Below the pieces are notes generated by a model that saw only the letters and a list, made by a program, of their open reading frames with translations, did not search any database and was not told where the DNA came from. A stretch of 64,000 bases of DNA, from assembly GCA_963773945.1 (NCBI GenBank), contig CAVZDD010000003.1, forward strand, positions 370,060 to 434,059, read 5' to 3'. Positions 1 through 64,000 of the stretch are shown one piece after another; positions within the stretch are counted from its first letter, which is position 1; the number at the start of each line of letters is the position of its first letter. The DNA is from an uncultured Thermoplasmata archaeon. Its GTDB lineage: Archaea; Thermoplasmatota; Thermoplasmata; Lutacidiplasmatales; UBA184. Both the position numbers and the translations under genes were made by a program.

Positions 1-836
1 CCGCCGAGATCGAAGCCAAACTGATCGTCGGCGCCGATGGAGTGGCGAGTGCGGTTGCGCGCGCTTTCCGGTTGCGCCGTCCGGTGGAGATCCTTCCAGC
101 GTTCGAAGCCGAGTTCCCGGAATCCCCCGGCGACCCGGACCTCGTGGAGGTCTACCTGGGCAACACCATCGCTCCCGGGCTCTTCGGCTGGTGGATCCCG
201 GATGGGAGCGGTGGGGCGCGGGTGGGCGTGGCCGCGAACGCCGATGGCACCTCCGCACGCACCTATTACGAACATCTCCTCACACAGATCGCTCGCCGCT
301 ACGGCCAACCCTTGCGCAACGCGTCGAGCTACCTGGTATCCGGGATTCCGATCGGAGAAGTACCGAAAATCTCTGGTTCCCGAGTCCTCCTCGTCGGGGA
401 TTCCGCGGCGCAGCCGAAACCGCTCTCGGGCGGCGGGATCTACACAGGGATGCGCGCCGCCGAGCTCGCGGCGGAAGTGGCGCATGAGGCGCTGCTCGCC
501 GGCGACCTCTCGGCGGTGCGACTCTCCCGATACGATGACGCGTGGCACCGGGAGTTTGGGGACGAATTCGATAAGGCGCAGTACCTCCGCCGGCTCTTCC
601 TCAAGTTCACCGACGCCGAGCTCGAAGCGATCCTCGGGGCCCTCCAGGAGGCCGGCACCACGGAGACGATCGTGGCGTTCGGCGACATCGACTTCCCGAC
701 GCACGTCGTGCGTCGGCTGCTCCGTCAGTCTCCGTCGCTGCTACGGCTCTTGCCGAAGGCCGTCGGGGCGCTCTGGGGCGGAGACAAACGGCGCGCCCCG
801 GATTTGGACTTCCCTTCCGACCGGGTCCACCAGTAG
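1..836 (+). CDS. Geranylgeranyl reductase-family FAD-dependent oxidoreductase (5' partial, continues upstream of window)
   Basis: Frame open from position 3; translated AEIEAKLIVGADGVASAVARAF... matches the C-terminal half of the GGR/FAD-oxidoreductase family; the ORF track shows 42..836. Confidence 0.7.
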   Translation, partial: AEIEAKLIVGADGVASAVARAFRLRRPVEILPAFEAEFPESPGDPDLVEVYLGNTIAPGLFGWWIPDGSGGARVGVAANADGTSARTYYEHLLTQIARRYGQPLRNASSYLVSGIPIGEVPKISGSRVLLVGDSAAQPKPLSGGGIYTGMRAAELAAEVAHEALLAGDLSAVRLSRYDDAWHREFGDEFDKAQYLRRLFLKFTDAELEAILGALQEAGTTETIVAFGDIDFPTHVVRRLLRQSPSLLRLLPKAVGALWGGDKRRAPDLDFPSDRVHQ

Positions 837-1348
837 CCGCCCAGGGCCGCCAGACCGAGGCCCACACCGAGCACAACGTAGAGCACCACGGGTGTGGCCG
901 CCCCTCGGACCAGTATGGAGGTCTCCGGCACGATGCCGGATACGCCCAGTTGGCTCGCGTTGATCGTCGGAGTACCGTTGGGATACTGGGTCGCGCTGGC
1001 CCACGCACTCGCAGAGAAGAATCCTCTGGATTCGAGGAGGTACGAAACATTCGACATCGTGAAGGTGACGGCGAACCGGACGGCGTAATCCCCCGAGGCC
1101 GCCGAGGCCGGCACCGCGACCGGGACGCTCCAGTTCCACGACGTGTTGGGCGCGAGGAGGGGGGGCGCGATCGTGTAGCTCAGGCCCCCGCTCAGGGTCG
1201 GTGTCGCGCCGGCCGGGGGTGCCTGGGTTGCGCCGCCGTCAGTAGGGTTGAACGCATAGACCTGTAGGGAGACGTTCGCGGAGACGATCTCCTGGGCGAG
1301 AGGGTCCCCGACTCGGAAGGTCACCGACCCGGAGCCTCCAGGAATCAA
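725..1348 (-). CDS. Hypothetical secreted/membrane-anchored protein (N-glyc sequon-rich, C-terminal TM helix)
   Basis: 207-aa ORF with a TTG start; S/T/A/N-rich with NVS/NTS/NGT/NAS sequons and a C-terminal hydrophobic helix (VVLYVVLGVGLGLAALGGYWW); overlaps the 3' end of the GGR gene by ~110 nt on the opposite strand; no clear N-terminal signal peptide. Confidence 0.4.
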   Translation of the reverse strand: MIPGGSGSVTFRVGDPLAQEIVSANVSLQVYAFNPTDGGATQAPPAGATPTLSGGLSYTIAPPLLAPNTSWNWSVPVAVPASAASGDYAVRFAVTFTMSNVSYLLESRGFFSASAWASATQYPNGTPTINASQLGVSGIVPETSILVRGAATPVVLYVVLGVGLGLAALGGYWWTRSEGKSKSGARRLSPPQSAPTAFGKSRSSDGD

Positions 1349-1513
1349 CGAGGGTCCGACGAGGAACCCGAGGATGGGGCTCCAGTCCCGATCCGGAAGT
1401 ACGGGTACGCCGCGAAAACCGGCGCGACCAGGCCCGGGACGACCAACAGAACGCTCGCCCCGAGGGCCACGAGCAATGTCCCGGTCCCGCGTACTCGGCG
1501 GCCGAACCGCCGT

Positions 1514-2416
1514 TCAGACACCTGGCTCCCCCTCGAAGGCCCCGGACTCCGCCAGCGCGACGAGACGGCGGATCCGTCGGTAGGCCTCTTGGTGTCCGTG
1601 CCGGCCCGCGAGCCGGAGGAAGCCCGGGAACGGTCGCGGCGTCGACGGTTCGGGTAGTGTCAGGGCCTTGTAGAGGGCGCGCGCGAGCGCCATCGGACGG
1701 TGGGTCATCCGCGCCGCGTCGAGGTCCGCGCGGAACTCTTCCCGAGTCGTCAAGCTCCGGGCCAGGTAGGTCAGTAGCGGGTCCCAGGCCATCATCTGGG
1801 CAAACGTCCGCAGGAACGTGAGGTACCGGGAATCGAGTCCGCGGATATGGCCGAGCTCGTGCGCGATCACCGCGTCGAGTTCGTCCGGGGCGAGCACGGC
1901 GCGCAAGCCCCGGGAGAGGAGAATCACGTCCCGTCGATAGGGCAGGCGTCGTTCGCGCAGTCCGGGTTCGACCAGCGTGAACGAAAACGCCTCCGCGGCG
2001 GCCGATTCGAACTCGAGCAACGTGGTGGGCGCATCGGGGAGCGGAAGGTCGGCCGGCCACGGCACACTGGACGTGGGCAGGATCTTCAAGAGACCATGGC
2101 CGACCAGCTGGTTCAGGAAGAAGGCGACCGTGAAGACGCCGAGCGCTCCTAGGGCGCCGGTGACCCAAACTAGCGTCCAGCGGCTCTGGAAGAGCAGGAG
2201 AGGGGAGTGAACCAGCGCGAGTACGGCCTCGACCCCGCCGTTGAACAGCACCCAGACGAGAACGGTGGTCGCGAGCACGGCCCACAGAGCCAGGAACGTC
2301 GCCGCGAGCCGGAGCACAAGCCGGGGGGTCGATTTTCGAAAGGCCACGAGCAGCCCCACCCCCGTCGCGATCCATACCCCGACGGGCAGGTACAGGAGCG
2401 CCGATGCCGCGCTCAC
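1514..2416 (-). CDS. BlaR1/MecR1-like M56-family membrane zinc metallopeptidase (sensor/antirepressor protease)
   Basis: N-terminal multi-TM region followed by an HEXXH motif (IAHELGHIRG); sits 13 nt downstream of the BlaI-like repressor gene on the same strand. Confidence 0.75.
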   Translation of the reverse strand: MSAASALLYLPVGVWIATGVGLLVAFRKSTPRLVLRLAATFLALWAVLATTVLVWVLFNGGVEAVLALVHSPLLLFQSRWTLVWVTGALGALGVFTVAFFLNQLVGHGLLKILPTSSVPWPADLPLPDAPTTLLEFESAAAEAFSFTLVEPGLRERRLPYRRDVILLSRGLRAVLAPDELDAVIAHELGHIRGLDSRYLTFLRTFAQMMAWDPLLTYLARSLTTREEFRADLDAARMTHRPMALARALYKALTLPEPSTPRPFPGFLRLAGRHGHQEAYRRIRRLVALAESGAFEGEPGV

Positions 2417-2429
2417 GGCGCCCCTCCCC

Positions 2430-2816
2430 CTAGTCGAGGCCGAGGCGCCGACGGAGTTCGCGCTCCTCGGCGGGATGCAGCTTCGAGAGTTCCTCGTTGA
2501 GGTGCACGACCCCGGAGGGCCCGAACATCCGGACGACGCCCTTCACGAGATCGCTGAGATACCGATGCTCGAGATTGGGCGCGTATCGGTACACGTACCG
2601 CTCCCCGCCGCGGCACGTCTCGCGCCGCCGCCGGACAAGTCCTTTGGCAAAGAGGCGTCCCAGGATGGTCGCGACCGTGGTGTACGCCACGTGCGTGCCC
2701 CGCTTCGCGAGGTCGGCCCGTATCCGGGCCGCGGGAGCCTCTTCCAGGTCCCGTAGCGAGACCAGGACCTTCGACTCGAGTGCGCCGAGCAAGGGACTCT
2801 CCGAGTGAATCTGCAC
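2430..2816 (-). CDS. BlaI/MecI/CopY-family transcriptional repressor (penicillinase-repressor fold)
   Basis: 128 aa with a GTG start; winged-helix N-terminus (LGALESKVLVSLRDLEEAPAARIRADLAKRGTHVAYTTVATILGRLFAKGLV) and a C-terminal dimerisation helix; immediately upstream of the BlaR1-like gene. Confidence 0.8.
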   Translation of the reverse strand: MQIHSESPLLGALESKVLVSLRDLEEAPAARIRADLAKRGTHVAYTTVATILGRLFAKGLVRRRRETCRGGERYVYRYAPNLEHRYLSDLVKGVVRMFGPSGVVHLNEELSKLHPAEERELRRRLGLD

Positions 2817-2830
2817 GGGGGGGCACCTTA

Positions 2831-2859
2831 ACCATTACCCGTTCGAATGGTACGAACGG
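2831..2859. promoter_or_regulatory. Crossing inverted repeats (candidate operator) in the divergent blaI-like / cysteine-operon intergenic region
   Basis: ACCATT(2831-2836)/AATGGT(2846-2851) interleaved with CCGTTCG(2839-2845)/CGAACGG(2853-2859); lies in the 109-bp gap between divergently transcribed genes. Confidence 0.4.
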
Positions 2860-2925
2860 TACGGTCAGCTCCATTCCGGATGCGGGGTAGAACCTACCCA
2901 CAGATAAGCACCCTTAGGCGTTAAG

Positions 2926-4353
2926 GTGGGAATCGCCTCTGGGCGACGTGTGGCCGCTCCCCCGGGCTCCAATCCTCGCTCGATTCTCGACCTGATCGGG
3001 CACACGCCCCTGATCCCGCTGAACCGTGTCGCGAAAGGCTACCCTTACCGGATCCTGGCCAAACTCGAGTATCTCAACCCCGGAGGGTCGGTCAAGGACC
3101 GGATCGGTCCCAGCATGGTCGATGCCGCCGAAGCGAAGGGACTTCTCAAGCCCGGCGGAACGATCATCGAGGCGACCAGCGGGAACACGGGCGTCGGCCT
3201 TGCGTTGGTCGCTGCGGTACGAGGATACCACGCCGTATTCGTCATCCCGGACAAGATGAGCTCGGAGAAGATCCGCCTCCTCCGCGCCTTCGGCGCCCGG
3301 GTGGTAATCACGCCCAGCCAGCTGCCCCCGGACCACCCCATGAGCCACTACTCGGTCGCCAAACGGCTCTCGAAGGAGATCCCGAATTCGTACTACCCGA
3401 ACCAGTACCAGAATCCCGAGAATCCGGACGCCCACTACCGAACGACCGCGCCGGAGATCGATACGGGGGCGGGAGAGTCGCTCTCGGCCGTCGTGGCGAC
3501 GATCGGCACGGGCGGCACGATCAGCGGGATCGGGCGGTACTTCAAGGAACACCGGCCGTCGGTGAAGGTCATCGCGGTCGACCCGAAGGGGTCGATTCTC
3601 CAGCACTACTTCGAGACCCATGAGATGATCCGGGCCACGCCGTACAAGGTCGAAGGCATCGGGGAGGACATGATCCCCAGGACGGTAGACTTCCGCCAGA
3701 TGGACGAGTTCGTCCAGGTCGACGATAAAGAATCCTTCCTCATGGCCCGGCGATTGGCCCGGGAGGAGGGGTTGTTCGTCGGCGGCTCGTCGGGCTCCGC
3801 CGTGGCCGGCGCGCTCAAGTGGCTCGCCCGCCGGCCCATCCCCGAGGGCACGACGGTGGTCGTCCTCCTCCCGGACTCGGGCGACCGGTACCTGTCCAAG
3901 TTCTATTCCGACGAGTGGATGCGGGAGAATCGGTTCCTCGACGAGGGCGCTACCGCGGGCGATCTCGTCCGGGGAAAGGACGTGGCGCCGGCGCTCGTCG
4001 CGGTCGAGCCGACCACGCTGGTTCGCGATGCGCTCGACCTGCTACAGCGCCACTCGATCTCTCAGTTGCCGGTCCTGGCGGGAAAGGAGAACGTCGGGAG
4101 CGTCGTGGAAGAGGAGATCTTGCGGGCCGTGCTCTCGGACCAGACGGTGGTCGAGCGGACCGTCACGGCGGTGATGGGCCCGACGTTCCCCGAGGTCCGC
4201 GAAGACGAACCGATCGGCGATGTACTGCGTCGGCTCAAGGAGATTCGGGCGCTATTGGTGCGAGACTCGACCAGCGGCCAGGTGCTGGGCCTGCTCACCC
4301 GGCATGACTTATTGACCTACCTTTCCGAGCGGGGGGCGCAGAATGCGGCTTGA
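2926..4353 (+). CDS. Cystathionine beta-synthase-like PLP enzyme (cysteine-synthase fold plus C-terminal tandem CBS domains)
   Basis: Motifs LIGHTPLIPLNRV, SVKDRIG and GNTG/TGGT (PLP-binding fold), plus a C-terminal CBS-domain pair; 11-nt overlap with the next gene. Confidence 0.85.
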   Translation: MGIASGRRVAAPPGSNPRSILDLIGHTPLIPLNRVAKGYPYRILAKLEYLNPGGSVKDRIGPSMVDAAEAKGLLKPGGTIIEATSGNTGVGLALVAAVRGYHAVFVIPDKMSSEKIRLLRAFGARVVITPSQLPPDHPMSHYSVAKRLSKEIPNSYYPNQYQNPENPDAHYRTTAPEIDTGAGESLSAVVATIGTGGTISGIGRYFKEHRPSVKVIAVDPKGSILQHYFETHEMIRATPYKVEGIGEDMIPRTVDFRQMDEFVQVDDKESFLMARRLAREEGLFVGGSSGSAVAGALKWLARRPIPEGTTVVVLLPDSGDRYLSKFYSDEWMRENRFLDEGATAGDLVRGKDVAPALVAVEPTTLVRDALDLLQRHSISQLPVLAGKENVGSVVEEEILRAVLSDQTVVERTVTAVMGPTFPEVREDEPIGDVLRRLKEIRALLVRDSTSGQVLGLLTRHDLLTYLSERGAQNAA

Positions 4354-5488
4354 TACTCGACTCGTCCACACGGGCGGGGGCCCCGACCCCCAGACCGGGG
4401 CGGTTAACGTGCCGCTGTACCTCTCCAGCACGTTCGAGCAGACGGCACCAAACGAGAACCGGGGCTACGTCTACTCCCGTACCTCCAACCCCACGCGCAC
4501 CTCGCTCGAGAGCGCCCTCGCGGACCTGGAAAGCGGACGACGCGGCCTCGCTTTCTCCTCTGGCTTGGGCGCGCTCGCGACCCTTCTCGAGGACCTTCCG
4601 TCGGGCCAGCGGATCGTCGCCGGCGACGACCTCTACGGAGGAACGTGGCGGTTGTTCGACCACCACCGTCGCCAGTTCGGCCTTTCGGTCAGGTATGTGG
4701 ACCCCACCTCAGTCGAGGCGTTCGCCGCCGCCTTGGACGCGGAGCCGACCGCCGTGGTGTACCTGGAGACGCCCACGAACCCGCTGATGAAGCTCACCGA
4801 CCTCGCGGCGGTGAGCGCCCTCGCGCATCGCCACGGGGCGCGCGTGGTCGTCGACAACACGTTCGCGAGCCCCGTCTTCCAGCGCCCCTTGGAGCTCGGA
4901 GCGGACCTCGTCCTTCACTCCACGACCAAGTACCTCGGGGGCCACTCGGACCTGATCGGCGGGGCGCTGATCGCCGCCGACCCGACTTGGGGGGAGCGCC
5001 TCGCCTGGCTGCAGAACGCCGTGGGCGCCGTGCCCGGACCCGTCGACTGCTTCCTGGTGCTGCGGGGGATCCGAACGCTCGGGGTCCGGATGCGTGCGCA
5101 CGACCGAAACGGGATCGAGGTGGCGCGGATCCTTGAGAAGTCCCGGAAGGTCTCGGCCGTCCATTATCCGGGACTTCCGTCCCATCCTCAGGCCGAGCTG
5201 GCCCGTCGCCAGATGTCGGGCTTCGGCGGCATGGTCAGCTTCGACCTGAAGGGCGGCGAGCGGGCCGCCCGGCGGTTCCTCAGGGCGGTCAAGATCTTCA
5301 CGCTCGCCGAGAGCCTGGGTGGCGTAGAATCCCTCGCCGAACACCCGGCCTCGATGACCCACGCCAGCGTCCCCGCGGCGGAACGGGCGGCGCGGGGGAT
5401 CGGCGATGGACTCGTCCGGCTCTCCTGCGGCATCGAGGACCGTCGCGACCTTGTCGCCGACGTGACCCGCGGACTCCGGGCGGTGTGA
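4343..5488 (+). CDS. Cystathionine gamma-lyase/gamma-synthase (Cys/Met-metabolism PLP enzyme)
   Basis: Family hallmarks RLVHTGGGPDPQTGAVNVPLYLSSTF...TKYLGGHSDLIGG; sits between the CBS and cysS genes. Confidence 0.9.
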   Translation: MRLDTRLVHTGGGPDPQTGAVNVPLYLSSTFEQTAPNENRGYVYSRTSNPTRTSLESALADLESGRRGLAFSSGLGALATLLEDLPSGQRIVAGDDLYGGTWRLFDHHRRQFGLSVRYVDPTSVEAFAAALDAEPTAVVYLETPTNPLMKLTDLAAVSALAHRHGARVVVDNTFASPVFQRPLELGADLVLHSTTKYLGGHSDLIGGALIAADPTWGERLAWLQNAVGAVPGPVDCFLVLRGIRTLGVRMRAHDRNGIEVARILEKSRKVSAVHYPGLPSHPQAELARRQMSGFGGMVSFDLKGGERAARRFLRAVKIFTLAESLGGVESLAEHPASMTHASVPAAERAARGIGDGLVRLSCGIEDRRDLVADVTRGLRAV

Positions 5489-5489
5489 C

Positions 5490-6941
5490 GTGGTGCGCCC
5501 CTTCCGGGTCTACGACACCCTGTCCGGCGAGGTGCGTCCGTTCGTTCCGCGGGTCAGCCCCCGGGTCGGTCTCTTCGTCTGCGGGCAGACGCCGTACGCC
5601 GAGGCCCATCTCGGACACGGTCGCAACGCCGTCACGTTTGACGTCGTGGCGCGTGCGCTACGCCGCTGGGGGTACCATGTGTTCTACGTCCAGAACGTGA
5701 CGAACATCGATGACCGCCTCATCGCCCGCGGGCAGGGCGAGGGGCGCGACCCGCTCGAGCTAGCCGAGTTCCATTTCCAGGGTTGGCTCCGGTCGATGGA
5801 CCAGCTCGACGCCCGCGCGGTGAACCTCTACCCGTTCGCTACCGATTACGTTCCCGAGATCATTGCCCAGGTGTCGGCGCTCATCGACCGGGGGTTCGCC
5901 TACGTCGTCGACGGAGACGTGTACTACGAGGTCGCGAAGTTCCCGGATTACGGCCGGCTCTCCGGGCAGCGCATCGAGGCGTTGCGGCCCGGTGCTCGCG
6001 TGGAACCCGACCCCAAGAAGCGGGCGCCGGAGGACTTCGCGGTCTGGAAGTCGACCAAGCCCGGCGAACCGACGTGGCCGAGCCCGTGGGGCCCGGGCCG
6101 CCCGGGGTGGCACATCGAAGATACGGCGATCACCGCCCGCCTGCTCGGCGAGCAGTACGACATTCACGGCGGCGGGTCGGACCTCAAGTTTCCCCATCAC
6201 GAAGCCGAGATCGCCCAGGCCGAAGGTGCCTCGGGAGAGAAACCGCTGGTGAACTACTGGATGCACGGCGGCATGCTGCAGATGCAGGGCGAGAAGATGG
6301 CCAAGTCCGTCGGCAACGTCGCCAGCCTGGACGAGGGCATCCGAAAGGTGGGCCCGGACGTGCTTCGGTTCTTCTACCTCAATGCGAACTACCGGAGTCC
6401 GCTCAATTTCGAGCCGGGGAAGAGCCTCGAAGAGGCCCGGGAGGGGTACGCGACCCTCGCCACGCCCTACCGCCATTTGCGGGAGGAGCTGCTGCGAGGC
6501 GGCCTCACGCGCCCGGGTCGAGAACTGCCCGTGGAGGTCGCCAAGACCTCGACCGAGCTCCCGATCCGGCTCGACGAGATCCTCGCGGAGGATTTCCAGA
6601 CCCGGGAGGCCATCGCGGCCCTCTTCGGCTGGGGCCGCCTGTTGAACGAGTGGTCCTCGAAGCTCGGCGCACTGTCCGGCGCCGCGCTCGTCACCCTCGG
6701 CGCGCCCTACCGGTGGGCGACCGAGGTTCTCGGACTATTCCCGGAGCGCTCCAGTGCCAAGGCCCCGGCCGAGTTCGGCGCCCTGGTCCAGCTCGCGATC
6801 GACGCCCGGGGGCGGGCCCGGGCACGGGGAGACTTCGGCGAGGCGGACCAGGTCCGCCAGGCGCTGCTCCAGGCCGGGATCGTGCTCGAGGACCAGGGAA
6901 CCGAGACCCGCTGGCAGTGGAAACGGGACGGCGTCGGGTGA
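5490..6941 (+). CDS. cysS: Cysteinyl-tRNA synthetase
   Basis: HIGH motif (AHLGHGRN) and KMSKS motif (KMAKSVGNV); class I aaRS architecture; GTG start 2 nt after the upstream stop. Confidence 0.95.
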   Translation: MVRPFRVYDTLSGEVRPFVPRVSPRVGLFVCGQTPYAEAHLGHGRNAVTFDVVARALRRWGYHVFYVQNVTNIDDRLIARGQGEGRDPLELAEFHFQGWLRSMDQLDARAVNLYPFATDYVPEIIAQVSALIDRGFAYVVDGDVYYEVAKFPDYGRLSGQRIEALRPGARVEPDPKKRAPEDFAVWKSTKPGEPTWPSPWGPGRPGWHIEDTAITARLLGEQYDIHGGGSDLKFPHHEAEIAQAEGASGEKPLVNYWMHGGMLQMQGEKMAKSVGNVASLDEGIRKVGPDVLRFFYLNANYRSPLNFEPGKSLEEAREGYATLATPYRHLREELLRGGLTRPGRELPVEVAKTSTELPIRLDEILAEDFQTREAIAALFGWGRLLNEWSSKLGALSGAALVTLGAPYRWATEVLGLFPERSSAKAPAEFGALVQLAIDARGRARARGDFGEADQVRQALLQAGIVLEDQGTETRWQWKRDGVG

Positions 6942-7984
6942 GGGGACTCGGTTTCTCTGCGCACGGCGGACTCGACAAGGTCGGCTGGGTCGACGTGCCC
7001 CCGCCCGAGCCTGGTCCCGGTGAAGTGCGCGTCCGAGTTCATGCCGCGGCCTTCAATCGGCTCGACCGGTTCGTGCTGGAAGGGATTCCGGGGGTTCCGG
7101 TCGCACTCCCCCATGTGTTGGGGTCGGACGCCTCCGGCGTGGTTGACCGGGTGGGCGACGGCGTCACCGAAGTCGTGCCCGGCGCGGAAGTCCTGGTCAA
7201 CCCGGGCCTCTGGGACGGTACCTGTGAGTACTGTCGTGTGGGCCAGGAATCGCTCTGCCGTAACTATCGGATCCTGGGCGAGCATACCCAGGGCTCGGCG
7301 ACCGAGTTCGTCGTCGTTCCCCCGCGGAATATCTACGCTAAGCCGCCGGCGTGGAGCTGGGCGCAGGCGGCCGCGGCCCCCCTCGTGTTCCAGACCGCGT
7401 GGCGAGCGCTTCGGACCGTCGGCGACGTCCGTCCAGGAGAGACGGTCGCGATCATTGGGGCCGGCGGCGCGGTCGCTCCCGCCGCCATTCAGGTGGCCCA
7501 TCGGCTCGGTGCGCGGGTCGTCGTGGTCGGTCGAACCGCGGAGAAGGTCGAACGCGCGGTGGCCCTGGGCGCCGAGGCCGGCCTCGTCGTGAAGGCCGAG
7601 AAGTCCCACGAACGGCTGCTCTGGGAGTGGAGCAACAAGCGCGGAATCGATGTGATCTTCGATTCGGCCGGCGCGGACACCGTCCCCCGGTCCCTCCGGG
7701 CCCTGGCCCGGGGGGGGCGACTGGTCGTCATCGGAGCCACGGAAGGCCCGAAAGTCGAACTGGACCTGCGGACGCTTTTCTGGCGTCAGGCGTCGATCCG
7801 GGGGAGCACCATGGCCAGCCGGGCCGAGTTCGATGCGGTCTACGCGGAACTGGCGGGGGGACGCCTGCGTCCGATCGTGGACTCCGAATGGGATTGGAAC
7901 CGGGGGGTCGAAGCGTTCCACCATTTGGGGGCGCCCGAGGTCTTCGGAAAGGTGGTCCTCCGGACCGTCGGACCCAGTAGCTGA
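6938..7984 (+). CDS. Zinc-binding alcohol dehydrogenase / MDR-family oxidoreductase
   Basis: GTG start overlaps the cysS stop (GTGA); GroES-like N-domain, a GxGxxG Rossmann motif (AIIGAGGAVAPAAIQVA) and CEYC Zn ligands. The 5' part of the 733-aa track ORF (5783..6937) is spurious. Confidence 0.85.
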   Translation: MRGLGFSAHGGLDKVGWVDVPPPEPGPGEVRVRVHAAAFNRLDRFVLEGIPGVPVALPHVLGSDASGVVDRVGDGVTEVVPGAEVLVNPGLWDGTCEYCRVGQESLCRNYRILGEHTQGSATEFVVVPPRNIYAKPPAWSWAQAAAAPLVFQTAWRALRTVGDVRPGETVAIIGAGGAVAPAAIQVAHRLGARVVVVGRTAEKVERAVALGAEAGLVVKAEKSHERLLWEWSNKRGIDVIFDSAGADTVPRSLRALARGGRLVVIGATEGPKVELDLRTLFWRQASIRGSTMASRAEFDAVYAELAGGRLRPIVDSEWDWNRGVEAFHHLGAPEVFGKVVLRTVGPSS

Positions 7985-7989
7985 CCACG

Positions 7990-8032
7990 CCGGTCGACCC
8001 GGTTTCACCTCGGCCGGCCGCTGCCGGCGGTT
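7990..8032 (+). terminator. Imperfect hairpin plus T-tract after the ADH gene
   Basis: GCCGGTCGA...TCGGCCGGC imperfect inverted repeat followed by GGTTTTG...CATTTTT; typical archaeal T-rich termination context. Confidence 0.3.
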
Positions 8033-8046
8033 TTGCGTGGGATTCA

Positions 8047-8054
8047 TTTTTATA
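8047..8054 (+). promoter_or_regulatory. Archaeal TATA box (TTTTTATA) for the surface-protein gene
   Basis: Near-consensus TTTTTATA in a local AT-rich island, ~75 nt upstream of the GTG at 8126. Confidence 0.5.
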
Positions 8055-8125
8055 CCGGGACCTTCCAATCTAAAGCCTACGGACCGTCACCGGTCCATTT
8101 GCGTCAGTGGAAATGGGGGCCAGTC

Positions 8126-8371
8126 GTGAAGTTTAACGTAGGAAATCGTGTGGCGGTCGCCTTTGTTCTAGGAATTCTGGTTCTGAGCTCTCTCGCGCTT
8201 CTGGTCGTCATCGCTCCTCCGGCCGCGCATCCCTCGACGGCCGGATCGAGCCCGGGCGGGCTCCGGTCCGCGGCAACCTATGGCCACGGGGACCTGATCG
8301 TCACTCGCCGGCCAAACCGTCGTACTCACCCCCGGTACCACGGGTTCTTCCACCTACTACGAAGCGGGTAA
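8126..8371 (+). CDS. Signal-peptide-encoding N-terminal fragment of the large surface protein (out of frame with its body)
   Basis: MKFNVGNRVAVAFVLGILVLSSLALLVVIAPPAAHPSTAGSS is a classic secretory signal peptide; this frame decays into R/P-rich sequence after ~8290, where the downstream protein's frame opens. Confidence 0.45.
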   Translation: MKFNVGNRVAVAFVLGILVLSSLALLVVIAPPAAHPSTAGSSPGGLRSAATYGHGDLIVTRRPNRRTHPRYHGFFHLLRSG

Positions 8372-11300
8372 CATTTCGGTCCATGCCGGCGGCAAACTCA
8401 TCATCGAAAACCTGACGATCGACTGGGTGCAGTTTATCGGCACCTCGGGCACGATCGCCCAGCGCCTCGCCAACGTGTTCTGGTTCAGCGATGCCGGAAC
8501 TACCACCCTCTACAATTCCACGATCACCACCGACCCCTACGTCTTGAACGCCTTCGCCAAGCTCAACGTCTCGGTGACCGGCGAACTCGTCGTCTCGGCG
8601 CACAGCGCCTTCGAGTTCCCCGGATGGGTCACCGTGAGCGCCGGAGGCAGCCTCTTCTTCAACGACAGCACCAGCACGAACAACCCCCAGATCACCGCCG
8701 GAACGGTCAACTCGGCCATCGCCTACGATGAGGCCTGGTCCCCGGCACTCCAGACGGTCGGTGGCGGACAGATCTTCCTCGGCGACAGCATCGTCGAGAA
8801 TTACTACGCCGACAATTACGGCGCGAACGGCGTCCCGGGCCCCCAAATGGTGGGGAACAACGAGACCCAGACCCCGGATTACAATTGGGGCGGTTTCGGC
8901 TTCGCTCCGCCGGTCGCCGAAGGCATCGCCCAGGGATATGCCTGGGAAAAGCAACCAATCGCGAGCGGCATCCTCCAGATCGGCTACGTCACCTTCGCGT
9001 CCTACACCGCTCCCGCCGGGAGCACCTTCTCGTACCAAGGAACGGCCTACCCGCTCGGGTCGATCAACTTCGGCCTCGCCCCTGGGGGGACCCTCATCGA
9101 CGTCCCGCTCGGAGCATCGGCCATCGCTGCCGTCAACGCGGCCGGCGGCGCGGCGCCCTTCCTGCAGAACAGCGGCCAGTTCGGGACCGCCTCCGCGGAG
9201 TCCGCGGCCTTCAACTTCGGCATCAGCGACGTGAACATCACGAGCTTCCAGGTCATTCTCTACCCCGAGTTCCAGTTCAACATCACCGCGAGCGGCGCCG
9301 GTTCCCAGATCACCGCCGCCGACAGCACCCTCGGCATCAACTTCGCCGCCGTACCGGGGACGCCGGTCGCCCTCGGAACCCCGCCGCCGACACCGTGGGA
9401 TTCCCAGAAGCTCCTGGTTTCGGGAGGCGCCAACGCCTACCTCGGGAACATCACGGTCCTCGGGACCCCCTTCCAGCCATTCAACGACTCCTCCGCCGTC
9501 ATCCCGTCGGGGACGAGCCAGGCGTACTTCTACCAGTGGCTCAAGGTTCCGATCACCGGTGGCCGGAACGCCATCCCGGTGGCGAACGGGTCGACCGTCC
9601 CCGTCTACGCTGGCTCTAACGCCACCCTGGCCGCCACCGTCCTGGGCCTCAATGACCTGGCCAGCACCGACCCGATCCTCGCAACTTACGTCTCGGACGC
9701 CCTTGCCGCGCGCGGGCTTGCTCCCTCGGTGTCCGGCGGCGAAGGCGTCTCCTGGAGCATGCTCCTCTCCACCATCGTGGAGAGTTCGTTGCTGCCCACG
9801 GGTCAGTTCGTCGGGGTGTACAACGTCACGGTCACCGTCCCGCCCGGCCTGCCCGGCGAGGTCACCACGGTTGCCGCGTCCCTCACACCGTATCCCCAGG
9901 TCGTCACCCCGGGGTTCCCCTCGACCTCACCTCCGGCGGCCTTCCCCAACTACGAGGCCATCCTGGGCCTGTCGAGCATCCAGTCCCTGGTCCTTAGTGT
10001 AGCGAATACGACGGTGGCGATTGGCCAGACCCTTGTGATCAACGCCACCATCCAGAACCTCGGTACTGCTCCGACCAATAACTACACGGTCGAACTCACC
10101 TACCCCGAGCTCGCGGGCAACATCATAGTCGCGACCTCGGGGCACATCACCGCCCCGATCGCCGCGGGCGCGACCAAGGTCGTGCCGCTGACCTGGCTGG
10201 TCAACGAGACCGTCACCGGGCTTCAGGACAAGGCCCAATTCGTGGTGAGCTTCGGCGTGACGGCGATCTGGAACGGGGGCCTGCCGGATGGCGGCACGAA
10301 CTCGACCTCGATTGCCATCACCATCACCCCCGCCTTCATCTCGATCAGCTACACGCTGCCGACGGGGAAGCTGCCCACCAATACCAACACCATCGATTCC
10401 TCTGGCGTCGCGACCTTCGCCGGGAAGGGCGCCGCTACGCTCACGGTGCTGGCGGTCCGGGGCACCTCGAGCTACGTCCTTGCGGTGTACTCCCCGATCA
10501 CCAGCGGCACGACTTTCGAGACCGACCTCAACGCCGTCTCGGGCATGACGCCGGGCGACACCTACGTCATCTGGCTTCAGGTGACCTACAACGATAGGAC
10601 CTTCACGCAGTCGTACAGCCCCGGCCTCACCGTCGCGGGCAGCACGAGCTCGAACTTCCTGCTGACGAAAATCCTCGGTATCCCGCTCTGGATCTGGCTC
10701 GTCATCGCCGCCGGTATCATCGTCGCCGTCCTGGGCGTCATGTTCGGGCTGGGCCGGTTCGCTCGCGGCCGACTCGTCGAATGCGGCGAGTGCGGGAACC
10801 TCATCCCGGAGGACGCCACCGTGTGTCCGAAGTGCGGGGCCGAGTTCGAGACCGACCTCGTCCGCTGCAGTCGCTGTGGCTCCACGATCCCCTCGTCCTC
10901 GGCTGTCTGTCCGGAGTGCGCCGCGACGCTGCTCGCCCGGGCCGGCCCGGAGAACGCCGATCCGGAGCGCCAGAGCTACGCCGACTTCGTCGAGCGGTTC
11001 CGTACCGAAGCCAAGAAGGAACTCGGGCAGAATTACAGCGAGGGGGCGTTCTGGGACTGGTGGAAGCGCCAGCCGAGCTACGTCTCGTTCAACCAGTGGC
11101 GCCTCCAGCAGGCGCAGGGCACCCGGACCGGCATGACCGCCCCGGTCATGACCGAGGCCGACGACCGCGACGTGACGACCGCGACGGCTCCGAAGCGCCC
11201 ACCCTCCGGTGGCGCCCCGCCCGCCGGAGGGGCCGCCGCCTCCACGGGGAGGGCTCCCGCGTCCCGGACACCCCCGGCCACCCGCACCGCTCCGGCCGCC

Positions 11301-11486
11301 GCGGCGGCACCCGCCAGCCCGGCCGCCTATGTCCCCGCTCCGCAGCCCGCCGCCGCTCCGACGATGTCCGGCGCGGCGCCCGCCATGCCGGCGGGCGCTT
11401 CGGGTATGAAGAACTGCCCCAACTGCGGCAAGCAGATCAACGCGGACTTCCTCGTCTGTCCGTTCTGCGGTTCCGTGACCGGGTAA
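8298..11486 (+). CDS. Large type-I membrane surface (glyco)protein with a cytoplasmic triple zinc-ribbon tail
   Basis: Track ORF 8427..11486; the same frame stays open and protein-like upstream to 8298 (SSLAGQTVVLTPGTTGSSTYYEAGNISVHAGGKLIIENLTIDW). Beta-helix-like, N-glyc sequon-rich ectodomain; TM helix (ILGIPLWIWLVIAAGIIVAVLGVMFGLG); then CGECGN..CPKCG, CSRCGS..CPECA, a Pro/Ala linker and CPNCGK..CPFCG. Confidence 0.75.
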   Translation, partial: SSLAGQTVVLTPGTTGSSTYYEAGNISVHAGGKLIIENLTIDWVQFIGTSGTIAQRLANVFWFSDAGTTTLYNSTITTDPYVLNAFAKLNVSVTGELVVSAHSAFEFPGWVTVSAGGSLFFNDSTSTNNPQITAGTVNSAIAYDEAWSPALQTVGGGQIFLGDSIVENYYADNYGANGVPGPQMVGNNETQTPDYNWGGFGFAPPVAEGIAQGYAWEKQPIASGILQIGYVTFASYTAPAGSTFSYQGTAYPLGSINFGLAPGGTLIDVPLGASAIAAVNAAGGAAPFLQNSGQFGTASAESAAFNFGISDVNITSFQVILYPEFQFNITASGAGSQITAADSTLGINFAAVPGTPVALGTPPPTPWDSQKLLVSGGANAYLGNITVLGTPFQPFNDSSAVIPSGTSQAYFYQWLKVPITGGRNAIPVANGSTVPVYAGSNATLAATVLGLNDLASTDPILATYVSDALAARGLAPSVSGGEGVSWSMLLSTIVESSLLPTGQFVGVYNVTVTVPPGLPGEVTTVAASLTPYPQVVTPGFPSTSPPAAFPNYEAILGLSSIQSLVLSVANTTVAIGQTLVINATIQNLGTAPTNNYTVELTYPELAGNIIVATSGHITAPIAAGATKVVPLTWLVNETVTGLQDKAQFVVSFGVTAIWNGGLPDGGTNSTSIAITITPAFISISYTLPTGKLPTNTNTIDSSGVATFAGKGAATLTVLAVRGTSSYVLAVYSPITSGTTFETDLNAVSGMTPGDTYVIWLQVTYNDRTFTQSYSPGLTVAGSTSSNFLLTKILGIPLWIWLVIAAGIIVAVLGVMFGLGRFARGRLVECGECGNLIPEDATVCPKCGAEFETDLVRCSRCGSTIPSSSAVCPECAATLLARAGPENADPERQSYADFVERFRTEAKKELGQNYSEGAFWDWWKRQPSYVSFNQWRLQQAQGTRTGMTAPVMTEADDRDVTTATAPKRPPSGGAPPAGGAAASTGRAPASRTPPATRTAPAAAAAPASPAAYVPAPQPAAAPTMSGAAPAMPAGASGMKNCPNCGKQINADFLVCPFCGSVTG

Positions 11487-11587
11487 ACCCCTTCCAGCCT
11501 CCGGCCCGGCGGCCGGGTCGTAACCCGGTCGCGCGCGGGAACCAACGCCTTTAACCTCGGGCCGTTCTGCCGGCGCGCGGTGCGTCG

Positions 11588-12820
11588 GTGACGGGAAACC
11601 TGGAGCTCGGACGGCTCAAGATCGCCTGGGCTCGGAATCACATGCCCGTCCTGGCCGCCATCGAGCGTCGCTTCGTAACCGAGCGACCTCTCGCGGGCAA
11701 GCGGATCTCCGCGGTGCTCCACGTGGAGGCGAAGACCTGCGTCCTGGCGCTGACGCTCAAGGCCGGGGGCGCCGACGTCCGACTCGCGGGAGGCAACCCG
11801 CTCTCCACCGACGATGACACCGTGGCGGCGCTCGTCGAGGCCGGGGTCCCAACCTGGGCCCGGAAGGGCGAATCGATCGAGGAGTACAACGCCGGCATCC
11901 AGGCCATGCTCGACTTCAACCCCGAAGTGATCGTCGACGACGGAGCCGACCTCGTCGCCCTCGCCCATACGGCCCGTAAGGACCGGGGACCCATCCTCGG
12001 GTCGACCGAAGAGACCACGACCGGCGTCACGCGACTGCGGGCGATGGAGAAATCGGGAGCCCTCCACTGGCCGGCGATCGACGTCAATGATGCGTCCATG
12101 AAACATCTGTTCGACAACCGATACGGGTGCGGCCAGTCCTTCCTGGACGGCCTCTTCTCCGCGACGAACCTGTTGGTCGCCGGACGCACCTGCGTCGTCG
12201 CGGGATACGGCTGGGTCGGCAAGGGGATCGCCTCCCGGCTCCGGGGAGTGGGCGCCGACGTCATCGTAACGGAGGTGGACCCGGTGCGCGCCATCGAGGC
12301 CCGGCTCGAAGGGTTCCGCGTCCGTCCGATGCTCGAGGCCGCCGCCGAGGCGGACGTGATCGTGACCACGACCGGCAACCGCGGGATCGTGGGCGCGGAG
12401 CACCTGAAGGTCATCAAGGACGGGTGTCTGTTGGCCAACATGGGACACTTTGACGTCGAGATCTCGAAGCCCGACCTCGCCGCGATGGCGACCCACCGGG
12501 CGATCGTCCGGCCCAACGTCGAGGAATACCGGTTCGGCGACGGACGGAAGGTCTACCTGCTCGGCGACGGACGGCTGATCAACCTGGCCGCCGGCCAAGG
12601 CCATCCGGCGGAGATCATGGACCTCAGCTTTGCACTCCAGGCCCTCTCGGTCGAGTACATCGTCCGTCACGGGACGGAGCTTTCGGCACGGGTCCACCCG
12701 GTGCCCGCCGAGCTGGACCACGCCGTGGCCGAGGCGGCGCTCGGGCCCCTCGGCATTGGCATCGACCGAGCCACGGCGGACCAGACCCGCTATTCCCAGA
12801 GCTGGACCGAGGGAACATGA
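11588..12820 (+). CDS. ahcY: Adenosylhomocysteinase
   Basis: Full-length match to SAHH ([23 protein letters not shown]-binding [11 protein letters not shown]-terminal conserved block). Confidence 0.95.
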
Positions 12821-13215
12821 ACGACCCCTCGGCAACGCCCGAAGAGCTTCGCTATACCGCCGATCACGAGTGGTTCCGACCGGATGGCGCCGACGTCCTG
12901 GTCGGGATCACCGACCACGCTCAGCGGCAACTGACCGACGTCGTCTTCGTCGACCTCCCCGCGGTCGGGAAGGCCGTCGCCGCGCACGGGACCGTGCTGA
13001 CGCTGGAATCGGTCAAGACCGTCTCGGACGTCTACGCCCCGGTCGCCGGTACCGTGAGCGCCGTCAACGACCAGCTCAAGGGCCACCCCGAGCTGGTCAA
13101 CCAGGACCCCTACGGCAAGGGTTGGCTATTCCGGCTCCAGCCCACCGCTCCTTTGAGTCCCTCGGAGGGACTGTCCGCCGCCCAGTACCGCGCCCAGGTC
13201 GAGGCGACGCCCTAG
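12817..13215 (+). CDS. gcvH: Glycine cleavage system H protein
   Basis: YTADHEWF...[16 protein letters not shown] contains the lipoyl-lysine motif; ATGA overlap with ahcY. Confidence 0.9.
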
Positions 13216-13227
13216 GCGAAAGGGCCG

Positions 13228-15135
13228 TTACTTCCCGTCAAAGACCGGCTTGCGGCGTTCGAGGAACGCCGTCATGCCTTCGGTCCGGTCGTGGGTCGCG
13301 AAGGTGTGTCCCGACGATTCCCCCTCGAGGCGGAGCGCGGAGTCCATCGAGGAGTCGACCGCCCGGTTCACGACACTCTTTACCCACTGCACCGCCAGCG
13401 GCGCACGCTCCGCGATGAGCTGAGCAATCCGGGCTACGTCCTCGCGCACCGCATCGGCCGGAACGACCCGGGTGACGATCCCGAGGGCGAACGCCTCCTC
13501 CGCGGTGATGTCCTCGCGCCCCGTGTACACGACGTACTTCGCGTTCGCCCGGCCGACCAGCCGGGTGAGCCGGCTCGCGCCGCCCCACCCGGGGTGGATA
13601 CCGATCTTCACCTCGGGCAGGCCGATCCGTGCCCCGGCGGCTGCCACGATGAAATCGCAGGCCAATGCGAGCTCGAGGCCTCCGCCGAGGGCGTATCCCT
13701 CGACGAGGGCGATGACAGGGGTCCGGAACTCCTCGATGCGTTTGCAGACCGCCTGACCGGCAAAGCCGAACGCGCGACCACCGGCGATGTCCTTGCCCAC
13801 CATCTCGGCGATGTCCGCCCCGGCGGCGAATACGGGGGAACTTCCGGCCAGGACGACGACCCGCAGTTCCGGAACCTCAGCGAGCGCGCTGAAGGTCTGC
13901 TCGAGCTGCTCCAAGACCTGGGAGTTGACAGCGTTGAGGACCTCGGGACGATCCAAGAGGACCCAGGCGATCGGCCCGTCCCGTTCGACGCGGACGAGGC
14001 GCAGCGGCCAACGGTTCTCCCCGGCGCGGACGCGGGCGTGGAGCTCCGGCGACACCGGGAAGTTTCCCGGGAAGCGGGCGGCGTAGGCTTCCACGTCGTA
14101 GAGTGCGGTGCCGAGGCCGAGATCCGACATGAGTCCGAAGGGGCCTTTCGCCCACCGGAGTCCGACCACGGCGCCCCGGTCCGTGGCCTCCGGCGTTGCG
14201 ACCTTTTCCTCTACGAGTCGCGTGGCGATGCCGAAGACCAGCCCGCGGAACCGTTCCCGAACCGCCTGCGCCCGGTCGGGCTCCGGAGTGGACGCCTTCC
14301 AAGGCCACGGGGTGCCCTTTTCGAACTGATGTTTCAGGAGCGACGTGGGCGCGTATGCCGCGCCGAAGGCTCGCTCGAGGGAGCCCATCGAATGGAACGC
14401 GATCGGGACGCCGGTCGCGTTCATGAGCTCGAACGGACCCAACTTCGTTCCGAACAGCTCGCGACCGACCGCTTCGATCGTCGCCATGTTTGCCACCTCT
14501 TCCTCGGCGAGCCGCGTCGCCTCGTTCAGGTAGGGTACGAAGAAACGATTGACGGCGAATCCCGCCCGGTCGGCAGTGTGAATCGGGATTTTCCGGAGGC
14601 GATACGAGACCGCCTCGAGCGCCGCGATGGTCGCTGCCGAGGTTCGGGCGCCTCCCACCACCTCGACCAGCCGGTTGATCGCCGCGGGATAGAAGAAGTG
14701 GAGTCCCGCGAATCGCTCGGGGTACGGGAACGATTCCTGCAGCCGCGTGACGGAGAGCGACGAGGTATTCGTCGCGACGATCGTGTCGTCGGAGACGATC
14801 GGGGCCAGTTGGTCGAAGAGCGCCCGCTTGACCTTTTCTTCCTCGAAGACGGCTTCGACCACCAAGCGGGCCTGTCCCGTCACCGCGGTCACATCCGTGG
14901 AGAAGAAGATCCGGCCGAGCACGGCATTCCGTTGCTCGGCGGTGAGTTTCTTGCGCTCGACGGCCCCGGTCAACGTGGTCTCGATTCGTTCCCGCGCCTT
15001 CCCGACCAGCACTTCGGTGAGGTCGTAGAGTCGGACCGAGTACCCGGCCTGGGCGAACGTCTGACCGATACCGCTGCCCATGTTGCCCGCCCCGAGCACG
15101 GCGACAGGACTCCCGGGAGGCACCATTACGCCCAT
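13228..15135 (-). CDS. Fused 3-hydroxyacyl-CoA dehydrogenase / enoyl-CoA hydratase (FadB-like)
   Basis: N-terminus VAVLGAGNMGSGIG (HADH Rossmann); C-terminal crotonase fold (VVLAGSSPVFAAGADI); start refined to an ATG at 15135 that has an upstream GGTGG (track start 15183). Confidence 0.85.
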   Translation of the reverse strand: MGVMVPPGSPVAVLGAGNMGSGIGQTFAQAGYSVRLYDLTEVLVGKARERIETTLTGAVERKKLTAEQRNAVLGRIFFSTDVTAVTGQARLVVEAVFEEEKVKRALFDQLAPIVSDDTIVATNTSSLSVTRLQESFPYPERFAGLHFFYPAAINRLVEVVGGARTSAATIAALEAVSYRLRKIPIHTADRAGFAVNRFFVPYLNEATRLAEEEVANMATIEAVGRELFGTKLGPFELMNATGVPIAFHSMGSLERAFGAAYAPTSLLKHQFEKGTPWPWKASTPEPDRAQAVRERFRGLVFGIATRLVEEKVATPEATDRGAVVGLRWAKGPFGLMSDLGLGTALYDVEAYAARFPGNFPVSPELHARVRAGENRWPLRLVRVERDGPIAWVLLDRPEVLNAVNSQVLEQLEQTFSALAEVPELRVVVLAGSSPVFAAGADIAEMVGKDIAGGRAFGFAGQAVCKRIEEFRTPVIALVEGYALGGGLELALACDFIVAAAGARIGLPEVKIGIHPGWGGASRLTRLVGRANAKYVVYTGREDITAEEAFALGIVTRVVPADAVREDVARIAQLIAERAPLAVQWVKSVVNRAVDSSMDSALRLEGESSGHTFATHDRTEGMTAFLERRKPVFDGK

Positions 15136-15269
15136 CGAACGGACCACCGAGCGGGACCAAGGTCTCGCGTCGCCGCGCGACATCGGTCGGGCAGATAAGA
15201 ACCCGGCGGAGGCACCCGGCGCGATTCCCTACGAGGAGGCGATAAGAACGCCGGTCCGCTCGCGAGTTC

Positions 15270-16132
15270 GTGCCATCGACCCCCGAGGACCACCATGCGA
15301 TCGAGACCGCGCTCCGCGAGGAGCGTGAGCTCGTGCTCAGTTTGGGGGGCTATGCCATCGAGTTGGCCGGTGGCGTGCTCGTGCTCAACGAACGAATCCC
15401 GGTGCCGAGGTTCAACTTCGTGCAGTACATTCGGCTTCACCGGAACCGTCAGTCCGCCTTTCTCGAACGGGCCCTCGACCATTACTTCCAGCGGGCGCTT
15501 CGACCGTCCATCAGAGCGGAGCCGCCGGTGCCCGACTTCCTCGACGCGTCGCTCCGGCACCTCGGATTCCGGCCGGCCCCGGACTCGTGGTCCCTCTTGC
15601 TCCACCGAGGACCGGAACGTTCCGCTCCGACCGACTCCCGGTATGAGGTCCGACCCGCGACCGGGGACGAGCTTCCGCTGATCGCCCGATTCTGGACGTC
15701 CGACGTGGAGCGCGATGAGTTCCTGCGCGCCTTGTCCGTAGCGCTCGTTCACCCCAACCCGGAGGAGAACCTTGTACCCGTGATCGCGCTGCGGGAGGGG
15801 CGACCGGCCTCCGCGGCGTTGTTCCACCGCTTTCGGTCGTCCGTGGGGATCCACGGCGTCGTCACGCAGCCCTCGGAGCGGGGCCAAGGGGCCGCGACGG
15901 CCCTCGTCGCCGGGTTGTTGAACGGTCCGATGGGGTTCGGCGAGGCCGCCCCTTTCGCGATGTGGTCGGACAGTCCTCGGCTCGACCGCCGGTTGAAGGA
16001 CCTGGGCTTCGAAGTGGCCGTGCGCTACTCGGTTTACGAACTGCCCCGAGACGCAGAACTGAGCCTGCCTCCCAGCGGCGCGCCGACACCTCCTCGATGG
16101 CGCCCGCCGCGTCGGAAGGTCCAGAAGGCCGA

Positions 16133-16136
<4 letters not shown>
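15270..16136 (+). CDS. Putative GNAT-family acetyltransferase
   Basis: GTG start; the C-terminal region VGIHGVVTQPSERGQGAATALVAGLL resembles the GNAT acetyl-CoA-binding motif; otherwise uncharacterised. Confidence 0.5.
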
Positions 16137-18469
<2,333 letters not shown>

Positions 18470-18471
18470 GG

Positions 18472-19485
18472 CTACGTCCGACGCAAAGTGTACGCCACGA
18501 GATCGGCCTGAGGCGAGTAGGGGTGAACCAGACGGCTCTCGAGGCAGGTCCAATCCGCGCCGGACCCGAGTTGGCGCACGAGCGCGATTCCCCGCATCGA
18601 ATGGTCCGCGCGCGGGGTCACCTCGTAGTAGTGTACGGTGCCGCCGGGCGCTACGGCGGCGCTCACCGAGGGGAGGTACTTAATTCCTTCGTGGGGAAGG
18701 TTGAGCACGACGCGGTCCGCGGTCCCGGCTGCCTTGAGGAACTGCTCGACCGACTCGTTCCGAGCCTCGATCCGACCGGCAACGCGGAGACGTTCGGCAT
18801 TCTCGCGCAATAGGGCGATTGCGGCCGGGTTGGAGTCGACCGCCACGATGCGTTCTGCCAACCCCCGCCGAGCAAGGGTCAGAGCGAACGGTCCGATCCC
18901 ACAACACAGATCCCACACGGTCTCCGCCGGACGTACCTCGGACGCAACGCGGGCATGTTCCCGCGCCAGCCGGGGAGAGAAGTAGGCGACCTCCGGGTCC
19001 ACGACGAACTCGAGCCCATTCTCCCGATAGTGAGTGCGCCACGGACCCGTCCCGGCGAGCGGAGCAAGCTGCCGGAGCCGGGACGTCCCGTGGACCCCCA
19101 GGTCTCCCCCGACTCGTCGAGCCCCGGGAACGAACGCGAGGAGGGCGGCGCCGATCTCCGCCGCATGCGGTGTGAGTTCCGAGGGCAGTCGGACGAGAAC
19201 GATGTCTCCGATGACGTCGAAGGCTCGGGGTAGTAACGCCTGAAGGTCGGGAGTTAGGTGGAGCAGCTCACGGTAGGACCGGGGAGGAGCCGCCTTCGAT
19301 GGCAGCTCCCGTTCCTCGACCCGGGTGTGTTCGAGGGGGGGTTCCGGGAGGGATTCGACAGGGAACGCTACCTCGTGTTCCGCACGGATGGCGCGCACGT
19401 CCCTCCGGAGGATCCCGAGGCGATGTAGGGCCTGGCGCACGTTTTCCGCTTGTTCGGGAGGGGCCAGGACGACCCAGGTCCTCAT
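18472..19485 (-). CDS. Trm5/Taw2-family (Met-10+ like) tRNA methyltransferase
   Basis: Real gene is the C-terminal 337 codons of the 614-aa track ORF; SAM motif I (VWDLCCGIGPFAL); ATG at 19485 overlaps the apgM stop (ATGA). Confidence 0.8.
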   Translation of the reverse strand: MRTWVVLAPPEQAENVRQALHRLGILRRDVRAIRAEHEVAFPVESLPEPPLEHTRVEERELPSKAAPPRSYRELLHLTPDLQALLPRAFDVIGDIVLVRLPSELTPHAAEIGAALLAFVPGARRVGGDLGVHGTSRLRQLAPLAGTGPWRTHYRENGLEFVVDPEVAYFSPRLAREHARVASEVRPAETVWDLCCGIGPFALTLARRGLAERIVAVDSNPAAIALLRENAERLRVAGRIEARNESVEQFLKAAGTADRVVLNLPHEGIKYLPSVSAAVAPGGTVHYYEVTPRADHSMRGIALVRQLGSGADWTCLESRLVHPYSPQADLVAYTLRRT

Positions 19486-20759
19486 GGGGAAGGACTCGCG
19501 GGCACCCCGGCCCACAGCTGCCGGAGCACGTCCTTCCCGAGTATCGTTCCCAGCGGGCCGCCGGAAGGTTCCGCCCCAAACTTCGGGGTTCCGCCCGATG
19601 GAGCGACCCCCGCACCGACCAATAGGAACGGCACCGGGTCGTCGGAATGACGTTTGAGTATCGCCGGCGTGGCATGGTCGGCCGTCACCGCCACCCGCGT
19701 GGTGGTCCAGTCGAGTTCCTCCACGAAGGGCCCGAAGAACGACCGGTCGATGTCCTCGACGATCGCCTGCTTCTTCCGGGCGTCCCCGTCGTGGCCGGGC
19801 TCGTCGGGTCCCTTGAGATGAATGTAGACGAACGGAAAGTCGCGAAGTGCTTGCCGTGCGACCCGCGCGCGCTCCGCGAGGGCCGCTGCGCGGTCGGCTC
19901 CCATCGGCCCCACATAGATGTCGGCGAGGCCCAGCAGCTTCGCGATGCCTCGCTCGACTGGCATCTCGGTGACCGCCGCCCCTTGGATGCCGTGCTTCAC
20001 GGAGAAAGGGGTCCGTGGGACTGCCGGGAGCGCGCCGGCGTTGCGAAGCAGCACCGCGTTGGCGAACTGTCCCCCCCGCATCGCCCTTCGAGCGTTGACC
20101 CGGTGCCCTGCCAGGAGCCCCGGGACCTTCTCCAGCCATTCGTTCACCGCCGACGCAGTACGGGCGGCGGACGGGTCGGCATTCAACGGCTCGACCTTCA
20201 ATGGAATCGGCTCCGCCGCGATGCGTGCGTGGCCCATCCCGCCCGTTCGTTCGTAGAAGGGGTCCGAGTTGGAGATCTCCGCGGACAGGGGAACGCCGTC
20301 GGTCGGGTGCAGCCACAGCACGCCGCGGTGGCCGATCGTTGGACGCAATTCCGCTCGCACATGCTGGTCCGTGAGGAGGTCCGCGTCGTTGATCGAACGG
20401 GAGAGGTCGGCCGCTTCCGCGGTGCTCAACGAACGCCCCACGCGGGAGTCCAGGATCGCGCCGTCCCCACCGGCCGTGGCGAAGTTGGACCGAAGCGCCA
20501 CGTCGCCGGGTGCCAGGGGAACGTCCACGCCGAGCGCTTCAAGGACACCGCGGCCGGGGGAGTCGATCGCCGGGTCGTATCCAAGCAGCGCCATGACGCC
20601 GGCATCGGATTCGGGCGCGATGCCGGGGCCGATCAGCATGACTTGGCCCACGACGCCGTGGGAAGCCAGGCGGTCGAGATGGGGCGTTTGGGCCGCGACG
20701 ATCGGGGATTCGTTGTTCGTGTCCGGGTGGGGCCGGTCGCCCAAACCGTCGAGAATCAC
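19482..20759 (-). CDS. apgM: 2,3-bisphosphoglycerate-independent phosphoglycerate mutase, archaeal type
   Basis: MILDGLGDRPHPDTNNESPIVAAQTPHLDRLA and the rest align with aPGM (alkaline-phosphatase superfamily). Confidence 0.9.
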   Translation of the reverse strand: MILDGLGDRPHPDTNNESPIVAAQTPHLDRLASHGVVGQVMLIGPGIAPESDAGVMALLGYDPAIDSPGRGVLEALGVDVPLAPGDVALRSNFATAGGDGAILDSRVGRSLSTAEAADLSRSINDADLLTDQHVRAELRPTIGHRGVLWLHPTDGVPLSAEISNSDPFYERTGGMGHARIAAEPIPLKVEPLNADPSAARTASAVNEWLEKVPGLLAGHRVNARRAMRGGQFANAVLLRNAGALPAVPRTPFSVKHGIQGAAVTEMPVERGIAKLLGLADIYVGPMGADRAAALAERARVARQALRDFPFVYIHLKGPDEPGHDGDARKKQAIVEDIDRSFFGPFVEELDWTTTRVAVTADHATPAILKRHSDDPVPFLLVGAGVAPSGGTPKFGAEPSGGPLGTILGKDVLRQLWAGVPASPSP

Positions 20760-20812
20760 GAGAGCAAAGCGGAGAGACGAGTCCGGCGTGGTGTCGCGCT
20801 CCCTAGCCTTAT

Positions 20813-21901
20813 ATGGGGAGCCCCAGTCGCTTCTCCCCGGCCTTGAAGCTACGCGACTCGATTAAGGCTTTCGTCGCCAAACCGCTCGGTCGCATCGCGC
20901 TTCTGATATTCATCGCACTGTGCCTTTCTGGCTCCGCCATCTACCTCGGTTACCTCATCGCGATCCCGGTCTTCTTGCTCGTCGGCCTCGCGCTTCCGAT
21001 CTTCTTGGGCTGGACGCGTCCCCGAACGCTCTTCCTGGTCGGACTGGCGTCGCTGTTGGTCGCCGGGCCGATCGTGACAGCCGGCACGGTGAACTTGCTG
21101 CTCACCCCCTCCCCGGCCGTGAACGGACAGGTGTTCGCGACCCACACCGAGTCCGTGATGCAGAACGCAACCGTTCATCCCTACAGCAGCGCCGGGGCTG
21201 CCAATTTCACCTTCTCCGTCGACGTCAATCCCGCCTTCCTGCCGAGCGGCAGTCACGGCGAAGTACTTTGGATCGACTTCTTCCTCAGCACCTGCCCGAA
21301 CGCGCTCTCGAACAACTCTAGCGCCTGCGGGGGCCTCGGAGCCTACCCTTACCACTTCCAGAACTACTCCTACATGAGCGCCGGACGCCAAACCGTGTCG
21401 TTTCCAGAGCACGTCGGAGGTGTCAACGTCTGGTGGTGGACGATAGGGGCGGCCTATGTCAACTCTACCAATGTGACGACCTGGACCTATCTTCTGCCGG
21501 GCAACGGGTACGTCACCGCCGAAGGACCGGTCACCGGTGACTACCTTTCGATCTACACCCTGATCCTGCCGGCGATTTACTTTACGGTCTTCATCTATCC
21601 CGGACTCGTTTTCTTCCTCGGTCTCCTCGTATACTTGTTCCTCAAGATGCGGCAGCGGCGGCGCTCCGGAGGCGCGCCGTCGGTCCCGGCCCCATCCGTT
21701 CCGTCGACGGAGGCCCCGGTGGAGGGCAGGACGCTCAGCAAGCCTAGCACGTCGGCCCCCTCGAGACCCGAGCTGGCCTGCCCCAAGTGCGGTGCGGTGG
21801 TCTACGCGGGGGAGAGTCGCTGCTGGAAGTGCGGGACCCAGCTTACGCCGATGGAGGCCCCGACCCCCGAGGACGAACCCCTCCCGTCGAGCAAGCCCTG
21901 A
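20813..21901 (+). CDS. Polytopic membrane protein with a glycosylated ectodomain and a C-terminal cytoplasmic zinc ribbon
   Basis: N-terminal TM helices, an N-glyc sequon-rich loop (NAT, NFT, NNSS, NYS, NST, NVT), a TM helix, a basic stretch, then CPKCGAVVYAGESRCWKCG; the start may be a downstream TTG (~20843) if CTTATAT at 20800-20808 is a TATA box. Confidence 0.65.
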   Translation: MGSPSRFSPALKLRDSIKAFVAKPLGRIALLIFIALCLSGSAIYLGYLIAIPVFLLVGLALPIFLGWTRPRTLFLVGLASLLVAGPIVTAGTVNLLLTPSPAVNGQVFATHTESVMQNATVHPYSSAGAANFTFSVDVNPAFLPSGSHGEVLWIDFFLSTCPNALSNNSSACGGLGAYPYHFQNYSYMSAGRQTVSFPEHVGGVNVWWWTIGAAYVNSTNVTTWTYLLPGNGYVTAEGPVTGDYLSIYTLILPAIYFTVFIYPGLVFFLGLLVYLFLKMRQRRRSGGAPSVPAPSVPSTEAPVEGRTLSKPSTSAPSRPELACPKCGAVVYAGESRCWKCGTQLTPMEAPTPEDEPLPSSKP

Positions 21902-21963
21902 TTCGACGGCGAATCCGCCGTCGAAGACCGTCATTCGGCCGTCCCGCGGGAAGCGTCGCGGGT
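21902..21963. terminator. Two hairpins between convergent genes
   Basis: TTCGACGGCGaatcCGCCGTCGAA (10-bp arms) and CCCGCGggaagcgtCGCGGG (6-bp arms), straight after both stop codons. Confidence 0.45.
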
Positions 21964-24384
21964 TTAGGTGAAGGTGATCCCCAAGTTGGTGACGTAGTAG
22001 TTGTACTGGTTGTTGAGCGTGAAGTAGTCGACCGGCGAGGTCGAGAGGACGAACGAGAACACGTAGGTCCCGGCCGTCGGGGCCTGCCAGGTGAGCGTCA
22101 CCCACGAATCGACCCCGTTGCCCGACTCCACAGCCGTGGCCGTGACGTAGCTGCCCTGGTAGAGGACCGGGACGCCGTTCACCAGCAGCGAGACCGTGAG
22201 GATGCCGTTCGAGATGTCGTTCGCTCGAAGGTTGACTAGGAAGCTGCTCGGCGCGGTGTGGACGGTTCCGGCAAGCAGGGCCCCGGCAATGCCGAAGTCG
22301 GTACCGGACCGAGTCACCGCCGACGAGGTTGCAAAGCCGCAGAGGTAGTTCATCACGTTGTACGTCACGGCCGTTCCGATGGCGTTCCACGAGGTGCCCG
22401 CGGGGGCGTCCCCGAACTGGACCGGGTCCGCCCCGATGGCGACTCCCTTCCCCGCGCCGCCGGTACCGGTGTAGAAGATCCCGAGCGTGTTGGCCCCGAG
22501 GGCCAGGAACGCCGTTCCCACGTGGCCGCCGGAGGCGGTGTACGTCTGGTAGTTGAGGTAGGTCGCCAGCGCCGACGCAGTGCCGCTCACGTTGCCGTTG
22601 AGCGTGATCGGTGAGCTGATGCCCTGGCTATAGAAGCCGGAAGCGGTCGTGGCCGTGTAGGTGACCGAGGAATAGTCCGCGGGGGAGGCGGACAGCGCGT
22701 GCGCCGTAACGCACGTCGCACCGGCGCTGATCCCGAAGTCCTGGAGGTAGGTCGTGTAGGTTGCTGTGTTGCACGCGAGGGAGGCGGTGGGCCAGAAAGC
22801 GCGGTCGCCCACGACCCAGACCGACGCCCCGGCCCCTACTGCGGTCTCTAGGTAGTAGCTCGCCGAATGCGCGTACCCTGCGGGAGTGGTGTAGGACGGT
22901 CCCACTGGGCAGCCCGAGTTGGTCGAGTTCGTCCCAAAGTCCACGATGAGGACCGTTCCCGCAACGAAGTACTGGGTGACCAGGGCCGCCGCGAAGCTCC
23001 CGTTGGTGCAGGAGTTAACGTAGGTTTTGAACGGGAAACCCGCCGCAGTGAGCTCGCTCGCAAGGTTGGACGACTCGTTGCTCTTCGAGAGGGGGATGTT
23101 GCCGGGCTGGTTGTACGAGATCAGGAGGATCGGGGGAAACACCGTCAGTGCATAGGAATCGGAGCCTGTTCCGAGTCCGGGGATCGAGGCCGTCGCGTTG
23201 AGCAGCAGGGCACCGGTCGCCGTAGGCGTGTAGGTGGCCTGGAAGCCGGCCGTCGCACCGGCAGGAACCGAGCCGGACGCGCTGCTTCGACTGAAGCCGG
23301 CGGCCGGTCCGAAGGAGACGGCAGCTGTCCCGGCGACTTGACCGTTGTTCGTGACCTCCACCGTCACGTTGAGTTTCTGGTTGATGACCGGCACGCTCGT
23401 ATTGGTGAGGATTTGGACGATGACCAATGTGCTTCCGCCTCCGCTGCCGCTAGCTGAGACGGTGATCGGGAAGATGATCGAATTTTGCTGGGTCTGGATC
23501 GGGTTCGAGTCCGTCACCCAAGCGGTCACATAGTACGTGCCCGAGGTGGCCGTGGTGCAGCTCGGGACGAACCAGAGACCATTCGTGGCGTTGTAGGTCA
23601 TCTGGAGTTTGTTGGTAGTGTTGGACGAGTAAGCTGACAGCGGGTTCACGCACGACAGGCCGGGGGTCGTGATATTGAGGTAGACCTGCTTGCTCGAGGT
23701 GCGAAGGAACGGGTCGCTAATCTGGACGAACACGGAGAACGGCGAGTTCACGAACGGCGCGCCGGGGCTCGTGCCCTGCGCAATGAAGATCGGAGGGTTC
23801 GTGGGGTTGCTACCGGGGAGGGTCTGTCGGTATACGACCAGGCTGTCCGAGACGATCGTGACGGTGATGTTGTCGGGAATGGTCAGGTGGTCCCCTGCCA
23901 GACTGAGATTCCAAACCTGGCCCGTCCCCCAGGGCGTCGACGACGACGCGCCGAGACCACCACTGGTCATCGTGTACGTGGCGGTAGTGTTCTGGGGATG
24001 CGCTTGAGAAACTACGTAAAAGACGGTGTTGAAATTGTAGAGGATCGGGCCGCCGAGGTGGGTGACGGTGACCGAGCTGACGTTGGTCCAGGTGTGGGCT
24101 CCCTTCGTGATGTAGGAATAGAACAGCTGCCCCTGGAACTGACCGGCCGGCTGCGGAGCCGGCTTGGGGAACGTGCTGACAAAGAAGAAGATCGAGGAGA
24201 ATAGCGTGACGGTCAGCGCCAGAATCAGAATCGTTCCGAGCACCTCGGAAACGGCCCGTTTCCCCCGGAGCGACCGGGAGCGCGTACGGAGGCGATGCTT
24301 CGATTGACGCTGCACTCGAATGGCCCTCCTGCCCCTAGATAGCCCGCGCGGACGAGCCTTCTGAAATTGATTGAGGGGCCGCAT
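21964..24384 (-). CDS. Large surface adhesin-like glycoprotein with a class III (type IV pilin-like) signal peptide
   Basis: N-terminus ...RGKRAVSEVLGTILILALTVTLFSS has the prepilin-peptidase motif ([KR]G/A-hydrophobic helix); ~750-aa S/T/N-rich beta-rich body with many N-glyc sequons. True start probably the GTG at 24315, because the track ATG (24384) abuts a TATATA element. Confidence 0.75.
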   Translation of the reverse strand: MRPLNQFQKARPRGLSRGRRAIRVQRQSKHRLRTRSRSLRGKRAVSEVLGTILILALTVTLFSSIFFFVSTFPKPAPQPAGQFQGQLFYSYITKGAHTWTNVSSVTVTHLGGPILYNFNTVFYVVSQAHPQNTTATYTMTSGGLGASSSTPWGTGQVWNLSLAGDHLTIPDNITVTIVSDSLVVYRQTLPGSNPTNPPIFIAQGTSPGAPFVNSPFSVFVQISDPFLRTSSKQVYLNITTPGLSCVNPLSAYSSNTTNKLQMTYNATNGLWFVPSCTTATSGTYYVTAWVTDSNPIQTQQNSIIFPITVSASGSGGGSTLVIVQILTNTSVPVINQKLNVTVEVTNNGQVAGTAAVSFGPAAGFSRSSASGSVPAGATAGFQATYTPTATGALLLNATASIPGLGTGSDSYALTVFPPILLISYNQPGNIPLSKSNESSNLASELTAAGFPFKTYVNSCTNGSFAAALVTQYFVAGTVLIVDFGTNSTNSGCPVGPSYTTPAGYAHSASYYLETAVGAGASVWVVGDRAFWPTASLACNTATYTTYLQDFGISAGATCVTAHALSASPADYSSVTYTATTASGFYSQGISSPITLNGNVSGTASALATYLNYQTYTASGGHVGTAFLALGANTLGIFYTGTGGAGKGVAIGADPVQFGDAPAGTSWNAIGTAVTYNVMNYLCGFATSSAVTRSGTDFGIAGALLAGTVHTAPSSFLVNLRANDISNGILTVSLLVNGVPVLYQGSYVTATAVESGNGVDSWVTLTWQAPTAGTYVFSFVLSTSPVDYFTLNNQYNYYVTNLGITFT

Positions 24385-24517
24385 ATATAGAGGTTCGGCC
24401 GCGGCGCGCCCGACGCCGATCGTTCGGCGGTTCCGTGGGGACCCTCATGCGTATTGATACGTGTCGCACTCGGACCCCCATTTCCGGTCAAATTCTGGGC
24501 TGGTTATACTGCCGGGA

Positions 24518-24535
24518 TCCGCGATTCATCGCGGA
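24518..24535. promoter_or_regulatory. Perfect 18-bp palindrome TCCGCGATtcATCGCGGA (candidate operator)
   Basis: 8-bp arms and a 2-bp spacer in the 274-bp lower-GC divergent intergenic region upstream of the RHH gene. Confidence 0.35.
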
Positions 24536-24622
24536 AAGTGCGAGTCCAAATTTTGTTCGACACCTCAGAAAAGCGCGCTTCCGATGCCCATCTTCAGTTC
24601 TCGCCACAGCGTTGGGAATGAG

Positions 24623-24631
24623 TTTAAGTAA
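24623..24631 (+). promoter_or_regulatory. TATA-like box (TTTAAGTAA) for a leaderless RHH transcript
   Basis: Lies 28-36 nt upstream of the GTG at 24659. Confidence 0.35.
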
Positions 24632-24658
24632 CAGAATATCGCATAGCGCCGCTCGGCC

Positions 24659-25162
24659 GTGTTCGACAAAACCCCAGACACCAGAACGGACGCTTCGGTG
24701 CCGAAGCGCACGTCCCGGCGGCCCCCCGAAGATGAGCGGATCGCCCTACGGTGCAACCGCAGGGAGCTCCAGCTCTTGGATACGTTCGTTAGCAGCGGCG
24801 AGTTCGAGAGTCGGTCGGAGCTCATGCGCGCGGCGCTCCGCGCCTTTCTCCGGACCCGGACCGAGTCTGCAGTCCTGACCCCCCCGACCCCCACCCCGAC
24901 GGGACTCATCGAAGCTCCCGTTCGCCTCCGACAGGATGAGGTGGAGACCTTCCGCGAGTACGGCGCCCTCGTCTCCAACGACCAGCCGTTGAACGACGTG
25001 CTGGCCCAGCTGGTCCGACGCGGTGCGCTGGAGCTCCAGGTCTCGGAGTTGGTCGCCCGCGCCCGCGGTGACGTGCGCAAGGCGGCGGAGGCTCGAGCCC
25101 AGGTCCAGGCCCTCGAAACGAGTGGGCGTGACCTGGAACGACAAGGGGTCGTGGGCCGGTAG
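24659..25162 (+). CDS. Ribbon-helix-helix (CopG/Arc/MetJ-like) DNA-binding protein with a C-terminal coiled-coil
   Basis: ERIALRCNRRELQLLDTFVSSGEFESRSELMRAALRAFL is a beta-strand/helix/helix RHH core; followed by a Pro/Thr linker and a heptad-like Ala/Arg/Glu-rich segment; 35 nt upstream of the FtsZ-like gene. Confidence 0.6.
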   Translation: MFDKTPDTRTDASVPKRTSRRPPEDERIALRCNRRELQLLDTFVSSGEFESRSELMRAALRAFLRTRTESAVLTPPTPTPTGLIEAPVRLRQDEVETFREYGALVSNDQPLNDVLAQLVRRGALELQVSELVARARGDVRKAAEARAQVQALETSGRDLERQGVVGR

Positions 25163-25196
25163 GGTTGTCGAGGCGGTACAGGAAAGGGGTGGCGAA

Positions 25197-26123
25197 ATGC
25201 CTGAGGCCGAACCGAACGGGAGAGACACCGACCAACTGATGGGCCGGGACGACGACTTCGATCCCGGGTTCCTCGAGAACCTGAAGCTGGGACACGATGT
25301 CCGTTTCGTTCTCGTCACCGTCGGAGGCGGCGCAGCCCGAATCGGTCGAGAGATCGCTCGCCGACATCTCCGCTACGTCGAGACCGTCGCCATCAACTGC
25401 GACGCGCGCATCCAGGAGTTCGAAGAGTTCGACCGCCGGGTCTGCCTGACCACGGACAGCCCGGATGCCGAGGACACGGGGGGTTCTCCCGTGGCCGGTG
25501 GGCATCTGGCGCGCTCCGCGCAGCCGGCGCTGGATCGGATCTTCGAAGGCGCCACGTTCGTCACGATCATCTCGACCCTAGGCGGCGGTGCCGGAACCGG
25601 TGCGCTGCCCTTCGTCCTCGAAGCGGCCGCTCGCTCATGTGAGGTCCTGTCGGTGTTCGTCGTCAAGCCGTTCAAGCTCGAGGCGGAACGCCGCGCCGTG
25701 GCGGACCGGGCCCTCGCCCGGCTCCACTTCGTGGACAGCTTTGTAGCGCTGCAGCAGCGGGGACTCGCGACCCTCCAGGTCCTGGACAACGAGACCCTGG
25801 CAAAGGATGCGGGCAAGATCCCGATCGCACGGTTCAACACTTACTGGTCCGAGTTCATCGCGAGCCACATCGAGAAGTCGTTCGTGGCACCCGCCGAAGC
25901 CGCCGTGGAGGCGGGGCGCCTGGCCATGCTCGCCGACCCGACGCATGCCGGACGAATCCCGTCGGAACCGGAGATCGTGGGACACGCCATGCCGGCCCCG
26001 ATGCCCGAACGCCCCTCGCTGGAACCCCCCGGAATGCCCGGCCCGTTGCCGGCCGCCTCCTCGGAGATCGAACTCACCTTCGAAGTCGTCGGACTGCCCC
26101 CCGGCGGGCAGGAGCTCCTTTGA
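25197..26123 (+). CDS. Divergent FtsZ/tubulin-superfamily GTPase (GTPase domain only, no FtsZ C-terminal domain or T7 loop)
   Basis: Real start at an ATG inside the track ORF (25023..26123), preceded by AGGGGTGG. Motifs VRFVLVTVGGGAARIG (G-box), AINCDARI and ISTLGGGAGTG (tubulin signature with Thr replaced by Ala); VVKPFKLEAERR resembles FtsZ TKPFxFEGxxR; Pro-rich C-terminal tail. Confidence 0.75.
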   Translation: MPEAEPNGRDTDQLMGRDDDFDPGFLENLKLGHDVRFVLVTVGGGAARIGREIARRHLRYVETVAINCDARIQEFEEFDRRVCLTTDSPDAEDTGGSPVAGGHLARSAQPALDRIFEGATFVTIISTLGGGAGTGALPFVLEAAARSCEVLSVFVVKPFKLEAERRAVADRALARLHFVDSFVALQQRGLATLQVLDNETLAKDAGKIPIARFNTYWSEFIASHIEKSFVAPAEAAVEAGRLAMLADPTHAGRIPSEPEIVGHAMPAPMPERPSLEPPGMPGPLPAASSEIELTFEVVGLPPGGQELL

Positions 26124-26169
26124 CCGTCCACAAGTAGGCGACCCCGGACGAGCGACTGTTGCCCCGACC

Positions 26170-26188
26170 GGGCACCGGACCGGTGCCC
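26170..26188 (+). terminator. Perfect 9-bp inverted repeat GGGCACCGGaCCGGTGCCC downstream of the FtsZ-like gene
   Basis: 47 nt after the stop codon; followed by TAATATTAT (26199-26207), a candidate TATA box for the next small ORF. Confidence 0.4.
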
Positions 26189-26252
26189 GCCGGTCGCGTA
26201 ATATTATCAGGGGTGCCGGCTACCCCCTCCCGTGGACGGCCGAATCCTCGTT

Positions 26253-26411
26253 GTGGCATTGACCCTCGCACTCCCCGCGGCCCTGATCGCCGCGACGGTC
26301 GCCTGGTACTCGACCAATCCGGTATCGCTGCTGATCCTGTTCTCCGTGATGCTTCTCGGCGGCCTCTACCTGCTCTCCTACAGCGATACCTTCTCCGCGA
26401 ATCCGGCGTAG
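26253..26411 (+). CDS. Small 52-aa two-TM membrane peptide (not in the ORF track)
   Basis: GTG start; VALTLALPAALIAATVAWYSTNPVSLLILFSVMLLGGLYLLSYSDTFSANPA is two hydrophobic helices around a polar turn; own TATA ~50 nt upstream; same strand as the RHH/FtsZ-like pair. Confidence 0.4.
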   Translation: MALTLALPAALIAATVAWYSTNPVSLLILFSVMLLGGLYLLSYSDTFSANPA

Positions 26412-26441
26412 GAACGGCCCCGGCCAGAAGGCCGGGCTCGA

Positions 26442-27212
26442 CTACTGGTAGATCGGCAGGTTCTCGGTACCCGGGGCCCCCGCCGGAGCGGAGGGACGAC
26501 TCTTGACCGCGGCGCGCAACGCCCGCTCGATCATTTCGGCCTGGGTGCGGAGCGGCTTCGTGTCGATCTGGACGTGGGGAAGCAGCTGGTCGATGACCTC
26601 GATGAGCTTCGCCGCGGCCCGGTGGTCGGGGTAGCCCGCGTCGGTGGCACTCACGAGCAGCGTCCCGATCGGAAGTTTCGAGCCCATCCCCTGCACGAGT
26701 AGTGCTCCGGAGACACCGCCAATCACTCCGTCGCCCATCGCCCGGACCCCTGCGGTCTTGTATTTCGCTGGCAACTCCTCGGTCGAGCCCGAGCCGGCGT
26801 ACCATACCATCTCCTCAGACGGAGTCGCCTCCGCGTCCTCGGGGTCCAACGGGTGGGGAACCACCCCTTCGAGACCAAGAATGGCCGACACCTGCAACTG
26901 CGCCGCCATGTCCAGGATGGTCATGGCCAGCGGGTTGATCATCGAGGGCGGGAGTGGAAACTCGGACACTACGAGGACGATGTCCTTGTTCCCGTACGCA
27001 CGCACCGGCGGATTGACTCGTCCGCCTTGAATGACCGCCAGCGGTGGGAATTCCTCGGAGGTGAGGGCCCCCAAGCGGGGAAGCTTGAGCATCTGAAGCA
27101 TGTAGTGCCCCGCGACGGTCGGCGCGAGACCGCCGCTCGGGAAGCAGCTGATGAGTACGGCCCCGGGGGCCGGCAAGACCGCCGAGCTTTCCGGACGCCA
27201 GAGGACCGGCAT
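26442..27212 (-). CDS. PAC2-family proteasome assembly chaperone (PbaA/PbaB-like) with a C-terminal HbYX motif
   Basis: PAC2-family core; the C-terminus ends ...LPIYQ (hydrophobic-Tyr-X), the proteasome alpha-ring docking motif. Confidence 0.7.
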   Translation of the reverse strand: MPVLWRPESSAVLPAPGAVLISCFPSGGLAPTVAGHYMLQMLKLPRLGALTSEEFPPLAVIQGGRVNPPVRAYGNKDIVLVVSEFPLPPSMINPLAMTILDMAAQLQVSAILGLEGVVPHPLDPEDAEATPSEEMVWYAGSGSTEELPAKYKTAGVRAMGDGVIGGVSGALLVQGMGSKLPIGTLLVSATDAGYPDHRAAAKLIEVIDQLLPHVQIDTKPLRTQAEMIERALRAAVKSRPSAPAGAPGTENLPIYQ

Positions 27213-27330
27213 AGGATACTCCAGCCGGCAATCCCCGGTGCGTACTTAGGGGTTGGGACAGTTTCCATTTCGGCGGACCGGTGCGGGGACGGCTCAAAGG
27301 CCAAGTACCCACCGCCGCCTGCCGAGCGCC

Positions 27331-28365
27331 GTGGGGCTTCCCCTCCGCGACATCACGCATCCCGCCGAGGTACCGTGGTCGGCCCTCGTCGGGCGCACTC
27401 TCGCGGTCGACGGGAACAACATGCTCTACCAGTTCCTGGCCACCATCCGTTCGGCCGATGGCCGACCCTTCACCGACCGCAACGGCCGGGTCACAGCCCA
27501 TCTGATTGGACTTCTCTACCGGACGACTTCGTGGTTGGAGCAGCAGATCCGACCTGTCTGGGTCTTCGATGGCCGACCGCCGGATCTGAAAGCCGGCACA
27601 CTTCGCACCCGATTCTTGGCCAAGGAACGCGCCCAGGAGGCGTGGGACGAGGCGCTGGCCGCTGGGGACCTCGAGACCGCGCGGAGAAAAGCCGCGCAAA
27701 CGTCCCGGCTCACGCGCCCGATGATCGAGGAAGCCGTCCAAGTGCTCCACGCGCTGGGACTCCCGACGGTCCAGGCTCCGTCGGAGGGCGAGGCCCAGGG
27801 CGCGCGCATGGCTGCCTCAGGGACGGTGTGGGCGAGCGCCTCAGAGGATTACGACTCGTTGCTATTCGGCACCCCTCGATTGGTCCGAGGACTCGGTTCC
27901 CGCCAGCGAAAGACCGGAACGCAGGCCGCGCAATTGATCGAGCGTGAGCGCTTGCTCGAGGAGCTCGGAATCTCGCAGGAGGAGCTGATCCTCGTCGGGT
28001 TGCTCATCGGGACCGATTTCAACGACGGCGCACGCGGGTACGGACCGAAGAAGGCGCTCAAACTGGTCCAGAAGCACCTGGGGTGGGAGGCCACGCTGAA
28101 GACCGTGGGCCTCGAGCCGAAGGACGTCGAGGAGGCGGCCGAGATCTTCCGGAATCCTCCGGTCGCCGAAATCCCGCCGCCCGTGTTCGGCGAGCCGAAC
28201 GAGGACGATCTCCGACGTCTCCTGATCGCCGAGCACGACTTCTCGGAGGACCGGGTGCTCGGGGCCCTCCACCGTATCCGGTCCGCGCCGCGACGGAAAG
28301 CCACCCCGCTCCCCACCCCGGGACGTCAACAACTTCTCGATGTCTACCCGACGGATGGATCTTGA
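27331..28365 (+). CDS. fen: Flap endonuclease 1
   Basis: MGLPLRDI...LAVDGNNMLYQFL; XPG-N/XPG-I nuclease domains and H3TH; start refined to the GTG at 27331 (track 27253 extends 26 codons into R-rich sequence). Confidence 0.9.
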   Translation: MGLPLRDITHPAEVPWSALVGRTLAVDGNNMLYQFLATIRSADGRPFTDRNGRVTAHLIGLLYRTTSWLEQQIRPVWVFDGRPPDLKAGTLRTRFLAKERAQEAWDEALAAGDLETARRKAAQTSRLTRPMIEEAVQVLHALGLPTVQAPSEGEAQGARMAASGTVWASASEDYDSLLFGTPRLVRGLGSRQRKTGTQAAQLIERERLLEELGISQEELILVGLLIGTDFNDGARGYGPKKALKLVQKHLGWEATLKTVGLEPKDVEEAAEIFRNPPVAEIPPPVFGEPNEDDLRRLLIAEHDFSEDRVLGALHRIRSAPRRKATPLPTPGRQQLLDVYPTDGS

Positions 28366-29866
28366 AGCGTTTCGAATGCGTCCCGAACTTCTCGGAGGGC
28401 CGCGACAACAACCGGGTCCAATCGATCGTGGCGGAAGCCCGCGGGCTCCGCGGCGTGAGCGTTCTCGACGTGGAACTGAATGTAGACCACCACCGGTCGG
28501 TGGTGAGCCTGGCAGGCGACGCCGAGCCGCTGCTCGAAGCGGCGTTCCGAATGATTCGCAAAGCGGTGGAGGTGATCGACCTTCGCCACCACCACGGGGA
28601 GCACCCCCGGATGGGTGCGGCTGACGTGGTTCCTTTCGTTCCCCTCGGCGACGCGACGATGGCGGAGGCGGTCGCCCTCGCGGAACGACTGGGCGAGCGC
28701 GTCTGGGCCGAGCTCCACGTACCGGTGTACCTGTATGGGGCTGCGGCTCGGCGACCGGAGCGCGCGGACCTGGCCGTCGTCCGACAGGGGGGCTTTGAAG
28801 GGCTTCGCGACGTGATCCGGACCGACCCGTCCCGCCGTCCGGACATCGGGGATCCCGAACTCCATCCCTCCGCCGGGGCCATCGCGATCGGTGCCCGACC
28901 TGTACTGATCGCTTACAACGCCTATCTCACGACGCCCGACGTCGCCATCGCGAAGAAGGTCGCGCACGCGGTAAGGGCCCGCGATGGCGGACTCGCCGAG
29001 GTGAAGGCGCTCGGATTCGAGATCAAGGAGCGGAATCGGGCCCAGGTATCGATGAACCTGACCGACTACCGGAAGACGCCGGTGCATCGCGCCCTCGAGG
29101 CCGTGCGGCGGGAAGCGGCACGCTATGGGACGAGCGTCGAGGAATCCGAGGTCGTCGGCTTGATTCCGGAGGACGCCCTGCTGGATGCGGCCGAGTTCTA
29201 CCTGCAACTGAATCGATTCTCCCGCGACCAGATCCTCGAGCGAAAGCTGCCCCAAGGGGAGACCGCGCCGCAAGGTGCGGCCGGTGCTCCGGCCCGGCTT
29301 CAACACCTGACGATCCAGGACTTCCTCGGGCGCGTGGCCGCGCGGACGCCCACTCCCGGCGGCGGAAGCGTGGCGGCCATCGCCGGCGCGATGGGCGCGG
29401 CGCTGGGGGAGATGGTGGTCGGCTACTCCACGCCCTTGAAACAAACCCCCTCGCCGGCCCTCGCGGCCCTCGCCAAGGAGCTGATCGAGAGCCGGGTACA
29501 TTCCTCGAACTGGCGAACGCCGACACCGACGCCTACGAGGCGGTCCGAACGGCCCGCCGAGAGCGCAAGGCGAACCCGACTCAGCCGGAGGCCCAGAAAG
29601 CCTTCGTCGATGCCCTGCGCAAGGCCGCGGAGGTTCCCCTGGACACCGCCCGGCTCGCGCGCCGAGTCCACGACCGGCTCGGGGCGCACCGAGAACAGAC
29701 CAATGCGGCGTTGGGCAGCGACTTGGTGTCGGGACTGGGACTCCTCCGGGCGGCGGCCGAGGCGGCGCTGGCCAACGTCTCGATCAACCTCACCGACCTC
29801 CGGGCCGAAGGGATCCCCGTCGGGGACCTGGAAGCCGAACGGGATCGGCTCACCGGCCATCCATGA
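28362..29866 (+). CDS. Glutamate formimidoyltransferase / formimidoyl-THF cyclodeaminase fusion (FTCD-like) with an apparent frameshift near 29490-29504
   Basis: TTG start (MKRFECVPNFSEGRD). Formiminotransferase domain plus the start of the cyclodeaminase domain (PGGGSVAAIAGAMGAALGEMV) in frame 0 up to ~29500; the rest of the cyclodeaminase domain (LELANADTDAYEAVRTA...ANVSINLTDL...) is intact in frame 2 from 29504 to a TGA at 29864-29866 with no start codon of its own. Confidence 0.7.
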
Positions 29867-29872
29867 GTACCT

Positions 29873-30568
29873 GTGTCCTCGGCGCGGCGGCGTCCCTACG
29901 TTCACGTGAACTGCGCCGTCTCGCTGGACGGACGACTGGCCTTTGCCGGCGGCAAACGGGCCACGCTCTCCGGACCGCGGGACCTCGAGCGCGTTCAGGC
30001 GCTCCGGGCTGAACTCGGTACCATTCTCGTGGGCGTCGGGACGGTGATCCTCGACGACCCCTCACTCCGCGTGCACTGGGACCTACTCCATCGAGCCCCG
30101 GGGCCCCCTCCGACTCGCGTCTGCCTCGACGGCAGCGGCCGCTTGCCCGGCGCGGCCCGGATTCTCGATGGCACTCAACCGACGATCGTCGCGACCACCG
30201 AACGCTCCCAGAGAGGATACCCGGCCTCGGTCGATACGATTGTGGCAGGCGCTGGACCGGAGGTAGACCTGCCCGTGCTCCTCGGGGCCCTCACCCGTCG
30301 TGGCCGGAAAGGATTGCTGGTCGAAGGCGGGGCTCGCGTGATCGCGAGCTTCCTTCGCGCGGGTCTCGTCGACCGGATGACCGTCTACGTGGCTCCGGTG
30401 CTCATCGGCGGGACCACCGCGCCGTCCCTGATGGCGGGGCCCGAAAGCCACTCCCCCGACGACTGGGTCGAATTGCTCCGGGAATCGGTCGAGCCCCTCG
30501 ACGGGGGCGTGTTGATCACGCTCCGACCGAGGACCCCACCGTCTGAAGCTCCGCCCGCAGAGTTATAG
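29873..30568 (+). CDS. RibD C-terminal-domain reductase (2,5-diamino-6-ribosylamino-pyrimidinone 5'-phosphate reductase-like)
   Basis: PYVHVNCAVSLDGRLA...LRAELGTILVGVGTVILDDPSL is the RibD_C/dihydrofolate-reductase-like fold. Confidence 0.8.
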   Translation: MSSARRRPYVHVNCAVSLDGRLAFAGGKRATLSGPRDLERVQALRAELGTILVGVGTVILDDPSLRVHWDLLHRAPGPPPTRVCLDGSGRLPGAARILDGTQPTIVATTERSQRGYPASVDTIVAGAGPEVDLPVLLGALTRRGRKGLLVEGGARVIASFLRAGLVDRMTVYVAPVLIGGTTAPSLMAGPESHSPDDWVELLRESVEPLDGGVLITLRPRTPPSEAPPAEL

Positions 30569-30605
30569 CCGCGCCGGGTTCCGAGGCCGGCGGAAGAGTC
30601 CCGCG

Positions 30606-31607
30606 ATGAAGCTCACCCACTTCCTTCTCGCCGATCAGTTCCACTTCGGAATGATCACGGACGCGGGCGATTTCATCGACTTGGATACGGCCTGCCGCGA
30701 CTACTTCGGCGTCAATCCGGTGAAGGGCGCGGACCCGAGCCGGTTCCGCGATATGCGGACCTTCTTCACCGGCGGGGCCGAATCGGTCGCGATCACGAAG
30801 AAGATCCAGGAGTACATCGACCGGCGACGGGCGATGGGGTGGACCCCCCGGGCCGCCACCGGCGCGCGGTTCTTCTTCAAGCCGGAAGAGGGCATCAAGC
30901 TCCTGGCCCCGGTCACCTCCGGAGCGAAGATCTACCTCCTGGCCTCGAATTCAAAGAGCCACCTCGCGGAACAGCAAAAAGAAGCCCCGTCCCGCCCCTA
31001 TCTCTTCACCCGATTCGGGAACAGTCTGGTCGGTCCGAGCGAATCACTGGTCTTGAGCCCGCACGGACTCTTCCCGGACGTCGAGCTCGAGCTTGCGGTC
31101 GTGATCGGCCAGCGGGGCAAGCACGTTCCCGCGAGTCGCGCCATGGAGATGGTCGCTGGGTACACCATCACCCTCGACATGGGTTACCGGGACCTTCAGT
31201 ACATGGCCGGTGGCGCCGTGGATTGGGTGCAGGGGAAGGGTTTCGATGCGACGATGGCCGTCGGCCCCTGGGTCGTTCCGAAGGAAGAGGTCGGCGAACC
31301 CTACCCGCTCAAGATGGAGCTCAAGGTCAACGGCACCATCCGCCAGAAGGGAGACACGACCGATTACCTGTTCCGGATCCCCGCGATCATCGAGCACCTG
31401 ACCCGGGGCGTCACGCTGGAGCCCGGAGACCTGATCTCCCTCGGAACCCTCGGAGGCGTCCCGGGATTCGAATTCGGGAACGAAAGCCGTAAGCTTAAAC
31501 CGGGCGATGTCGTCGAAGGCACGATCGAGCGGATCGGCGGCCTCAAGGTCGGGACGAAGGCGGAAGCCCCCCCACCGCCACCGGGCGCGCCTCCCCCCGC
31601 AGCGTAA
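30606..31607 (+). CDS. Fumarylacetoacetate hydrolase (FAH)-family hydratase/decarboxylase
   Basis: FAH-family core (ELAVVIGQRGKHV...GYTITLDMGYRD...GDLISLGT); Pro-rich C-terminal tail. Confidence 0.85.
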   Translation: MKLTHFLLADQFHFGMITDAGDFIDLDTACRDYFGVNPVKGADPSRFRDMRTFFTGGAESVAITKKIQEYIDRRRAMGWTPRAATGARFFFKPEEGIKLLAPVTSGAKIYLLASNSKSHLAEQQKEAPSRPYLFTRFGNSLVGPSESLVLSPHGLFPDVELELAVVIGQRGKHVPASRAMEMVAGYTITLDMGYRDLQYMAGGAVDWVQGKGFDATMAVGPWVVPKEEVGEPYPLKMELKVNGTIRQKGDTTDYLFRIPAIIEHLTRGVTLEPGDLISLGTLGGVPGFEFGNESRKLKPGDVVEGTIERIGGLKVGTKAEAPPPPPGAPPPAA

Positions 31608-32840
31608 GGAAGAGCGCCGTCGACCGGGGGACCGTCAGCCGTTCCCCTTCCTTCCCGTCCGTGGCGTCGGGGACGGTGGGATAGTCCACATCGGTCAACA
31701 GCGTCACATCCACCGGTGGAAGGCCGGCGGCCGGAACCGGTGCATCGCGGAACGGTTCGAACTGGTCGAGCGCGTCCCGCGTGAGCGGCAGGACGCGGAA
31801 GCCGGTGCCCCCATGCAGGGACCCCGGCAGGCGGATCAGCCGGTGGATGTCGGTCGTGACCGGCGCGTCCGTCTCGCCCTGCACGTTGATCCGGGCCCGG
31901 TCGAGAATCTGCGCCAAGAGCGCCGGCGGAAAGTCGATCGTCGTCACGTCGAGCGAAAGTCCTTCCCGTATGCGCCGGCCCTTGCCGTCCCGAACGAGGC
32001 GGTCCGCCCACTCGCGGGCGACGGCCTCGGTCGCGCCGGCCTCCTGCATTTCCTGGGCGGCGAGTTCCACCCCCCCCGCGTCCCACCGGGCGAGGATCTG
32101 GAAGAGCGACCGCGTTAGGCGGCCCGCCCAGCCGGGGGCGTTGGGAGGCGCGAGTCGTTGGTACGGTCGTTGGCGGGCGCCCGTCGGCCGCTCCGCCTCG
32201 GCTCCGGCGAGCTCCCCCCCGCACCCATGGACAGCGCCGGTCCCCGGTCGCTCTCGCGCATCTCGTGGACCCCTTCCCGCGGGTCCACTCCGACCCCGAC
32301 GATGTACTCGACCAGTTCACGACGTTCCCCGCTCGAGAGCGGGAGCACGGCATCGGCATGCACGTGGGCGTGGAAGCCGCGGCCGCCGGAGAAGACGATC
32401 GAAACATCCCGGGCATCGAACCCGAAATCGCCGAGCAGGAAGTCGTCCACGAGATCCCGGAACCGGGAGCGGGCCAGGGTGAGCTGCTCGGCGTAGGTCT
32501 TCCCCTCGGCCTGGCGAAGATGGTCGGCGTCGAGGTCGAAGATCAGGTCGGCCCCGAGCCACTCCTTCGCCGACATCGTGGTCGCGCTGGGGCTCCGGTA
32601 GTAGGCGGAGGAGTAGTAGACGTGACGCGGCGCCTCCTGATCAAGAAAGCCGCGGAACTCCTCCGCCGAACGGAACGACGCGTGGCGGCGCATCAACGTC
32701 TGGACCGAGAAGGGGAACGCGGCAAATTCCCGACGCGTGAACCGGGAGGGCGGGTCGATGTGCGCGCCGCGGTAATACGCCTGGAACTGCCGGTGCGTCC
32801 ACTCGAGGGTCGGCGGGTCCAGGGCGGTGGTCTTCCCCAC
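31543..32840 (-). CDS. priS: DNA primase small subunit PriS (Pri1/p41 homologue), split across two reading frames
   Basis: N-terminal ORF (32115..32840) carries REFAAFPF...YYSSAYYRSP...LIFDLDADH (catalytic DxD); C-terminal ORF (31543..32070) carries IHRLIRLPGSLHGGTGFRVLPL (conserved PriS C-terminal motif); frames differ, so there is a frameshift or a genuine split around 32070-32330. Confidence 0.75.
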
Positions 32841-32847
32841 GGGTCGG

Positions 32848-33420
32848 TCACTCCGCGTCGGGAAGCTCGGAGGGGTCTAGGGCCTCGGCCCGGTTCGCCT
32901 CGGTCCGGAGTCGCGCTAGGAGATGGAAAACGGTCGAATGCTCACTGCCTCTCAGCAGCAGCTCGATGGCCTGGGTGGCACGCTCGAGTTCCTGTTCCTT
33001 GCCAATCAGCGCCACGGTGCTTCCGTAGACACTGACGGAGCAGCCCGATAGTTCCTCGAGCCGGGTACGCGCCCGTCCCGCGGTGCCGATCAGGCGCGAC
33101 CGGATGCGCCACATGGAGGCCTTGGTCTGCTTGCCGGTGACCTGCTTGATGTCGATGACGCCGAGGTAGGTATCGTCCTGAAGGAGGCGCATCGCCCGCT
33201 GGGGCGAGAATCCGCGGCCAATCGCGACAACGATGTCGCGAGCCTTAAGGGCCCCGAGGGGGTCCTCGGCCTCTGGGTCCGAGATGTTCACTACGCCATC
33301 GTCCGTGTCGATCTCGAGATGGGCCCTCGTCTGCTGTTCGATCTGTCGACGCGTGGAGCCCCCGGGGCCGATCAACGCACCGACCCGGTCGTCGGGAATT
33401 CGCGCGAACAGCACGCTCAT
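32848..33420 (-). CDS. KH-domain RNA-binding protein (archaeal Dim2/Pno1-like)
   Basis: Real protein is the C-terminal 190 codons of the track ORF, from the ATG at 33420; two KH-like modules (IGPGGSTRRQIEQQT...; LIGTAGRARTRLEELSGCSV); ATGA overlap with the RIO kinase stop. Confidence 0.75.
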   Translation of the reverse strand: MSVLFARIPDDRVGALIGPGGSTRRQIEQQTRAHLEIDTDDGVVNISDPEAEDPLGALKARDIVVAIGRGFSPQRAMRLLQDDTYLGVIDIKQVTGKQTKASMWRIRSRLIGTAGRARTRLEELSGCSVSVYGSTVALIGKEQELERATQAIELLLRGSEHSTVFHLLARLRTEANRAEALDPSELPDAE

Positions 33421-34265
33421 GTCGCGGCCCCCACGGACATCCGGGTCCCACCCGCCGCCTCGAAGAACTCCTTGGGGGACGTATCTACCCCCAATCGACG
33501 GAAGTACCGAGCGAAGTTGGTCGCATCGCGCTGGAGCAGTTCCTTGGCTTGCGGATGGTCCGTCGCGAGGGCCTGGGCCACATCGATGATCACGGGGCGG
33601 TCTTCCAAGACGAGCACGTTGTACGGCGACAGGTCGCCGTGGACCAAATGGGCGTTCACGACCATCCGATTCAGTTGCGCGGTCAGGTCTGCGTACACGG
33701 CCTCGGGGTCCTGAAGGACGACCTCCTGCATCGGCGGCGCGGGGAGTCCTTCCGCACCGACGAATTCCATGACCAAGACGTTCCGGAAGCAGGCATAAGG
33801 TTGGGGAACCCGCACATCTGCCGCTCGTAACTGGGTCAGGACCGTGTGCTCCCGGCGAGTCCACGCGAAGATCATCCGTGAAGTGTTCCCCATCGCACCG
33901 ACCTCTCGCCGGAGCCACTCAATCACGTAGGGGGGTACGTGCCGGAAGATCGTGTTGCCGATCCGGTAGATCTTGACAGCTCGGTAGCCCTCCGGACCGC
34001 TCGCCCGGAACACGCCGCCTTCCTTGCCGGTCGAGATTGGGTAGTCGACGCTCTGGAATTGACCCTGGTTCACGAGACGTCCGATCGCGAGCAATGTCGC
34101 GTGATCGAAGAACTCGTCGACGAGCTTCCGCTGTTGACGCTCCTTGCGACGGTCCTCTACCCGCTCGGCACGAGTCGGATAGAGCAGTTCCTCGGGATCG
34201 GGCACCCCAGGCGAAGCCCGACACGGGGCCAAAACGGTTCGCCCCCTTCGGGAGATGAAGCCCAC
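33417..34265 (-). CDS. RIO-type serine/threonine protein kinase
   Basis: STGKEGGVFRA (glycine loop), LVHGDLSPYNVLV (catalytic loop) and IIDVAQ (metal-binding DFG equivalent); conserved archaeal pairing with Dim2-like KH protein. Confidence 0.85.
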   Translation of the reverse strand: MGFISRRGRTVLAPCRASPGVPDPEELLYPTRAERVEDRRKERQQRKLVDEFFDHATLLAIGRLVNQGQFQSVDYPISTGKEGGVFRASGPEGYRAVKIYRIGNTIFRHVPPYVIEWLRREVGAMGNTSRMIFAWTRREHTVLTQLRAADVRVPQPYACFRNVLVMEFVGAEGLPAPPMQEVVLQDPEAVYADLTAQLNRMVVNAHLVHGDLSPYNVLVLEDRPVIIDVAQALATDHPQAKELLQRDATNFARYFRRLGVDTSPKEFFEAAGGTRMSVGAAT

Positions 34266-34326
34266 GACCCCTTCCGACGCCCGAACCCCTTATGCGTCCA
34301 CTTTTCATCCGCCCGTGAAGGAAACC

Positions 34327-34803
34327 ATGATCGATGCCGCGAACTTGGCGATCAGCGCCACGCTGATCATCGTGGGGAGCGCACTCTTTGCGTTCGAGCT
34401 CATTCACCCTGGCGCCTGGCTCCTGATCCCCGCCTCGATCATGATCGTCGCGGGACTTCTGTATCTGGTTCTCCCTTCGCTCCTCCTCAATTCGGCTTTC
34501 GGGCCCGCGATCGTGGTGCTCGTGGCGCTCGGCGCGGCCATTGCGACGATCCCGTACTACCGGTGGGTGGCCCCCACCCATGAACCGATGAGCACGACCG
34601 TGCATTCGTTGAGGGGAGCTATGGGAATCGTCGTCGTCCCCGTTGTTCCCGACTCGTTGAGCGGCAAGGTCCAGATCCAATCCGAGGTCTGGTCGGCCCG
34701 TGGCGAACAAGCGATTCCGATGGGGACGCGGGTCACGGTAGTCTCCGGCGAGGGCGTGAGCGTGCTCGTTCGACCGCTCGAAGGCGCAGGAACAGAAAAC
34801 TAA
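34327..34803 (+). CDS. NfeD-family membrane protein (stomatin operon partner)
   Basis: Two to three TM helices then an OB-fold-like C-terminus (GKVQIQSEVWSARGEQAIPMGTRVTVVSGEGVSVLVRP); ATG at 34327 preceded by GAAGGAAA; directly upstream of the SPFH gene. Confidence 0.7.
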   Translation: MIDAANLAISATLIIVGSALFAFELIHPGAWLLIPASIMIVAGLLYLVLPSLLLNSAFGPAIVVLVALGAAIATIPYYRWVAPTHEPMSTTVHSLRGAMGIVVVPVVPDSLSGKVQIQSEVWSARGEQAIPMGTRVTVVSGEGVSVLVRPLEGAGTEN

Positions 34804-34815
34804 GGAAGAAGAACC

Positions 34816-36075
34816 ATGGTCGACCCGGTTGCACTCACCCTAATCTCTGTCTTTGTCGTGGCCATCATCCTGATTCTGATCAATCGGGCGGTCTACCAGA
34901 TCCAGCCGTATCAGAACGGGATCGTGACCTTGCTCGGGTCCTTCAAGCGGATCCTCAATCCCGGTCTAAACATCGTGAGTCCCCTCGCCCTCGTGATCAA
35001 GCTCGACCTGCGGACGCAGGTTCTCGAGGTACCGCGACAGGAGGTCATCACCAAGGACAACTCGCCGACGAACGTCGACGCCATCATTTACATCAAGGTC
35101 GTGGACGCGCCCAAGGCAATCTTCCAGGTCCAGGACTACCACATCGCCACCGTGGCACTCGCCCAGACGACACTCCGGTCCGTCATCGGAGACATGGAAC
35201 TCGACGAGGTGCTCTACAACCGGGAACGGATCAATGCCCGACTGCGGGACATACTCGACCAGTCCACCGACAAATGGGGGGTGCGCGTCGAAGCGGTCGA
35301 GATCAAGGAGGTCGACCCGGTCGGCCCCGTCAAGGCCGCGATGGAGGAGCAAACCTCCGCGGAACGGCAGCGGCGGGCCGCCGTGCTGCGCGCCGACGGA
35401 GAGAAGCGGTCGGCCATTCTGGTCTCCGAGGGCCAGAAGCGATCGCGCATTCTACAGGCCGAGGGCCTGCGGCAATCCAAGATCCTCGAAGCCGAGGGCA
35501 CCCGGCTCGCGACCATCCTCGAGGCGCAGGGAGAGTCCCAACGTCTCCGGATCCTTGCCCTCGGAGCCGGTACTTTGGACTCGAAGGCCTTGACCGTACT
35601 CTCGCTGGATACCCTCTCGAACGTGGGCAACGGACAGGCCACGAAGATCATCTTCCCGTTCGAGCTCTCCCGCCTGATGGAGGGCGCGTCGGAGTACCTC
35701 GGCATGGCGCGAACCGTTCCTGACCGGAGCCTCAGCACGATGGACGAGCTCGAAGCCCGGATCGGCAAGATGGACGATGTCTTGGGACCCATCCCCCGGC
35801 AAGAGGAACTGGACACCGAGATCAAATCCATCGAAGCCGAGATCAAGGCGGAGACAGACGAATCCGTGGCGATGGTCGGTCCCATCGGCGGGACCGCCGC
35901 CCGCGCCGACACGACGGACCTCCCAGACCCCCTAGGCCAACGCCGGTCCGCCCCTCCGCCCTCGTTCGGAGTGGCGCAGTCCTCGGGAGCGTCTCCGTCG
36001 ACCGAATCCAGTGAAGGCGCCCACGACTTTACCAGTGCGACGGACCCCCGGCGACGAAAGGCCCCGCCCAGTTAA
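34816..36075 (+). CDS. SPFH/band-7 (stomatin/prohibitin-like) protein
   Basis: N-terminal TM helix, SPFH core and a long heptad-repeat tail (QRRAAVLRADGEKRSAILVSEGQKRSRILQAEGLRQSKILEAEG...). Confidence 0.85.
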   Translation: MVDPVALTLISVFVVAIILILINRAVYQIQPYQNGIVTLLGSFKRILNPGLNIVSPLALVIKLDLRTQVLEVPRQEVITKDNSPTNVDAIIYIKVVDAPKAIFQVQDYHIATVALAQTTLRSVIGDMELDEVLYNRERINARLRDILDQSTDKWGVRVEAVEIKEVDPVGPVKAAMEEQTSAERQRRAAVLRADGEKRSAILVSEGQKRSRILQAEGLRQSKILEAEGTRLATILEAQGESQRLRILALGAGTLDSKALTVLSLDTLSNVGNGQATKIIFPFELSRLMEGASEYLGMARTVPDRSLSTMDELEARIGKMDDVLGPIPRQEELDTEIKSIEAEIKAETDESVAMVGPIGGTAARADTTDLPDPLGQRRSAPPPSFGVAQSSGASPSTESSEGAHDFTSATDPRRRKAPPS

Positions 36076-36186
36076 CGCCGCGGAGCTTCTTCCGCCCCTC
36101 GCCCTCGCACCAAGCGATTTCGGCGTCGCACCAAAAACGAGGAGGAGTCCGTCACCGTAGCGGGACCCCTAGGGGGTTCCCTGTCG

Positions 36187-37203
36187 GTGGTCCGCGCTGA
36201 ATCCAGCCCCGCCGTCGACCTCGATGGGGGAGTCGTCGCCTTCAACGAGGAACGTCGGCTGGCCCCCGCAGTCGAGTCGCTCCTTCACCAGGAGCTCCCG
36301 CCCGGTGTTCGCTGGAGAACGCTCTGGATCGTGGCGAGTGGCTGCACCGACCGAACCGCCGAGGTCGCCCGATCCCTGGCGACCCGTCACCCGGAGGTCC
36401 GGGTCGTGGTCCAACCCGAACGGCGCGGAAAGGCCTCCGCGCTGGGCGAGGTCTTTCGAGAGGCCCGAGGAGACTACCTGGTCCTCCTCAACGCGGACGC
36501 CATCGCCCGGCCCGGGGCCGTTGCGGCCTTGCTACGCGCGGCGGCGCCGTTGGTTCCCCCGTATGCCGTAATGGGACATCCCGAGCCGGGGGGGCTGCCC
36601 CCGGCGGGGATGGGTACCGGCCTACGACTGCTCTGGAAACTCCATCACCGGATGCATGCGACCCTCGTCCCGTCCCGGGAGGGAACTCACCTTTCGGACG
36701 AACTCCTCCTTCTCCCCACCGATGACCTTCCCCCGCTGCCCGCGGAGGTCGTGAACGACGGCGCCTTCATCGGTGCCTGGACTCGCTCGCACGGGGGCAC
36801 GCTGGCCTACGCCGCAGACGCGCGGGTCGCGATCGAGGTACCGTGGAGCATCGGGGACCACCTCCGGCAACGGCGCAGGATCCACTTCGGTCATCGACAG
36901 GTGACCGAACTGGTCGGAGTGGCTCCCACAACGTTCGCTCGGTATCTGCTCCGGCACCCGAGTCGAGCGATGGCACTTCTCGCCTCGGAGGTCCGGGCCA
37001 CTCCGGGCGGCGGAACCGCCCTCATCTGGCTCGCCTCCGCGGAGCTCGCTTCGATGGTGGCGGCGACCTGGGATCGGATGCCCCCGCGACGCAACCACCG
37101 GCTCTGGGAGACTATTCGGGAGTCAATCGACTCGCCGGTCGCATTCGATCCGACAGTCGCTCGAACTTCCGGGTCGCGAGCGCCATCCGATCGAGGCGGG
37201 TAA
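36187..37203 (+). CDS. Family-2 glycosyltransferase
   Basis: VVAFNEE...GCTDRT...LLNADA (DxD-type) GT-A fold motifs. Confidence 0.65.
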   Translation: MVRAESSPAVDLDGGVVAFNEERRLAPAVESLLHQELPPGVRWRTLWIVASGCTDRTAEVARSLATRHPEVRVVVQPERRGKASALGEVFREARGDYLVLLNADAIARPGAVAALLRAAAPLVPPYAVMGHPEPGGLPPAGMGTGLRLLWKLHHRMHATLVPSREGTHLSDELLLLPTDDLPPLPAEVVNDGAFIGAWTRSHGGTLAYAADARVAIEVPWSIGDHLRQRRRIHFGHRQVTELVGVAPTTFARYLLRHPSRAMALLASEVRATPGGGTALIWLASAELASMVAATWDRMPPRRNHRLWETIRESIDSPVAFDPTVARTSGSRAPSDRGG

Positions 37204-38125
37204 TCGTACGGAAGCTCTCTCCTTCCCGGCCCGAGCGTCGCAGTCGATAGTTGGCCCTCAGTCCCTTCAGTTGGAGATACGCAGCGACGACCGGGAACAA
37301 GACGGCGTTCAGGCAACGAACCCCGCGTGTCGCCGGGCGGGGCTCCGTCGGTTCGGGGAGGGCGGTCGATTCCCATCGAGCGTAAAGGCGGGGAGCCTCT
37401 CGCCGGAGCCAATCCCCCCGGCGCAGCAACCCGCGGTAGTACGCCTCGCCGTGGACCGGACGCGTGACCAGGGCTTCCCGCGCGAAGAGAAATCCTCGGG
37501 GTCGGGAAAATTCACGGATCGCGGCCGGTTCGTCGAGGGTGTAATTGAAACACCACTCGGGCTCCCCGACCCCTGGAGCGGTCATTCGACGCAGCCGGAG
37601 ACGCAGGAACACGTAAGCCACGAAGAGCCAGACCGCCCCGGGCCGTACGACTGTCATGAGATCGCAATCGTCCCCGTCCCGGGGATCCCCGTACGCCGTC
37701 GAGCCCGTTACCCCGAGAAAGCAGAGCCACGGTCGAGTCGCCTTCAAGTCGCTCTGGAAGAGGGCCCCGGCCGCCCGGTAGTACTCCTCCGCCCGCTCCC
37801 GACGGCGGGGGTCGAGATCCCAATCGGAAACTTCGGGCGTCAGAACACGACCTTCCGAGACCCGACTTCTGGACGGATGGGCCTGGATCCAACCCGTCAG
37901 ATCCTCGACTGTCGATGGTCCATATTCGGGGAGCAGATCGACGAGCGTCTCGAACGCCACGCCGGTCCGGAACTCCCCGGCGACATGGACCGCACCGGTC
38001 AGGCGCTCGGCCAACAGGACCTCCGGATCCGAGTCTCCCGCCGAGGTCGACATGGCAGCGCTCGCCCCGGATGGGTCGGTCGTGAGATGGTACTCCCTGT
38101 CGGAGGGGAGCGACCGATGGACCAC
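37112..38125 (-). CDS. Hypothetical protein with a minimal nucleotidyltransferase-like motif
   Basis: LCFLGVTGSTAYGDPRDGDDCDLM resembles hGSxxxGxxxxxSDxDl of Pol-beta-type nucleotidyltransferases; R-rich; start uncertain; overlaps the GT2 3' end convergently by ~90 nt. Confidence 0.35.
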   Translation of the reverse strand: MVHRSLPSDREYHLTTDPSGASAAMSTSAGDSDPEVLLAERLTGAVHVAGEFRTGVAFETLVDLLPEYGPSTVEDLTGWIQAHPSRSRVSEGRVLTPEVSDWDLDPRRRERAEEYYRAAGALFQSDLKATRPWLCFLGVTGSTAYGDPRDGDDCDLMTVVRPGAVWLFVAYVFLRLRLRRMTAPGVGEPEWCFNYTLDEPAAIREFSRPRGFLFAREALVTRPVHGEAYYRGLLRRGDWLRREAPRLYARWESTALPEPTEPRPATRGVRCLNAVLFPVVAAYLQLKGLRANYRLRRSGREGESFRTITRLDRMALATRKFERLSDRMRPASRLTPE

Positions 38126-38220
38126 CTGATTTTTGGTGCGAGAACGGAAACCGTTGGTTCAATGCCGGACACTCTGGCCGGCACCGCGAGTTCTCGCCCC
38201 CGGGTCCGAAGGGGTGTGGC

Positions 38221-39393
38221 ATGATGTCGTCCCAAGTGCCCGGTGAGCTAACGGGAGAATCCCTCCGGTTGAGAACGCCCGCGGGTTCGGTCCCGCTGGG
38301 CTTCGCTCAGGAGGAAGGTGTCGTCTACCTGGTCGCACGGGAGCGGGCTGCCCAGTGGCCGGTAGACCTCCTCCGGAACGGCCACGGAATGCTGACGCTC
38401 CCCGAGGGCGGCGTCGAGGGCACGCCGCGATTGATCAGCGACCGGAGCGAACAGACCCGGGTGCTGCGCCTGTTCCTCCAAAAGTATGGACCCGACCGAT
38501 TCGCCCGGTGGTACGAACATCCGGCCCGGATCCTTCGGGTCACGCTGAACCCGGCTCCTCCGCATCAGGGCCCGGGCACCGAGCACTACTACGAATGGTT
38601 GCAATCCGAGTTCGACAACGTCGCCGAAGACTATGACCGGCACATCACCGGCAACCGGATGAACCGTCTCCTCCGGAACCGGAGTCTCGCGTGGCTGGAA
38701 CCCCGCTTCGCCCGATCCCGAAGACTGCTGGAGATCGGATGTGGGTCCGGCATGGAAACGCTCCCTATGCTCCGCGCCGGCCATCAGGTCGTCGCAGTCG
38801 ACATCTCCGAGCGGATGCTGTCCACCGTCCGCTCGAAGGCGGAGCGGGAAGGCCTGGGCGGACAGCTCGAGACCCGGCACCTCCGGGCCCGGGACCTAGA
38901 CTACCTCGTCGAGGACCTGGGAACCGGGAGCATCGATGGCGCGTACTCCACGTACGGCGCGCTGAACTGCGAACCAGATCTCGGGCCGATACCGGTCGCT
39001 CTCCGACGACTCCTCGCGCCCGGTGCCCCGTTTGTCGCTGGCGTGTACAACCGGTGGTGCCTTTTCGAGATAGCGGGGTACAGCGCGTCACTCCAGACGT
39101 CGCGGGCCTTTGGACGGCGCCGAAATCCCATCCCGGTCGGCAGTTCTCGTTTTTGCGTGGACGTGTACGCGCATTCCGTGGCGGACTTTGAGCGCCTCTT
39201 CCGCCCGGGATTCTCGGTGGAGCGGATCGAGGGGGTGCCGGTGCTCCTACCTCCCTCCGACCTCACCGGATACGCGGAGAAATTCTCGCGCCACTTTGAA
39301 CGGTTGGCGGGATGGGACGCGTGGGTCGGCCACCGGTGGCCGTTCAACCGGCTCGGGGACCACTTCCTGATCACCCTGGTGCGGGCGTCGTAA
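38221..39393 (+). CDS. Fusion protein: N-terminal split-barrel domain (resembles the F420-dependent nitroreductase family DUF385 and the PPOX class) plus a C-terminal class I SAM-dependent methyltransferase
   Basis: N-terminus GVVYLVARERAAQWPVDLLRNGHGMLTLPEGGVEG...RVLRLFLQKYGPDRFARWY; C-terminus RRLLEIGCGSGMETLPMLRAGHQVVAVDIS (motif I) and post-I/II motifs. Confidence 0.65.
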   Translation: MMSSQVPGELTGESLRLRTPAGSVPLGFAQEEGVVYLVARERAAQWPVDLLRNGHGMLTLPEGGVEGTPRLISDRSEQTRVLRLFLQKYGPDRFARWYEHPARILRVTLNPAPPHQGPGTEHYYEWLQSEFDNVAEDYDRHITGNRMNRLLRNRSLAWLEPRFARSRRLLEIGCGSGMETLPMLRAGHQVVAVDISERMLSTVRSKAEREGLGGQLETRHLRARDLDYLVEDLGTGSIDGAYSTYGALNCEPDLGPIPVALRRLLAPGAPFVAGVYNRWCLFEIAGYSASLQTSRAFGRRRNPIPVGSSRFCVDVYAHSVADFERLFRPGFSVERIEGVPVLLPPSDLTGYAEKFSRHFERLAGWDAWVGHRWPFNRLGDHFLITLVRAS

Positions 39394-39406
39394 GAGGAGA
39401 GAGATC

Positions 39407-39703
39407 GTGGACCCGACCCCGTTGCCCCCCCGAGTCACCGAGCACTTCGAAATTTCTCGGCGACGCATTCGAGTGTACTCCGAACGCTGGCCGATCAAGT
39501 ACCTCGTCTCCAACCACGGGCTCTGCCTCGGTATCGATACGAAGCGTCGATCGTTCCTGTTCTTGGCCCACCGAAAGGGCCTGATCGTCCGTCGACGTCC
39601 GGTAGGCGATACGGTGGTCGAGGACCTGAACTACGAAATCCCGGCCATTCTGCGGGCCCTCCAGGCGTCGAAGGCGGGGACGATGGGTGGCCCGACTCCC
39701 TGA
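39407..39703 (+). CDS. Small hypothetical protein (98 aa)
   Basis: Protein-like composition; no family recognised by eye; wedged between two methyltransferase genes. Confidence 0.35.
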   Translation: MDPTPLPPRVTEHFEISRRRIRVYSERWPIKYLVSNHGLCLGIDTKRRSFLFLAHRKGLIVRRRPVGDTVVEDLNYEIPAILRALQASKAGTMGGPTP

Positions 39704-39782
39704 CACCACGCCCTTCGTATCGCTAGGTTTTCTCCGTCGGATCGAGAGGGTTCTGGAAACGTCGGGTGACTTCGAATCCAAC

Positions 39783-40684
39783 ATGCCCGCGCAAGAACCG
39801 GTGTCGGACCGACCGCCGCCGGGGCGGTTCGTCCGTACATCCCCTCGGGCTCGCCTGGACACTGACGCGGGCCGGGTAGTCCTCCCCACGGCGCCGCCGC
39901 TCCCCCCACCCGGCTCTCAGGAGACACCCGACTTTTCACGAATCGACTTCGACCGGCTCTGGTCCGGCCGCGGCAAAGTGACGGAAGTCGAGGGGACCCT
40001 CCTCGCCCGTGCCCTCGCTTCCGCTTCGCCGGGCCGTGGATTGGAGATCGGTTCGGGTCCCGGTCGGCTCACCCGTACCTGGCTCAGTGGTCCCCCGATA
40101 TCGTGGCCTCGGATGCCACCCTGTCCCTGCTGCGAAGCCGCCCGGTTTCCGAGAACGGAGAACCGCCGCGGGTCGGAGCCAACGTTTACCACTTGCCGTT
40201 CAAAGACGGGGTGTTCGCGGCGGCGACGATGGTGCGGGTGTTCGGCTTCCTGACCGACCCCGAAGCCGCACTCCGGGAAATCCATCGCGTCCTGCGTCCC
40301 GAGGGAGTTCTAGTCCTCTCCTTCGAACCTCACCCGACCGTGGGCAGTTTCGTCGATGACCTGAAGGTGAGTTTCGCCCGAAGTCGCGATGGGCGAATCC
40401 GGCCGAGGACATTCTCCACGGAGAGCGTGGTGCCCGTTCGCCCGAGCTCCTTCCCGGCGTGGTCCCACACCCGGGCCCATGTGCGCAAGTTGACCGACGC
40501 CGCCGGATTCTCGCCCGAGATGGAGTACCCCTGTGGCCTCGAAGATCTCGCCGGATTTCGACAGCTCCCAGCTTCCGTCTTCCTCTCCCTTGGACGGGCC
40601 CTGTCCGACTTGGGAGGGTTCCCTACGCGTTTCGCGCTGCTCCGAAGGGTGGCCGAGCCGGTGGGGTCGGTAGCCCCCCGGTAG
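39783..40684 (+). CDS. Class I SAM-dependent methyltransferase (Methyltransf_11-like), frameshifted at a C5 run (~40092-40096)
   Basis: Frame 0: ...GRGLEIGSGPGRLTRTWLSGP (motif I). Frame 2 from a GTG at 40103: DIVASDATLSLL...VYHLPFKDGVFAAATMVRVFGFLTDPEAALREIHRVLRPEGVLVLSF. One extra C in the run would fuse the two frames. Confidence 0.65.
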
Positions 40685-40736
40685 CCGATTTTGCCCACGC
40701 CCCAATCGCCCGCCAGCCCAGGCGCTTCGGAATCTT

Positions 40737-41498
40737 TCACACGCGGACGCGGCGCCGGTCAAGACGACCCCAACGGGCCGGGTCCAGGAATCCGCGCACC
40801 AGCTTGGAGAAAAAGATCGGAGTGTAGAACAGATCGCGGGGCCGACCACTGTTCATGTGGATGAGCTGAATCACGAGGAGGGCGTAGAGCAGTTCTCGCG
40901 GATTCACCCCCGAGGTTGTCCGGATGGCCGCCCCCTGGAATTCTGGCCAGTTCGGGGCGCTCCGATACGTTCCGCGGTGTTCCATCGCCTCCGGAACGTA
41001 GCGTACCCGGAGGCCGGCCTGGCGCGCCGCCCTTTGGAGGTAGTAGGTTTCCCTCGATTGTACAGAGTCCGGTATATCGGCCGCCAACGCCCAGCGCCGG
41101 CCAACCATCGTCAGTCCGAGGGGGAAACCGTACTGGAATCGATGGCCGGCGGTCATCCCGACCACCGCGGCGGTCCGGGGAGCTTGGTAGGCCTCCCGCG
41201 CCCGCGCGTAGAAGTCGGGACGCGAGATAATCACGTCACTATCGAGGAAGAGCACCGGATCGGTATCCGCAAGTTGCAAGGCAAGATTCCTCGCGTAGCC
41301 CAGACCGACCTCATCCGGGTAGACTTCCGCGCCCCAGCGATGGGCGATCTCGGGAGTTCCGTCCGTGCTGGACCGGTCGACGACGATGATCCGGTGCACC
41401 GGGAGATGCCGCCGTGCGGCCTCCAGGGCGGCGTCGAGGGTCGCGGCGGAGTTGAACGTCGCCACGAGGACGTCGATGGGAGGCCCGCCAGATTCCAT
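40737..41498 (-). CDS. Family-2 glycosyltransferase
   Basis: IDVLVATFNSA...RIIVVDRSSTDGT...LFLDSDV (DxD) GT-A fold motifs. Confidence 0.75.
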   Translation of the reverse strand: MESGGPPIDVLVATFNSAATLDAALEAARRHLPVHRIIVVDRSSTDGTPEIAHRWGAEVYPDEVGLGYARNLALQLADTDPVLFLDSDVIISRPDFYARAREAYQAPRTAAVVGMTAGHRFQYGFPLGLTMVGRRWALAADIPDSVQSRETYYLQRAARQAGLRVRYVPEAMEHRGTYRSAPNWPEFQGAAIRTTSGVNPRELLYALLVIQLIHMNSGRPRDLFYTPIFFSKLVRGFLDPARWGRLDRRRVRV

Positions 41499-41639
41499 AG
41501 CCCTCCGGAGTCTCCTCGCGCCTCGCCCAAGGTTGGAGCCCCGCCGCCCCGGGCGACGCCGGTAGGGTGACCCAAGGGGAAGTTAAGCCCTCCATGGACC
41601 GGCCGTACACCCTAAGTGCCGCGATTTCCATCCCCGTTC

Positions 41640-42455
41640 ATGAGCGATTCGGACGTCGCCTCGGTTCAGGTCGACCGGCGCGACGCGGTGACCCAGGTCC
41701 GTCTATCTCGTCCGGCCAAACTCAACGCGTTAGACCCCGACGCGGTGCGTCTTCTCCGGAGAGCGCTCCAAGATGCGGCCCATGACCCCGCGATCCGTGC
41801 CGTCATCCTGACGGGAGACGGAAAGGCGTTCTCCGCAGGGGGCGACGTCTCCTCGATGCAGGAGCACCTGAGGGCCGGCGATCTCGCTCGTCTGTTCCAT
41901 GAACTGACCGGAGAGCTCGAGCTGACGATCCGGGAGCTCCTCGGCATGCGGAAGCCGGTCGTGGCCTCCCTTCCGGGCGTCGCGGCGGGCGGCGGCCTAT
42001 CGCTCGCCCTGGCGTGCGATTGGCGCATCGCTTCCTCGAACGCCACCCTGGTCCCGGCCTTCGGAGGACTGGGCGCGGTGCCGGACGGCGGACTCACGTT
42101 CTTCCTCCCGCACTTCGTGGGGATCGGCACCGCCCAGGAGTTGTTCTTCTCTTCGAGCCGCGTCTCGGCGGAACGAGCCCTGAGCCTCGGCCTGGTGCAC
42201 GAGGTCGTGCCCCCCGAGGAGCTCGAAGCGCGGACCTGGGCGAAGGCCAACGAGCTGGCGGCTGGCCCGACCCTTGCCTACGCGGCCCTCAAGCATCTGC
42301 TGATCACGTCCTACGGATCAAGCCTCGAAAGTCAACTGGCCCTCGAACGCCGGTATGCCGTCGAAGTGGCTGCCGGACCCGAGCTCGCGGAGGGTATCCA
42401 GGCCTTCGGCGAGAAACGGAAACCGGACTTCCCGTCCCCCGAAGACAACGATTAG
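41640..42455 (+). CDS. Enoyl-CoA hydratase/isomerase (crotonase family)
   Basis: RPAKLNALD...VILTGDGKAFSAGGDV...LPGVAAGGGLSLALACD; start refined to the ATG at 41640. Confidence 0.85.
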   Translation: MSDSDVASVQVDRRDAVTQVRLSRPAKLNALDPDAVRLLRRALQDAAHDPAIRAVILTGDGKAFSAGGDVSSMQEHLRAGDLARLFHELTGELELTIRELLGMRKPVVASLPGVAAGGGLSLALACDWRIASSNATLVPAFGGLGAVPDGGLTFFLPHFVGIGTAQELFFSSSRVSAERALSLGLVHEVVPPEELEARTWAKANELAAGPTLAYAALKHLLITSYGSSLESQLALERRYAVEVAAGPELAEGIQAFGEKRKPDFPSPEDND

Positions 42456-42712
42456 CGAATCTGGACGGGAGGAAGACTCCCCTGCAGCGGAAGTTCCTCT
42501 CGCTCCACGCGGTCGATCTGTGCCAGTGGATGCTCCTCGTGGAGCACGCGCTCCAATTCCCGCAGTGCGGCCGGTTCCCCTTCGAGCTGTGCCTCCACGC
42601 TCCCATCGGGCCGGTTCTCGACGAATCCCCCGATGCCCAGCGCGCGGGAGCGGCTTCTCACGAACTGCCGGAATCCGACGCCTTGCACTCGGCCACTGAA
42701 CCGGAACCGCAT
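42452..42712 (-). CDS. acyP: Acylphosphatase
   Basis: FSGRVQGVGFRQFV...GFVENRPDGSVEAQLEG; 86 aa from the ATG at 42712; stop overlaps the crotonase stop convergently. Confidence 0.8.
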   Translation of the reverse strand: MRFRFSGRVQGVGFRQFVRSRSRALGIGGFVENRPDGSVEAQLEGEPAALRELERVLHEEHPLAQIDRVEREELPLQGSLPPVQIR

Positions 42713-42746
42713 CCGGATTCGAGACACGACCGTCAAACGTGTGACC

Positions 42747-42755
42747 TTAAATAAA
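42747..42755. promoter_or_regulatory. AT-rich TATA element (TTAAATAAA), shared bidirectionally by the nuo operon (+) and acyP (-)
   Basis: The only AT-rich block in the 96-bp divergent gap; GGAGG lies 12 nt before the nuoA ATG. Confidence 0.5.
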
Positions 42756-42808
42756 GCCAAAAGGTTCGAAACAACGACTGAGTGCGCTAGCCGGAGGAAG
42801 GTCGAAAA

Positions 42809-43174
42809 ATGGGGGCCGGCATCACCACCTTCCTGGTCTTCGCGGCCATCGCGTGTGTGTTCGGAATCGGTTCAATTATCGGTAACAAAACCCTCGGCGC
42901 CAAGCGCCGGCGCGCGTACCTCCAGGCCCTCACGTACGAATCCGGGCAGGAACCGGAGGGCGAGACCCAGATCGACTTCCCGACCCAGCACTACACCTTC
43001 GCGATCGTTTTCGTCGCCGTCGACGTGATCGGGTTCGTCCTCGCGTTGTGGGGCGTGAACTATCGGGCGAGCCACGACGCGCTGCTGCCGACCTTCATCG
43101 TGTTCGGATTTACTGCGTTGGCGATTATCGGCATCTACTATGCCCTCGTGGGCGAGCGGAGGCTCGTCGTATGA
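42809..43174 (+). CDS. nuoA: Complex-I-like oxidoreductase subunit A
   Basis: Three TM helices with a YESG loop; first gene of the operon. Confidence 0.9.
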   Translation: MGAGITTFLVFAAIACVFGIGSIIGNKTLGAKRRRAYLQALTYESGQEPEGETQIDFPTQHYTFAIVFVAVDVIGFVLALWGVNYRASHDALLPTFIVFGFTALAIIGIYYALVGERRLVV

Positions 43175-43788
43175 GCGGTCAGACTCCCCTTCCCCCCAAA
43201 GCGGCCCCTCCACCCTCCGGGGCCCACGCCGACATTCCGCTCGAGGTCGTCGGCCAACCGGGGGTCCCCTTTTTCGAGATCGAGACCCTGCGGGCGCGCG
43301 AGTTCATCCCGGCCGCCAAAGAGGCCCTTTCCTCGCTGCTGAAGGAGCAGGCGGAGGGGAAGCTCATCCGCCCCGTCTTCAACTGGGCCGGCCGGAACTC
43401 GCTGTTCCCCCTCCATTGGGGATTGGCCTGCTGCGCCATCGAGTTCGCCGCCGCGTTCGGCGCCCGTTGGGACGCCGAGCGATTCGGGATCGTGCCGCGA
43501 TCCTCTCCTCGACAGTGCGACCTGCTGATCGTCAATGGAACGGTCACGTGGAAGGTCTCGCACAAGCTCATCACGCTCTACGAGCAGATGCCGGAGCCCA
43601 AGTGGGCGATCGCGATGGGCAATTGCGCAACGGGGGGGGGTCCGTTCCGCACCGCCTACTCGGTGGTGCCCGGGGTGGACAAGTTGATCCCGGTCGACGT
43701 TTACATTGCCGGATGCCCGCCACGGCCGGAGAACCTGCTGGACGGGATTCTCCGATTGGAGAAACTGATCAAGGAGCGCGGCGAGTAG
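43171..43788 (+). CDS. nuoB: Complex-I-like subunit B (PSST, N2 cluster)
   Basis: GLACCAIE...GNCATGGGPF...IAGCPPRP Cys ligands; ATGA overlap with nuoA. Confidence 0.9.
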   Translation: MSGQTPLPPKAAPPPSGAHADIPLEVVGQPGVPFFEIETLRAREFIPAAKEALSSLLKEQAEGKLIRPVFNWAGRNSLFPLHWGLACCAIEFAAAFGARWDAERFGIVPRSSPRQCDLLIVNGTVTWKVSHKLITLYEQMPEPKWAIAMGNCATGGGPFRTAYSVVPGVDKLIPVDVYIAGCPPRPENLLDGILRLEKLIKERGE

Positions 43789-43830
43789 CCCGCCCGGTCG
43801 GAGCTGGACGGAGGGGGACTGGGGCGCACC

Positions 43831-44307
43831 GTGCAGACCACCGAGCTCGCCACGATTCTCACCTCGAAGTTCGGGGACCAGGTCCTGGGCGTCGATGAGT
43901 TTTCCGGATTGCTGGGTCGTGTCCGATTCCAACCGGCCATCGCGACGGAGCTCTTCCGAACATTCCGAGATGACCTCGGATTTACCCATTTGTCGATGGT
44001 GGGTGCCGTCGATTGGGTGGACCATCGGGAAGTGTTCTACGCGCTCTGGTCGGACGTCGACAAGGTCTACGTGATGCTGTCGACGAATCTTCCCTCCGAG
44101 TCGCCGTCGATCGCCAGCGCGGTACCGATCTGGCCCTCGGCCAACGCGCACGAGCGGGAAGCCTGGGACTTGGTTGGTGTCCGCTTCGTAGGACACCCGG
44201 ACCTTCGCCGGATTTTCATGCCGGAGGGCTACGCCTACCACCCGCTGCTGCGGTCGTTCAAGATCCACGAGCCCGAGGACCTGGAGGTGAAGGTGCGCAG
44301 TGACTGA
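43831..44307 (+). CDS. nuoC: Complex-I-like subunit C (30 kDa)
   Basis: NuoC-family fold; separate from nuoD. Confidence 0.85.
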   Translation: MQTTELATILTSKFGDQVLGVDEFSGLLGRVRFQPAIATELFRTFRDDLGFTHLSMVGAVDWVDHREVFYALWSDVDKVYVMLSTNLPSESPSIASAVPIWPSANAHEREAWDLVGVRFVGHPDLRRIFMPEGYAYHPLLRSFKIHEPEDLEVKVRSD

Positions 44308-45445
44308 GATGTGGGTCAACATGGGGCCGCAACACCCCATGACGCACGGCCTCTGGAACCTCCGCGTGAGGATCGAGGGCGAGATCATCAAGGATGTGGA
44401 ACCCGAGATGGGGTACCTGCACCGGGGCATCGAGAAGATCTCCGAGGACCGGCACTACAACGAGATCATCACGCTCATGGACCGGACCTGCTACGTGGCC
44501 GGCCTCGCGTGGGAGCACCTGTTCATCCTCGCCTCCGAACAGGCGCTCCACATCACCCCGCCCGAGCGGGCGGAGTACATCCGCGTCCTCTCGTCGGAGC
44601 TGCAGCGTATCGCGAGCCACCTGATGTGGTACTCGGCCTTCGTCCAGGACATTGGCCTGATGACCCCATTCCTGTACGGGATGCGGGACCGGGACCTCAT
44701 CCTGGACCTGTTCCAGAGCTACACCGGCGGCCGCCTCACCTACGAGTACATGCGCGTGGGGGGGGTGCGCAACGACCTGCCGCTCGGCTTCACCGAGCGC
44801 TGCCGCAAGGTGATCGACTGGTGCATGGACCGATGGGTCGAGTACGACCAGCTCTGCCTCTCCTCAACGATCTTCCACGAGCGCTGCGACGGGATCGGGG
44901 TACTCCACGAACCGGAGGCGGTCGCCTACGGGGTGACCGGACCGATGCTCCGTTCCGCCGGCTCGCACCGGGACCTGCGGAAGGATCGACCGTATTCGGT
45001 TTACGACAAGCTCCACTTCGATGTCGCGACCGCCACCACCGCGGACGTAACGGGTCGCTACCTCGTCCGGATGGAAGAGATGCGCCAGTCGGTGCGGATC
45101 GTGCGTCAATGCCTCGACTGGCTCGATGACCACCCCGGGCCCGTCATGGCCGCTCAGCTCCCCCGGTGGCTCGGAGCGCCGTATGCGCCGGTCGGCAACG
45201 AATCGTACCTGCTCAAGCGGAACTATCCTACGGGTCTGGGGTTCTCGATGGTCGAGGAACCCCACGGCGAAGCGGGCGCCTACGTCGTGAACGACGGAGG
45301 CGAGCACCCGTACCGGGTGAAGTTCCGGTCGCCGGTGCTGATCAACATCTGGGCGGCCAAGCGCTATCTGCCCGGCTATCGCGTGGCTGACATTCCTCCG
45401 ATCATGGGCAGCGTCGACGTCTGCGTCGGGGAGTGTGACCGATAG
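44300..45445 (+). CDS. nuoD: Complex-I-like subunit D (49 kDa)
   Basis: MWVNMGPQHPMTHGLWNLRVRIEGE...; 8-nt overlap with nuoC. Confidence 0.95.
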   Translation: MTEMWVNMGPQHPMTHGLWNLRVRIEGEIIKDVEPEMGYLHRGIEKISEDRHYNEIITLMDRTCYVAGLAWEHLFILASEQALHITPPERAEYIRVLSSELQRIASHLMWYSAFVQDIGLMTPFLYGMRDRDLILDLFQSYTGGRLTYEYMRVGGVRNDLPLGFTERCRKVIDWCMDRWVEYDQLCLSSTIFHERCDGIGVLHEPEAVAYGVTGPMLRSAGSHRDLRKDRPYSVYDKLHFDVATATTADVTGRYLVRMEEMRQSVRIVRQCLDWLDDHPGPVMAAQLPRWLGAPYAPVGNESYLLKRNYPTGLGFSMVEEPHGEAGAYVVNDGGEHPYRVKFRSPVLINIWAAKRYLPGYRVADIPPIMGSVDVCVGECDR

Positions 45446-45450
45446 ATCGG

Positions 45451-46581
45451 ATGTCGAACGTCACGTTGTTCTCGGTATCGTACACGATCTCGGCCGACAT
45501 CCTCGGCGCGGTCGCGCGCGTGTTCCCCGCCCCGGTCCATGGGTGGCTCGTCTCGGGCGACGTCGTCACCGGCCTCGGGGCCTTGATCTTCGCCGCGATC
45601 CTCCTCGGGGCGAGCATGATCAACACGATCATGCTAATCTGGTGGGAGCGGAAGCTGCTGGGCCGCTTCATGGACCGCCGCGGCGCGATGCACGTGGGGT
45701 TCGCGGGCCTGCTCCAGAACTTCGCCGACGGGCTCAAACTGTTCCGTAAGGACACGGTGCGCCCGGGACAGGCCGACCCCCTGGGCTTCTGGCTGTCCCC
45801 GACGGCCTACATGGTCACCTCCCTCGTGATCTTCGGCATCCTGCCGATCTCGACCGGTTGGAACGGAGGCACGCTGCCCCTGACCCTCCTGCTCGCGCTC
45901 GTGATCTTCTCCTTCGCGCCACTCTTCATCTTCCTCGGCGCCTGGGCGAGCAACAACAAGTACTCCCTGCTCGGCGGCATGCGCTCGGCGGCCCAGATGA
46001 TCGCCTACGAGGTGCCGATCCTCCTGGCGGTCGTGGCGGTCGTCGTCGTTGCGGGCTCGTTCGACCTGACGACCATCGTCAACGAGCAACGGAACTACTG
46101 GTTCTGGGCTCCGTTGTTCCTCGCGCTCATCGTGTTCCTCACGGGCATGCTGGCCGAGATGGAGCGGATCCCCTTCGACCTGCCCGAGGCCGAGGCGGAG
46201 CTCGTCGAGGGCTGGAACACCGAGTACGGGGGAATGCTGTTTGCCTACTTCATGCTCGCCGACTACCTGCGCGCGCTCGTCGGCAGCATCCTGGTCGTGC
46301 TGCTGTTCCTCGGCGGCTGGACCCTTCCGACGTACGTGCCATCGGTCCTGACGAGCTTCCCGCTGGCCGGCATCTTCTGGTTCATGGTGAAGACGTACCT
46401 CGTCTTCGGACTCTTCGTCTGGATCCGGGCCTCCCTGCCGCGGATCCGGACCGACCAACTCCTCAAGCTGGGCTGGATGCGCATGGTCCCCCTCGCGCTG
46501 CTGAGCGTGGTCCTGGCCGTCCTCGTTGTGCAGGCCCACTGTATCCCGCTGGTCGGTTGCGTGCCGTCGATGGGGGGCTAA
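45451..46581 (+). CDS. nuoH: Complex-I-like subunit H
   Basis: WWERKLLGRFMDRRG...ADGLKLFRKD; polytopic. Confidence 0.9.
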   Translation: MSNVTLFSVSYTISADILGAVARVFPAPVHGWLVSGDVVTGLGALIFAAILLGASMINTIMLIWWERKLLGRFMDRRGAMHVGFAGLLQNFADGLKLFRKDTVRPGQADPLGFWLSPTAYMVTSLVIFGILPISTGWNGGTLPLTLLLALVIFSFAPLFIFLGAWASNNKYSLLGGMRSAAQMIAYEVPILLAVVAVVVVAGSFDLTTIVNEQRNYWFWAPLFLALIVFLTGMLAEMERIPFDLPEAEAELVEGWNTEYGGMLFAYFMLADYLRALVGSILVVLLFLGGWTLPTYVPSVLTSFPLAGIFWFMVKTYLVFGLFVWIRASLPRIRTDQLLKLGWMRMVPLALLSVVLAVLVVQAHCIPLVGCVPSMGG

Positions 46582-46585
46582 GCCG

Positions 46586-47377
46586 ATGGCCGGACCTGCC
46601 GCGAGCCCCACCGCCCCGGTGCCGGGGACCGAGGAGAAGCCGTTCCTCTGGGTGACCCGTCCGCTGGCCACCGCGGCGAAACAATTCGTCAAGAGCCTCT
46701 GGCGACCGTCGACGGTGCTCTACCCGTTCGAGCGGCTCGAGGACCCGAAGTTCCGAGGGGAGGTGGCCGTCGCCTCCGGGAAGCCGATCGGCGTCGGGGA
46801 GATCTGGGACAACTACCGGGGCGTTCACGCGCTCAACATCAACACCTGCATTTCGTGCAACCTCTGCGCGTTCAGCTGCCCCGACGTCTGCATCGAAATG
46901 GTCACGGTGCCGGGCGGCGACCCTAAGCACCCGAAAAAATGCCCCGAGATCGACTACGGAAAGTGCTCGTTCTGCGGCTTCTGCTCGGACGCCTGTCCCG
47001 AGGGCTGCCTCACGATGACGACCCGCTACGAGCTGAGCGCCCACAAGCGGGAGGAGATGGTCTTCTCCCCGGCCAAGATGTTTGAGATCTACCAGTCGAA
47101 GCTTCCGATGAACCCGATCCGGGTCGAACGGCCGAAGAACGAGGACCTGATCCTCCTCGACCCACCGATCTGCATCGGCTGCAACGCGTGCGCCCGCGAC
47201 TGCCCGACGCAGTGCATCACGATGCTCGACATCCCCAAACCGACGCCGAAGCCCGGCGAGAAGGTGGCCAAGCGAATCTGGAAGGAGCCGGTCATCAACG
47301 ACTCCGACTGCGTGCGGTGCGGCACCTGCATCAGTGTGTGCCCCAAGGACTGTCTGTTCTGGGGGACTCGCCAGTGA
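46586..47377 (+). CDS. nuoI: Complex-I-like subunit I with an additional C-terminal 2x[4Fe-4S] ferredoxin domain
   Basis: Four CxxCxxCxxxCP motifs (CISCNLCAFSCP, CSFCGFCSDACP, CIGCNACARDCP, CVRCGTCISVCP); the track ORF 46526 start is an upstream extension. Confidence 0.9.
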   Translation: MAGPAASPTAPVPGTEEKPFLWVTRPLATAAKQFVKSLWRPSTVLYPFERLEDPKFRGEVAVASGKPIGVGEIWDNYRGVHALNINTCISCNLCAFSCPDVCIEMVTVPGGDPKHPKKCPEIDYGKCSFCGFCSDACPEGCLTMTTRYELSAHKREEMVFSPAKMFEIYQSKLPMNPIRVERPKNEDLILLDPPICIGCNACARDCPTQCITMLDIPKPTPKPGEKVAKRIWKEPVINDSDCVRCGTCISVCPKDCLFWGTRQ

Positions 47378-47862
47378 TCCTCGAGCTCCTCGCATTCCTC
47401 GTCCTGGCCGCCACCGCGGTGTTCACCGCGCTCGCCGCGCTGCTCGTGCGCGAGCTTGTCCATACGATCGTCTGGGTGGCCCTCTTCTTCGTCGCGCTCG
47501 CCGGATTCTACTTCTTGCTCTCCGCTCCGTTCCTCGGGGTCCTTCAGCTGGGCGTGTACGCGGGCGCCGTGACAATCCTGCTCCTGTTCGGCGTCATGGT
47601 CACCCGCAAGCGGATCTTCGCCCGGGAGGCGGCCACCGGCCTGGGACCCGGCCCGGTGGCGCTGGCCCTGCTCATCGTGGTCGTGCTCGCCACCGCGGCA
47701 TCGACCATTCCGGCCAGCACCTCGCAGGTCCACGGCTACAGCGTGGCGGCGCTCTCGAACGCCCTCTTCGGCCCGTACGGCGGCTGGCTCCTCCTCCTCG
47801 GCCTGGTCATGCTCCCCGCCCTCGCAGGATCGATCTACCTGGTGCGGGAGGGCCGCGAGTGA
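47374..47862 (+). CDS. nuoJ: Complex-I-like subunit J
   Basis: GTGA overlap with nuoI; five-TM ND6-like protein. Confidence 0.8.
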   Translation: MILELLAFLVLAATAVFTALAALLVRELVHTIVWVALFFVALAGFYFLLSAPFLGVLQLGVYAGAVTILLLFGVMVTRKRIFAREAATGLGPGPVALALLIVVVLATAASTIPASTSQVHGYSVAALSNALFGPYGGWLLLLGLVMLPALAGSIYLVREGRE

Positions 47863-48182
47863 CGGACCTCCCGCTGGCGGGCTTCGTCGCCCTCTCGGCC
47901 GTCCTCCTCGGGGTGGGGATCTTCGGGATCCTCACGCGTCGCAACTTCATCCTGCTCCTGATCGCCATCGAAGTCGCGATGAACGCGGCGATCCTCAATT
48001 TCGTGGTCTTCGGGTCGTACTGGGGCGCGGTGCCGGGGTACGGCCTCGAGGGCCCGTCCGTCGCGGTCGTGCTCATCGGTCTCGCGGCCACCGAGGTCGC
48101 GGTGGGCCTGGCCATCGTCCTCGCGCTGAACCGCCTGCGGGGCTCCATCAACGTCGCGGAGGCGACGGTCCTCAAGCACTGA
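47859..48182 (+). CDS. nuoK: Complex-I-like subunit K
   Basis: GTGA overlap; ILLLIAIEVAMNAAILNFVVFG is the ND4L signature. Confidence 0.85.
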   Translation: MTDLPLAGFVALSAVLLGVGIFGILTRRNFILLLIAIEVAMNAAILNFVVFGSYWGAVPGYGLEGPSVAVVLIGLAATEVAVGLAIVLALNRLRGSINVAEATVLKH

Positions 48183-48192
48183 GGAGGGGAAC

Positions 48193-50202
48193 ATGACCGG
48201 ACCGCTCAACGCACTCTTTGGATGGGCATTCCTCGTTCCGCTTGCGCCGACGCTCGCCTTCGTGGTGGTGGGGCTCTTCGGCCGCCGGATGCAACGGCTC
48301 GAGTGGGGCGGCTGGGTGGCCGCCGGCGCGGCGTTTGTCGCGATGGTCCTCGGCGTCCTCATCGCCGTGGGCGAGATGCTGTCGCCGGGCACCTACTCGG
48401 ACCGAAGCTTTCAGTGGTTCACACTGGCCGGCAACGGCACGGGCGTGTTCCCGAACGGCTTCTCACTCGTGATGGGAACGCTGGTCGACCCGCTCTCGGC
48501 GATCATGCTGATCGTCGTGACGGTGGTGGGCTTTCTCGTGATGTTGTTCTCGATCGGCTACATGCACCGGGACTCGGGCCTCCCCCGGTACTACGCGGAA
48601 CTGTCACTCTTCCTCGCCTCGATGTTGGGCCTCGTCCTCGCGGACAATCTTCTTCAGTTCTTCTTGTTCTGGGAGCTCGTCGGCGTCTGCTCGTACTTCC
48701 TGATCGGATTCTACTACCAGCGACCCGCGGCGGCGAGCGCCGCCAAAGAGGCGTTCCTCGTCACCCGCATCGGGGACGTGCTGTTCCTGCTCGGGATTTT
48801 CATTTACTTTCAGCAATTCGCAACGGCCGGGCCCGCCCACGGATGGGCCGCAGCCGGCTTCCCGTTCGTCGTCCACAATGCCCCGTTCCTCGCGCTCGTC
48901 CCGGTGTCGAACCCGACCCTGTTCACCATCGCGGGATTGTTGATCCTCGGCGGAGCGGCGGGAAAGTCCGCCCAGTTCCCGCTGGACGTGTGGCTACCGG
49001 ACGCGATGGAGGGGCCCACGACCGTCAGCGCGCTGATCCACGCCGCCACGATGGTCGCGGCGGGAGTGTACCTCCTCGCCGTCACCTCCGTCTTCATCGG
49101 CTTCAGTTCGACGGACCAGTTTGCGATCGTCGCCATTGGCGGCTTCACCACGTTCTGGGCCGCATCGATGGCGATGGTGAATCGCGACATCAAGCGGGTC
49201 ATCGCCTACTCCACGGTCTCGCAGCTGGGCTACATGGTGCTCGCCGTCGGTGCCGGATTCACGATGGTGGGACTTTACCACCTGTTCACGCATGCATTCT
49301 TCAAAGCACTGCTGTTCCTCGCCGCCGGCGCCGTCATTCACGTCGTGGAGACCCAGGACCTGTTCAAGATGGGCGGGCTCCGCAAGACGATGCGGATCAC
49401 GTCGATCGGCTTCCTGATCGGCGGTCTCTCGCTCGCGGGCATCCCGCCCCTGGCCGGTTTCTTCAGCAAGGACGACGTGCTCGGGAGCGTCTTTTCGGCA
49501 GCCCAGACGCACCCATTGTACTGGCCGTTCCTGATCCTCGCCTACCTGACGGTGTTCATGACGGCCTACTACATTTTCCGGGTCTGGTTCCTCACCTTCT
49601 CGGGCGACGCCCCCCGCGACCCCTCGCTGCCCCACGGCCATGAGGCGCCGTGGACGATGACCGTCCCGATCGTGATCCTCTCCGCCCTGGCGGTCGTCGC
49701 GGGACTGCTCGCCTTCGTTCCCCAGTTCGGCGGGCTCTTCACCGCCGGCGTCGGATTCCCGGCGACCCCCGGCGTGCCGCCCACCTACACGACCACCGAC
49801 CTACTGCTGTCGGCCCTATCGGTCAGCCTCGGGGCCGGGGGGATCCTGACGGCCTACGTACTCTGGGGCAACGGCCGCGTGTTCACCCTCGCCGAAGACT
49901 CGGGCGCGCAGCCGGTCCGGAGACTTCTGCTCGAGCGCTATTACGTGAAGGCCGGCGTGGATTGGTTCGGACTCCGGGTCGTCTACGGCTTCTCTCGATT
50001 CCTGGACTTCGTGGACGAGTACATCATCGACGGAACGGTCCACGGGTTCGAGCGCCTGTTCTCGGAACTCTCGATCCGGATGCGGCGACTCCAGTCCGGC
50101 GTCGTGCTCGATTACGCCGCCTACGTGGTCGTCGGGCTCGTGATCTTCCTCGTGTTCCTCTACCTGATCGTCCCGGCATTCCCGGCACTCGGAGGGGGTT
50201 GA
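48193..50202 (+). CDS. nuoL: Complex-I-like antiporter subunit L
   Basis: 669 aa; ND5 family with a long C-terminal amphipathic extension. Confidence 0.9.
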   Translation: MTGPLNALFGWAFLVPLAPTLAFVVVGLFGRRMQRLEWGGWVAAGAAFVAMVLGVLIAVGEMLSPGTYSDRSFQWFTLAGNGTGVFPNGFSLVMGTLVDPLSAIMLIVVTVVGFLVMLFSIGYMHRDSGLPRYYAELSLFLASMLGLVLADNLLQFFLFWELVGVCSYFLIGFYYQRPAAASAAKEAFLVTRIGDVLFLLGIFIYFQQFATAGPAHGWAAAGFPFVVHNAPFLALVPVSNPTLFTIAGLLILGGAAGKSAQFPLDVWLPDAMEGPTTVSALIHAATMVAAGVYLLAVTSVFIGFSSTDQFAIVAIGGFTTFWAASMAMVNRDIKRVIAYSTVSQLGYMVLAVGAGFTMVGLYHLFTHAFFKALLFLAAGAVIHVVETQDLFKMGGLRKTMRITSIGFLIGGLSLAGIPPLAGFFSKDDVLGSVFSAAQTHPLYWPFLILAYLTVFMTAYYIFRVWFLTFSGDAPRDPSLPHGHEAPWTMTVPIVILSALAVVAGLLAFVPQFGGLFTAGVGFPATPGVPPTYTTTDLLLSALSVSLGAGGILTAYVLWGNGRVFTLAEDSGAQPVRRLLLERYYVKAGVDWFGLRVVYGFSRFLDFVDEYIIDGTVHGFERLFSELSIRMRRLQSGVVLDYAAYVVVGLVIFLVFLYLIVPAFPALGGG

Positions 50203-50205
50203 GCC

Positions 50206-51669
50206 ATGATCCCCATCCTGTCCCTGACCCTCGCGACGCTGTTCATCGGGACGGTAGTGACCTTCGCCGCCGGCACAAAGGCGCGGTACGTGGCCGCCGC
50301 GATTTCGGCCATCTTCCTCGCCGAGATCGCCCTCATGTTCCTCCAATTCTCCTGGCCAGCCGTCGCCGTGGCCCCGACCCACTTCGCGGAGTCGGAGACC
50401 TATCCCTGGATCTCGGTCGCCTGGCTCCACGTCAACTACACGGTCGGGATCGACGGCATCTCCCTCGTCCTGATCCTGCTCACCGGGATCCTCCAGGCGG
50501 TCACGGTCGCCTACTCCTGGAACGAGTCGAAGCAGCCCGGGGCCTGGTTCGGCCTGGTCCTGCTGACCTGCCTCGGCTGCTACGGCGTCTTCGTCGCGCT
50601 CGACGTCCTCCTGTTCTTCGTCTTCTGGGAGGTCGTGCTCGTCCCGATGTTCTTCCTCATCGGGTTCTGGGGAGGCCCCCGTCGGCGGTACGCGGCGCTC
50701 AAGTTCTTCATCTATACCCACGTCGCCTCGGTGACGATGCTGGTGGCCTTACTGGTCACCGCGTTCTACTCCCACAGCCCCTCGCTCGACTTCGCCAGCC
50801 TGGCGGGCTCGGCCCAGACGCTGGCCGTGCCGACCCAGATCGTTCTCTTCCTCTCCCTGTTCTTTGGGTTTGGCGTCAAGTTCCCAATCGTTCCGTTCCA
50901 CACGTGGTTGCCCGACGCCCACGTCGAAGCCCCGACGGGCGGCTCGGTGCTCCTCGCGGGCCTTCTCCTCAAACTGGGCGGCTACGGACTCATTCGTTGG
51001 GGACTCGAGATCCTGCCCACCGGCCTCGAGCACGTGGCGCCGATCCTCTACGCCGTCGCCTTCGCCTCCATCATCTGGGGCGCCGGGGTCTCCCTCGCGC
51101 AGCGGGACCTGAAGCGGCTGATCGCCTACTCGTCGATCAACCACATGGGGATCGTGCTCCTCGCGATCGCCCTGTACTCCTCGCTCGGTCTCTTGGCGGC
51201 GGTCCTCCTGATGTTCGCCCACGGGATCGTGAGCGCGCTCCTGTTCATGGTCTCGGGAAGTGTCCACCACACGTTCGGGAGCCGCGACCTGGCGTCGGTG
51301 AACGGCATCACGCCCACCGCCCCGACGCTCTCCACGATGACGATGGTGGGCGCGCTCGCGTCGTTGGGCCTGCCGGCGCTCATCAGCTTCCCGGCGGAGT
51401 TCACCGCCCTGCTGGCGACCTGGGACAAGCTCGGCTACTGGGTGCTGATCCCGCTGGGGGCCCTCGTCGTCACGGCCGCGTTCTACATCTGGATGATGCA
51501 GCGGCTGCTCTTCGGCCCACCGAAAGGCATTCCGGCGGGCGCCCACGACCTGCCGTACATGGAGGCGTTGGCGATGGGCGTGCTCGTCGCGCTCACGGTG
51601 CTCTACGGCATTCTGCCGAATCTGCTGATCCACTTCATCCAACTCTCACCGGTCGCGGGGTTGCCGTGA
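50206..51669 (+). CDS. nuoM: Complex-I-like antiporter subunit M
   Basis: ND4 family. Confidence 0.9.
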   Translation: MIPILSLTLATLFIGTVVTFAAGTKARYVAAAISAIFLAEIALMFLQFSWPAVAVAPTHFAESETYPWISVAWLHVNYTVGIDGISLVLILLTGILQAVTVAYSWNESKQPGAWFGLVLLTCLGCYGVFVALDVLLFFVFWEVVLVPMFFLIGFWGGPRRRYAALKFFIYTHVASVTMLVALLVTAFYSHSPSLDFASLAGSAQTLAVPTQIVLFLSLFFGFGVKFPIVPFHTWLPDAHVEAPTGGSVLLAGLLLKLGGYGLIRWGLEILPTGLEHVAPILYAVAFASIIWGAGVSLAQRDLKRLIAYSSINHMGIVLLAIALYSSLGLLAAVLLMFAHGIVSALLFMVSGSVHHTFGSRDLASVNGITPTAPTLSTMTMVGALASLGLPALISFPAEFTALLATWDKLGYWVLIPLGALVVTAAFYIWMMQRLLFGPPKGIPAGAHDLPYMEALAMGVLVALTVLYGILPNLLIHFIQLSPVAGLP

Positions 51670-51682
51670 GCGGAGGCGCCCG

Positions 51683-53314
51683 ATGACCGTCCTGCCATGG
51701 ACGGTCTTCATTCCGGAGCTGTTCCTCCTCGGCGCCGCGCTCCTGATCTTTCTCCTCGACTCGGCCGGGATCCGGCGGCTCGAGCTGTTCGGCGGCCTCG
51801 CGACGGTCGGTGTTGTCATCGCACTCGTCGGCGTCCTCGCGGATCTCCGTTTCGCGCCCCTCGCCGGCCTCGCCACCGTTCCAACCAGCGCAGTCGACGC
51901 GCCCTGGGGCACCCTCGGAGGGTCGCTCGTCGCGGTGACGAGCTTTGGGCTGATCTTTCAAGCGATCTTCCTGACGTCGGCGTTGCTCGTCGCGCTGGCT
52001 TCGCTGTCGCACCCGTCCGACGAGAGGGGCGCGGCGATCTTCTTCGGACTCCTGCTGTTCGCCACGCTGGGGATGACCCTCGCTGCGTTGTCGGCGGACC
52101 TGATCTTCCTCCTCCTGTCCATCGAGATCACCGGCATCTCGACCTACTTGCTGGTCGGGTACACCCGACGCGACCCCCGTGGGCTGGAGGCGGCGATGAA
52201 GATGTACATCATCGGCGCGTTGTCGGCGGCGCTCTCCTTCTTCGGCGCCTCGCTGCTGTACGCCGTGTACGGCACGACGAGCCTGGCGCACCTCGGGACC
52301 GCGATGGTCTTCGTCGGCCTCCCCCCCCCGCTCTTCGGCGAGACATCGATCGCCCTGTTGGGCTACGGCTTCCTGATCGTCGGAATTGGGTTCAAGGTCA
52401 CGGCGGTTCCGTTCCACGCATGGGCCGTCGACGTGTACGACGGCGCCCCCTCGGAGGTCTCCGCGTTCCTGGCCGGGGGCTCCAAGAAGGTCGGCTTGTT
52501 CGCCTACTTCCTGGTCTTCCTCGTCCCGATCCTCTTTGGGACAACGTTCTCGACCCCGCCCGTCCCGTGCCCCTACGGGCTCTGTCACGCCTTCGTGCCG
52601 AACTTCGGCGTGTCCCTCCAGGTCATCTTCGGCGTCATGGCCGTGGTGACGATGACCGTAGGGAATGTCCTCGCGCTGCAGCAGACGGAGATGAAACGGA
52701 TGCTCGCCTACTCGAGCATCTCCCAGGCGGGGTACATGCTGATCGGCCTCGCCGTAGCCACCTCGCCCGGGATCGCCGGGGCTGTCCTCTTGATCTTCGC
52801 CCACATCTTCATGAAAGCCGGCGCGTTCCTGATCGTCGCCGCCATCGCCGGCTTCGGAGTGGGCAGCCGGATCGAGGACTGGAAGGGCGTGGGCCTGCGG
52901 CACCCGCTGCTCGGAGGTTCGTTTGCCGCCATGCTCCTGTCGCTCGCCGGGATCCCGCTCACCGTCGGCTTCGTTGCGAAGTTCGTCCTCTTCTCGGCCG
53001 CCGTGCAGGCCCAAGGATGGTTCGTGTGGCTCGCCGTGGCCGGACTCCTCAACAGCGCCTTGTCGGTGTTCTACTACGCCCGGGTGCTTCGCGTCATGTA
53101 TATGGAGCGGCCCGACGCGACGGACGTACCCCTCCCGGCCGGCGCCGTGGTCGGAGGGTCAGGCCCGCCCGCCCTCCCCTTAGGCGGACTCGGCTACGGT
53201 CGGGCGGTGGCGATCGGCCTCGCGACGGCAGCGATCTTCGCCTTCGGGGTCTATCCCCAGTCGGTGCTCGGGCCCATCCAGCTGGCCGCCAACCACCTCA
53301 TCCAGATTCTATAA
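51683..53314 (+). CDS. nuoN: Complex-I-like antiporter subunit N
   Basis: ND2 family; last gene of the operon (no nuoE/F/G anywhere in the cluster). Confidence 0.9.
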   Translation: MTVLPWTVFIPELFLLGAALLIFLLDSAGIRRLELFGGLATVGVVIALVGVLADLRFAPLAGLATVPTSAVDAPWGTLGGSLVAVTSFGLIFQAIFLTSALLVALASLSHPSDERGAAIFFGLLLFATLGMTLAALSADLIFLLLSIEITGISTYLLVGYTRRDPRGLEAAMKMYIIGALSAALSFFGASLLYAVYGTTSLAHLGTAMVFVGLPPPLFGETSIALLGYGFLIVGIGFKVTAVPFHAWAVDVYDGAPSEVSAFLAGGSKKVGLFAYFLVFLVPILFGTTFSTPPVPCPYGLCHAFVPNFGVSLQVIFGVMAVVTMTVGNVLALQQTEMKRMLAYSSISQAGYMLIGLAVATSPGIAGAVLLIFAHIFMKAGAFLIVAAIAGFGVGSRIEDWKGVGLRHPLLGGSFAAMLLSLAGIPLTVGFVAKFVLFSAAVQAQGWFVWLAVAGLLNSALSVFYYARVLRVMYMERPDATDVPLPAGAVVGGSGPPALPLGGLGYGRAVAIGLATAAIFAFGVYPQSVLGPIQLAANHLIQIL

Positions 53315-53320
53315 GCCCGG

Positions 53321-54440
53321 GTGAACTGGCTAGCCGTGGAGCGTTTCGACGTTGTCGTCGTGGGAAGTGGACCGGCGGGTTCCACCGCCGCCCGCTTTGC
53401 CGCCCGGGGAGGCGCGCGCACGCTCCTCGTCGACCAGCGCTCCGAGCTGGGCCACCCCGTTCAGTGCGGAGAGTTCCTGCCCAGTGCCCGGGAGCTCTCG
53501 GACCTGTTCCCCTGTCCGGAGGTCATCGCCGAGGCCTTCGTGGTCCCCCCCGAGACCGGTACTCCAAGAGACGCGGGAGATGGTCTGCATCTCTCCCGGG
53601 GGTCGTCGCTTCCGGTTCCCCCTCGAAGGCTACGTGATCTCCCGCCGGGCCTACGACAAACGGCTCGCCCTCGACGCGGAAGGGGAGGGAGCCGAGCTCC
53701 GGTTCCCCCGGGGAGTAACCCGGGTGCGCGACCGGCTCGTCGAGTTCGCCGGCGGGGAACAGGTCGACGCGACGGTGATCGTGGGCGCCGACGGCCCGCT
53801 GTCGACCGTGGGGCGCAGCGTCGGCTTCACGCCCCCGCGAGAAATGTTCCGCATGATCACCGCCACGGTCGCCGGGGAGGGATCCCCCGATATCGAGCTC
53901 TACTTCGGCCGACTCGCCCCTGGAGGCTACGCGTGGCGGTTCCCCCGCGCCCATGACGCGAATGTCGGATTGGGTGTCTCTCAACTGCCGAACGGGCACC
54001 GACTCGACGGACTCTTGGAGGAATTCGTGGGACGGGAATCCTGGGGGCCGGCCTCGGACCGGACCCGCTGGTGGGTGCCCCTGGGTCCCCCGCCCGAGAG
54101 CGCCGTCCGGGGCCGGGCGATCTTTGCCGGGGATGCGGCCAACCTCGTGATGGCGACGAATGGAGGCGGCATCCCGACGGCGGTGCTCTCAGGACGGGAC
54201 GCCGGAGTGGCGGCGGCCCGTCATGTACGGGAGGGCGTTCCGCTCTCGGAGTACGACCGGCTTTGGCGCGCCCATTTGGCCGGGCCGCTCGCGCGAGGGT
54301 ACCGTGTTAAGCGATTTGCGGACCGATTCATTCAGAGCGACCTCCTCGTCGCGGGAGGGATGAGATATATCGGGGGCGCGGGTCTCGACGCGATGATGCG
54401 GCTTCGATGGCCTCCGCGTCTGGGATGGCTGAGCTCGTGA
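53321..54440 (+). CDS. Geranylgeranyl reductase (digeranylgeranylglycerophospholipid reductase family), frameshifted at a C7 run (~53544-53550)
   Basis: Frame 2: [20 protein letters not shown]...QCGEFLPS...AEAFVVPP. Frame 0: [36 protein letters not shown]...FAGDAANLV. Removing one C restores a single ORF. Confidence 0.8.
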
Positions 54441-55495
54441 CGAGCCCGGCCGACGCCAGCGTGGCCCACGAGGTTCCGCTCGAGGTCCTCGTCAGTCGGG
54501 CCTTTGGCGCGGAGGCGTTCTTCGAGCTCGGCGCCTTGCTCCCCGAACTCGCCGAGGACCTGAGCGGCATCGAGGAGCGGCTCAAGAGCGTCCTCCAGTC
54601 CGAGTATCCCCCCCTGACGGAAGCAGTGATCTACGCGTGCACCACCGGAGGCAAGCGGCTCCGGCCGCTGCTCATGGCCGCCGCGTTCCGGGCGTTGGGC
54701 GCCACCTCCACCAAGCCGGTGCACTCCCTCGCCGCCGCGTTCCAGCTGATCCACACCGCTTCGCTCATCCACGACGACGTGATCGACCACGCGGACCAGC
54801 GCCGCGGCCGGCCGTCCGTCCTTCGCGCCTTCGGTCTCCCCGCCGCGATCGTCGCCGGCGACTACCTCTACGTGCGGGCGTTCGAGCTCGCCTCGGAGTA
54901 TCCGCAGGCCATCATTCTCCGATGCGGAGAGGCCTGCGCGAACTTGGCCGAAGGCGAGATCCTCCAGGAGTCCGGTCGCTTCGACCTGACGATCAGCCGG
55001 GACGAGTACCTTCGGATCGTGACGCGCAAGACCGCCACCATTGTCTCGGCCGCGCTCGCGAGCGTGGGCGACATCGCCGGGTCGACGGCGCCGGTGGTCG
55101 AGGCGCTCGCCGCCTATGGACGGGCGGTGGGCATCGCGTTCCAGCTTCGCGACGACCTGCTCGATGCCTACGGGGAGCCCGATCTGCTTGGCAAGCCGCT
55201 CTACGCCGACTTCCGCGAGGGGAACCCCACCCTGCTGTCCATCGAGGCCTACCAGCACCTCGAGGGCAAGACGAAATTGGAGTACGAGCGACTGTTCGCC
55301 CGGCGCGAGAAGCGACCCCGTGAGCTCCTCAAGCTCCGCACCCTCACGGATCAAACCCCCGCGCCCGGGATCGTGGAAGCCGAGGGCCATCACTGGGCCG
55401 CCACGGCGATCCGCGCGCTCGACCCCGTGCCGATGGGGCCGTACCGCTCGCTGCTCGAGCGGCTGGCCCACGCCGCGACCACGCGCCGCTATTGA
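54407..55495 (+). CDS. Polyprenyl (geranylgeranyl) diphosphate synthase
   Basis: First Asp-rich motif LIHDDVIDHADQRRG and second motif FQLRDDLLD; overlaps the GGR 3' end. Confidence 0.85.
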   Translation: MASASGMAELVTSPADASVAHEVPLEVLVSRAFGAEAFFELGALLPELAEDLSGIEERLKSVLQSEYPPLTEAVIYACTTGGKRLRPLLMAAAFRALGATSTKPVHSLAAAFQLIHTASLIHDDVIDHADQRRGRPSVLRAFGLPAAIVAGDYLYVRAFELASEYPQAIILRCGEACANLAEGEILQESGRFDLTISRDEYLRIVTRKTATIVSAALASVGDIAGSTAPVVEALAAYGRAVGIAFQLRDDLLDAYGEPDLLGKPLYADFREGNPTLLSIEAYQHLEGKTKLEYERLFARREKRPRELLKLRTLTDQTPAPGIVEAEGHHWAATAIRALDPVPMGPYRSLLERLAHAATTRRY

Positions 55496-55568
55496 GCACA
55501 CCACTCGAACGAAACCTACTTGACAGGTTCACCGCCCTTTCGCCTTCGCACCGCGGTGCAGGGACCCG

Positions 55569-56042
55569 ATGGCACGTCAATTGGCGCGGCCCACCTCGGC
55601 CGCCGATTCCGACAACGACCCTTCGGGGTCGACCCGGGTCCAGCACCTGCCCCCGGTCTGGGAACGGCAACTCCCTCCGCCGAGCCTGCCGATCGGGGTG
55701 GCCATTCTCTCGATCATCACCGCCGCCGTCGGCGTGTTGCTGATCGTTTCCGGAATCCTCTTCGTGCTAACCTACTACGGCAGCCTCGTCATTCCGGCAT
55801 CGCTGGTCATCTTCCACGTCGGGGACCCGACCGGGGCGACGGTGCTCGTCGTCCTGGGGGTCGTGATCGCGCTGCTCTCCTCCGCCCTCTGGCACCAGGA
55901 ACTCTGGGCGTTCTACCTGATGGTCGGGTTCCTGTTCCTGGGCTTGGCCTATCTCTTCTTCACTGATTCGATCACGTACCTCTTCCTGATCGTCCTCGCG
56001 GTCTTCATCTACCTCATCGCGGTGCGCCACCACTTCTACTGA
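55569..56042 (+). CDS. Hypothetical four-TM membrane protein
   Basis: Hydrophilic N-terminus followed by four hydrophobic helices; stop overlaps the next start. Confidence 0.55.
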   Translation: MARQLARPTSAADSDNDPSGSTRVQHLPPVWERQLPPPSLPIGVAILSIITAAVGVLLIVSGILFVLTYYGSLVIPASLVIFHVGDPTGATVLVVLGVVIALLSSALWHQELWAFYLMVGFLFLGLAYLFFTDSITYLFLIVLAVFIYLIAVRHHFY

Positions 56043-57076
56043 TGCACGTACTGCTGGCGCAGCTGGCGCCTCGCCGGGGCGACCTGGCAACGAATCTGGG
56101 CCGGTTGACCGCCGTCGTCCAGGCGCACCCGGCCGACCTCTACGTCTTCCCAGAGCTGTTCCTTTTCGGATACGCCCCGGGGGACCGGGTCCACCGAATG
56201 GCCCTGGTCGCCGGAGACCCCTCGGTCGCGGCGATGGCCGCCCTCGCGATGGAACGCCACACCGGAATCCTCGTCGGAGGCCCCTGGAGGTCGGACGACC
56301 GACCGGGCGAAGTCCACAACGCCGCCCTCCTGTTGGCTCCGGATGGATCGGTCCAGGTTCAGGTCAAGCGGTACCTGCCGAACTTCGGCCCGTTCGAGGA
56401 AGCGACGATCTACACACCGACCGACACGAGCACTCCGCTGGCGTTGGGCCAGCACCGGTTGGGGGTTCAGATCTGCTATGATGCCTACTTCCCGGAGGTT
56501 TCCCGGGAACTGGCCCTTCGCGCCGCGGTGCTCCTGGTCGTTCTCTCCGCCGCTCCCGTCACGTCGAAGGGATTGTTCGAGAAGGTCCTTCCGGCGAGGG
56601 CGGTTGAGAACGCTTGTCCGCTTGTCTACGTCAACCGGGTCGGCGTGGAAGACGGGATTGTCTTTGGAGGCGGTTCTCGCGCGTGGGATTCGAGGGGAGA
56701 ACCCCTCCCCGCCGAATCCCTGGAACTGGCGGGGGGAACCCCAGAGGAGCGACTCGATTTGGTCGAGATCGACCTCGATGATGTGCCCCGATGGCGCCCC
56801 TTCCGGCCGGTGCTCCGGGACGTCGCGCGGGACCGCCAGAACGCCCCCGAGTACACCGCCGGGCACCTTTCACCATCGCGACTCCAACCGACCCGTTATA
56901 GCCCGGCAGGTACCGAAGCCCCGACCGATGGCACGGACCGCCACGCTCGCCGAGCAACTCGCGTCCAAGCAACGGGAGATATCGGTCGCGGAATTCTTCG
57001 AACGGAATCGCCAGATCCTCGGATTCGACAATACCCAACGGGCCCTGCTCACCGCGGTCAAGGAGTCGGTCGATAA
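56042..57076 (+). CDS. Carbon-nitrogen hydrolase (nitrilase superfamily)
   Basis: Catalytic triad context FPELFLFGY (Glu), [10 protein letters not shown] (Lys), [11 protein letters not shown] (Cys). The last ~50 codons are low-complexity and overlap top6B by ~150 nt; the true C-terminus may be earlier. Confidence 0.7.
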
Positions 57077-58961
57077 CGCGCTCGATGCCGCCGAAGAGGC
57101 GGGGGTCCTGCCCGACGTATCGGTCGAGATCACGAAGGACGACTCCGGGCCAGACCGGTACCGGCTCGTCGTCATCGATAACGGACCCGGCATCCTGCGG
57201 CGGGAACTCCCGAACGTTTTCGGCCGCCTGCTCTACGGCTCTCGCTTCCACGCGCATCGCCAGTCCCGGGGCCAACAAGGCATCGGGATCTCGGCGGCCG
57301 TCCTCTACGCCGGACTGACGACGGCCCGACCCGTGAAAGTGACGTCCAAGGTCGAGGAGGAGGAGGCCGCCCACGTGCTCGAGATCATGGTCGACACTCA
57401 GCGAAACCTTCCCAAGGTCGTCAGCGAGGGCCTCGAGCTCTGGGACCGGCCCCACGGCACCCAGGTCGAGCTCGTCCTGAAGGCGAAGTACGTTCGCGGA
57501 CGGCAATCGCCCCTCGAGTATCTTCGAGGCACGGCGATCGTGAACCCCCACGCCCGGCTCCTACTCACCGAACCGGATGGCACTCGGATCACGTTCGAAC
57601 GGGCCTCCAACGAAGTTCCGCCCGTGTCCAAGGATGTTCTCCCTCATCCCTACGGTTTGGAGCTCGGCGAGCTCGCCGCGATCCTGAAGCAATCCAAGGA
57701 GAAGCGCCTCTCGGAAGCACTCCCCCGACGGCTGGCCGGCGTGACGCCGCGCGCGCTCAAAGAGATCCTTACCCAATCCGGCCTGTCGGGCAGGGAGGAC
57801 CCCACCACGATTCACGGAACCGAACTCGAGTCGCTGCTGACAGCGCTCCACTCGGTCACCCTTTTACCGCCCTCCGCGGAATCGCTGTCTCCGATCGGTT
57901 CGACCCTCATCAAACGCGGGCTCCGCAACGTCCTGGGCGAGCTCCGCCCCGACTTCTATGCTCCACCAGTCAGTCGCCCCCCCAAGATCCGCGGCGGCTC
58001 CCCCTTCCTCATCGAAGTGGGTCTCGTCTACGGCGGGTCGCTCCCCCCGGACCAGCCGATCCAGCTGCTTCGATTTGCGAACCGAGTGCCGCTCCTGTTC
58101 CAGCAGGGCGCCTGCGCCATCACCGCCGCCGTCGAATCCGTCGATTGGCGGCGCTACGGCCTCGACCAGCGCGGGGGCCAGGGACTCCCCGCCGGTCCGT
58201 GCATCCTGCTCGTCCACGTGGCGTCGACCCGCATCCCGTTCACGAGCGAGTCCAAGGAAGCCGTCGCCGAGGACCCGGAGATCCTCAAGGAACTCCAGCT
58301 GGCCCTCCAGGCCGTCGCCCGGCACCTCAAGTCCCATATCTCGCGGCAGATCCGCCGGGAATACGCGTCGGAGAAGTTCACCATCATCCGACGGATCCTA
58401 CCGCAGATCGCGGAGAAGTCGAGTCACCTCGTCGGAAAGCCGGTGCCCGACCTGACCCCGGTCATCACGGAAATCATGAACGTCGTCACGCTGGAGACCG
58501 CGACTCCGGAGAAGAGCGTCGGCGCCGGACTCACGGTCACGATCACTAACTATACGCCGCGGGCCCGCGTCCTCGAAGTCTTCGCGGAGATGCCCCCGGA
58601 GCTGGTGGGTGCCCTGCTCCCCACCCCCGCCGCCGACGGGGTCGACCCGGTTCTGGGCCGCGCGTGGTGGACTCTTCCCAAGCTCGCCCCGAACGCCCGC
58701 GCGGAACTTGCGCTCCGATGGCCGGCCGGCAGCGATTGCGAAGCGTCCGATTTTGACTGGTACATCGCGGGCGTGGACGAGTCCCATCTCCTGGGCGCGG
58801 ATGCCCTGCCCGGGGATTGGGACGTGCGACTGCCCCGCCAGGTCATCGAAGCGGCCGAGGCCGCGGAGGTCGCGGGTGTCGTCGCGCAGAACGTAACGGA
58901 AGAAGGGGAGGTGGACTACGATGGCGCCGAAAAAGCCGCCGAGCTCGAAGAAGACGACTGA
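56928..58961 (+). CDS. top6B: DNA topoisomerase VI subunit B
   Basis: ATG at 56928 inside the track ORF; [21 protein letters not shown] ATPase motifs (ESVDNALDA; VIDNGPGI; GQQGIG), transducer domain. Confidence 0.9.
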
Positions 58962-60057
58962 CGGGGACCCCGAAATCCGGATCGACGCACTCGCGCCGAC
59001 CTTCGAGCTCGCCGCGCAGATCCACGCCCAGCTCACGAAGGGCGAGGTCCCGCGCATGCGGCTTCCGCTTCGGACGAAGCAGAACATCCAGTTCCAGCTC
59101 AAGGAAGGGGTCTGGCGCCTGGGCCGGAGCACCGGCACCCGCTCCGCCCGAAAGCTCGACGGGGCGCTGATGCTCCTGCGGACGTTCTACCTGGTCGATT
59201 TCATCCACGAGATGGCCCGGGACCACAAGACGTCGACCCTGCGGGAGCTGTACTACATCTCCGAGCAATGGAAGGATGCGAAATTTCACAGCGAGGACGA
59301 GTCCAATCTCCTGATCGAGGACCTCGAGGTGCTCTGCACGCGGTTGCGGGAGGACTTCCGCCTCCACCCCGAGGAGAACGGGGCCTCGGTCGTCGGCGAC
59401 CTGACGATCGAGGAGACGAACCGGAAGGGGATCGTGAAGAAGATCAACTGCCGGGACGATGTCGGGGATGGCGGCTACGCCCTCCCGTTTAATGTCGAGA
59501 AGGAGAAGATCCGATTCAAGGCGACGGGCGCGAAGTTCGTGCTCGCGATCGAGTGCGGGGGCATGGTCGACCGTCTCGCGGAGAACGGGTTCGATGAGGA
59601 CCAGGACGCGCTGCTCGTCCACCTGAAGGGGCAACCGGCCCGTTCCACTCGGCGCTTCTTGAAGCGCCTCAACGAGGAACTCAAACTTCCGGTGGTCGTG
59701 TTCACCGACGGCGACCCCTGGTCGTTCCGGATCTTCGCCTCGGTAGCCTACGGCGCGATCAAGACCGCCCACATCTCTCACTACCTCGCGACCCCCGGCG
59801 CCGAATTTCTCGGGGTCACCGCCTCCGACATCGAGAACTACGAGCTGCCGTCGGACACGCTCACCGACCAGGACACGAAGGCGCTCCACGCGATGCAATC
59901 CGACCCCCGATTCGGCACGGCGGATTGGCGGAGCGAGATCGACCTGATGCTGAAGAACGGGAAGAAGGCCGAGCAGCAATCGCTCGCCAAGTACGGGCTC
60001 AACTACGTGACCGAGACCTACCTGCCCGAGAAACTCGCGGAGATGGACGTGATCTAG
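58921..60057 (+). CDS. top6A: DNA topoisomerase VI subunit A (Spo11 homologue)
   Basis: Winged-helix region with the catalytic Tyr, and Toprim (VLAIECGGM...[12 protein letters not shown]); 41-nt overlap with top6B. Confidence 0.95.
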
Positions 60058-60079
60058 ACGTCGTCTCGTGGAACGAGTC

Positions 60080-60502
60080 TCAACCCGGCGGCACGCCCAG
60101 CGCGGTCCGCCCCTCGTGCGACAGCAGGCGGGGCTCCTCGCCTTTCGGAAGGTACAGACTGTGCTTCCCGGCGAGGGTGAGTCGGTGCCAGTCGATTCCC
60201 TGGTCCCGAAACTCCTCGGGTTCCAGCATCGTGGTGCCGGCGGCCCGGTGCCGCTGCGGGCCGGCCGTGCCTCCGGGGGCGAGCAACATCAGGATGTCGG
60301 CGGCCTCCTCGTAGCGGACCCACTCCCGCGGGACGACCACGCGCATCCGAACGAGCTCGGGCCGCAGCTTCGCCTCGGTCTCGGTCTCGGTCCGGCCGAA
60401 GACGGCGTACTCGATCCCGCCGACCATCACCGTGGAATCGTAGTCGAAGCTCTTGCCGGCGAACTGGAGGACGTTCAGCGACAGGGTCTCGTCGTCGACC
60501 AC
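60080..60502 (-). CDS. Hypothetical protein (140 aa)
   Basis: Protein-like composition (VDDETLSLNVLQFAGKSFDYDSTVMVGGIEYAVFGRTE...); no family recognised. Confidence 0.4.
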   Translation of the reverse strand: MVDDETLSLNVLQFAGKSFDYDSTVMVGGIEYAVFGRTETETEAKLRPELVRMRVVVPREWVRYEEAADILMLLAPGGTAGPQRHRAAGTTMLEPEEFRDQGIDWHRLTLAGKHSLYLPKGEEPRLLSHEGRTALGVPPG

Positions 60503-60596
60503 GAACGCCCCACGAGGAGACCGTACTTAATCCGGGGGTGGGCTGCAGGGCGTCCGCTTACGGCAACCTGGGGCGACGCGTTCTCCGAGGGCGAGG

Positions 60597-60603
60597 TTAT
60601 AAA
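60597..60603 (+). promoter_or_regulatory. TATA box (TTATAAA) for the eL41 gene
   Basis: 41-47 nt upstream of the ATG at 60644; followed by a CGAGGCG/CGCCTCG hairpin (60605-60625) in the leader. Confidence 0.4.
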
Positions 60604-60643
60604 CCGAGGCGAATAACCCGCCTCGTCCTCGAGCGCGAACTGG

Positions 60644-60751
60644 ATGAAACGGAGTTCCCGGGTCTGGAAGAAGCGCGGCCACATGCGCTGGAAGTGGCGG
60701 AAGAAGCGCATGCGCCGCCGGAAGCGCGCGCAGAAGATGCGGAAGGCCTAG
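60644..60751 (+). CDS. rpl41e: Ribosomal protein eL41 (35 aa; not in the ORF track)
   Basis: [35 protein letters not shown] is extremely basic; the core [15 protein letters not shown] matches the eukaryotic/archaeal L41e signature (human [25 protein letters not shown]). Confidence 0.7.
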   Translation: [35 protein letters not shown]

Positions 60752-60797
60752 GGCGGGCGGTAGGTAGGTCCCGTCTTCCCTGCGGAGAGGCGCGACC

Positions 60798-61007
60798 CTA
60801 CCAGTCCAGCCGAGCGAGCGTGCGGGCCTCTTTCGTGCTCTTCTTCCACTGCTTGTAGTGGTCCTTGCAGAGCGGGGCCCGCCGGCCTGCCTCGGAGAGG
60901 TTCGGGAAGGCCTTCCGTACCTCGACCCGGGCGAGGGAACGGACGGACGGGCCGCCGCAACCGGGGATCGCACACGGGGCCGCGGCCCCGTCGGGGGAGG
61001 CGGTCAT
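60798..61007 (-). CDS. Small Cys/His-containing protein (69 aa), translationally coupled to sucD
   Basis: ATG overlaps the sucD stop (ATGA); CAIPGC...LCKDHYKQWKK gives four potential Zn ligands (C-x4-C...C-x2-H); basic C-terminus. Confidence 0.45.
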   Translation of the reverse strand: MTASPDGAAAPCAIPGCGGPSVRSLARVEVRKAFPNLSEAGRRAPLCKDHYKQWKKSTKEARTLARLDW

Positions 61008-61888
61008 CGCGAGCCGGTCTCCCGCAATCGCTGGGCCACGAGGGAGGGAACGTCGTAGGGGAAATCGGCGACGGTGGCGCCCGCCGCTTGGAGGGCACTG
61101 ACCTTGCTGGCGGCGGTGCCCCGACCGCGGGCGATAATCGCGCCCGCGTGGCCCATCCGCTTTCCCGGGGGCGCGGACCGACCCGCGATGTAGGCTACCA
61201 CCGGTTTGGTGAAATGGTGCCGGATGAACTCCGCCGCTTCCTCTTCCGCCGTCCCGCCAATCTCACCGACCAGGACGAGCAGGTCGGTGTCCGGATCCTG
61301 TTCGAACAGTGGCAGCGCGTCGAGGAAATTCGTTCCGACGACGGGGTCCCCCCCGAGGCCGATGCAGGTGCTCTGCCCGAGCCCGACCTCCTTGATCCCG
61401 TTCACGATCTCATACGTGAGGGTGCCGCTGCGCGAGATCACCCCCACCCGGCCCGGCCGGAAAACTACGTTGGGAATGATCCCGGCTTTGGCTTTCCCTG
61501 GCGAGGCGATGCCCGGACAATTGGGACCGATGATCCGGGTTCCCCGGAGCCGTCCGTAGTGATACATCGTCAGCATGTCGTGGAACGGAATGTGTTCCGT
61601 AACGATGACGACGAGGGGTATGCCGGCGTCGGCAGCCTCGATGAAGGCGTCCTTCGCGAAGGGAGCGGGGACGAAAATCACGGAGACGTTCGCGCCGGTC
61701 CTCGCGACGGCCGCGGCGACGGAGTCGAAGACGGGAACACCCTCGACTTGCGTTCCGCTCTTTCCGGGGGTCACGCCCGCGACCACCTGGGTACCGAAGA
61801 GTTTCATCTGGACCGTGTGGACCGTGCCCTGGTGTCCCGTGATCCCTTGGACGACCACCCGGGTGTTGGCATCGACCAGAACGCTCAT
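61004..61888 (-). CDS. sucD: Succinyl-CoA synthetase alpha subunit
   Basis: Real protein is the C-terminal 294 codons of the track ORF (MSVLVDANTRVVVQGITGHQGT...); phospho-His loop (GHAGAII); ATGA overlap with sucC. Confidence 0.9.
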   Translation of the reverse strand: MSVLVDANTRVVVQGITGHQGTVHTVQMKLFGTQVVAGVTPGKSGTQVEGVPVFDSVAAAVARTGANVSVIFVPAPFAKDAFIEAADAGIPLVVIVTEHIPFHDMLTMYHYGRLRGTRIIGPNCPGIASPGKAKAGIIPNVVFRPGRVGVISRSGTLTYEIVNGIKEVGLGQSTCIGLGGDPVVGTNFLDALPLFEQDPDTDLLVLVGEIGGTAEEEAAEFIRHHFTKPVVAYIAGRSAPPGKRMGHAGAIIARGRGTAASKVSALQAAGATVADFPYDVPSLVAQRLRETGSR

Positions 61889-63036
61889 GCCGGCGATCCT
61901 CCCGAGGTCCGAGGACGCTCGGCGGCGACCACGGCCTGCGCCGATGCTTTCAGGTCCGAGAGCGCCGTGATCCCCGCTTTCTGCAAGATCTCCCGGCCCA
62001 GGTCCTCGTTGTTCCCGCGAATCCGGGCCACGAGGGGGAACCGGTCCGAATCCGGCACCTGGGTCATCGCCGCGACCAGGCCCTTGGCCACCGTGTCGCA
62101 GCGGGTAACGCCCCCGAAGATGTTCAGGAAAACCACGGACGGCCGGGCCTTGGCCATCAGCAGAAAGGCCTCGGTGACCTTGGCCGGATCGTCGGTGCCG
62201 CCCAAATCGAGGAACACGCCCGGCTTTCCGCCGAATTGACCCAGCACATCGAGCGTCGCCATCGTGAGGCCGGCACCGTTCGCGATGACTCCGATATCGC
62301 CATCGAGCTGCACGAAAGCGATCTCCTTCTCCCGGGCGATCTCCTCGAGCGGGGTCCGGTCGTCCCGGATCTCGGCGTACTCGGGGTGCCGGAACCCGGC
62401 GTCGTCTTCGATGATGACCTTCGCGTCGAGCGCCACCAGGTGTCCGTCGACCACGGCCAGGGGATTGATCTCGACGAGCTCGGCGTCCTCCCTCTGGAAC
62501 GCGGTCCAAACGGAGTCGAGTACTCCTCCGAGCTCCTTGGAAGCCTGCGCTGCGAGGCCGAAGACCTCCCCCACTCGACGCTTCTCGTAGGCCGCGAGGC
62601 CGACGAATGGATGGATCGGAACCCGGGCGAGTTGGTCCTCGTTGAGCGACTCGATCTCCACACCCCCTTGACCGCTGGCGATGAGGAGAGGCACCCGAGC
62701 GCTCCGGTCGAGTGCGATGGAGAGGTAGAGCTCGCGCCCGACGGCGACCTTCGGTTCGAGGAGCAGCTCCTTGACGGTCTCGCCCTTGAAGTCCATCCCC
62801 AGCATCCCGGAGACCACCAACCGCAATTCCTCGGGAGTGACCGCGAACTTCACGGCCCCGCCCTTCCCCCGTCCGCCGGCGAGGACCTGGGCTTTGACAA
62901 CCAACGGAAGCGCGACCGCGCCGGACCGGACTGCCTCGTCCACTTCCGCCACGCTTCGAACGACTTGCCCGGTCGGGATCGGAATGCCGTAACGCCGGAA
63001 GATCTCCTTACCGCGCCATTCGGCCAGTTTGACCAC
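61885..63036 (-). CDS. sucC: Succinyl-CoA synthetase beta subunit
   Basis: ATP-grasp N-domain and CoA-ligase C-domain (VKLAEWRGKEIFRRYGIP...). Confidence 0.9.
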   Translation of the reverse strand: MVKLAEWRGKEIFRRYGIPIPTGQVVRSVAEVDEAVRSGAVALPLVVKAQVLAGGRGKGGAVKFAVTPEELRLVVSGMLGMDFKGETVKELLLEPKVAVGRELYLSIALDRSARVPLLIASGQGGVEIESLNEDQLARVPIHPFVGLAAYEKRRVGEVFGLAAQASKELGGVLDSVWTAFQREDAELVEINPLAVVDGHLVALDAKVIIEDDAGFRHPEYAEIRDDRTPLEEIAREKEIAFVQLDGDIGVIANGAGLTMATLDVLGQFGGKPGVFLDLGGTDDPAKVTEAFLLMAKARPSVVFLNIFGGVTRCDTVAKGLVAAMTQVPDSDRFPLVARIRGNNEDLGREILQKAGITALSDLKASAQAVVAAERPRTSGGSPA

Positions 63037-63069
63037 GCGACTCCCTCGGGCGCGCCCGAGCCGGGCCCC

Positions 63070-63077
63070 TTATTTAT
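63070..63077. promoter_or_regulatory. TATA element (TTATTTAT) in the sucC/MarC divergent gap
   Basis: 36-43 nt upstream of the MarC GTG (63113); its reverse complement could serve sucC. Confidence 0.4.
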
Positions 63078-63112
63078 CCCACCGGGGGTCCGCAACCTCG
63101 GGGGGCCGTCTC

Positions 63113-63754
63113 GTGTCCGACCTGTTCCTCGGGCTGCTGGTCTTTGCCACCCTTTTTGCCATCGTCGACCCCGTGGGCATGTTGCCGTTCTTCGTCTCTC
63201 TGACCCAGGGCTTCAGCCCGGCGGACCGCCTCTATGTGATCCGCCGGTCCTCCATCTTCGCCTCGATCCTGCTCCTCGGGTTCGCGCTCCTCGGCCGCTA
63301 CATCTTCATCCTGCTGAATTTCACGATCTACTCCTTCGAGATCGCCGGCGGACTCCTGCTCTTCGTGATCGCGTTCGACATGCTCTTCGGCGAGTCGCCG
63401 CGGGTGAAGCTCAGTCCGATGGACCGGGAAGAGCTGCTTTCCCGGCGAGAAGAGGTCGGCATCGTGCCGCTCGGGATGCCGCTCCTGGCGGGACCGGGCG
63501 CGATCTCTACGGTCGTGATCTACGCCCAGGCTTCGGAGGGAAGCATCCCGGGAAGCCTCACGCTGTACGTGGCCATCTTGCTCGTGATGACGGTGAGTTA
63601 CATCGTGCTCCGGCTCGGGGTCACGATCCTCGACCGGGTCGGTCGAGTGGGCCTCGTGGCGATCAGCCGGGTGATGGGCCTGCTGCTGGCGGCCATCGCC
63701 GTGCAGTTCGTGATCAATGGCGCCGCGGGCGCGTTCGGCTTCGCGCTACCGTAG
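63113..63754 (+). CDS. MarC-family (UPF0056) integral membrane protein
   Basis: LFLGLLVFATLFAIVDPVGMLPFFVSLT is the MarC N-terminal signature; six TM helices; start refined from track 63029. Confidence 0.75.
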   Translation: MSDLFLGLLVFATLFAIVDPVGMLPFFVSLTQGFSPADRLYVIRRSSIFASILLLGFALLGRYIFILLNFTIYSFEIAGGLLLFVIAFDMLFGESPRVKLSPMDREELLSRREEVGIVPLGMPLLAGPGAISTVVIYAQASEGSIPGSLTLYVAILLVMTVSYIVLRLGVTILDRVGRVGLVAISRVMGLLLAAIAVQFVINGAAGAFGFALP

Positions 63755-64000
63755 GGGTTTCCGGAGCGGAGCGGAATCCGAGGTCCCGTCCCAGCTCGTC
63801 GAGCAAACGTCCGGCCACCTCCGACTTCGGCCCCCGGATCCAATGGCTCCGGCCGTCCTTCCGCAGGAGGAGCACTTCGGCCTGTGGGGCTCCCATCACG
63901 GCTCGGTCGTTCCCCACCACGGCGTCGAGCCCGACGTCCTCCAACAGACGCTGCGCGTGCTCCCGCAGCTCTTCGGGAGTCTTTCGGCTCACGAGCTTGA
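63714..64000 (-). CDS. Hypothetical protein, possibly 5'-partial at the window edge
   Basis: Frame stays open to position 64000; overlaps the MarC 3' end by ~40 nt; no family recognised. Confidence 0.25.
   Translation of the reverse strand, partial: KLVSRKTPEELREHAQRLLEDVGLDAVVGNDRAVMGAPQAEVLLLRKDGRSHWIRGPKSEVAGRLLDELGRDLGFRSAPETPTVARSRTRPRRH

Follow-up and report, generated by a model that had tools for sequence, protein, structure and literature searches.

The stretch of DNA analyzed here (the window; 64,000 nucleotides from an uncultured Thermoplasmata archaeon) carries on its minus strand genes for a 120-aa BlaI/MecI/CopY-family winged-helix regulator (2430..2792), a 300-aa, sensor-less BlaR-like membrane zinc protease of the M48/M56 group (1514..2416) and a third protein of 265 aa after frameshift repair (725..1521). 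Upstream of the regulator lies a putative operator array (2841..2866), followed on the plus strand by a divergent CBS-CGL-CysRS operon. No paralogue of the regulator or the protease was found within the 64-kb window. BlaI/BlaR-type systems signal across the membrane, with a protease that cuts a repressor, and most bacterial systems of this type are unrelated to beta-lactams and respond to signals that are not known (PMC13492132). The locus was compared with a set of 80 Thermoplasmata genomes that include the clade of the window and a larger clade; the MAGs come from Microflora Danica and SPRUCE sites.

The regulator scores 47.1 bits against Pfam PF03965 (Penicillinase_R; cut-off 22.6) in a profile search, with residues 10-125 in the 128-aa numbering as first called matching model positions 1-113 of 115, and PF03965 is present in 120/120 regulator homologues among the matches listed. 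The family proposed in the original prediction is thus confirmed over nearly the whole model, but not the length: the 128-aa reading frame (2430-2816) has to be shortened to 120 aa, given that the TTG at 2792 is conserved as start codon in 7 window-clade members and the GTG at 2816 is not. The 120-aa protein is identical to NCBI protein P0121, and the NCBI name for the regulator is BlaI/MecI/CopY. Six nucleotides before the TTG, a GGAG (2799..2802, minus strand) that is conserved in 7 clade members while its neighbouring bases vary is a possible ribosome-binding site. A single-sequence search of the PDB was marginal (E 0.49) and structure matches required the family profile, which has M. tuberculosis Rv1846c (PDB 2g9w) as its best solved-structure match and aligns to MecI residues 10-117. 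In the family-profile alignment the segment GVVHLNEE (residues 94-101 of the 120-aa protein, codons 2490..2513, minus strand), invariant in 18 homologues, falls within one residue of MecI SLVLN101-F102VE. BlaR1 cleaves BlaI between N101 and F102 (PMC9834060), and GVVHLNEE is a candidate scissile region for the neighbouring protease. The Asn is present at the aligned position but the P1' Phe is not (L-N-E here versus N-F), and the regulators of a further set of Thermoplasmata pairs (tier 2) carry HLA(E/Q)RL there.

The protease gene follows after a gap of 13 nt (6-28 nt over 76 loci). Its HELGH zinc-binding motif (H186-H190, 1847..1861, minus strand) is invariant in 16 homologues, and so are D195 and EFRAD (E227-D231, 1724..1738, minus strand), the ExxxD motif that supplies the third ligand in gluzincins. 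Over 75 residues the protease aligns without gaps to S. aureus BlaR1 173-247; the alignment spans both motifs and places HELGH on H201EYAH205 and EFRAD on E242VEAD246; the aligned residues are BlaR1 H201/H205/E242/D246, and the 37 residues from H190 to E227 equal the BlaR1 spacing (PMC9834060). Hence, the gap, the HELGH motif and the BlaR1 likeness of the original prediction hold, but its M56 label is not reached directly: the protein scores 24.2 bits against Pfam M56 (PF05569), below the cut-off of 31, and passes Pfam M48 (PF01435) with 39.6 bits against a cut-off of 20.3. Many orthologues have a precomputed PF05569 match, and some are named 'M48 family metalloprotease' by NCBI. The tier-2 Thermoplasmata protease family passes the M56 cut-off (34-43 bits), and its alignment matches that of the window family in hhalign with a probability of 100% and an E of 3e-41 over 279 columns, the membrane part included. 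The tier-2 protease genes, on separate metagenome contigs (L082-L091), overlap a BlaI-like gene by 4 nt and have neighbouring genes that differ from those of the window. The M56 affiliation therefore follows from homology to M56-passing relatives and from gene context, and the evidence supports a polytopic HExxH zinc protease of the M48/M56 group.

The AF2 model of the protease (pLDDT 79.6) has helices at 10-28, 31-59 and 78-112, and together with hydropathy it predicts three N-terminal transmembrane helices followed by the protease domain, with an HExxH/ExxxD active site that probably faces the cytoplasm. A fourth transmembrane helix was sought in the model and the hydropathy profile and is absent; an amphipathic helix closes the chain at residue 300. 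An extracellular or penicillin-binding sensor domain is likewise absent, with no Pfam match beyond the protease domain, and thus no sensing surface is visible on the protease. Foldseek searches with the model returned ZMPSTE24/Ste24 at the top and also BlaR1, with probabilities of 0.99-1.0; M48 and M56 are not separable by this fold search, as TM-scores are 0.34-0.37 for both. Among M56 proteins, ~94% have no penicillin-binding domain, which means that a transpeptidase domain marks canonical BlaR1 only, and for 96% a BlaI-like gene lies no more than five genes away (PMC13492132).

The original prediction had also placed a glycosylated surface or membrane protein at 725-1348. It does belong to the unit, but 725-1348 covers only the 3' part of the gene, which spans 725-1521, encodes 265 aa and is interrupted near 1401/1402 by a deletion of 1 nt. 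The reading frames of relatives show one continuous third gene, the protein after repair matches NCBI protein P0241 at 100% identity, and the break is probably an assembly frameshift. In 63/76 loci of related genomes there is an 8-nt overlap between the start of the third gene and the protease stop, which indicates a three-gene operon. Gene order alone is weak functional evidence here, given that the synteny of the whole neighbourhood is kept in the lineage. The third protein consists of an N-terminal signal or anchor helix, an Ig-like beta-sandwich with 6 N-glycosylation sequons, a C-terminal transmembrane helix and a cytoplasmic tail, ...AFGKSRxxDGD, that is invariant in the alignment. Its AF2 model has a pLDDT of 77, and a fold search returned generic Ig/cohesin matches only.

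Upstream of the regulator, both crossing inverted repeats of the original prediction are present, with ACCATT/AATGGT (2831-2836 / 2846-2851) interleaved with CCGTTCG/CGAACGG (2839-2845 / 2853-2859). A 7-nt inverted repeat alone occurs by chance in 13% of Markov-1 random 109-mers and the crossing 7+6 arrangement in 0.37%, in a test chosen post hoc. The real evidence for a putative operator is conservation rather than these repeat statistics. Six relatives with proteases of 76-80% identity keep positions 2826-2882 nearly unchanged while the non-coding DNA on either side varies, and conservation of the central 18 bases of the array is 100% within the window clade. The ACCATT arm lies in the spacer by the TATA box; it is broken without compensation in one relative (L003), and nothing in the larger clade corresponds to it. 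A more apt reading of the crossing palindromes is a tandem row of three pseudo-palindromic 8-bp boxes of the GTWCGWAC type, GTTCGAAT (2841-2848), GTACGAAC (2850-2857) and GTACGGTC (2859-2866), at 9-bp spacing, an array that contains the CCGTTCG/CGAACGG arms. The prediction of protein-binding operators in place of RNA hairpins is retained, but its two overlapping palindromes are replaced by the three boxes.

With at most one mismatch, the tandem pattern matches the 64 kb only at 2841-2866. Boxes occur in the promoters of 73/78 relatives against 0.1 expected per promoter (~15-fold enriched), and of the strong matches in 842 kb of related loci 55/56 lie in the regulator promoter and one elsewhere. 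The larger-clade site is GTWCGWAC-NN-GTWCGTTC, in which one box is found in either orientation. A first position-weight matrix, trained on the larger clade, was replaced by single-box counting, since the boxes are spaced by 9 bp in the window clade and by 10 bp in the larger clade and the matrix was thus unfit for the former; matches to the 10-bp-spaced pattern in the window are no commoner than chance. A weaker fourth box, TCCG with its CG at +24 in 53% of sites, brings the array to four CG cores, spaced by 9-10 bp, and carries it as far as the BRE position. TTAAGG (2826..2831, minus strand), 39 nt upstream of the TTG, is the probable TATA box of the regulator operon. Among the promoter elements, this one (TTAAGG/TATA) shows the strongest conservation over all the clades, at 34-47 nt from the start codon, but TTAAGG is not over-represented upstream of window genes (6 versus 5.1 expected, with crude gene calls), and the assignment is therefore based on conservation and spacing. 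Distal to the operator, the block CTCCATTCCGGA (2871..2882; minus strand TCCGGAATGGAG) is nearly invariant in the window clade, and CCGGAAT recurs upstream of the operator at some larger-clade loci.

The region shared with the divergent genes, put at 109 bp in the original prediction, is really 157 bp long (2793-2949), because it is bounded by the conserved starts TTG 2792 and GTG 2950; the divergent gene does not start at 2926. A second TTAAGG (2921..2926, plus strand) is the probable TATA box of the CBS-CGL-CysRS operon and lies outside the regulatory module itself. It is only 23 nt before GTG 2950, which implies a leaderless mRNA, and the larger clade has a like geometry, with TTTATGG/TTAATGG ~23 nt before the CBS GTG. 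The operator is separated from its own TATA box by a spacer of 16-17 nt in 53/53 loci, whereas its distance to the CBS start ranges from 61 to 187 nt (sd 24.6), and it is retained where CBS is 428-1599 nt off or outside the locus (L019, L020, L043, L044, L052). The suggested autoregulation is therefore supported, as the array is fixed to its own TATA box and stays with the regulator when CBS is elsewhere; the suggested control of the divergent operon is not.

From the family assignments, the operon structure, and the conservation of the operator and its positional tie to the regulator promoter, we conclude that the locus probably encodes a non-canonical, sensor-less BlaI/BlaR-type regulated-proteolysis module that forms a self-regulated three-gene operon. 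Dimers of the 120-aa regulator would bind the phased GTWCGWAC array just upstream of their own BRE/TATA, and occupancy of the array would set the transcription of the regulator, protease and surface-protein genes, with repression as the most likely direction. The protease would be anchored by its three membrane helices, with its active site in the cytoplasm, and upon a membrane or envelope signal it would cut the regulator in the invariant C-terminal GVVHLNEE; the cut regulator would leave the DNA and the operon would be induced. Given that the protease has no sensor domain and that the Ig-like protein is translationally coupled to it, this protein, whose cytoplasmic tail is invariant, is the foremost candidate for either the input or the main output. 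A more specific and tentative version, which we hold to be rather unlikely, is a three-component archaeal device in which the glycosylated Ig-like protein, through its ...AFGKSRxxDGD tail, is a detachable sensor or gatekeeper of a sensor-less BlaR-type protease, which destroys a BlaI-type factor on a phased four-box array next to BRE/TATA. Counting against the main reading are the better M48 than M56 score of the protease with an HtpX fragment as best structure match, its missing fourth helix and extracellular domain, the L-N-E in place of N-F at the aligned scissile position, the location of the strongest boxes upstream of BRE/TATA, the dissimilarity of these boxes to the staphylococcal TACA/TGTA (PMC4549145) and the lineage-wide synteny, which weakens the gene-order argument.

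Several of these points could be explained in other ways, beginning with the protease. It might be an HtpX-like membrane quality-control enzyme that is, with the surface protein, an output of the operon, while the regulator is a ligand-responsive, autoregulated factor that is never cut. The Pfam scores, the NCBI name of some orthologues and the lack of a sensor domain fit this explanation, and so does the sequence match of the protease to an HtpX fragment, the best among solved structures. The matches to the NCBIfam HtpX equivalogs are however confined to ~40 residues around HExxH and reach at best 30.5 bits against cut-offs of 245-422. Ste24/ZMPSTE24 enzymes are the top fold matches, but the zinc-motif spacing and the gapless alignment are those of BlaR1, and close homologues pass M56. 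We know of no HtpX or Ste24 enzyme that is coupled to a BlaI-type regulator; here the pair recurs in contigs with other neighbour genes and the C-terminal segment of the regulator is invariant. Together with the BlaI linkage of 96% of M56 proteins (PMC13492132), this leaves the HtpX-like explanation doubtful, albeit one to be taken seriously. A CopY-type metal-sensing repressor that leaves the DNA on copper binding, with no proteolysis, would share the Pfam family of the regulator, and the larger-clade inner site GAAC-NN-GTTC has the 4+2+4 inverted-repeat geometry of the cop box. The cop box of CopY is TACAnnTGTA, and thus the half-site sequence differs. The regulator scores a weak 17.6 bits against NCBIfam CopY_TcrY, far under the cut-off of 121.95, and the C-terminal CxCxxxxCxC metal site of the CopY subgroup was sought in it and is absent, its single cysteine being at the wing tip (ETCRGGER). 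With a tightly coupled protease gene in addition, copper sensing of this kind is very improbable.

The promoter evidence bears on three further explanations. The BlaI-family protein could be an activator that recruits TFB/TBP from upstream of BRE/TATA, in which case proteolysis would shut the operon off. In archaea a site upstream of BRE/TATA is often used by activators (SurR/TrmBL1-type position rules), and the two strongest boxes end 16-17 nt upstream of TATA in 53/53 loci, outside the core promoter, with a strict phasing that suits protein-protein contact. The fourth box, on the other hand, carries the array to the BRE position and the last box is just 9 nt from TATA in the window clade, both of which fit occlusion of TFB, and the bacterial family members described in the cited literature act as repressors (PMC4549145, PMC13492132, PMC12565901); we regard activation as unlikely. 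A shared operator, by which the regulator would also control the CBS/CGL/CysRS operon and couple cysteine synthesis to a thiol or sulfur signal, would account for the divergent arrangement being kept in about 70/80 loci and for the wing-tip cysteine, which is invariant among homologues. This cysteine is however absent from the tier-2 regulators, the window boxes lie ~55-80 nt upstream of the CBS TATA box, and there is no second operator site near CBS genes in the 842 kb of related loci; considering also the variable distance to CBS and the loci that keep the operator with CBS far away or missing, we give this explanation little chance. Finally, the repeats could be an RNA structure (leader or attenuator) and not a protein-binding site. 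The minus-strand fold of 2817-2925 has -39.5 kcal/mol with z = -1.83, but this z is modest and 10/200 shuffles fold as well. No Rfam family matches the window, nor does ARAGORN predict a tRNA in it. The repeats are upstream of both probable TATA boxes and are thus probably not transcribed, the larger-clade half-sites are only 2 nt apart, too short for a hairpin loop, and the box that occurs in either orientation also speaks against RNA, so that this explanation is scarcely credible.

Among known systems, the regulated-proteolysis module proposed here resembles S. aureus BlaI/BlaR1 and MecI/MecR1 in combining a BlaI-family winged-helix regulator with a polytopic membrane gluzincin, in the identical HExxH/ExxxD spacing (PMC9834060), in the full-length alignment of the regulator profile to MecI, scissile region included, and in an operator at the system's own promoter. 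It differs in that the archaeal protease has neither the extracellular penicillin-binding domain nor the fourth membrane helix and stays below the Pfam M56 cut-off, in the aligned cleavage residues, in boxes of the GTWCGWAC type where the staphylococcal BlaI/MecI motif is TACA/TGTA (PMC4549145), in the archaeal TATA/BRE promoter context and in the lack of an associated beta-lactamase or PBP gene. The non-canonical, sensor-less BlaIR systems (M. tuberculosis Rv1846c/Rv1845c, M. abscessus MAB_2415c/2414c, C. difficile CenIR and P. aeruginosa PvmSR) are alike in having a BlaR-like protease that lacks a transpeptidase sensor, with the regulator gene directly upstream, and it is Rv1846c that gives the archaeal regulator its best solved-structure match. 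The signals of these systems are not known (PMC13492132), and the main target of CenIR is an adjacent exported protein of unknown function (PMC13492132; bioRxiv 10.64898/2026.08.03.742534). They are bacterial, and their proteases are described with four membrane helices and an M56 domain, whereas the proposed module is archaeal, has three predicted helices and a divergent protease subfamily, and couples a third gene translationally to the protease through the 8-nt overlap.

The locus adds an archaeal member to the non-canonical BlaIR kind, a signalling family familiar from bacteria; it reveals no new principle, and both the regulator and the protease are already correctly named by the NCBI annotation pipeline. 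Our literature search turned up no account of a BlaI/BlaR-type system in archaea; the Lutacidiplasmatales paper is silent on the regulator and protease genes. To our knowledge archaea have no peptidoglycan, and a target for beta-lactams is therefore not expected in them. The present lineage of uncultured Thermoplasmata from soil and peat, with Ca. Lutacidiplasma among them, carries the pair together with a coupled surface protein and a sharply defined operator in at least 80 species-level genomes, which may serve as a natural case for studying the action of a bacterial-type repressor at an archaeal TATA/BRE promoter. If the three-component version holds, archaea would have a membrane-to-promoter pathway that works by regulated proteolysis of a transcription factor.

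In the window, which comes from an uncultured Thermoplasmata archaeon, two minus-strand ORFs, 2430-2816 (128 aa) and 1514-2416 (300 aa), lie 13 nt apart and encode a BlaI/MecI/CopY-family regulator and a BlaR-like membrane zinc protease. When the intergenic DNA is aligned for the window clade (the window with its six nearest relatives), the GTG at 2816 is not conserved, whereas a TTG/GTG at 2792 is, and so is a GGAG in front of it. Nearly all regulator homologues have 119-120 aa (the identical NCBI protein, P0121, has 120 aa), hence we place the gene at 2430-2792, minus strand, and shorten the original prediction from 128 to 120 aa. Further downstream, a 58-aa ORF (1345-1521) and the ORF at 725-1348 form a single reading frame in all relatives. 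One G is absent in the window near 1401/1402 (CCG-GTA read as CCGTA), which splits the gene into 58-aa and 207-aa ORFs. The repaired protein has 265 aa and is 100% identical to an NCBI protein from another assembly (P0241), so the frameshift is most likely an assembly error, probably of the long-read type. The 2-Mb contig bearing the window's protease (P0001) carries only a 199-aa truncated call for it, and further homopolymer-type frameshifts may be present in the window's contig. The originally predicted downstream gene, 725-1348, is therefore the 3' part of a longer gene (725-1521). With these boundaries corrected, the original observation is borne out. For the divergent cysteine operon (CBS, cystathionine beta-synthase; CGL, cystathionine gamma-lyase; CysRS), the most likely CBS start is the conserved GTG 2950 rather than 2926. 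A probable TATA box, TTAAGG 2921-2926, lies 23 nt upstream of this start, and this geometry, as expected of leaderless archaeal mRNAs, suggests that the operon would be transcribed as one.

A locus scan with one genome per species gave 128 stretches encoding a protease relative, of which 80 were kept, all from Thermoplasmata/Thermoplasmatota MAGs (including Ca. Lutacidiplasma silvani) bar one record titled 'bacterium'. That record (L056; DAIDCO010000046.1, 'bacterium isolate clean3188') has the archaeal gene order CBS, regulator, protease, third gene, reductase and is probably an archaeal contig that was mislabelled or mis-binned. Regulator, protease and third gene adjoin in every locus of sufficient length, with 6-28 nt between the first two, and in 63 of 76 loci the third-gene start overlaps the protease stop by exactly 8 nt. 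The three genes are an operon kept across the whole lineage. The wider neighbourhood is also kept in about 70 loci, with CysRS, CGL and CBS divergent and a geranylgeranyl-reductase-like gene convergent, and gene order alone is therefore weak functional evidence; the conserved overlap, unlike gene order, is not. Elsewhere in the window, a 1019-aa ORF (8427-11486, plus strand) encodes a very large Ser/Thr/Asn-rich, probably glycosylated surface protein with one transmembrane segment and a cytoplasmic part with several CxxC zinc-ribbon-like motifs.

The regulator belongs to the predicted family: it scores 47.1 bits against Pfam Penicillinase_R (curated cut-off 22.6; model positions 1-113 of 115), and its matches to MarR, TrmB and PadR all fall under their Pfam cut-offs. 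The best solved relative of its profile (18 homologues) is M. tuberculosis Rv1846c (2g9w), and the profile aligns over nearly the full length of MecI. The protease had been predicted to be an M56, BlaR1-like enzyme with an HELGH motif. Its Peptidase_M56 score is below the Pfam cut-off (24.2 vs 31 bits) and that for Peptidase_M48 above (39.6 vs 20.3), while the match to NCBIfam HtpX models is limited to some 40 residues at HExxH and scores about 30 bits, where the cut-offs are 245-422. Foldseek finds both ZMPSTE24/Ste24 and BlaR1 at probability 0.99-1.0 with low TM-scores (0.34-0.37) and thus does not separate M48 from M56. The motif and the BlaR1 likeness do hold: HELGH (186-190), D195 and E227FRAD231 are invariant, and the family profile aligns gap-free with S. 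aureus BlaR1 residues 173-247, which puts the BlaR1 zinc-motif positions (PMC9834060) H201, H205, E242 and D246 on these motif residues with an identical 37-residue spacing. The AF2 model (pLDDT 79.6) has three long N-terminal helices, the protease domain and a C-terminal amphipathic helix ending at residue 300; neither a fourth membrane helix nor an extracellular domain is seen in it.

An exhaustive HMM search returned a small core protease family followed by a second tier of ~295-330-aa proteins, several of which exceed both the M56 and M48 cut-offs and one of which is named 'M56 family metallopeptidase [Thermoplasmata archaeon]'. The two families align profile to profile with 100% probability (E 3e-41) over 279 columns that take in the membrane part. 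The tier-2 protease gene, as seen in metagenome contigs, shares a 4-nt overlap with a BlaI-like gene (Penicillinase_R, 57 bits) amid different neighbours (NrfD and 4Fe-4S genes upstream, DUF1573 Ig-like membrane and DsbD-like proteins downstream), so the pairing recurs independently of the window's synteny. Such recurring pairing is characteristic of BlaR-like proteins: a BlaI-like gene is found within five genes of 96% of M56 proteins, a group mostly devoid of penicillin-binding domains (PMC13492132). This second BlaI/M56 family (L082-L091, e.g. L082 3500-6911), of which NCBI assigns one member to Thermoplasmata, has a promoter palindrome of its own, GTACTA-N6-TAGTAC, with TACA-like cores; the DUF1573 protein carries a CxC motif and is followed by a DsbD_TM-like protein, a hint that the output may be related to metals or disulfides.

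For 78 loci, upstream DNA was aligned with the regulator start as the anchor. In the larger clade (50-62% protease identity) the site spans 18 bp, GTWCGWAC-NN-GTWCGTTC. Between its end and a probable TATA box, TTAAGG, lie 16 nt in 50 loci and 17 nt in 3, and this TATA box is itself 34-47 nt before the regulator start codon. The left box is GTACGAAC or its reverse complement GTTCGTAC, both orientations being expected if the recognised bases are the palindromic GT.CG.AC. With flanks included, CG cores fall at -5, +4, +14 and +24 and TTAAGG at +35, a phased array with as many as four boxes that extends to the BRE position. The window clade has three boxes at 9-bp spacing, in the window at 2841-2848 (GTTCGAAT), 2850-2857 (GTACGAAC) and 2859-2866 (GTACGGTC; all plus strand), and the array ends 9 nt from TTAAGG 2826-2831. 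Both originally predicted inverted repeats are present at the coordinates given for them. The CCGTTCG/CGAACGG pair supplies the outer halves of boxes one and two. The ACCATT/AATGGT pair joins operator to spacer; one relative (L003) has it broken with no compensating change, and the larger clade lacks it. A perfect 9-nt inverted repeat (CACCTTAAC / GTTAAGGTG; 2824-2832 and 2920-2928, 87 nt apart) was rejected as a separate element: its arms coincide with the two divergent promoters' probable TATA boxes, only L001 shares the identical 9-mer, and the symmetry is that of the promoter consensus.

An 80-nt promoter window contains on average 1.6 boxes with at most one mismatch, where 0.1 would be expected, and 73 of the 78 promoters have at least one box. 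In 842 kb, 55 of 56 matrix matches of at least 17 bits fall in the regulator promoter; as the matrix was trained on those very sites, the informative part is the near-absence of matches elsewhere. The 64-kb window holds no second tandem-pattern site at one mismatch or fewer. Five promoters (L010, L014, L024, L025, L077) have TTAA(A/G)G, yet within 80 nt no GTWCGWAC box can be recognised. One of them, L024, is Ca. Lutacidiplasma silvani, and its subclade (L008, L009, L012, L017, L024) has CGAAC-containing sequences instead, so the operator is diverged or degenerate there. The window clade also conserves two more non-coding blocks. One, 2871-2882 (minus-strand TCCGGAATGGAG), is immediately distal to the operator; the other, 2902-2908, contains TTAT/TTAA (plus-strand GATAAGC) and precedes the CBS TATA box by 12 nt. 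A different regulator could bind them, or they could belong to a second promoter. Some distant loci likewise have CCGGAAT upstream of the operator.

The operator lies at a fixed distance from the regulator's TATA box and at 61-187 nt (sd 24.6) from the CBS start. Its position is unchanged in three loci with CBS at a distance of 428-1599 nt (L019, L043, L044), and it is also kept in two that have no CBS gene within the fetched 6 kb (L020, L052). This supports the predicted autoregulation, here of the three-gene operon, and lends no support to the proposed control of the cysteine operon; of the original interpretation, the families and the operator idea survive and that link does not. When bound, the regulator may either repress or activate its operon. 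Archaeal activators often bind upstream of BRE/TATA, which is where the strongest boxes lie; however, the boxes continue as far as the BRE, and those bacterial relatives that are described in PMC4549145, PMC13492132 and PMC12565901 act as repressors.

In the AF2 model of the third protein (pLDDT 77), an N-terminal helix precedes an Ig-like sandwich (51-205), and a transmembrane helix (212-235) leads into a disordered tail. The only Pfam matches are to NEW3 and stay under the threshold, fold matches are generic cohesin/Ig domains, and the family (89 database hits) is confined to this lineage. Conservation is highest in LESRGFFS, in LGVSGxxPE just outside the membrane and in the cytoplasmic end AFGKSRxxDGD; an invariant tail of this kind suggests that the surface protein has a specific partner inside the cell. 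The tail and the 8-nt coupling to a sensor-less protease make this protein the best candidate for an input or gatekeeper; it could equally be a regulated output. When CenIR of C. difficile is depleted, no regulon member is induced more strongly than the functionally uncharacterised exported protein encoded next to it (PMC13492132).

By homology, the module belongs with, and would work like, the non-canonical BlaIR systems, namely M. tuberculosis and M. abscessus BlaIR, C. difficile CenIR and P. aeruginosa PvmSR (PMC13492132; bioRxiv 10.64898/2026.08.03.742534). It differs from them in host domain, promoter type, box sequence, predicted three-helix topology, a score under the M56 cut-off and the coupled third gene. 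Protease-driven regulated proteolysis of the regulator is the putative mechanism, which we consider plausible and somewhat probable. The regulator's C-terminal stretch FGPxGVVHLNEE is invariant, and by residue count in the HMMER alignment the scissile N101-F102 of MecI (PMC9834060) falls on L98-N99 of the 120-aa regulator, so that the invariant segment and the known bond match to within one residue. The residues at this position are not N-F, and tier-2 regulators have HLA(E/Q)RL there; as a candidate cleavage region the segment is suggestive only. The regulator is without a CopY-type cysteine cluster. Its single cysteine, Cys60 (window 2613-2615), is invariant and sits in an extended wing, ETCRGGER, whose loop is longer than in M. 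tuberculosis BlaI; tier-2 regulators lack this cysteine. Given the neighbouring cysteine-synthesis operon, a thiol or redox role for Cys60 is conceivable, if speculative.

Automated annotation already names the regulator and protease correctly, and our literature search found no paper on an archaeal BlaI/BlaR-type system. This uncharacterised archaeal BlaIR-type module introduces no new principle; it is useful for its well-defined operator and a testable cleavage prediction.

Follow-up and report, generated by a model that had tools for sequence, protein, structure and literature searches.

The locus raises the question of what a chromosomal gene for an FtsZ-like protein may do when its product ends behind the GTP-binding domain, and when it lies between a gene for an RHH (ribbon-helix-helix) protein and one for a small membrane peptide. 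The first-pass annotation had taken the three genes as one module and had likened them to TubR/TubZ-style DNA segregation or to a membrane-remodelling system. We analysed the locus within a 64-kb stretch of DNA, referred to as the window, and in comparison with related loci.

The calls for the RHH gene and the FtsZ-like gene were borne out (Table 1). As had been described, the RHH gene lies upstream on the same strand, but the gap between its stop codon and the ATG of the FtsZ-like gene is 34 nt (25163-25196), not 35 nt. Directly 5′ of the FtsZ-like start, most loci carry a Shine-Dalgarno-like element, either GGGGTGG itself or a sequence close to it such as GGGGAG and GGGGGG. The 34-nt gap contains no TATA-like box, which argues for co-transcription, and the two genes are probably on one transcript. 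A pilin-like gene, PAC2 and FEN1 are among the neighbours scanned, as are genes of metabolism; the setting is one of chromosomal housekeeping genes, with synteny across the whole order. No second FtsZ was found upon scanning the 64-kb window.

Table 1 Features of the RHH/FtsZ-like locus. Positions are those of the window unless residues are indicated.
Feature	Position	Strand	Remarks
Conserved box CATGCGTATTGATACGTGTCGCAC	24446-24469		pilin/RHH intergenic region
Conserved box GGTTATAC	24502-24509		about 150 nt upstream of RHH start
Distal TGTTCGACA box	24554-24562	+	TTCGACA at -103; candidate operator of RHH protein
TATA-like box TTTAAGTA	24623-24630	+	RHH/FtsZ-like operon
RHH gene, tandem RHH protein	24659-25162	+	167 aa; RHH1 ~26-71, RHH2 ~85-125, C-terminal helix to 161
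Proximal TGTTCGACA box	24660-24668	+	TTCGACA at +3; overlaps RHH codons 1-4
Shine-Dalgarno-like GGGGTGG	25186-25192	+	before FtsZ-like gene
FtsZ-like gene, putatively FtsZ2-derived protein	25197-26123	+	308 aa; N-terminal tail, GTP-binding domain, H7, Pro-rich linker, C-terminal peptide
Extended H7	25824-25931 (residues 210-245)	+	AlphaFold model
Conserved C-terminal peptide ELTFEV	26070-26087	+	family alignment
Perfect 10+1+10 GC-rich hairpin	26169-26189	+	after FtsZ-like stop
TATA-like box TAATATTAT	26199-26207	+	peptide gene; separate near-leaderless transcription unit
Membrane-peptide gene	26232-26411	+	59 aa, GTG start

The FtsZ-like protein and its missing half

The FtsZ fold that had been proposed for the 308-aa protein is supported by Pfam, by TIGR00065 and by an AlphaFold model with Foldseek. 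Pfam Tubulin (PF00091) is passed with 43.4 bits (gathering score 33) for residues 49-181, while TIGR00065 (ftsZ) reaches 71 of the 295 bits set as its cutoff, with residues 34-198 covering profile positions 17-181 only. All quoted motifs could be located: VGGGAARIG (T1), AINCD (T2), GGGAGTG (T4) and KPFKLEAERR (T5). The Ala in place of Thr in the T4 loop is a feature of the window protein but not of its family, for which the consensus is GGGxGTG, with Thr in many members. Loops T1-T6 are conserved, and the residues invariant in the family alignment (G43/G44, N67, G129/G130/G133/G135, P158/F159/E162, N198) fall into T1, T2, T4, T5 and T6. The AlphaFold model (pLDDT 78) consists of strands S1-S6 and the long helix H7, with disorder beyond. 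Foldseek, which had been proposed as a check, aligned about 200 columns of this predicted model to FtsZ structures (E 1e-11).

It had also been stated that the FtsZ C-terminal domain and the T7 synergy loop are absent, and both statements hold: FtsZ_C (Pfam) finds no match, the model is disordered after H7, and the 308-aa protein has no NxDxxD motif. The residues that follow H7, xPAEAxxEAxR, are predicted by the model to form a helix, and acidic residues are not conserved in the family alignment at the position equivalent to the T7 Asp. H7 is longer by about 10 residues, a segment modelled with high confidence that carries the invariant P232 and E234. The tail, which had been described as Pro-rich, has more to it than a Pro-rich linker: its last part is a peptide conserved in the family, (D/E)-A-E-L-T-F-E-V ... 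G-P-x-L.

The residues D46 and R143 of S. aureus FtsZ, which touch the T7 loop of the subunit above (PMC8936486), correspond here to D69, with a conservation of at least 90%, and to the invariant R166, so that residues of the receiving face are kept. In T1, an Arg replaces the nucleotide-contacting Asn of FtsZ (N25 in S. aureus) and for this reason GTP binding is not certain, although the truncated protein probably still binds GTP.

By their sequences, the truncated FtsZ proteins can be delimited as a discrete conserved family, which comprises more than 160 sequence clusters, mostly of about 300-310 aa: 21 representatives score above 149 bits and are followed by a gap down to the next score of 109 bits. 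The family is found in a Lutacidiplasmatales-like clade, in Methanomassiliicoccales and in further metagenomic lineages. In a profile search against PDB, the family profile matched FtsZ with E ~1e-18 to 5e-18, while TubZ/RepX, PhuZ and CetZ reached only E 0.09-0.5; CetZ (structures 4b45 and 4b46, E 0.24 and 0.4) was rejected as an assignment. The proposed resemblance to GTPase-only FtsZ-like families could not be maintained either. FtsZl1 and FtsZl2 (Makarova and Koonin 2010, PMC2875224) are also divergent, uncharacterised and devoid of the canonical C-terminal domain, but T6 and H7, which are not identifiable in FtsZl1, are both clear in the window protein. It is much nearer to true FtsZ, has no match to the FtsZl1 family Tubulin_2 (PF13809) at E<=1 and, in the neighbourhood scanned, is accompanied by neither a vWA nor an OmpA gene. 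That the protein is itself uncharacterised was upheld.

Two observations point to FtsZ2. The family motif VLDNE(T/S)L resembles VLDNNRL (S6) of cdrS-linked FtsZ2, while FtsZ1 and bacterial FtsZ carry IPNDxL at this position. An FtsZ2 HMM beats an FtsZ1/bacterial HMM in all eight family representatives, with a small margin for the window protein (73.1 versus 70.1 bits). A neighbour-joining tree (254 columns, 100 bootstraps) recovers the family as monophyletic (100%) and separates it from the clade of FtsZ1 and bacterial FtsZ (96%), but goes no further: because of the long branch, it does not fix the position of the family among FtsZ2 sequences. The FtsZ-like gene appears to descend from FtsZ2, with loss of the GTPase-activating C-terminal subdomain and the catalytic T7 loop.

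The RHH gene and the conserved pair

The pairing of RHH and FtsZ is explained by the known cdrS-ftsZ2 operon (PMC7439475), which the first-pass annotation had left out. In Halobacterium salinarum and Haloferax volcanii (PMC7439475, PMC8406309), an RHH gene likewise lies directly upstream of an FtsZ2-type gene, and the signature VLDN is common to FtsZ2 and the window protein. The window RHH module is homologous to cdrS upstream of canonical ftsZ2: when canonical FtsZ2 loci were scanned with an HMM of the RHH family, a small RHH gene came up directly upstream in 46 of 56 (E 5e-16 to 9e-5), compared with none of 24 FtsZ1/bacterial loci. The RHH protein matches Pfam RHH_8/RHH_1, and its best NCBIfam match, found in three lineages, is CdrS (E 1e-5). 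However, the CdrS matches (NF058555) of 25-33 bits are far below the cutoff of 100, and a single RHH of about 60 aa is expected for this class whereas the window protein has 167 aa and two RHH modules. By position and homology we classify it as CdrS-like, not as a CdrS equivalog.

What had been seen as a coiled-coil tail is, according to alignment and model, another RHH module with a long helix behind it; the C-terminus ...GVVGR is invariant in the family alignment. This tandem protein with its helix contrasts with the single-RHH cdrS of about 55-80 aa upstream of canonical ftsZ2. At the full-length FtsZ2 loci examined, RHH genes code for about 55-105 aa, and in one Thermoplasmata MAG a tandem RHH gene of 105 aa precedes a full-length FtsZ2 with FtsZ_C. 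CdrS would have become a single-chain tandem RHH protein with a long helical tail, doubled in size. The second gene differs from its haloarchaeal counterpart as well. It lacks FtsZ_C and the T7 loop, while FtsZ2 function in H. volcanii requires the T7 Asp D231 (bioRxiv 10.1101/2020.06.04.133736), and its C-terminal peptide is (D/E)LTF...GPxL rather than a GID-type motif (PMC8178401).

Long RHH proteins together with FtsZ proteins of 246-296 aa that lack the C-domain are also found in Methanomassiliicoccales and other Thermoplasmatota. In Methanomassiliicoccales and relatives, a gene of 122-148 aa lies upstream on the same strand in six of six places with a short FtsZ, and the upstream genes with DNA (5 of 5) match the RHH HMM with E 4e-12 to 4e-37. 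As the gene neighbourhoods are unrelated, the conserved unit consists of two genes. The three-gene order, proposed to be checked in relatives, holds inside the clade and not beyond it; outside, only RHH and short FtsZ remain together. The Methanomassiliicoccales short forms, which are annotated as hypothetical or "FtsZ" (WP_400207237.1 from Ca. Methanomassiliicoccus intestinalis), share with the window protein the nucleotide-binding domain, H7, an acidic/Pro-rich linker, the tail peptide and the lack of a C-domain. The tail motif (D/E)(L/M)TF ... (G/N)PxL(L/M) is common to the different orders, and here, too, the upstream gene is a tandem RHH gene. They differ in being shorter and much closer to canonical FtsZ (Pfam Tubulin 134-151 versus 43 bits), without the 10-residue insert after H5 and without an adjoining 59-aa membrane peptide. 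This conserved variant, a truncated FtsZ2 with an enlarged CdrS, is apparently undescribed.

The upstream region contains several conserved elements. Box CATGCGTATTGATACGTGTCGCAC is kept in L001-L006 and L023, which are close relatives, and other loci retain part of it. Box GGTTATAC occurs at the same place in 24 of 26 aligned upstream regions, with GGATATAC or TGTTATAC in the other two (by eye), and may be a promoter element of either divergent gene. The perfect palindromes that had been reported exist (24518-24535, 24571-24580) but are not conserved in relatives. TTCGACA, in contrast, recurs in 24 of 26 loci, where its position is -101 to -103, and four loci have an extra copy at -123; exact TGTTCGACA occurs only three times in the 64 kb, twice at the RHH promoter. 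Even with the +3 box also under coding constraint (Met-Phe-Asp), the TTCGACA boxes appear to be the better operator candidates. About 30 nt before the RHH start codon, most of 25 loci have TTTAAGTA, TTTAAATA or TATAAGTA, and the position of this TATA-like box in the window implies a near-leaderless operon mRNA. The hairpin behind the FtsZ-like gene may mark the 3′ end of this mRNA; some of the relatives, though not all, have inverted repeats of a similar GC-rich kind.

A possible role at filament ends

The function is likely to be related to division. On balance, we favour the view that the locus is a lineage-specific derivative of cdrS-ftsZ2, in which the RHH protein regulates its own operon and the truncated FtsZ2 serves either as a filament cap or modulator or as an adaptor. 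The RHH protein would bind the TTCGACA boxes on either side of its own promoter, at -103 and +3 with a spacing of about ten helical turns, and the bicistronic mRNA would be autoregulated. The truncated FtsZ2 would bind GTP and could meet another FtsZ subunit only with its nucleotide ("top") face; for this reason it would neither activate hydrolysis in its neighbour nor accept a further subunit. In this way it may occupy the end at which canonical FtsZ filaments grow. Alternatively, it could be a GTP-dependent adaptor whose tail peptide docks a partner such as SepF.

A small peptide inhibitor, MciZ, binds the bottom interface of FtsZ. The contacts made by the upper subunit (H10, S9, H8, T7) are all in that part of FtsZ which is missing from the window protein; filaments grow at the T7-exposing end, and bottom-face defects cap them (PMC8936486, PMC9897490). 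An intact top face without a functional bottom face, as in engineered or mutant FtsZ, has been reported to block the growing end (PMC8936486, PMC9897490), and the window protein is likewise predicted to have its top face intact and no working bottom face. Unlike such mutants and MciZ, it is a natural, conserved, operon-encoded paralogue and a putative capper.

Capping fails if the genome has no T7-bearing FtsZ as a partner. Support for coexistence comes from relatives only: Ca. Methanomassiliicoccus intestinalis, which has a short FtsZ, is listed with three FtsZ homologues and SepF (Pende et al.). A bolder proposal, which we put forward tentatively, is that Thermoplasmatota have a natural "half-FtsZ", tethered by its tail, as a built-in cap or terminator at the growing end, co-expressed with an enlarged CdrS; in its radical version, this protein would be the sole FtsZ-type division factor, with a new mode of assembly, where canonical FtsZ is absent.

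The membrane peptide, other readings and implications

The downstream membrane peptide is a real gene, but it codes for 59 aa and starts 108 nt after the FtsZ-like stop, rather than for 52 aa at about 130 nt. Its GTG start (MDGR...) is kept in 22 relatives, the product matches the annotated WCB18_05520 exactly, and the strongly conserved sequence has two hydrophobic helices (MDGR...SNP...YLLSY). The separate promoter that had been claimed is supported by an AT-rich, TATA-like box (AACATTATCA, GTTAAGAGG or CTTATGAGG) about 25-30 nt 5′ of the start, also seen in the 22 relatives compared. A different two-helix ORF, of 66 aa, adjoins the distant short FtsZ of L112 on the opposite strand.

The peptide might anchor the truncated FtsZ through its ELTFEV tail and form, with the RHH protein, a three-part membrane module for remodelling or division. 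Its sequence conservation and the 66-aa ORF in L112 would fit, as would its gene following the FtsZ-like gene in all 22 loci that are long enough, down to 50% FtsZ identity. This adjacency carries little information, however, because the pilin, PAC2 and FEN1 genes are syntenic in the same 22 loci. Further points against the module are the promoter of its own, an insertion of about 0.7 kb in three clade loci that places an opposite-strand gene between the two (a 182-aa ORF in L009), and the result of a peptide HMM, which found nothing in about 90 other loci with short or canonical ftsZ2 (best E 0.17). We regard the module as unlikely; the link of the peptide to the RHH-FtsZ pair is confined to the Lutacidiplasmatales-like clade, and a functional tie is putative.

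It is to a similar degree improbable that the truncated protein polymerises on its own through a new interface, such as the extended H7. It would then form a cytomotive filament of a new kind, and the lineage might possess no other division protein of the FtsZ type. The confidently modelled extension with its two invariant residues would suit this, all proteins of the superfamily characterised up to 2010 form filaments (Makarova and Koonin, PMC2875224), and some Methanomassiliicoccales (Methanomethylophilaceae), for which no FtsZ, SepF or ESCRT-III is listed (Pende et al.), leave room for overlooked short forms. On the other hand, the upper-subunit interface (T7, H8, S9, H10) is wholly absent (PMC8936486), the acidic residues equivalent to T7 are not conserved, and the Methanomassiliicoccus short FtsZ coexists with other FtsZ homologues and SepF.

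More doubtful is a role away from filaments, with the truncated FtsZ binding the RHH tail and adjusting how strongly division genes are transcribed in response to GTP or to the state of assembly. Long RHH proteins do accompany short FtsZ in six of six places, compared with the smaller ones at full-length FtsZ2 loci, the RHH C-terminus is invariant, and Methanomassiliicoccales RHH tails end with (F/L)E(V/I)(I/V), similar to the FtsZ tail motif. Yet these are correlations, and contact with a T7 loop accounts better for the conserved top-face residues D69 and R166.

A functionless, pseudogenised FtsZ2 would account for the missing half and for 43 Pfam bits compared with about 150 in canonical and Methanomassiliicoccales short forms, but is very improbable considering the number and largely uniform length of the clusters, the invariant nucleotide loops, the conserved tail peptide, the identical architecture in a second order and the conserved Shine-Dalgarno-like element and operon structure.

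TubR is a winged-helix protein. A TubZ/TubR-type (type III) segregation or mobile-element partition module, which would share the order of a DNA-binding gene directly before a tubulin-superfamily GTPase gene and the repeated upstream boxes, is effectively refuted by profile scores without a significant relation to TubZ (RepX/TubZ E 0.11 and PhuZ 0.09-0.1 versus 5e-18 for FtsZ), by a DNA-binding protein of the CdrS-type RHH class, by two to three 7-nt boxes instead of an iteron array, by the chromosomal housekeeping setting with order-wide synteny and by the missing polymerisation half.

In archaea that lack a rigid wall, constriction is believed to be driven by FtsZ2. In the derivative of cdrS-ftsZ2 that we favour, the operon frame has been kept, but precisely that half of FtsZ2 has been discarded which builds filaments and triggers GTP hydrolysis. 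As a consequence, archaeal division may employ caps or modulators that resemble a subunit, a task independent of filaments may fall to the FtsZ2 nucleotide-binding domain, or there may be a new assembly mode. More than one architecture is seen among CdrS-type regulators (single, tandem, tandem with helix), and with the TTCGACA box there is a concrete candidate for the operator of a cell-cycle regulator outside haloarchaea. As such proteins are labelled "hypothetical" or plainly "FtsZ" in databases, they can mislead surveys of working FtsZ in archaea. If the half-FtsZ is indeed a cap, it would represent a new way to control the dynamics of tubulin-family polymers by a truncated subunit.

Locus and fold of the short FtsZ

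The three open reading frames lie where the first-pass annotation had placed them, and its description of a setting among housekeeping genes was borne out by a scan of the neighbours (see table), with genes for AdoHcy hydrolase, GcvH, PEP synthase, phosphoglycerate mutase, formiminotransferase, the primase small subunit and RIO kinase farther away. Searching the window for Rfam families and tRNA genes gave no matches. Exact copies of the 308-aa and 59-aa products are found on a 2.0-Mb contig of a Thermoplasmata MAG (WCB18_05525 and WCB18_05520), labelled "hypothetical proteins".

Features of the locus and of the surrounding window
Feature	Position	Strand	Remarks
1019-aa protein	8427-11486	+	double zinc-ribbon domains
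Third TGTTCGACA	12108		within AdoHcy hydrolase gene
362-aa protein	20813-21901	+	weak C-terminal zinc-ribbon match (E 8e-4, below Pfam cutoff)
806-aa protein	21964-24384	-	archaeal pilin N-terminus
Intergenic box CATGCGTATTGATACGTGTCGCAC	24446-24469		conserved among close relatives
Intergenic box GGTTATAC	24502-24509		in 24/26 aligned loci, one-base variants in the other two
RHH protein	24659-25162	+	167 aa
FtsZ-like protein	25197-26123	+	308 aa
ELTFEV of FtsZ-like protein	26070-26087		
Hairpin CGGGCACCGG-A-CCGGTGCCCG	26169-26189		perfect, 10+1+10, GC-rich
Membrane peptide	26232-26411	+	59 aa, GTG start
PAC2 proteasome-assembly chaperone	26442-27212	-	
FEN1	27253-28365		
NfeD + SPFH/Band-7 pair	34255-36075	+	membrane scaffold

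The NfeD and SPFH/Band-7 pair, 8 kb downstream of the locus, is ordinary and is the sole other membrane-organisation module among the window genes scanned. As to the two proteins with zinc-ribbon matches, haloarchaeal division involves zinc-ribbon proteins (CdrL, CdpC), and distant CdpC-like proteins have been reported for Thermoplasmatota (bioRxiv 10.64898/2026.07.16.738847).

The 308-aa protein is half of an FtsZ. It passes Pfam Tubulin, the ftsZ equivalog matches over the N-terminal half only, and phmmer against solved structures returned FtsZ only, restricted to query residues about 26-205. In an AlphaFold model built from a 39-sequence alignment (pLDDT 78), the nucleotide-binding domain of FtsZ is followed by H7, which is long (residues 210-245), and the chain beyond it is disordered. 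FtsZ crystal structures align with it in Foldseek over about 200 columns, which confirms the tubulin/FtsZ fold. The reported absence of the C-terminal domain and T7 loop also holds, as the protein has neither an FtsZ_C domain nor an NxDxxD motif. That it might be a fragment of a canonical FtsZ, or one part of a split gene, is ruled out: there is no second FtsZ-like segment within the 64-kb window and all relatives are equal in length.

The nucleotide loops are kept across the family (T1 GGG, T2 NxD, T4 GGGxGTG, T5 PFxxExxRR, T6 DN). Two features singled out in the first-pass annotation are to be read more narrowly: the Ala in T4 is present but specific to the window protein, and the Pro-rich stretch is a variable linker, after which the members of the family close with a conserved peptide, (D/E)AELTFEV...GPxL.

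The family is sharply bounded and is FtsZ proper. It comprises more than 160 sequence clusters, mostly of about 300-310 aa and exclusively from Thermoplasmata MAGs. When 1.8 billion representatives were searched exhaustively with the profile, 21 from the family were returned with 149-462 bits, below which scores fall to at most 109 bits, representing generic FtsZ. Against solved structures the family profile matched FtsZ with E values of 5e-18 to 7e-10, while PhuZ, TubZ/RepX and CetZ reached only 0.09-0.5; an affinity to TubZ, PhuZ, CetZ or tubulin was rejected on these scores. The proposed likeness to GTPase-only FtsZ-like families was not upheld, and identity with FtsZl1 was rejected, since the 308-aa protein has no match to Tubulin_2 (PMC2875224, PMC9871819). 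The family carries the motif VLDNE(T/S)L, and with each of eight representatives of the family an FtsZ2 HMM gave a higher score than an FtsZ1/bacterial HMM. A neighbour-joining tree placed the long-branched family outside the clade of FtsZ1 and bacterial sequences, with no further placement obtained.

The conserved pair of RHH protein and short FtsZ

A scan with one genome per species yielded 25 loci, including Ca. Lutacidiplasma silvani and Lutacidiplasmatales MAGs. The RHH gene is upstream in all 25, and the genes for the membrane peptide, PAC2 and FEN1 follow in all 22 loci that reach far enough, with identities of the FtsZ-like protein down to 50%. Because the entire neighbourhood is syntenic, adjacency within the clade says little about function. 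Other short FtsZ proteins without a C-terminal domain (246-303 aa) surfaced in the representative search, and with their profile a large family came up, most of it in Methanomassiliicoccales, including Ca. Methanomassiliicoccus intestinalis. Long contigs that bear the locus include CAWEHV010000002.1 (2.3 Mb), CAVVLV010000001.1 (1.5 Mb) and, from Methanomassiliicoccales, JACIVX010000001.1 (1.8 Mb). At all six places examined, a gene for a protein of 122-148 aa lies upstream of the distant short ftsZ in the same orientation, in gene surroundings that have no relation to those of the window. The upstream proteins align with the window RHH protein and match an HMM of the RHH family (E 4e-12 to 4e-37). 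As this gene recurs in unrelated neighbourhoods, the conserved unit is the pair of a long RHH protein and a short FtsZ. Of the three-gene order originally suggested, it is thus these two genes that are kept beyond the clade; the membrane peptide was not found beside short or canonical ftsZ2 genes there.

In published work, cdrS, the gene of an RHH regulator, shares a transcript with ftsZ2 and is in synteny with it throughout Euryarchaeota (PMC7439475), and Pende et al. describe ftsZ2 as "frequently with parD" (PMC8178401). The best NCBIfam match of the RHH proteins is CdrS in all three lineages tested, with E values of 6e-8 to 1e-5 and scores far below the cutoff. For comparison, 80 metagenomic loci around canonical FtsZ were collected, 56 with VLDNNRL and SLINLDYAD and 24 of the FtsZ1/bacterial type (IPNDxL). 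A small RHH ORF lies directly upstream in 46 of the former (RHH-family HMM, E 5e-16 to 9e-5), five of the remaining ten being at a contig edge, and in none of the 24 latter loci by the same HMM. An intermediate state occurs in a Thermoplasmata MAG, where a 105-aa tandem RHH protein precedes a full-length FtsZ2 with FtsZ_C. In six brine metagenome loci (L047, L048, L050, L052, L055, L060) an extra ORF of 200-246 aa lies upstream of cdrS-ftsZ2; its weak match to the RHH profile is consistent with haloarchaeal cdrL (Darnell et al.).

The 167-aa protein was correctly recognised as an RHH protein, but its supposed coiled-coil tail is a second RHH module and a long helix: the modules cover residues about 26-71 and 85-125, followed by the long C-terminal helix. 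The termini are invariant (MFD... and ...GVVGR). A fold search with the RHH model returned nothing significant, the best match being the RHH antitoxin ParD1 (E 2.1). With two modules, a single chain could make the two-stranded ribbon alone, and two of these tandem units could come together through the long helix. In two Methanomassiliicoccales loci (L026, 5562-5930; L028, 5462-5908) the RHH tails end in (F/L)E(V/I)(I/V), as PFEVIER and TLEIVP, resembling the ELTFEV of the FtsZ-like protein; the RHH and FtsZ tails might have a partner in common, or one might mimic the other.

Regulatory DNA and the membrane peptide

The RHH start codon follows a TTTAAGTA box at a distance of about 30 nt, implying that the mRNA is near-leaderless. 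In front of the FtsZ-like gene stands GGGGTGG, and the gap to the RHH gene has no TATA-like box, which argues for co-transcription of the two. Of 26 loci, all have the heptamer TTCGACA at +3, 24 have it at -101 to -103 as well, and four have a third copy at -123; in the window the two copies are at 24556-24562 and 24662-24668. At +3 the invariant Met-Phe-Asp codons place a further constraint on the sequence. Exact TGTTCGACA is found only three times in the 64 kb, twice at the RHH promoter and once inside the AdoHcy hydrolase gene, where we consider it a coding coincidence. The heptamer spacing of about 105 bp, roughly ten helical turns, would be favourable for DNA looping by a tandem RHH protein that has dimerised. 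The two perfect palindromes noted previously are real, but they are not conserved in relatives and were rejected as operators. The two conserved non-coding boxes between the RHH gene and the divergent gene of the 806-aa pilin-like protein may serve the latter.

The membrane peptide is a genuine conserved gene, found in 23 sequences of 54-61 aa with an MDGR start, an SNP turn and a YLL(S/T)Y motif. As had been proposed, it is independently promoted: an AT-rich box of its own precedes it by about 25-30 nt. The GC-rich hairpin falls between this promoter and the stop codon of the FtsZ-like gene; some relatives, but not all, have GC-rich inverted repeats in the corresponding position (with 16-nt arms in one of them, L007). 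In three loci of one subclade (L009, L014, L021) an insertion of about 0.7 kb separates the FtsZ-like gene from the peptide gene, in L009 with a 182-aa opposite-strand ORF (6923-7471, -) that looks NUDIX-like by eye. The membrane-peptide HMM found no match beside short or canonical ftsZ2 genes elsewhere. A three-part membrane module, in which the peptide would act with the RHH-FtsZ pair, has the constant order within the clade on its side; because of the own promoter, the insertions and the lack of HMM matches elsewhere, this functional link is possible but unsupported, and we rate the module as of low to moderate likelihood. In locus L112, an ORF of 66 aa that encodes two hydrophobic helices (4897-5097, -) converges on a distant short ftsZ; the HMM of the window peptide does not match it, and the similar topology may be coincidence.

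Possible function and distribution

In an FtsZ filament, all four contact regions of the upper subunit (H10, S9, H8, T7) are in the C-terminal half, and those of the lower subunit are T3, T5, H1/H2 and the H6-H7 loop; growth is at the T7-exposing end, and filaments become capped through bottom-face defects or by MciZ (PMC8936486, PMC9897490). The window protein retains the lower-subunit elements and none of those of the upper subunit, with D69 and R166 as counterparts of S. aureus D46 and R143, which contact the incoming T7 loop. On the simplest reading, the short FtsZ would be a GTP-binding subunit that docks onto a T7-bearing FtsZ and then allows no extension, and hence a cap or modulator of FtsZ filaments. 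Autonomous polymerisation, which would use a new interface, and a GTP switch acting on the regulator, with which the gene is paired, are both given a low to moderate probability. A TubZ/TubR-like partition system, as first suggested, is contradicted by the poor TubZ/RepX scores, and a decaying pseudogene is likewise contradicted in a family that keeps its loops and length.

A cap or modulator would need a canonical FtsZ in the same cell. For Ca. M. intestinalis, Pende et al. list three FtsZ homologues and SepF (PMC8178401), and this organism also has a short FtsZ; a short form together with another FtsZ in one genome is indicated for Methanomassiliicoccus only. The supplements of the Lutacidiplasmatales paper mention none of FtsZ, SepF, tubulin, Vps4, CdvB or ESCRT. 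The tail peptide is homologous between the Lutacidiplasmatales-like and Methanomassiliicoccales short forms, (D/E)(L/M)TF...(G/N)PxL(L/M), and may correspond to the SepF-binding tail of archaeal FtsZ.

Database labels for short FtsZ proteins are hypothetical or plain FtsZ, and a literature search for a C-domain-less FtsZ2 in Thermoplasmatota, or for the paired variant, found no description. While the cdrS-ftsZ2 operon type itself is known, the apparently new part is an FtsZ2 without C-terminal domain and T7 loop, combined with an enlarged tandem-RHH CdrS; this variant is spread over the Lutacidiplasmatales-like clade, Methanomassiliicoccales and further unassigned metagenomic lineages.

Follow-up and report, generated by a model that had tools for sequence, protein, structure and literature searches.

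The closest described counterpart of the gene considered here is archaeal eL41, in which a peptide of ~14 residues is buried between h27, h44 and h45 and is followed by a helix of ~20 residues (Coureux et al. 2020, PMC7005279). Arg15 of this protein contacts a conserved h45 cytidine, which is ac4C1479 in Pyrococcus abyssi (PMC7005279). In Pyrococcus 30S and 70S particles, the N-terminal hook of eL41/eS32 lies beside the P site and touches modified bases, and the C-terminal helix reaches domain III of aIF2-gamma and the subunit interface (PMC7005279; PMC11724365). The newer name eS32 reflects a protein that stays with the small subunit (PMC11724365). In eukaryotes, the eL41 helix forms bridge eB14, again with the h27/h44/h45 pocket (PMC9932298). 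Bacterial bS22, from Mycobacterium and other actinobacteria, and mitochondrial mS38 are small basic peptides of the same small-subunit pocket (PMC7005279; PMC11724365). Archaeal L41e has been described as overlooked owing to its size (Yutin et al. 2012; Coureux et al. 2020, PMC7005279), and a 2023 review lists eL41 as '+/-' in Euryarchaeota (PMC9932298).

Within the 64-kb stretch of DNA analysed here (the window), whose host is a soil archaeon of the Thermoplasmata, uncultured and related to Candidatus Lutacidiplasmatales, we identified a 35-codon open reading frame (ORF) that is almost certainly rpl41e (arCOG06624), a single-exon, stand-alone gene for the ribosomal protein eL41, recently renamed eS32. 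A preliminary description of this DNA had proposed an eL41 gene passed over by gene calling; full-length homology, the relatives, purifying selection and an empty gap in the gene calls of GCA_049581325.1 support that proposal. The ORF list and the translation of the window place the ATG at 60644 and the TAG at 60749-60751 on the plus strand, exactly the interval and translation first reported. The gene and its surroundings comprise the following features.

60080-60502, minus strand: gene of 140 aa, divergent from rpl41e, with a 141-nt promoter region common to both
60597-60603, plus strand: TATA-box-like TTATAAA, putative rpl41e promoter, a conserved A/T box at a fixed distance in relatives
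60605-60625, plus strand: perfect 7-bp inverted repeat CGAGGCG-N7-CGCCTCG (60605-60611 and 60619-60625), not conserved
60644-60751, plus strand: ORF read as rpl41e, archaeal long form of eL41/eS32, 35 codons plus TAG, on the basis of translation, homology, a frame open in 35 of 35 sequences and homologues named L41e
60644-60685, plus strand: codons 1-14, archaea-type N-terminal extension, aligned residue for residue with that of P. abyssi
60686-60748, plus strand: codons 15-35, basic core helix common with eukaryotic eL41, helical in the AlphaFold2 model and identical to human eL41 at 16 of 22 residues
60774-60781, plus strand: pyrimidine run TCTTCCCT, within the 46 nt that separate rpl41e from the convergent gene, possible terminator
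60798-61007, minus strand: ORF of 69 aa, convergent with rpl41e, whose stop is 46 nt away; included as a gene in both public call sets

The candidate rpl41e is 108 nt long and its frame runs from stop to stop over 60617-60748; inspection of the sequence found no alternative start between the upstream in-frame stop and ATG 60644. By direct count the product contains 9 Lys and 11 Arg, that is, 20 of 35 residues (57%), and it is of low complexity. The gap that holds the ORF measures 295 nt, from the 140-aa gene to the 69-aa gene, and its remaining cover consists of three long overlapping ORFs (60538-60858 on the plus strand; 60527-60973 and 60475-60711 on the minus strand), which bears out the earlier view that the gap otherwise carries only spurious long ORFs. 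These are of the kind that arises by chance in GC-rich DNA, here 62-70% GC. Maximal ORFs elsewhere in the window also exceed the called genes, at Top6B (872 aa at 56343-58961, plus strand, versus 677) and at sucD (501 aa at 61004-62509, minus strand, versus 294), and illustrate the tendency of ORFs in GC-rich sequence to run on upstream past the true start. The overlap is 41 nt between Top6B and Top6A and 4 nt between sucC and sucD. Across the whole 64-kb window, ARAGORN found no tRNA genes and no Rfam family reached its gathering threshold.

Both flanking genes lack a Pfam or NCBIfam family, in the case of the 140-aa gene even at E <= 10. A 141-aa counterpart of the latter occupies the same position on three metagenome contigs (L083-L085). 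The 69-aa product contains a Cys-x4-Cys ... Cys-x2-His arrangement (CAIPGC ... CKDH) and ends in ...LDW, and in many relatives a reverse-complemented tryptophan-stop sequence ('CTACCAG / TCACCAG') lies downstream of eL41. Judged from these residues, 60798-61007 and the tryptophan-stop ends in relatives suggest a conserved small zinc-binding protein.

In a phmmer comparison with all PDB chains, the best matches of the 35-residue product were 6sw9_0 and 9fny_A2 from P. abyssi and 6skf_Bk from T. kodakarensis, at E about 1e-4. The two P. abyssi chains are named '50S ribosomal protein L41e / 30S ribosomal protein aL41 / eS32' and the T. kodakarensis chain 'LSU ribosomal protein L41E'. The alignments, which take in the conserved eL41 core MRxKWxKKRxRRxKR, cover residues 1-33 in both partners, with large HMMER bias terms, and 21 of the 33 residues are identical to P. 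abyssi eL41 by direct count from the phmmer alignment. A profile built from 20 homologues (A2) reached 33.2 bits against the PDB (E 2.4e-7), and all 22 of its matches with E <= 1 were eL41/eS32 chains from archaea, apicomplexans and other eukaryotes.

Two controls addressed the contribution of composition. When the cryo-EM-verified P. abyssi eL41 was used as the query against all stop-to-stop segments of at least 20 aa in the six frames of the whole window, the ORF was the sole match among 1,190 segments (23.5 bits, E 2.3e-6; runner-up 8.5 bits). No second eL41 match occurs within the 64-kb window, so there is one copy in this part of a genome of roughly 2 Mb. The real peptide scored 24.4 bits; none of 2,000 composition-preserving shuffles (0/2,000) reached this score, the best of them giving 11.1. 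Because the six-frame and shuffle controls were both negative, composition alone cannot account for the eL41 match.

A search of a large protein database, with the ORF padded by 5 in-frame upstream codons as the query, returned 30 homologues with the common pattern MKRSSR.WKK.G..RWKW.KK.MRR. Several bear the JGI name 'large subunit ribosomal protein L41e', and one is the NCBI entry '50S ribosomal protein L41e [Candidatus Aciduliprofundum]'. BLASTP against human eL41 reported no alignment, as expected for a short low-complexity peptide, and Foldseek of the AlphaFold model against the PDB gave 0 matches, the peptide being too short for the method.

The preliminary description had recommended a search with the Ribosomal_L41 profile, which turned out to be uninformative. 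Neither Pfam PF05162 (Ribosomal_L41) nor NCBIfam matched the ORF, even at E <= 10. In control searches, PF05162 scored human eL41 at 46.3 bits, P. abyssi eL41 at 17.7 and Aciduliprofundum L41e at 18.3 against a gathering cutoff of 22.3, and it did not match the JGI-named L41e P0021. Since a structure-verified archaeal eL41 also falls under the threshold, the PF05162 negative says little on membership; it reflects a eukaryote-centred model together with the HMMER treatment of biased composition. NCBIfam matched none of the eL41 sequences tried, human included, which suggests that it holds no model for the family. As a consequence, pipelines built on Pfam and NCBIfam leave archaeal eL41/eS32 unnamed even where the ORF is called.

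Comparison with known systems places the product beside the archaeal long form. It is collinear from Met1 with the proteins of P. abyssi and P. furiosus (6SW9 chain 0, 9FNY chain A2) and of T. kodakarensis (6SKF chain Bk), at 35 versus 36-37 aa. With P. abyssi it has in common the extension MKR..R.WKK.G.M, R15, the core RWKW.KKR.RR.KR and the predicted peptide plus helix of ~20 residues. Unlike the Pyrococcus proteins, it carries Ser-Ser rather than Arg-Pro at residues 4-5, Arg and Met, as in eukaryotes, in place of Ile19 and Ile23, and a different C-terminal tail; its host is a mesophilic soil Thermoplasmata archaeon. The L41e of Candidatus Aciduliprofundum (WP_081440616.1; P0030), which belongs to the Thermoplasmata in the broad sense, is likewise 35 aa long, 71% identical and stand-alone, with no ribosomal protein operon context; there, however, neither Top6A nor sucD lies nearby, and the gene is properly named in RefSeq. 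The 25-aa eukaryotic eL41/RPL41 (PF05162) shares the core helix by direct reading, but the 13-residue N-terminal extension is absent from most eukaryotic members. The core resemblance to eukaryotic and archaeal eL41 noted at the outset therefore stands (16/22 versus human), although the better comparison is with the 35-37-aa archaeal form that includes the N-terminal extension, and not only with the 25-aa eukaryotic core. PDB phmmer and profile searches revealed no sequence match to bS22 or mS38, which are analogues or very distant relatives; the ORF belongs to neither family.

The alignment of the 20-sequence family localizes the constraint on the protein. Invariant residues are K2, R3, S4, S5, R6, W8, K9 and K10 in the extension, and R15, W16, K17, W18, K20, K21, M23, R24 and R25 in the core, R15 being kept in 20/20 aligned homologues. 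All residues that the structure papers highlight and that alignment can check are kept in the ORF. Given the alignment, AlphaFold2 predicted a confident helix over residues 16-34 (pLDDT about 90; mean over the model 84.9), preceded by a break at residues 13-15 and, before that, an N-terminal segment. This predicted N-terminal peptide plus helix of ~20 residues is the architecture described for archaeal eL41, though a single helix is not specific.

By analogy with the ribosomes of P. abyssi, P. furiosus and T. kodakarensis, residues 1-14 would be inserted as a hook into the h27/h44/h45 cavity of 16S rRNA, next to the P site and the decoding centre. Arg15 would contact the conserved h45 cytidine that is ac4C in Pyrococcus. 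The C-terminal helix of ~20 residues would lie on the subunit interface as part of the central intersubunit bridge, eB14 in eukaryotes, and may touch aIF2-gamma during initiation. We infer these molecular contacts, as well as the transcription start, terminator and ribosome binding site of the gene.

To investigate the distribution of the gene, we scanned the GTDB species genomes for Top6A, which gave 80 loci in Thermoplasmata metagenome-assembled genomes (MAGs), including Candidatus Lutacidiplasma silvani, a Lutacidiplasmatales archaeon, and, more distantly, Methanomassiliicoccales. A 35-codon ORF follows Top6A, in the same orientation, in 31 close GTDB relatives whose Top6A is about 78-94% identical, and it is also present on the three metagenome contigs L083-L085, which carry the homologue P0001. 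In these 31 species genomes and three contigs the ORF is downstream of Top6A and upstream of sucD/sucC, so that the micro-ORF which the preliminary description had suggested looking for between Top6A-proximal genes and sucD was indeed recovered. Four further close loci lacking the ORF (L015, L018, L022 and L034) have just 1.0-1.6 kb of sequence downstream of Top6A, and in L028, L039 and L041, also close relatives, the 5 kb or more available downstream of Top6A contains no eL41 ORF. The ORF was not found within 6 kb of Top6A at the distant loci (L040 and L042-L082; Top6A <= 72% identical), which are mostly from Methanomassiliicoccales and unclassified Thermoplasmata MAGs. The more distant homologues P0019, P0021 and P0030 reside in unrelated neighbourhoods, and the eL41 gene is stand-alone at every locus inspected. 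Collectively, the Top6A-eL41-sucDC arrangement is specific to one clade, and the eL41 gene has moved repeatedly.

For the analysis of selection we used 35 sequences representing 34 distinct DNA versions, which come from different species genomes and are not assembly duplicates; the ENA and NCBI copies of the locus are identical in DNA to the window and hence carry no evolutionary information. Relative to the window, codon differences comprised 344 synonymous and 81 non-synonymous changes. Nei-Gojobori dN was 0.03-0.18, with dS from 0.19 to > 2 and often near saturation, and the NG86 dN/dS ratio was about 0.03-0.18. ORF length is constant in the relatives, and the stop codon at its fixed position varies among TAG, TGA and TAA. 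The eL41 frame is the only one open in 35/35 sequences, with 93% amino-acid identity to the window versus 62-75% in the other five frames, and the intergenic DNA on either side cannot be aligned among these genomes. The ORF is thus under strong purifying selection.

Of the alternatives to a ribosomal eL41, the one that survives best is an eL41-like paralogue, a basic and conserved micro-protein that works outside the ribosome, for instance in nucleic-acid binding or regulation; even so, we regard it as very improbable. Some room for it comes from the search for a second copy, which covered 64 kb of a roughly 2-Mb genome, from the use of homology to assign the protein to the ribosome, and from the dispensability of eL41 in yeast (PMC9932298), which makes functional drift conceivable. 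However, the positions that contact rRNA in Pyrococcus structures (hook residues, R15 and core helix) are invariant, purifying selection is extremely strong, each locus holds one copy with no second match in the window, and paralogy among archaeal ribosomal proteins is very low, at 1.01 per protein (PMC3353972).

A chance Lys/Arg-rich frame in GC- and purine-rich intergenic DNA, resembling eL41 through composition only, retains practically no credibility. Such a frame would fit the 20 of 35 residues that are K or R, the large HMMER bias terms, the empty Pfam, NCBIfam, BLASTP and Foldseek results and the several long spurious ORFs in the region. The shuffled peptides nevertheless stayed at 11.1 bits or below versus 24.4 for the real one, and the ORF keeps its frame, its length and its sequence through 34 distinct DNA versions at dS often near saturation and dN/dS <= 0.18, in genomes between which the flanking intergenic DNA is not alignable. 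This conservation pattern refutes the reading. Just as little credence attaches to one of the overlapping ORFs (106 aa on the plus strand, 148 aa or 78 aa on the minus strand) being the true gene and the 35-codon frame incidental: a naive caller that ranks by length would prefer these longer ORFs, but across the 108-nt region the other frames are just 62-75% conserved at the amino-acid level, each gains stops in 1 to 35 of the 35 sequences, the long ORFs run through unalignable DNA beyond the eL41 ORF and both public gene-call sets omit them, so that this reading is rejected and the eL41 frame is the only conserved one.

With the ORF read as rpl41e, its annotation history can be followed in public copies of the locus, which we located through the neighbouring Top6A: GCA_049581325.1 (JBAURT010000097.1, 64,088 bp) and a 2.0-Mb ENA contig (ERZ25039507 contig_6243). 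In the gene calls on record for GCA_049581325.1, the interval separating the 140-aa gene from the 69-aa gene is empty. The ENA contig, of identical DNA, has a 35-aa call at the equivalent position, without a name. The exact protein is present in a public collection as P0031, also unnamed; within its 90%-identity cluster, some members are labelled 'large subunit ribosomal protein L41e' by JGI/IMG, one of them on 152 contigs. NCBI MAG records hold versions named 'hypothetical protein' of 46 or 81 aa. The initial designation of the gene as unannotated accordingly applies to the GCA_049581325.1 calls, which omit it, and in a looser sense to NCBI-annotated MAGs, but not to the ENA contig, which has a call, or to the JGI/IMG cluster members named L41e. 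Its omission from one calling run is owed solely to its 108-nt length and odd composition. The accompanying remark that such micro-genes are routinely missed agrees with what Yutin 2012 and Coureux 2020 state for L41e.

Most of the public calls P0001-P0029 bear arbitrary N-terminal extensions of 4-46 residues that show no conservation. The conserved part of the homologues always starts at the Met equivalent to 60644. Gene callers choose upstream starts in GC-rich DNA.

The upstream region contains a putative promoter for rpl41e. The TTATAAA box, which had been placed ~45 nt upstream, is present 47 nt before the ATG, and an A/T box is conserved in relatives. Across 33 relatives, A/T frequency is 0.85-0.94 at -46 to -41 from the ATG versus a background of 0.31, the box extends from -46 to -39, and the A/T-richest 8-mer begins at -48 to -46 in 26/33. 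Typical box sequences are TTATAAA, CTAATAAA and CTTATTAA. The archaeal TATA box is typically centred about 26-27 nt upstream of the start site, often with an A/T-rich element near -10/-11. Because of this usual TATA-to-start spacing, transcription would begin ~15-20 nt upstream of the ATG, and the leader would be short, roughly 15-20 nt. Transcription of rpl41e is most likely driven by a TATA-box promoter belonging to this gene, with its centre ~44 nt before the ATG.

A second element was observed in the same 33 relatives, namely an A/T dinucleotide at -28/-27 (73% and 55% A/T), after which comes a G/C block at -26 to -19 that is 88-100% G/C; the two together correspond to about 60616-60625 of the window. 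The dinucleotide and the block may represent a promoter-proximal element plus an initiator region.

The preliminary description had also placed a hairpin in the leader. The perfect 7-bp repeat is present at 60605-60625, but its folding is not unusual relative to shuffles (z -0.95 to -1.48), and the equivalent regions of 33 relatives have no excess structure (mean z -0.16; 1/33 below -2). Its likely position is downstream of the TATA box but ahead of the transcription start, and hence outside the leader. Being neither significant nor conserved, the hairpin is rejected as a functional element and regarded as incidental.

Downstream of the gene, a run of 8 or more pyrimidines is found no further than 60 nt from the stop in 15/35 sequences, versus 6/35 and 4/35 in two controls. 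This offers a weak hint that TCTTCCCT may act as an archaeal oligo-pyrimidine terminator. A scan for sigma-70 promoters and intrinsic terminators is not applicable to archaea; its sole terminator-like match, at 60820-60838, falls inside the convergent 69-aa gene.

Taken together, the proposal names the right gene in a family already known, whose omission also has a known cause. It adds no new biology: earlier work documents the protein, where it sits in the ribosome and how readily its gene is overlooked. The practical outcome is a small annotation correction for one MAG (GCA_049581325.1). More broadly, tables of ribosomal protein presence and absence drawn from automatic gene calls are unreliable for micro-proteins, with rpl41e as an example.

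The N-terminally extended long form appears near-universal and strongly selected across soil Thermoplasmata (Lutacidiplasmatales and relatives), and in public records it is omitted, labelled 'hypothetical' or given a false N-terminal extension. On evidence from this one clade, the patchy '+/-' distribution of eL41/eS32 in Euryarchaeota could be largely an annotation artefact, an idea that we take seriously while leaning slightly against it, and one that is not original, having been raised by Yutin 2012 and Coureux 2020. If it is true, a systematic re-scan of archaeal MAGs might alter the dating of the origin of eL41 relative to the archaeal ancestor of eukaryotes.
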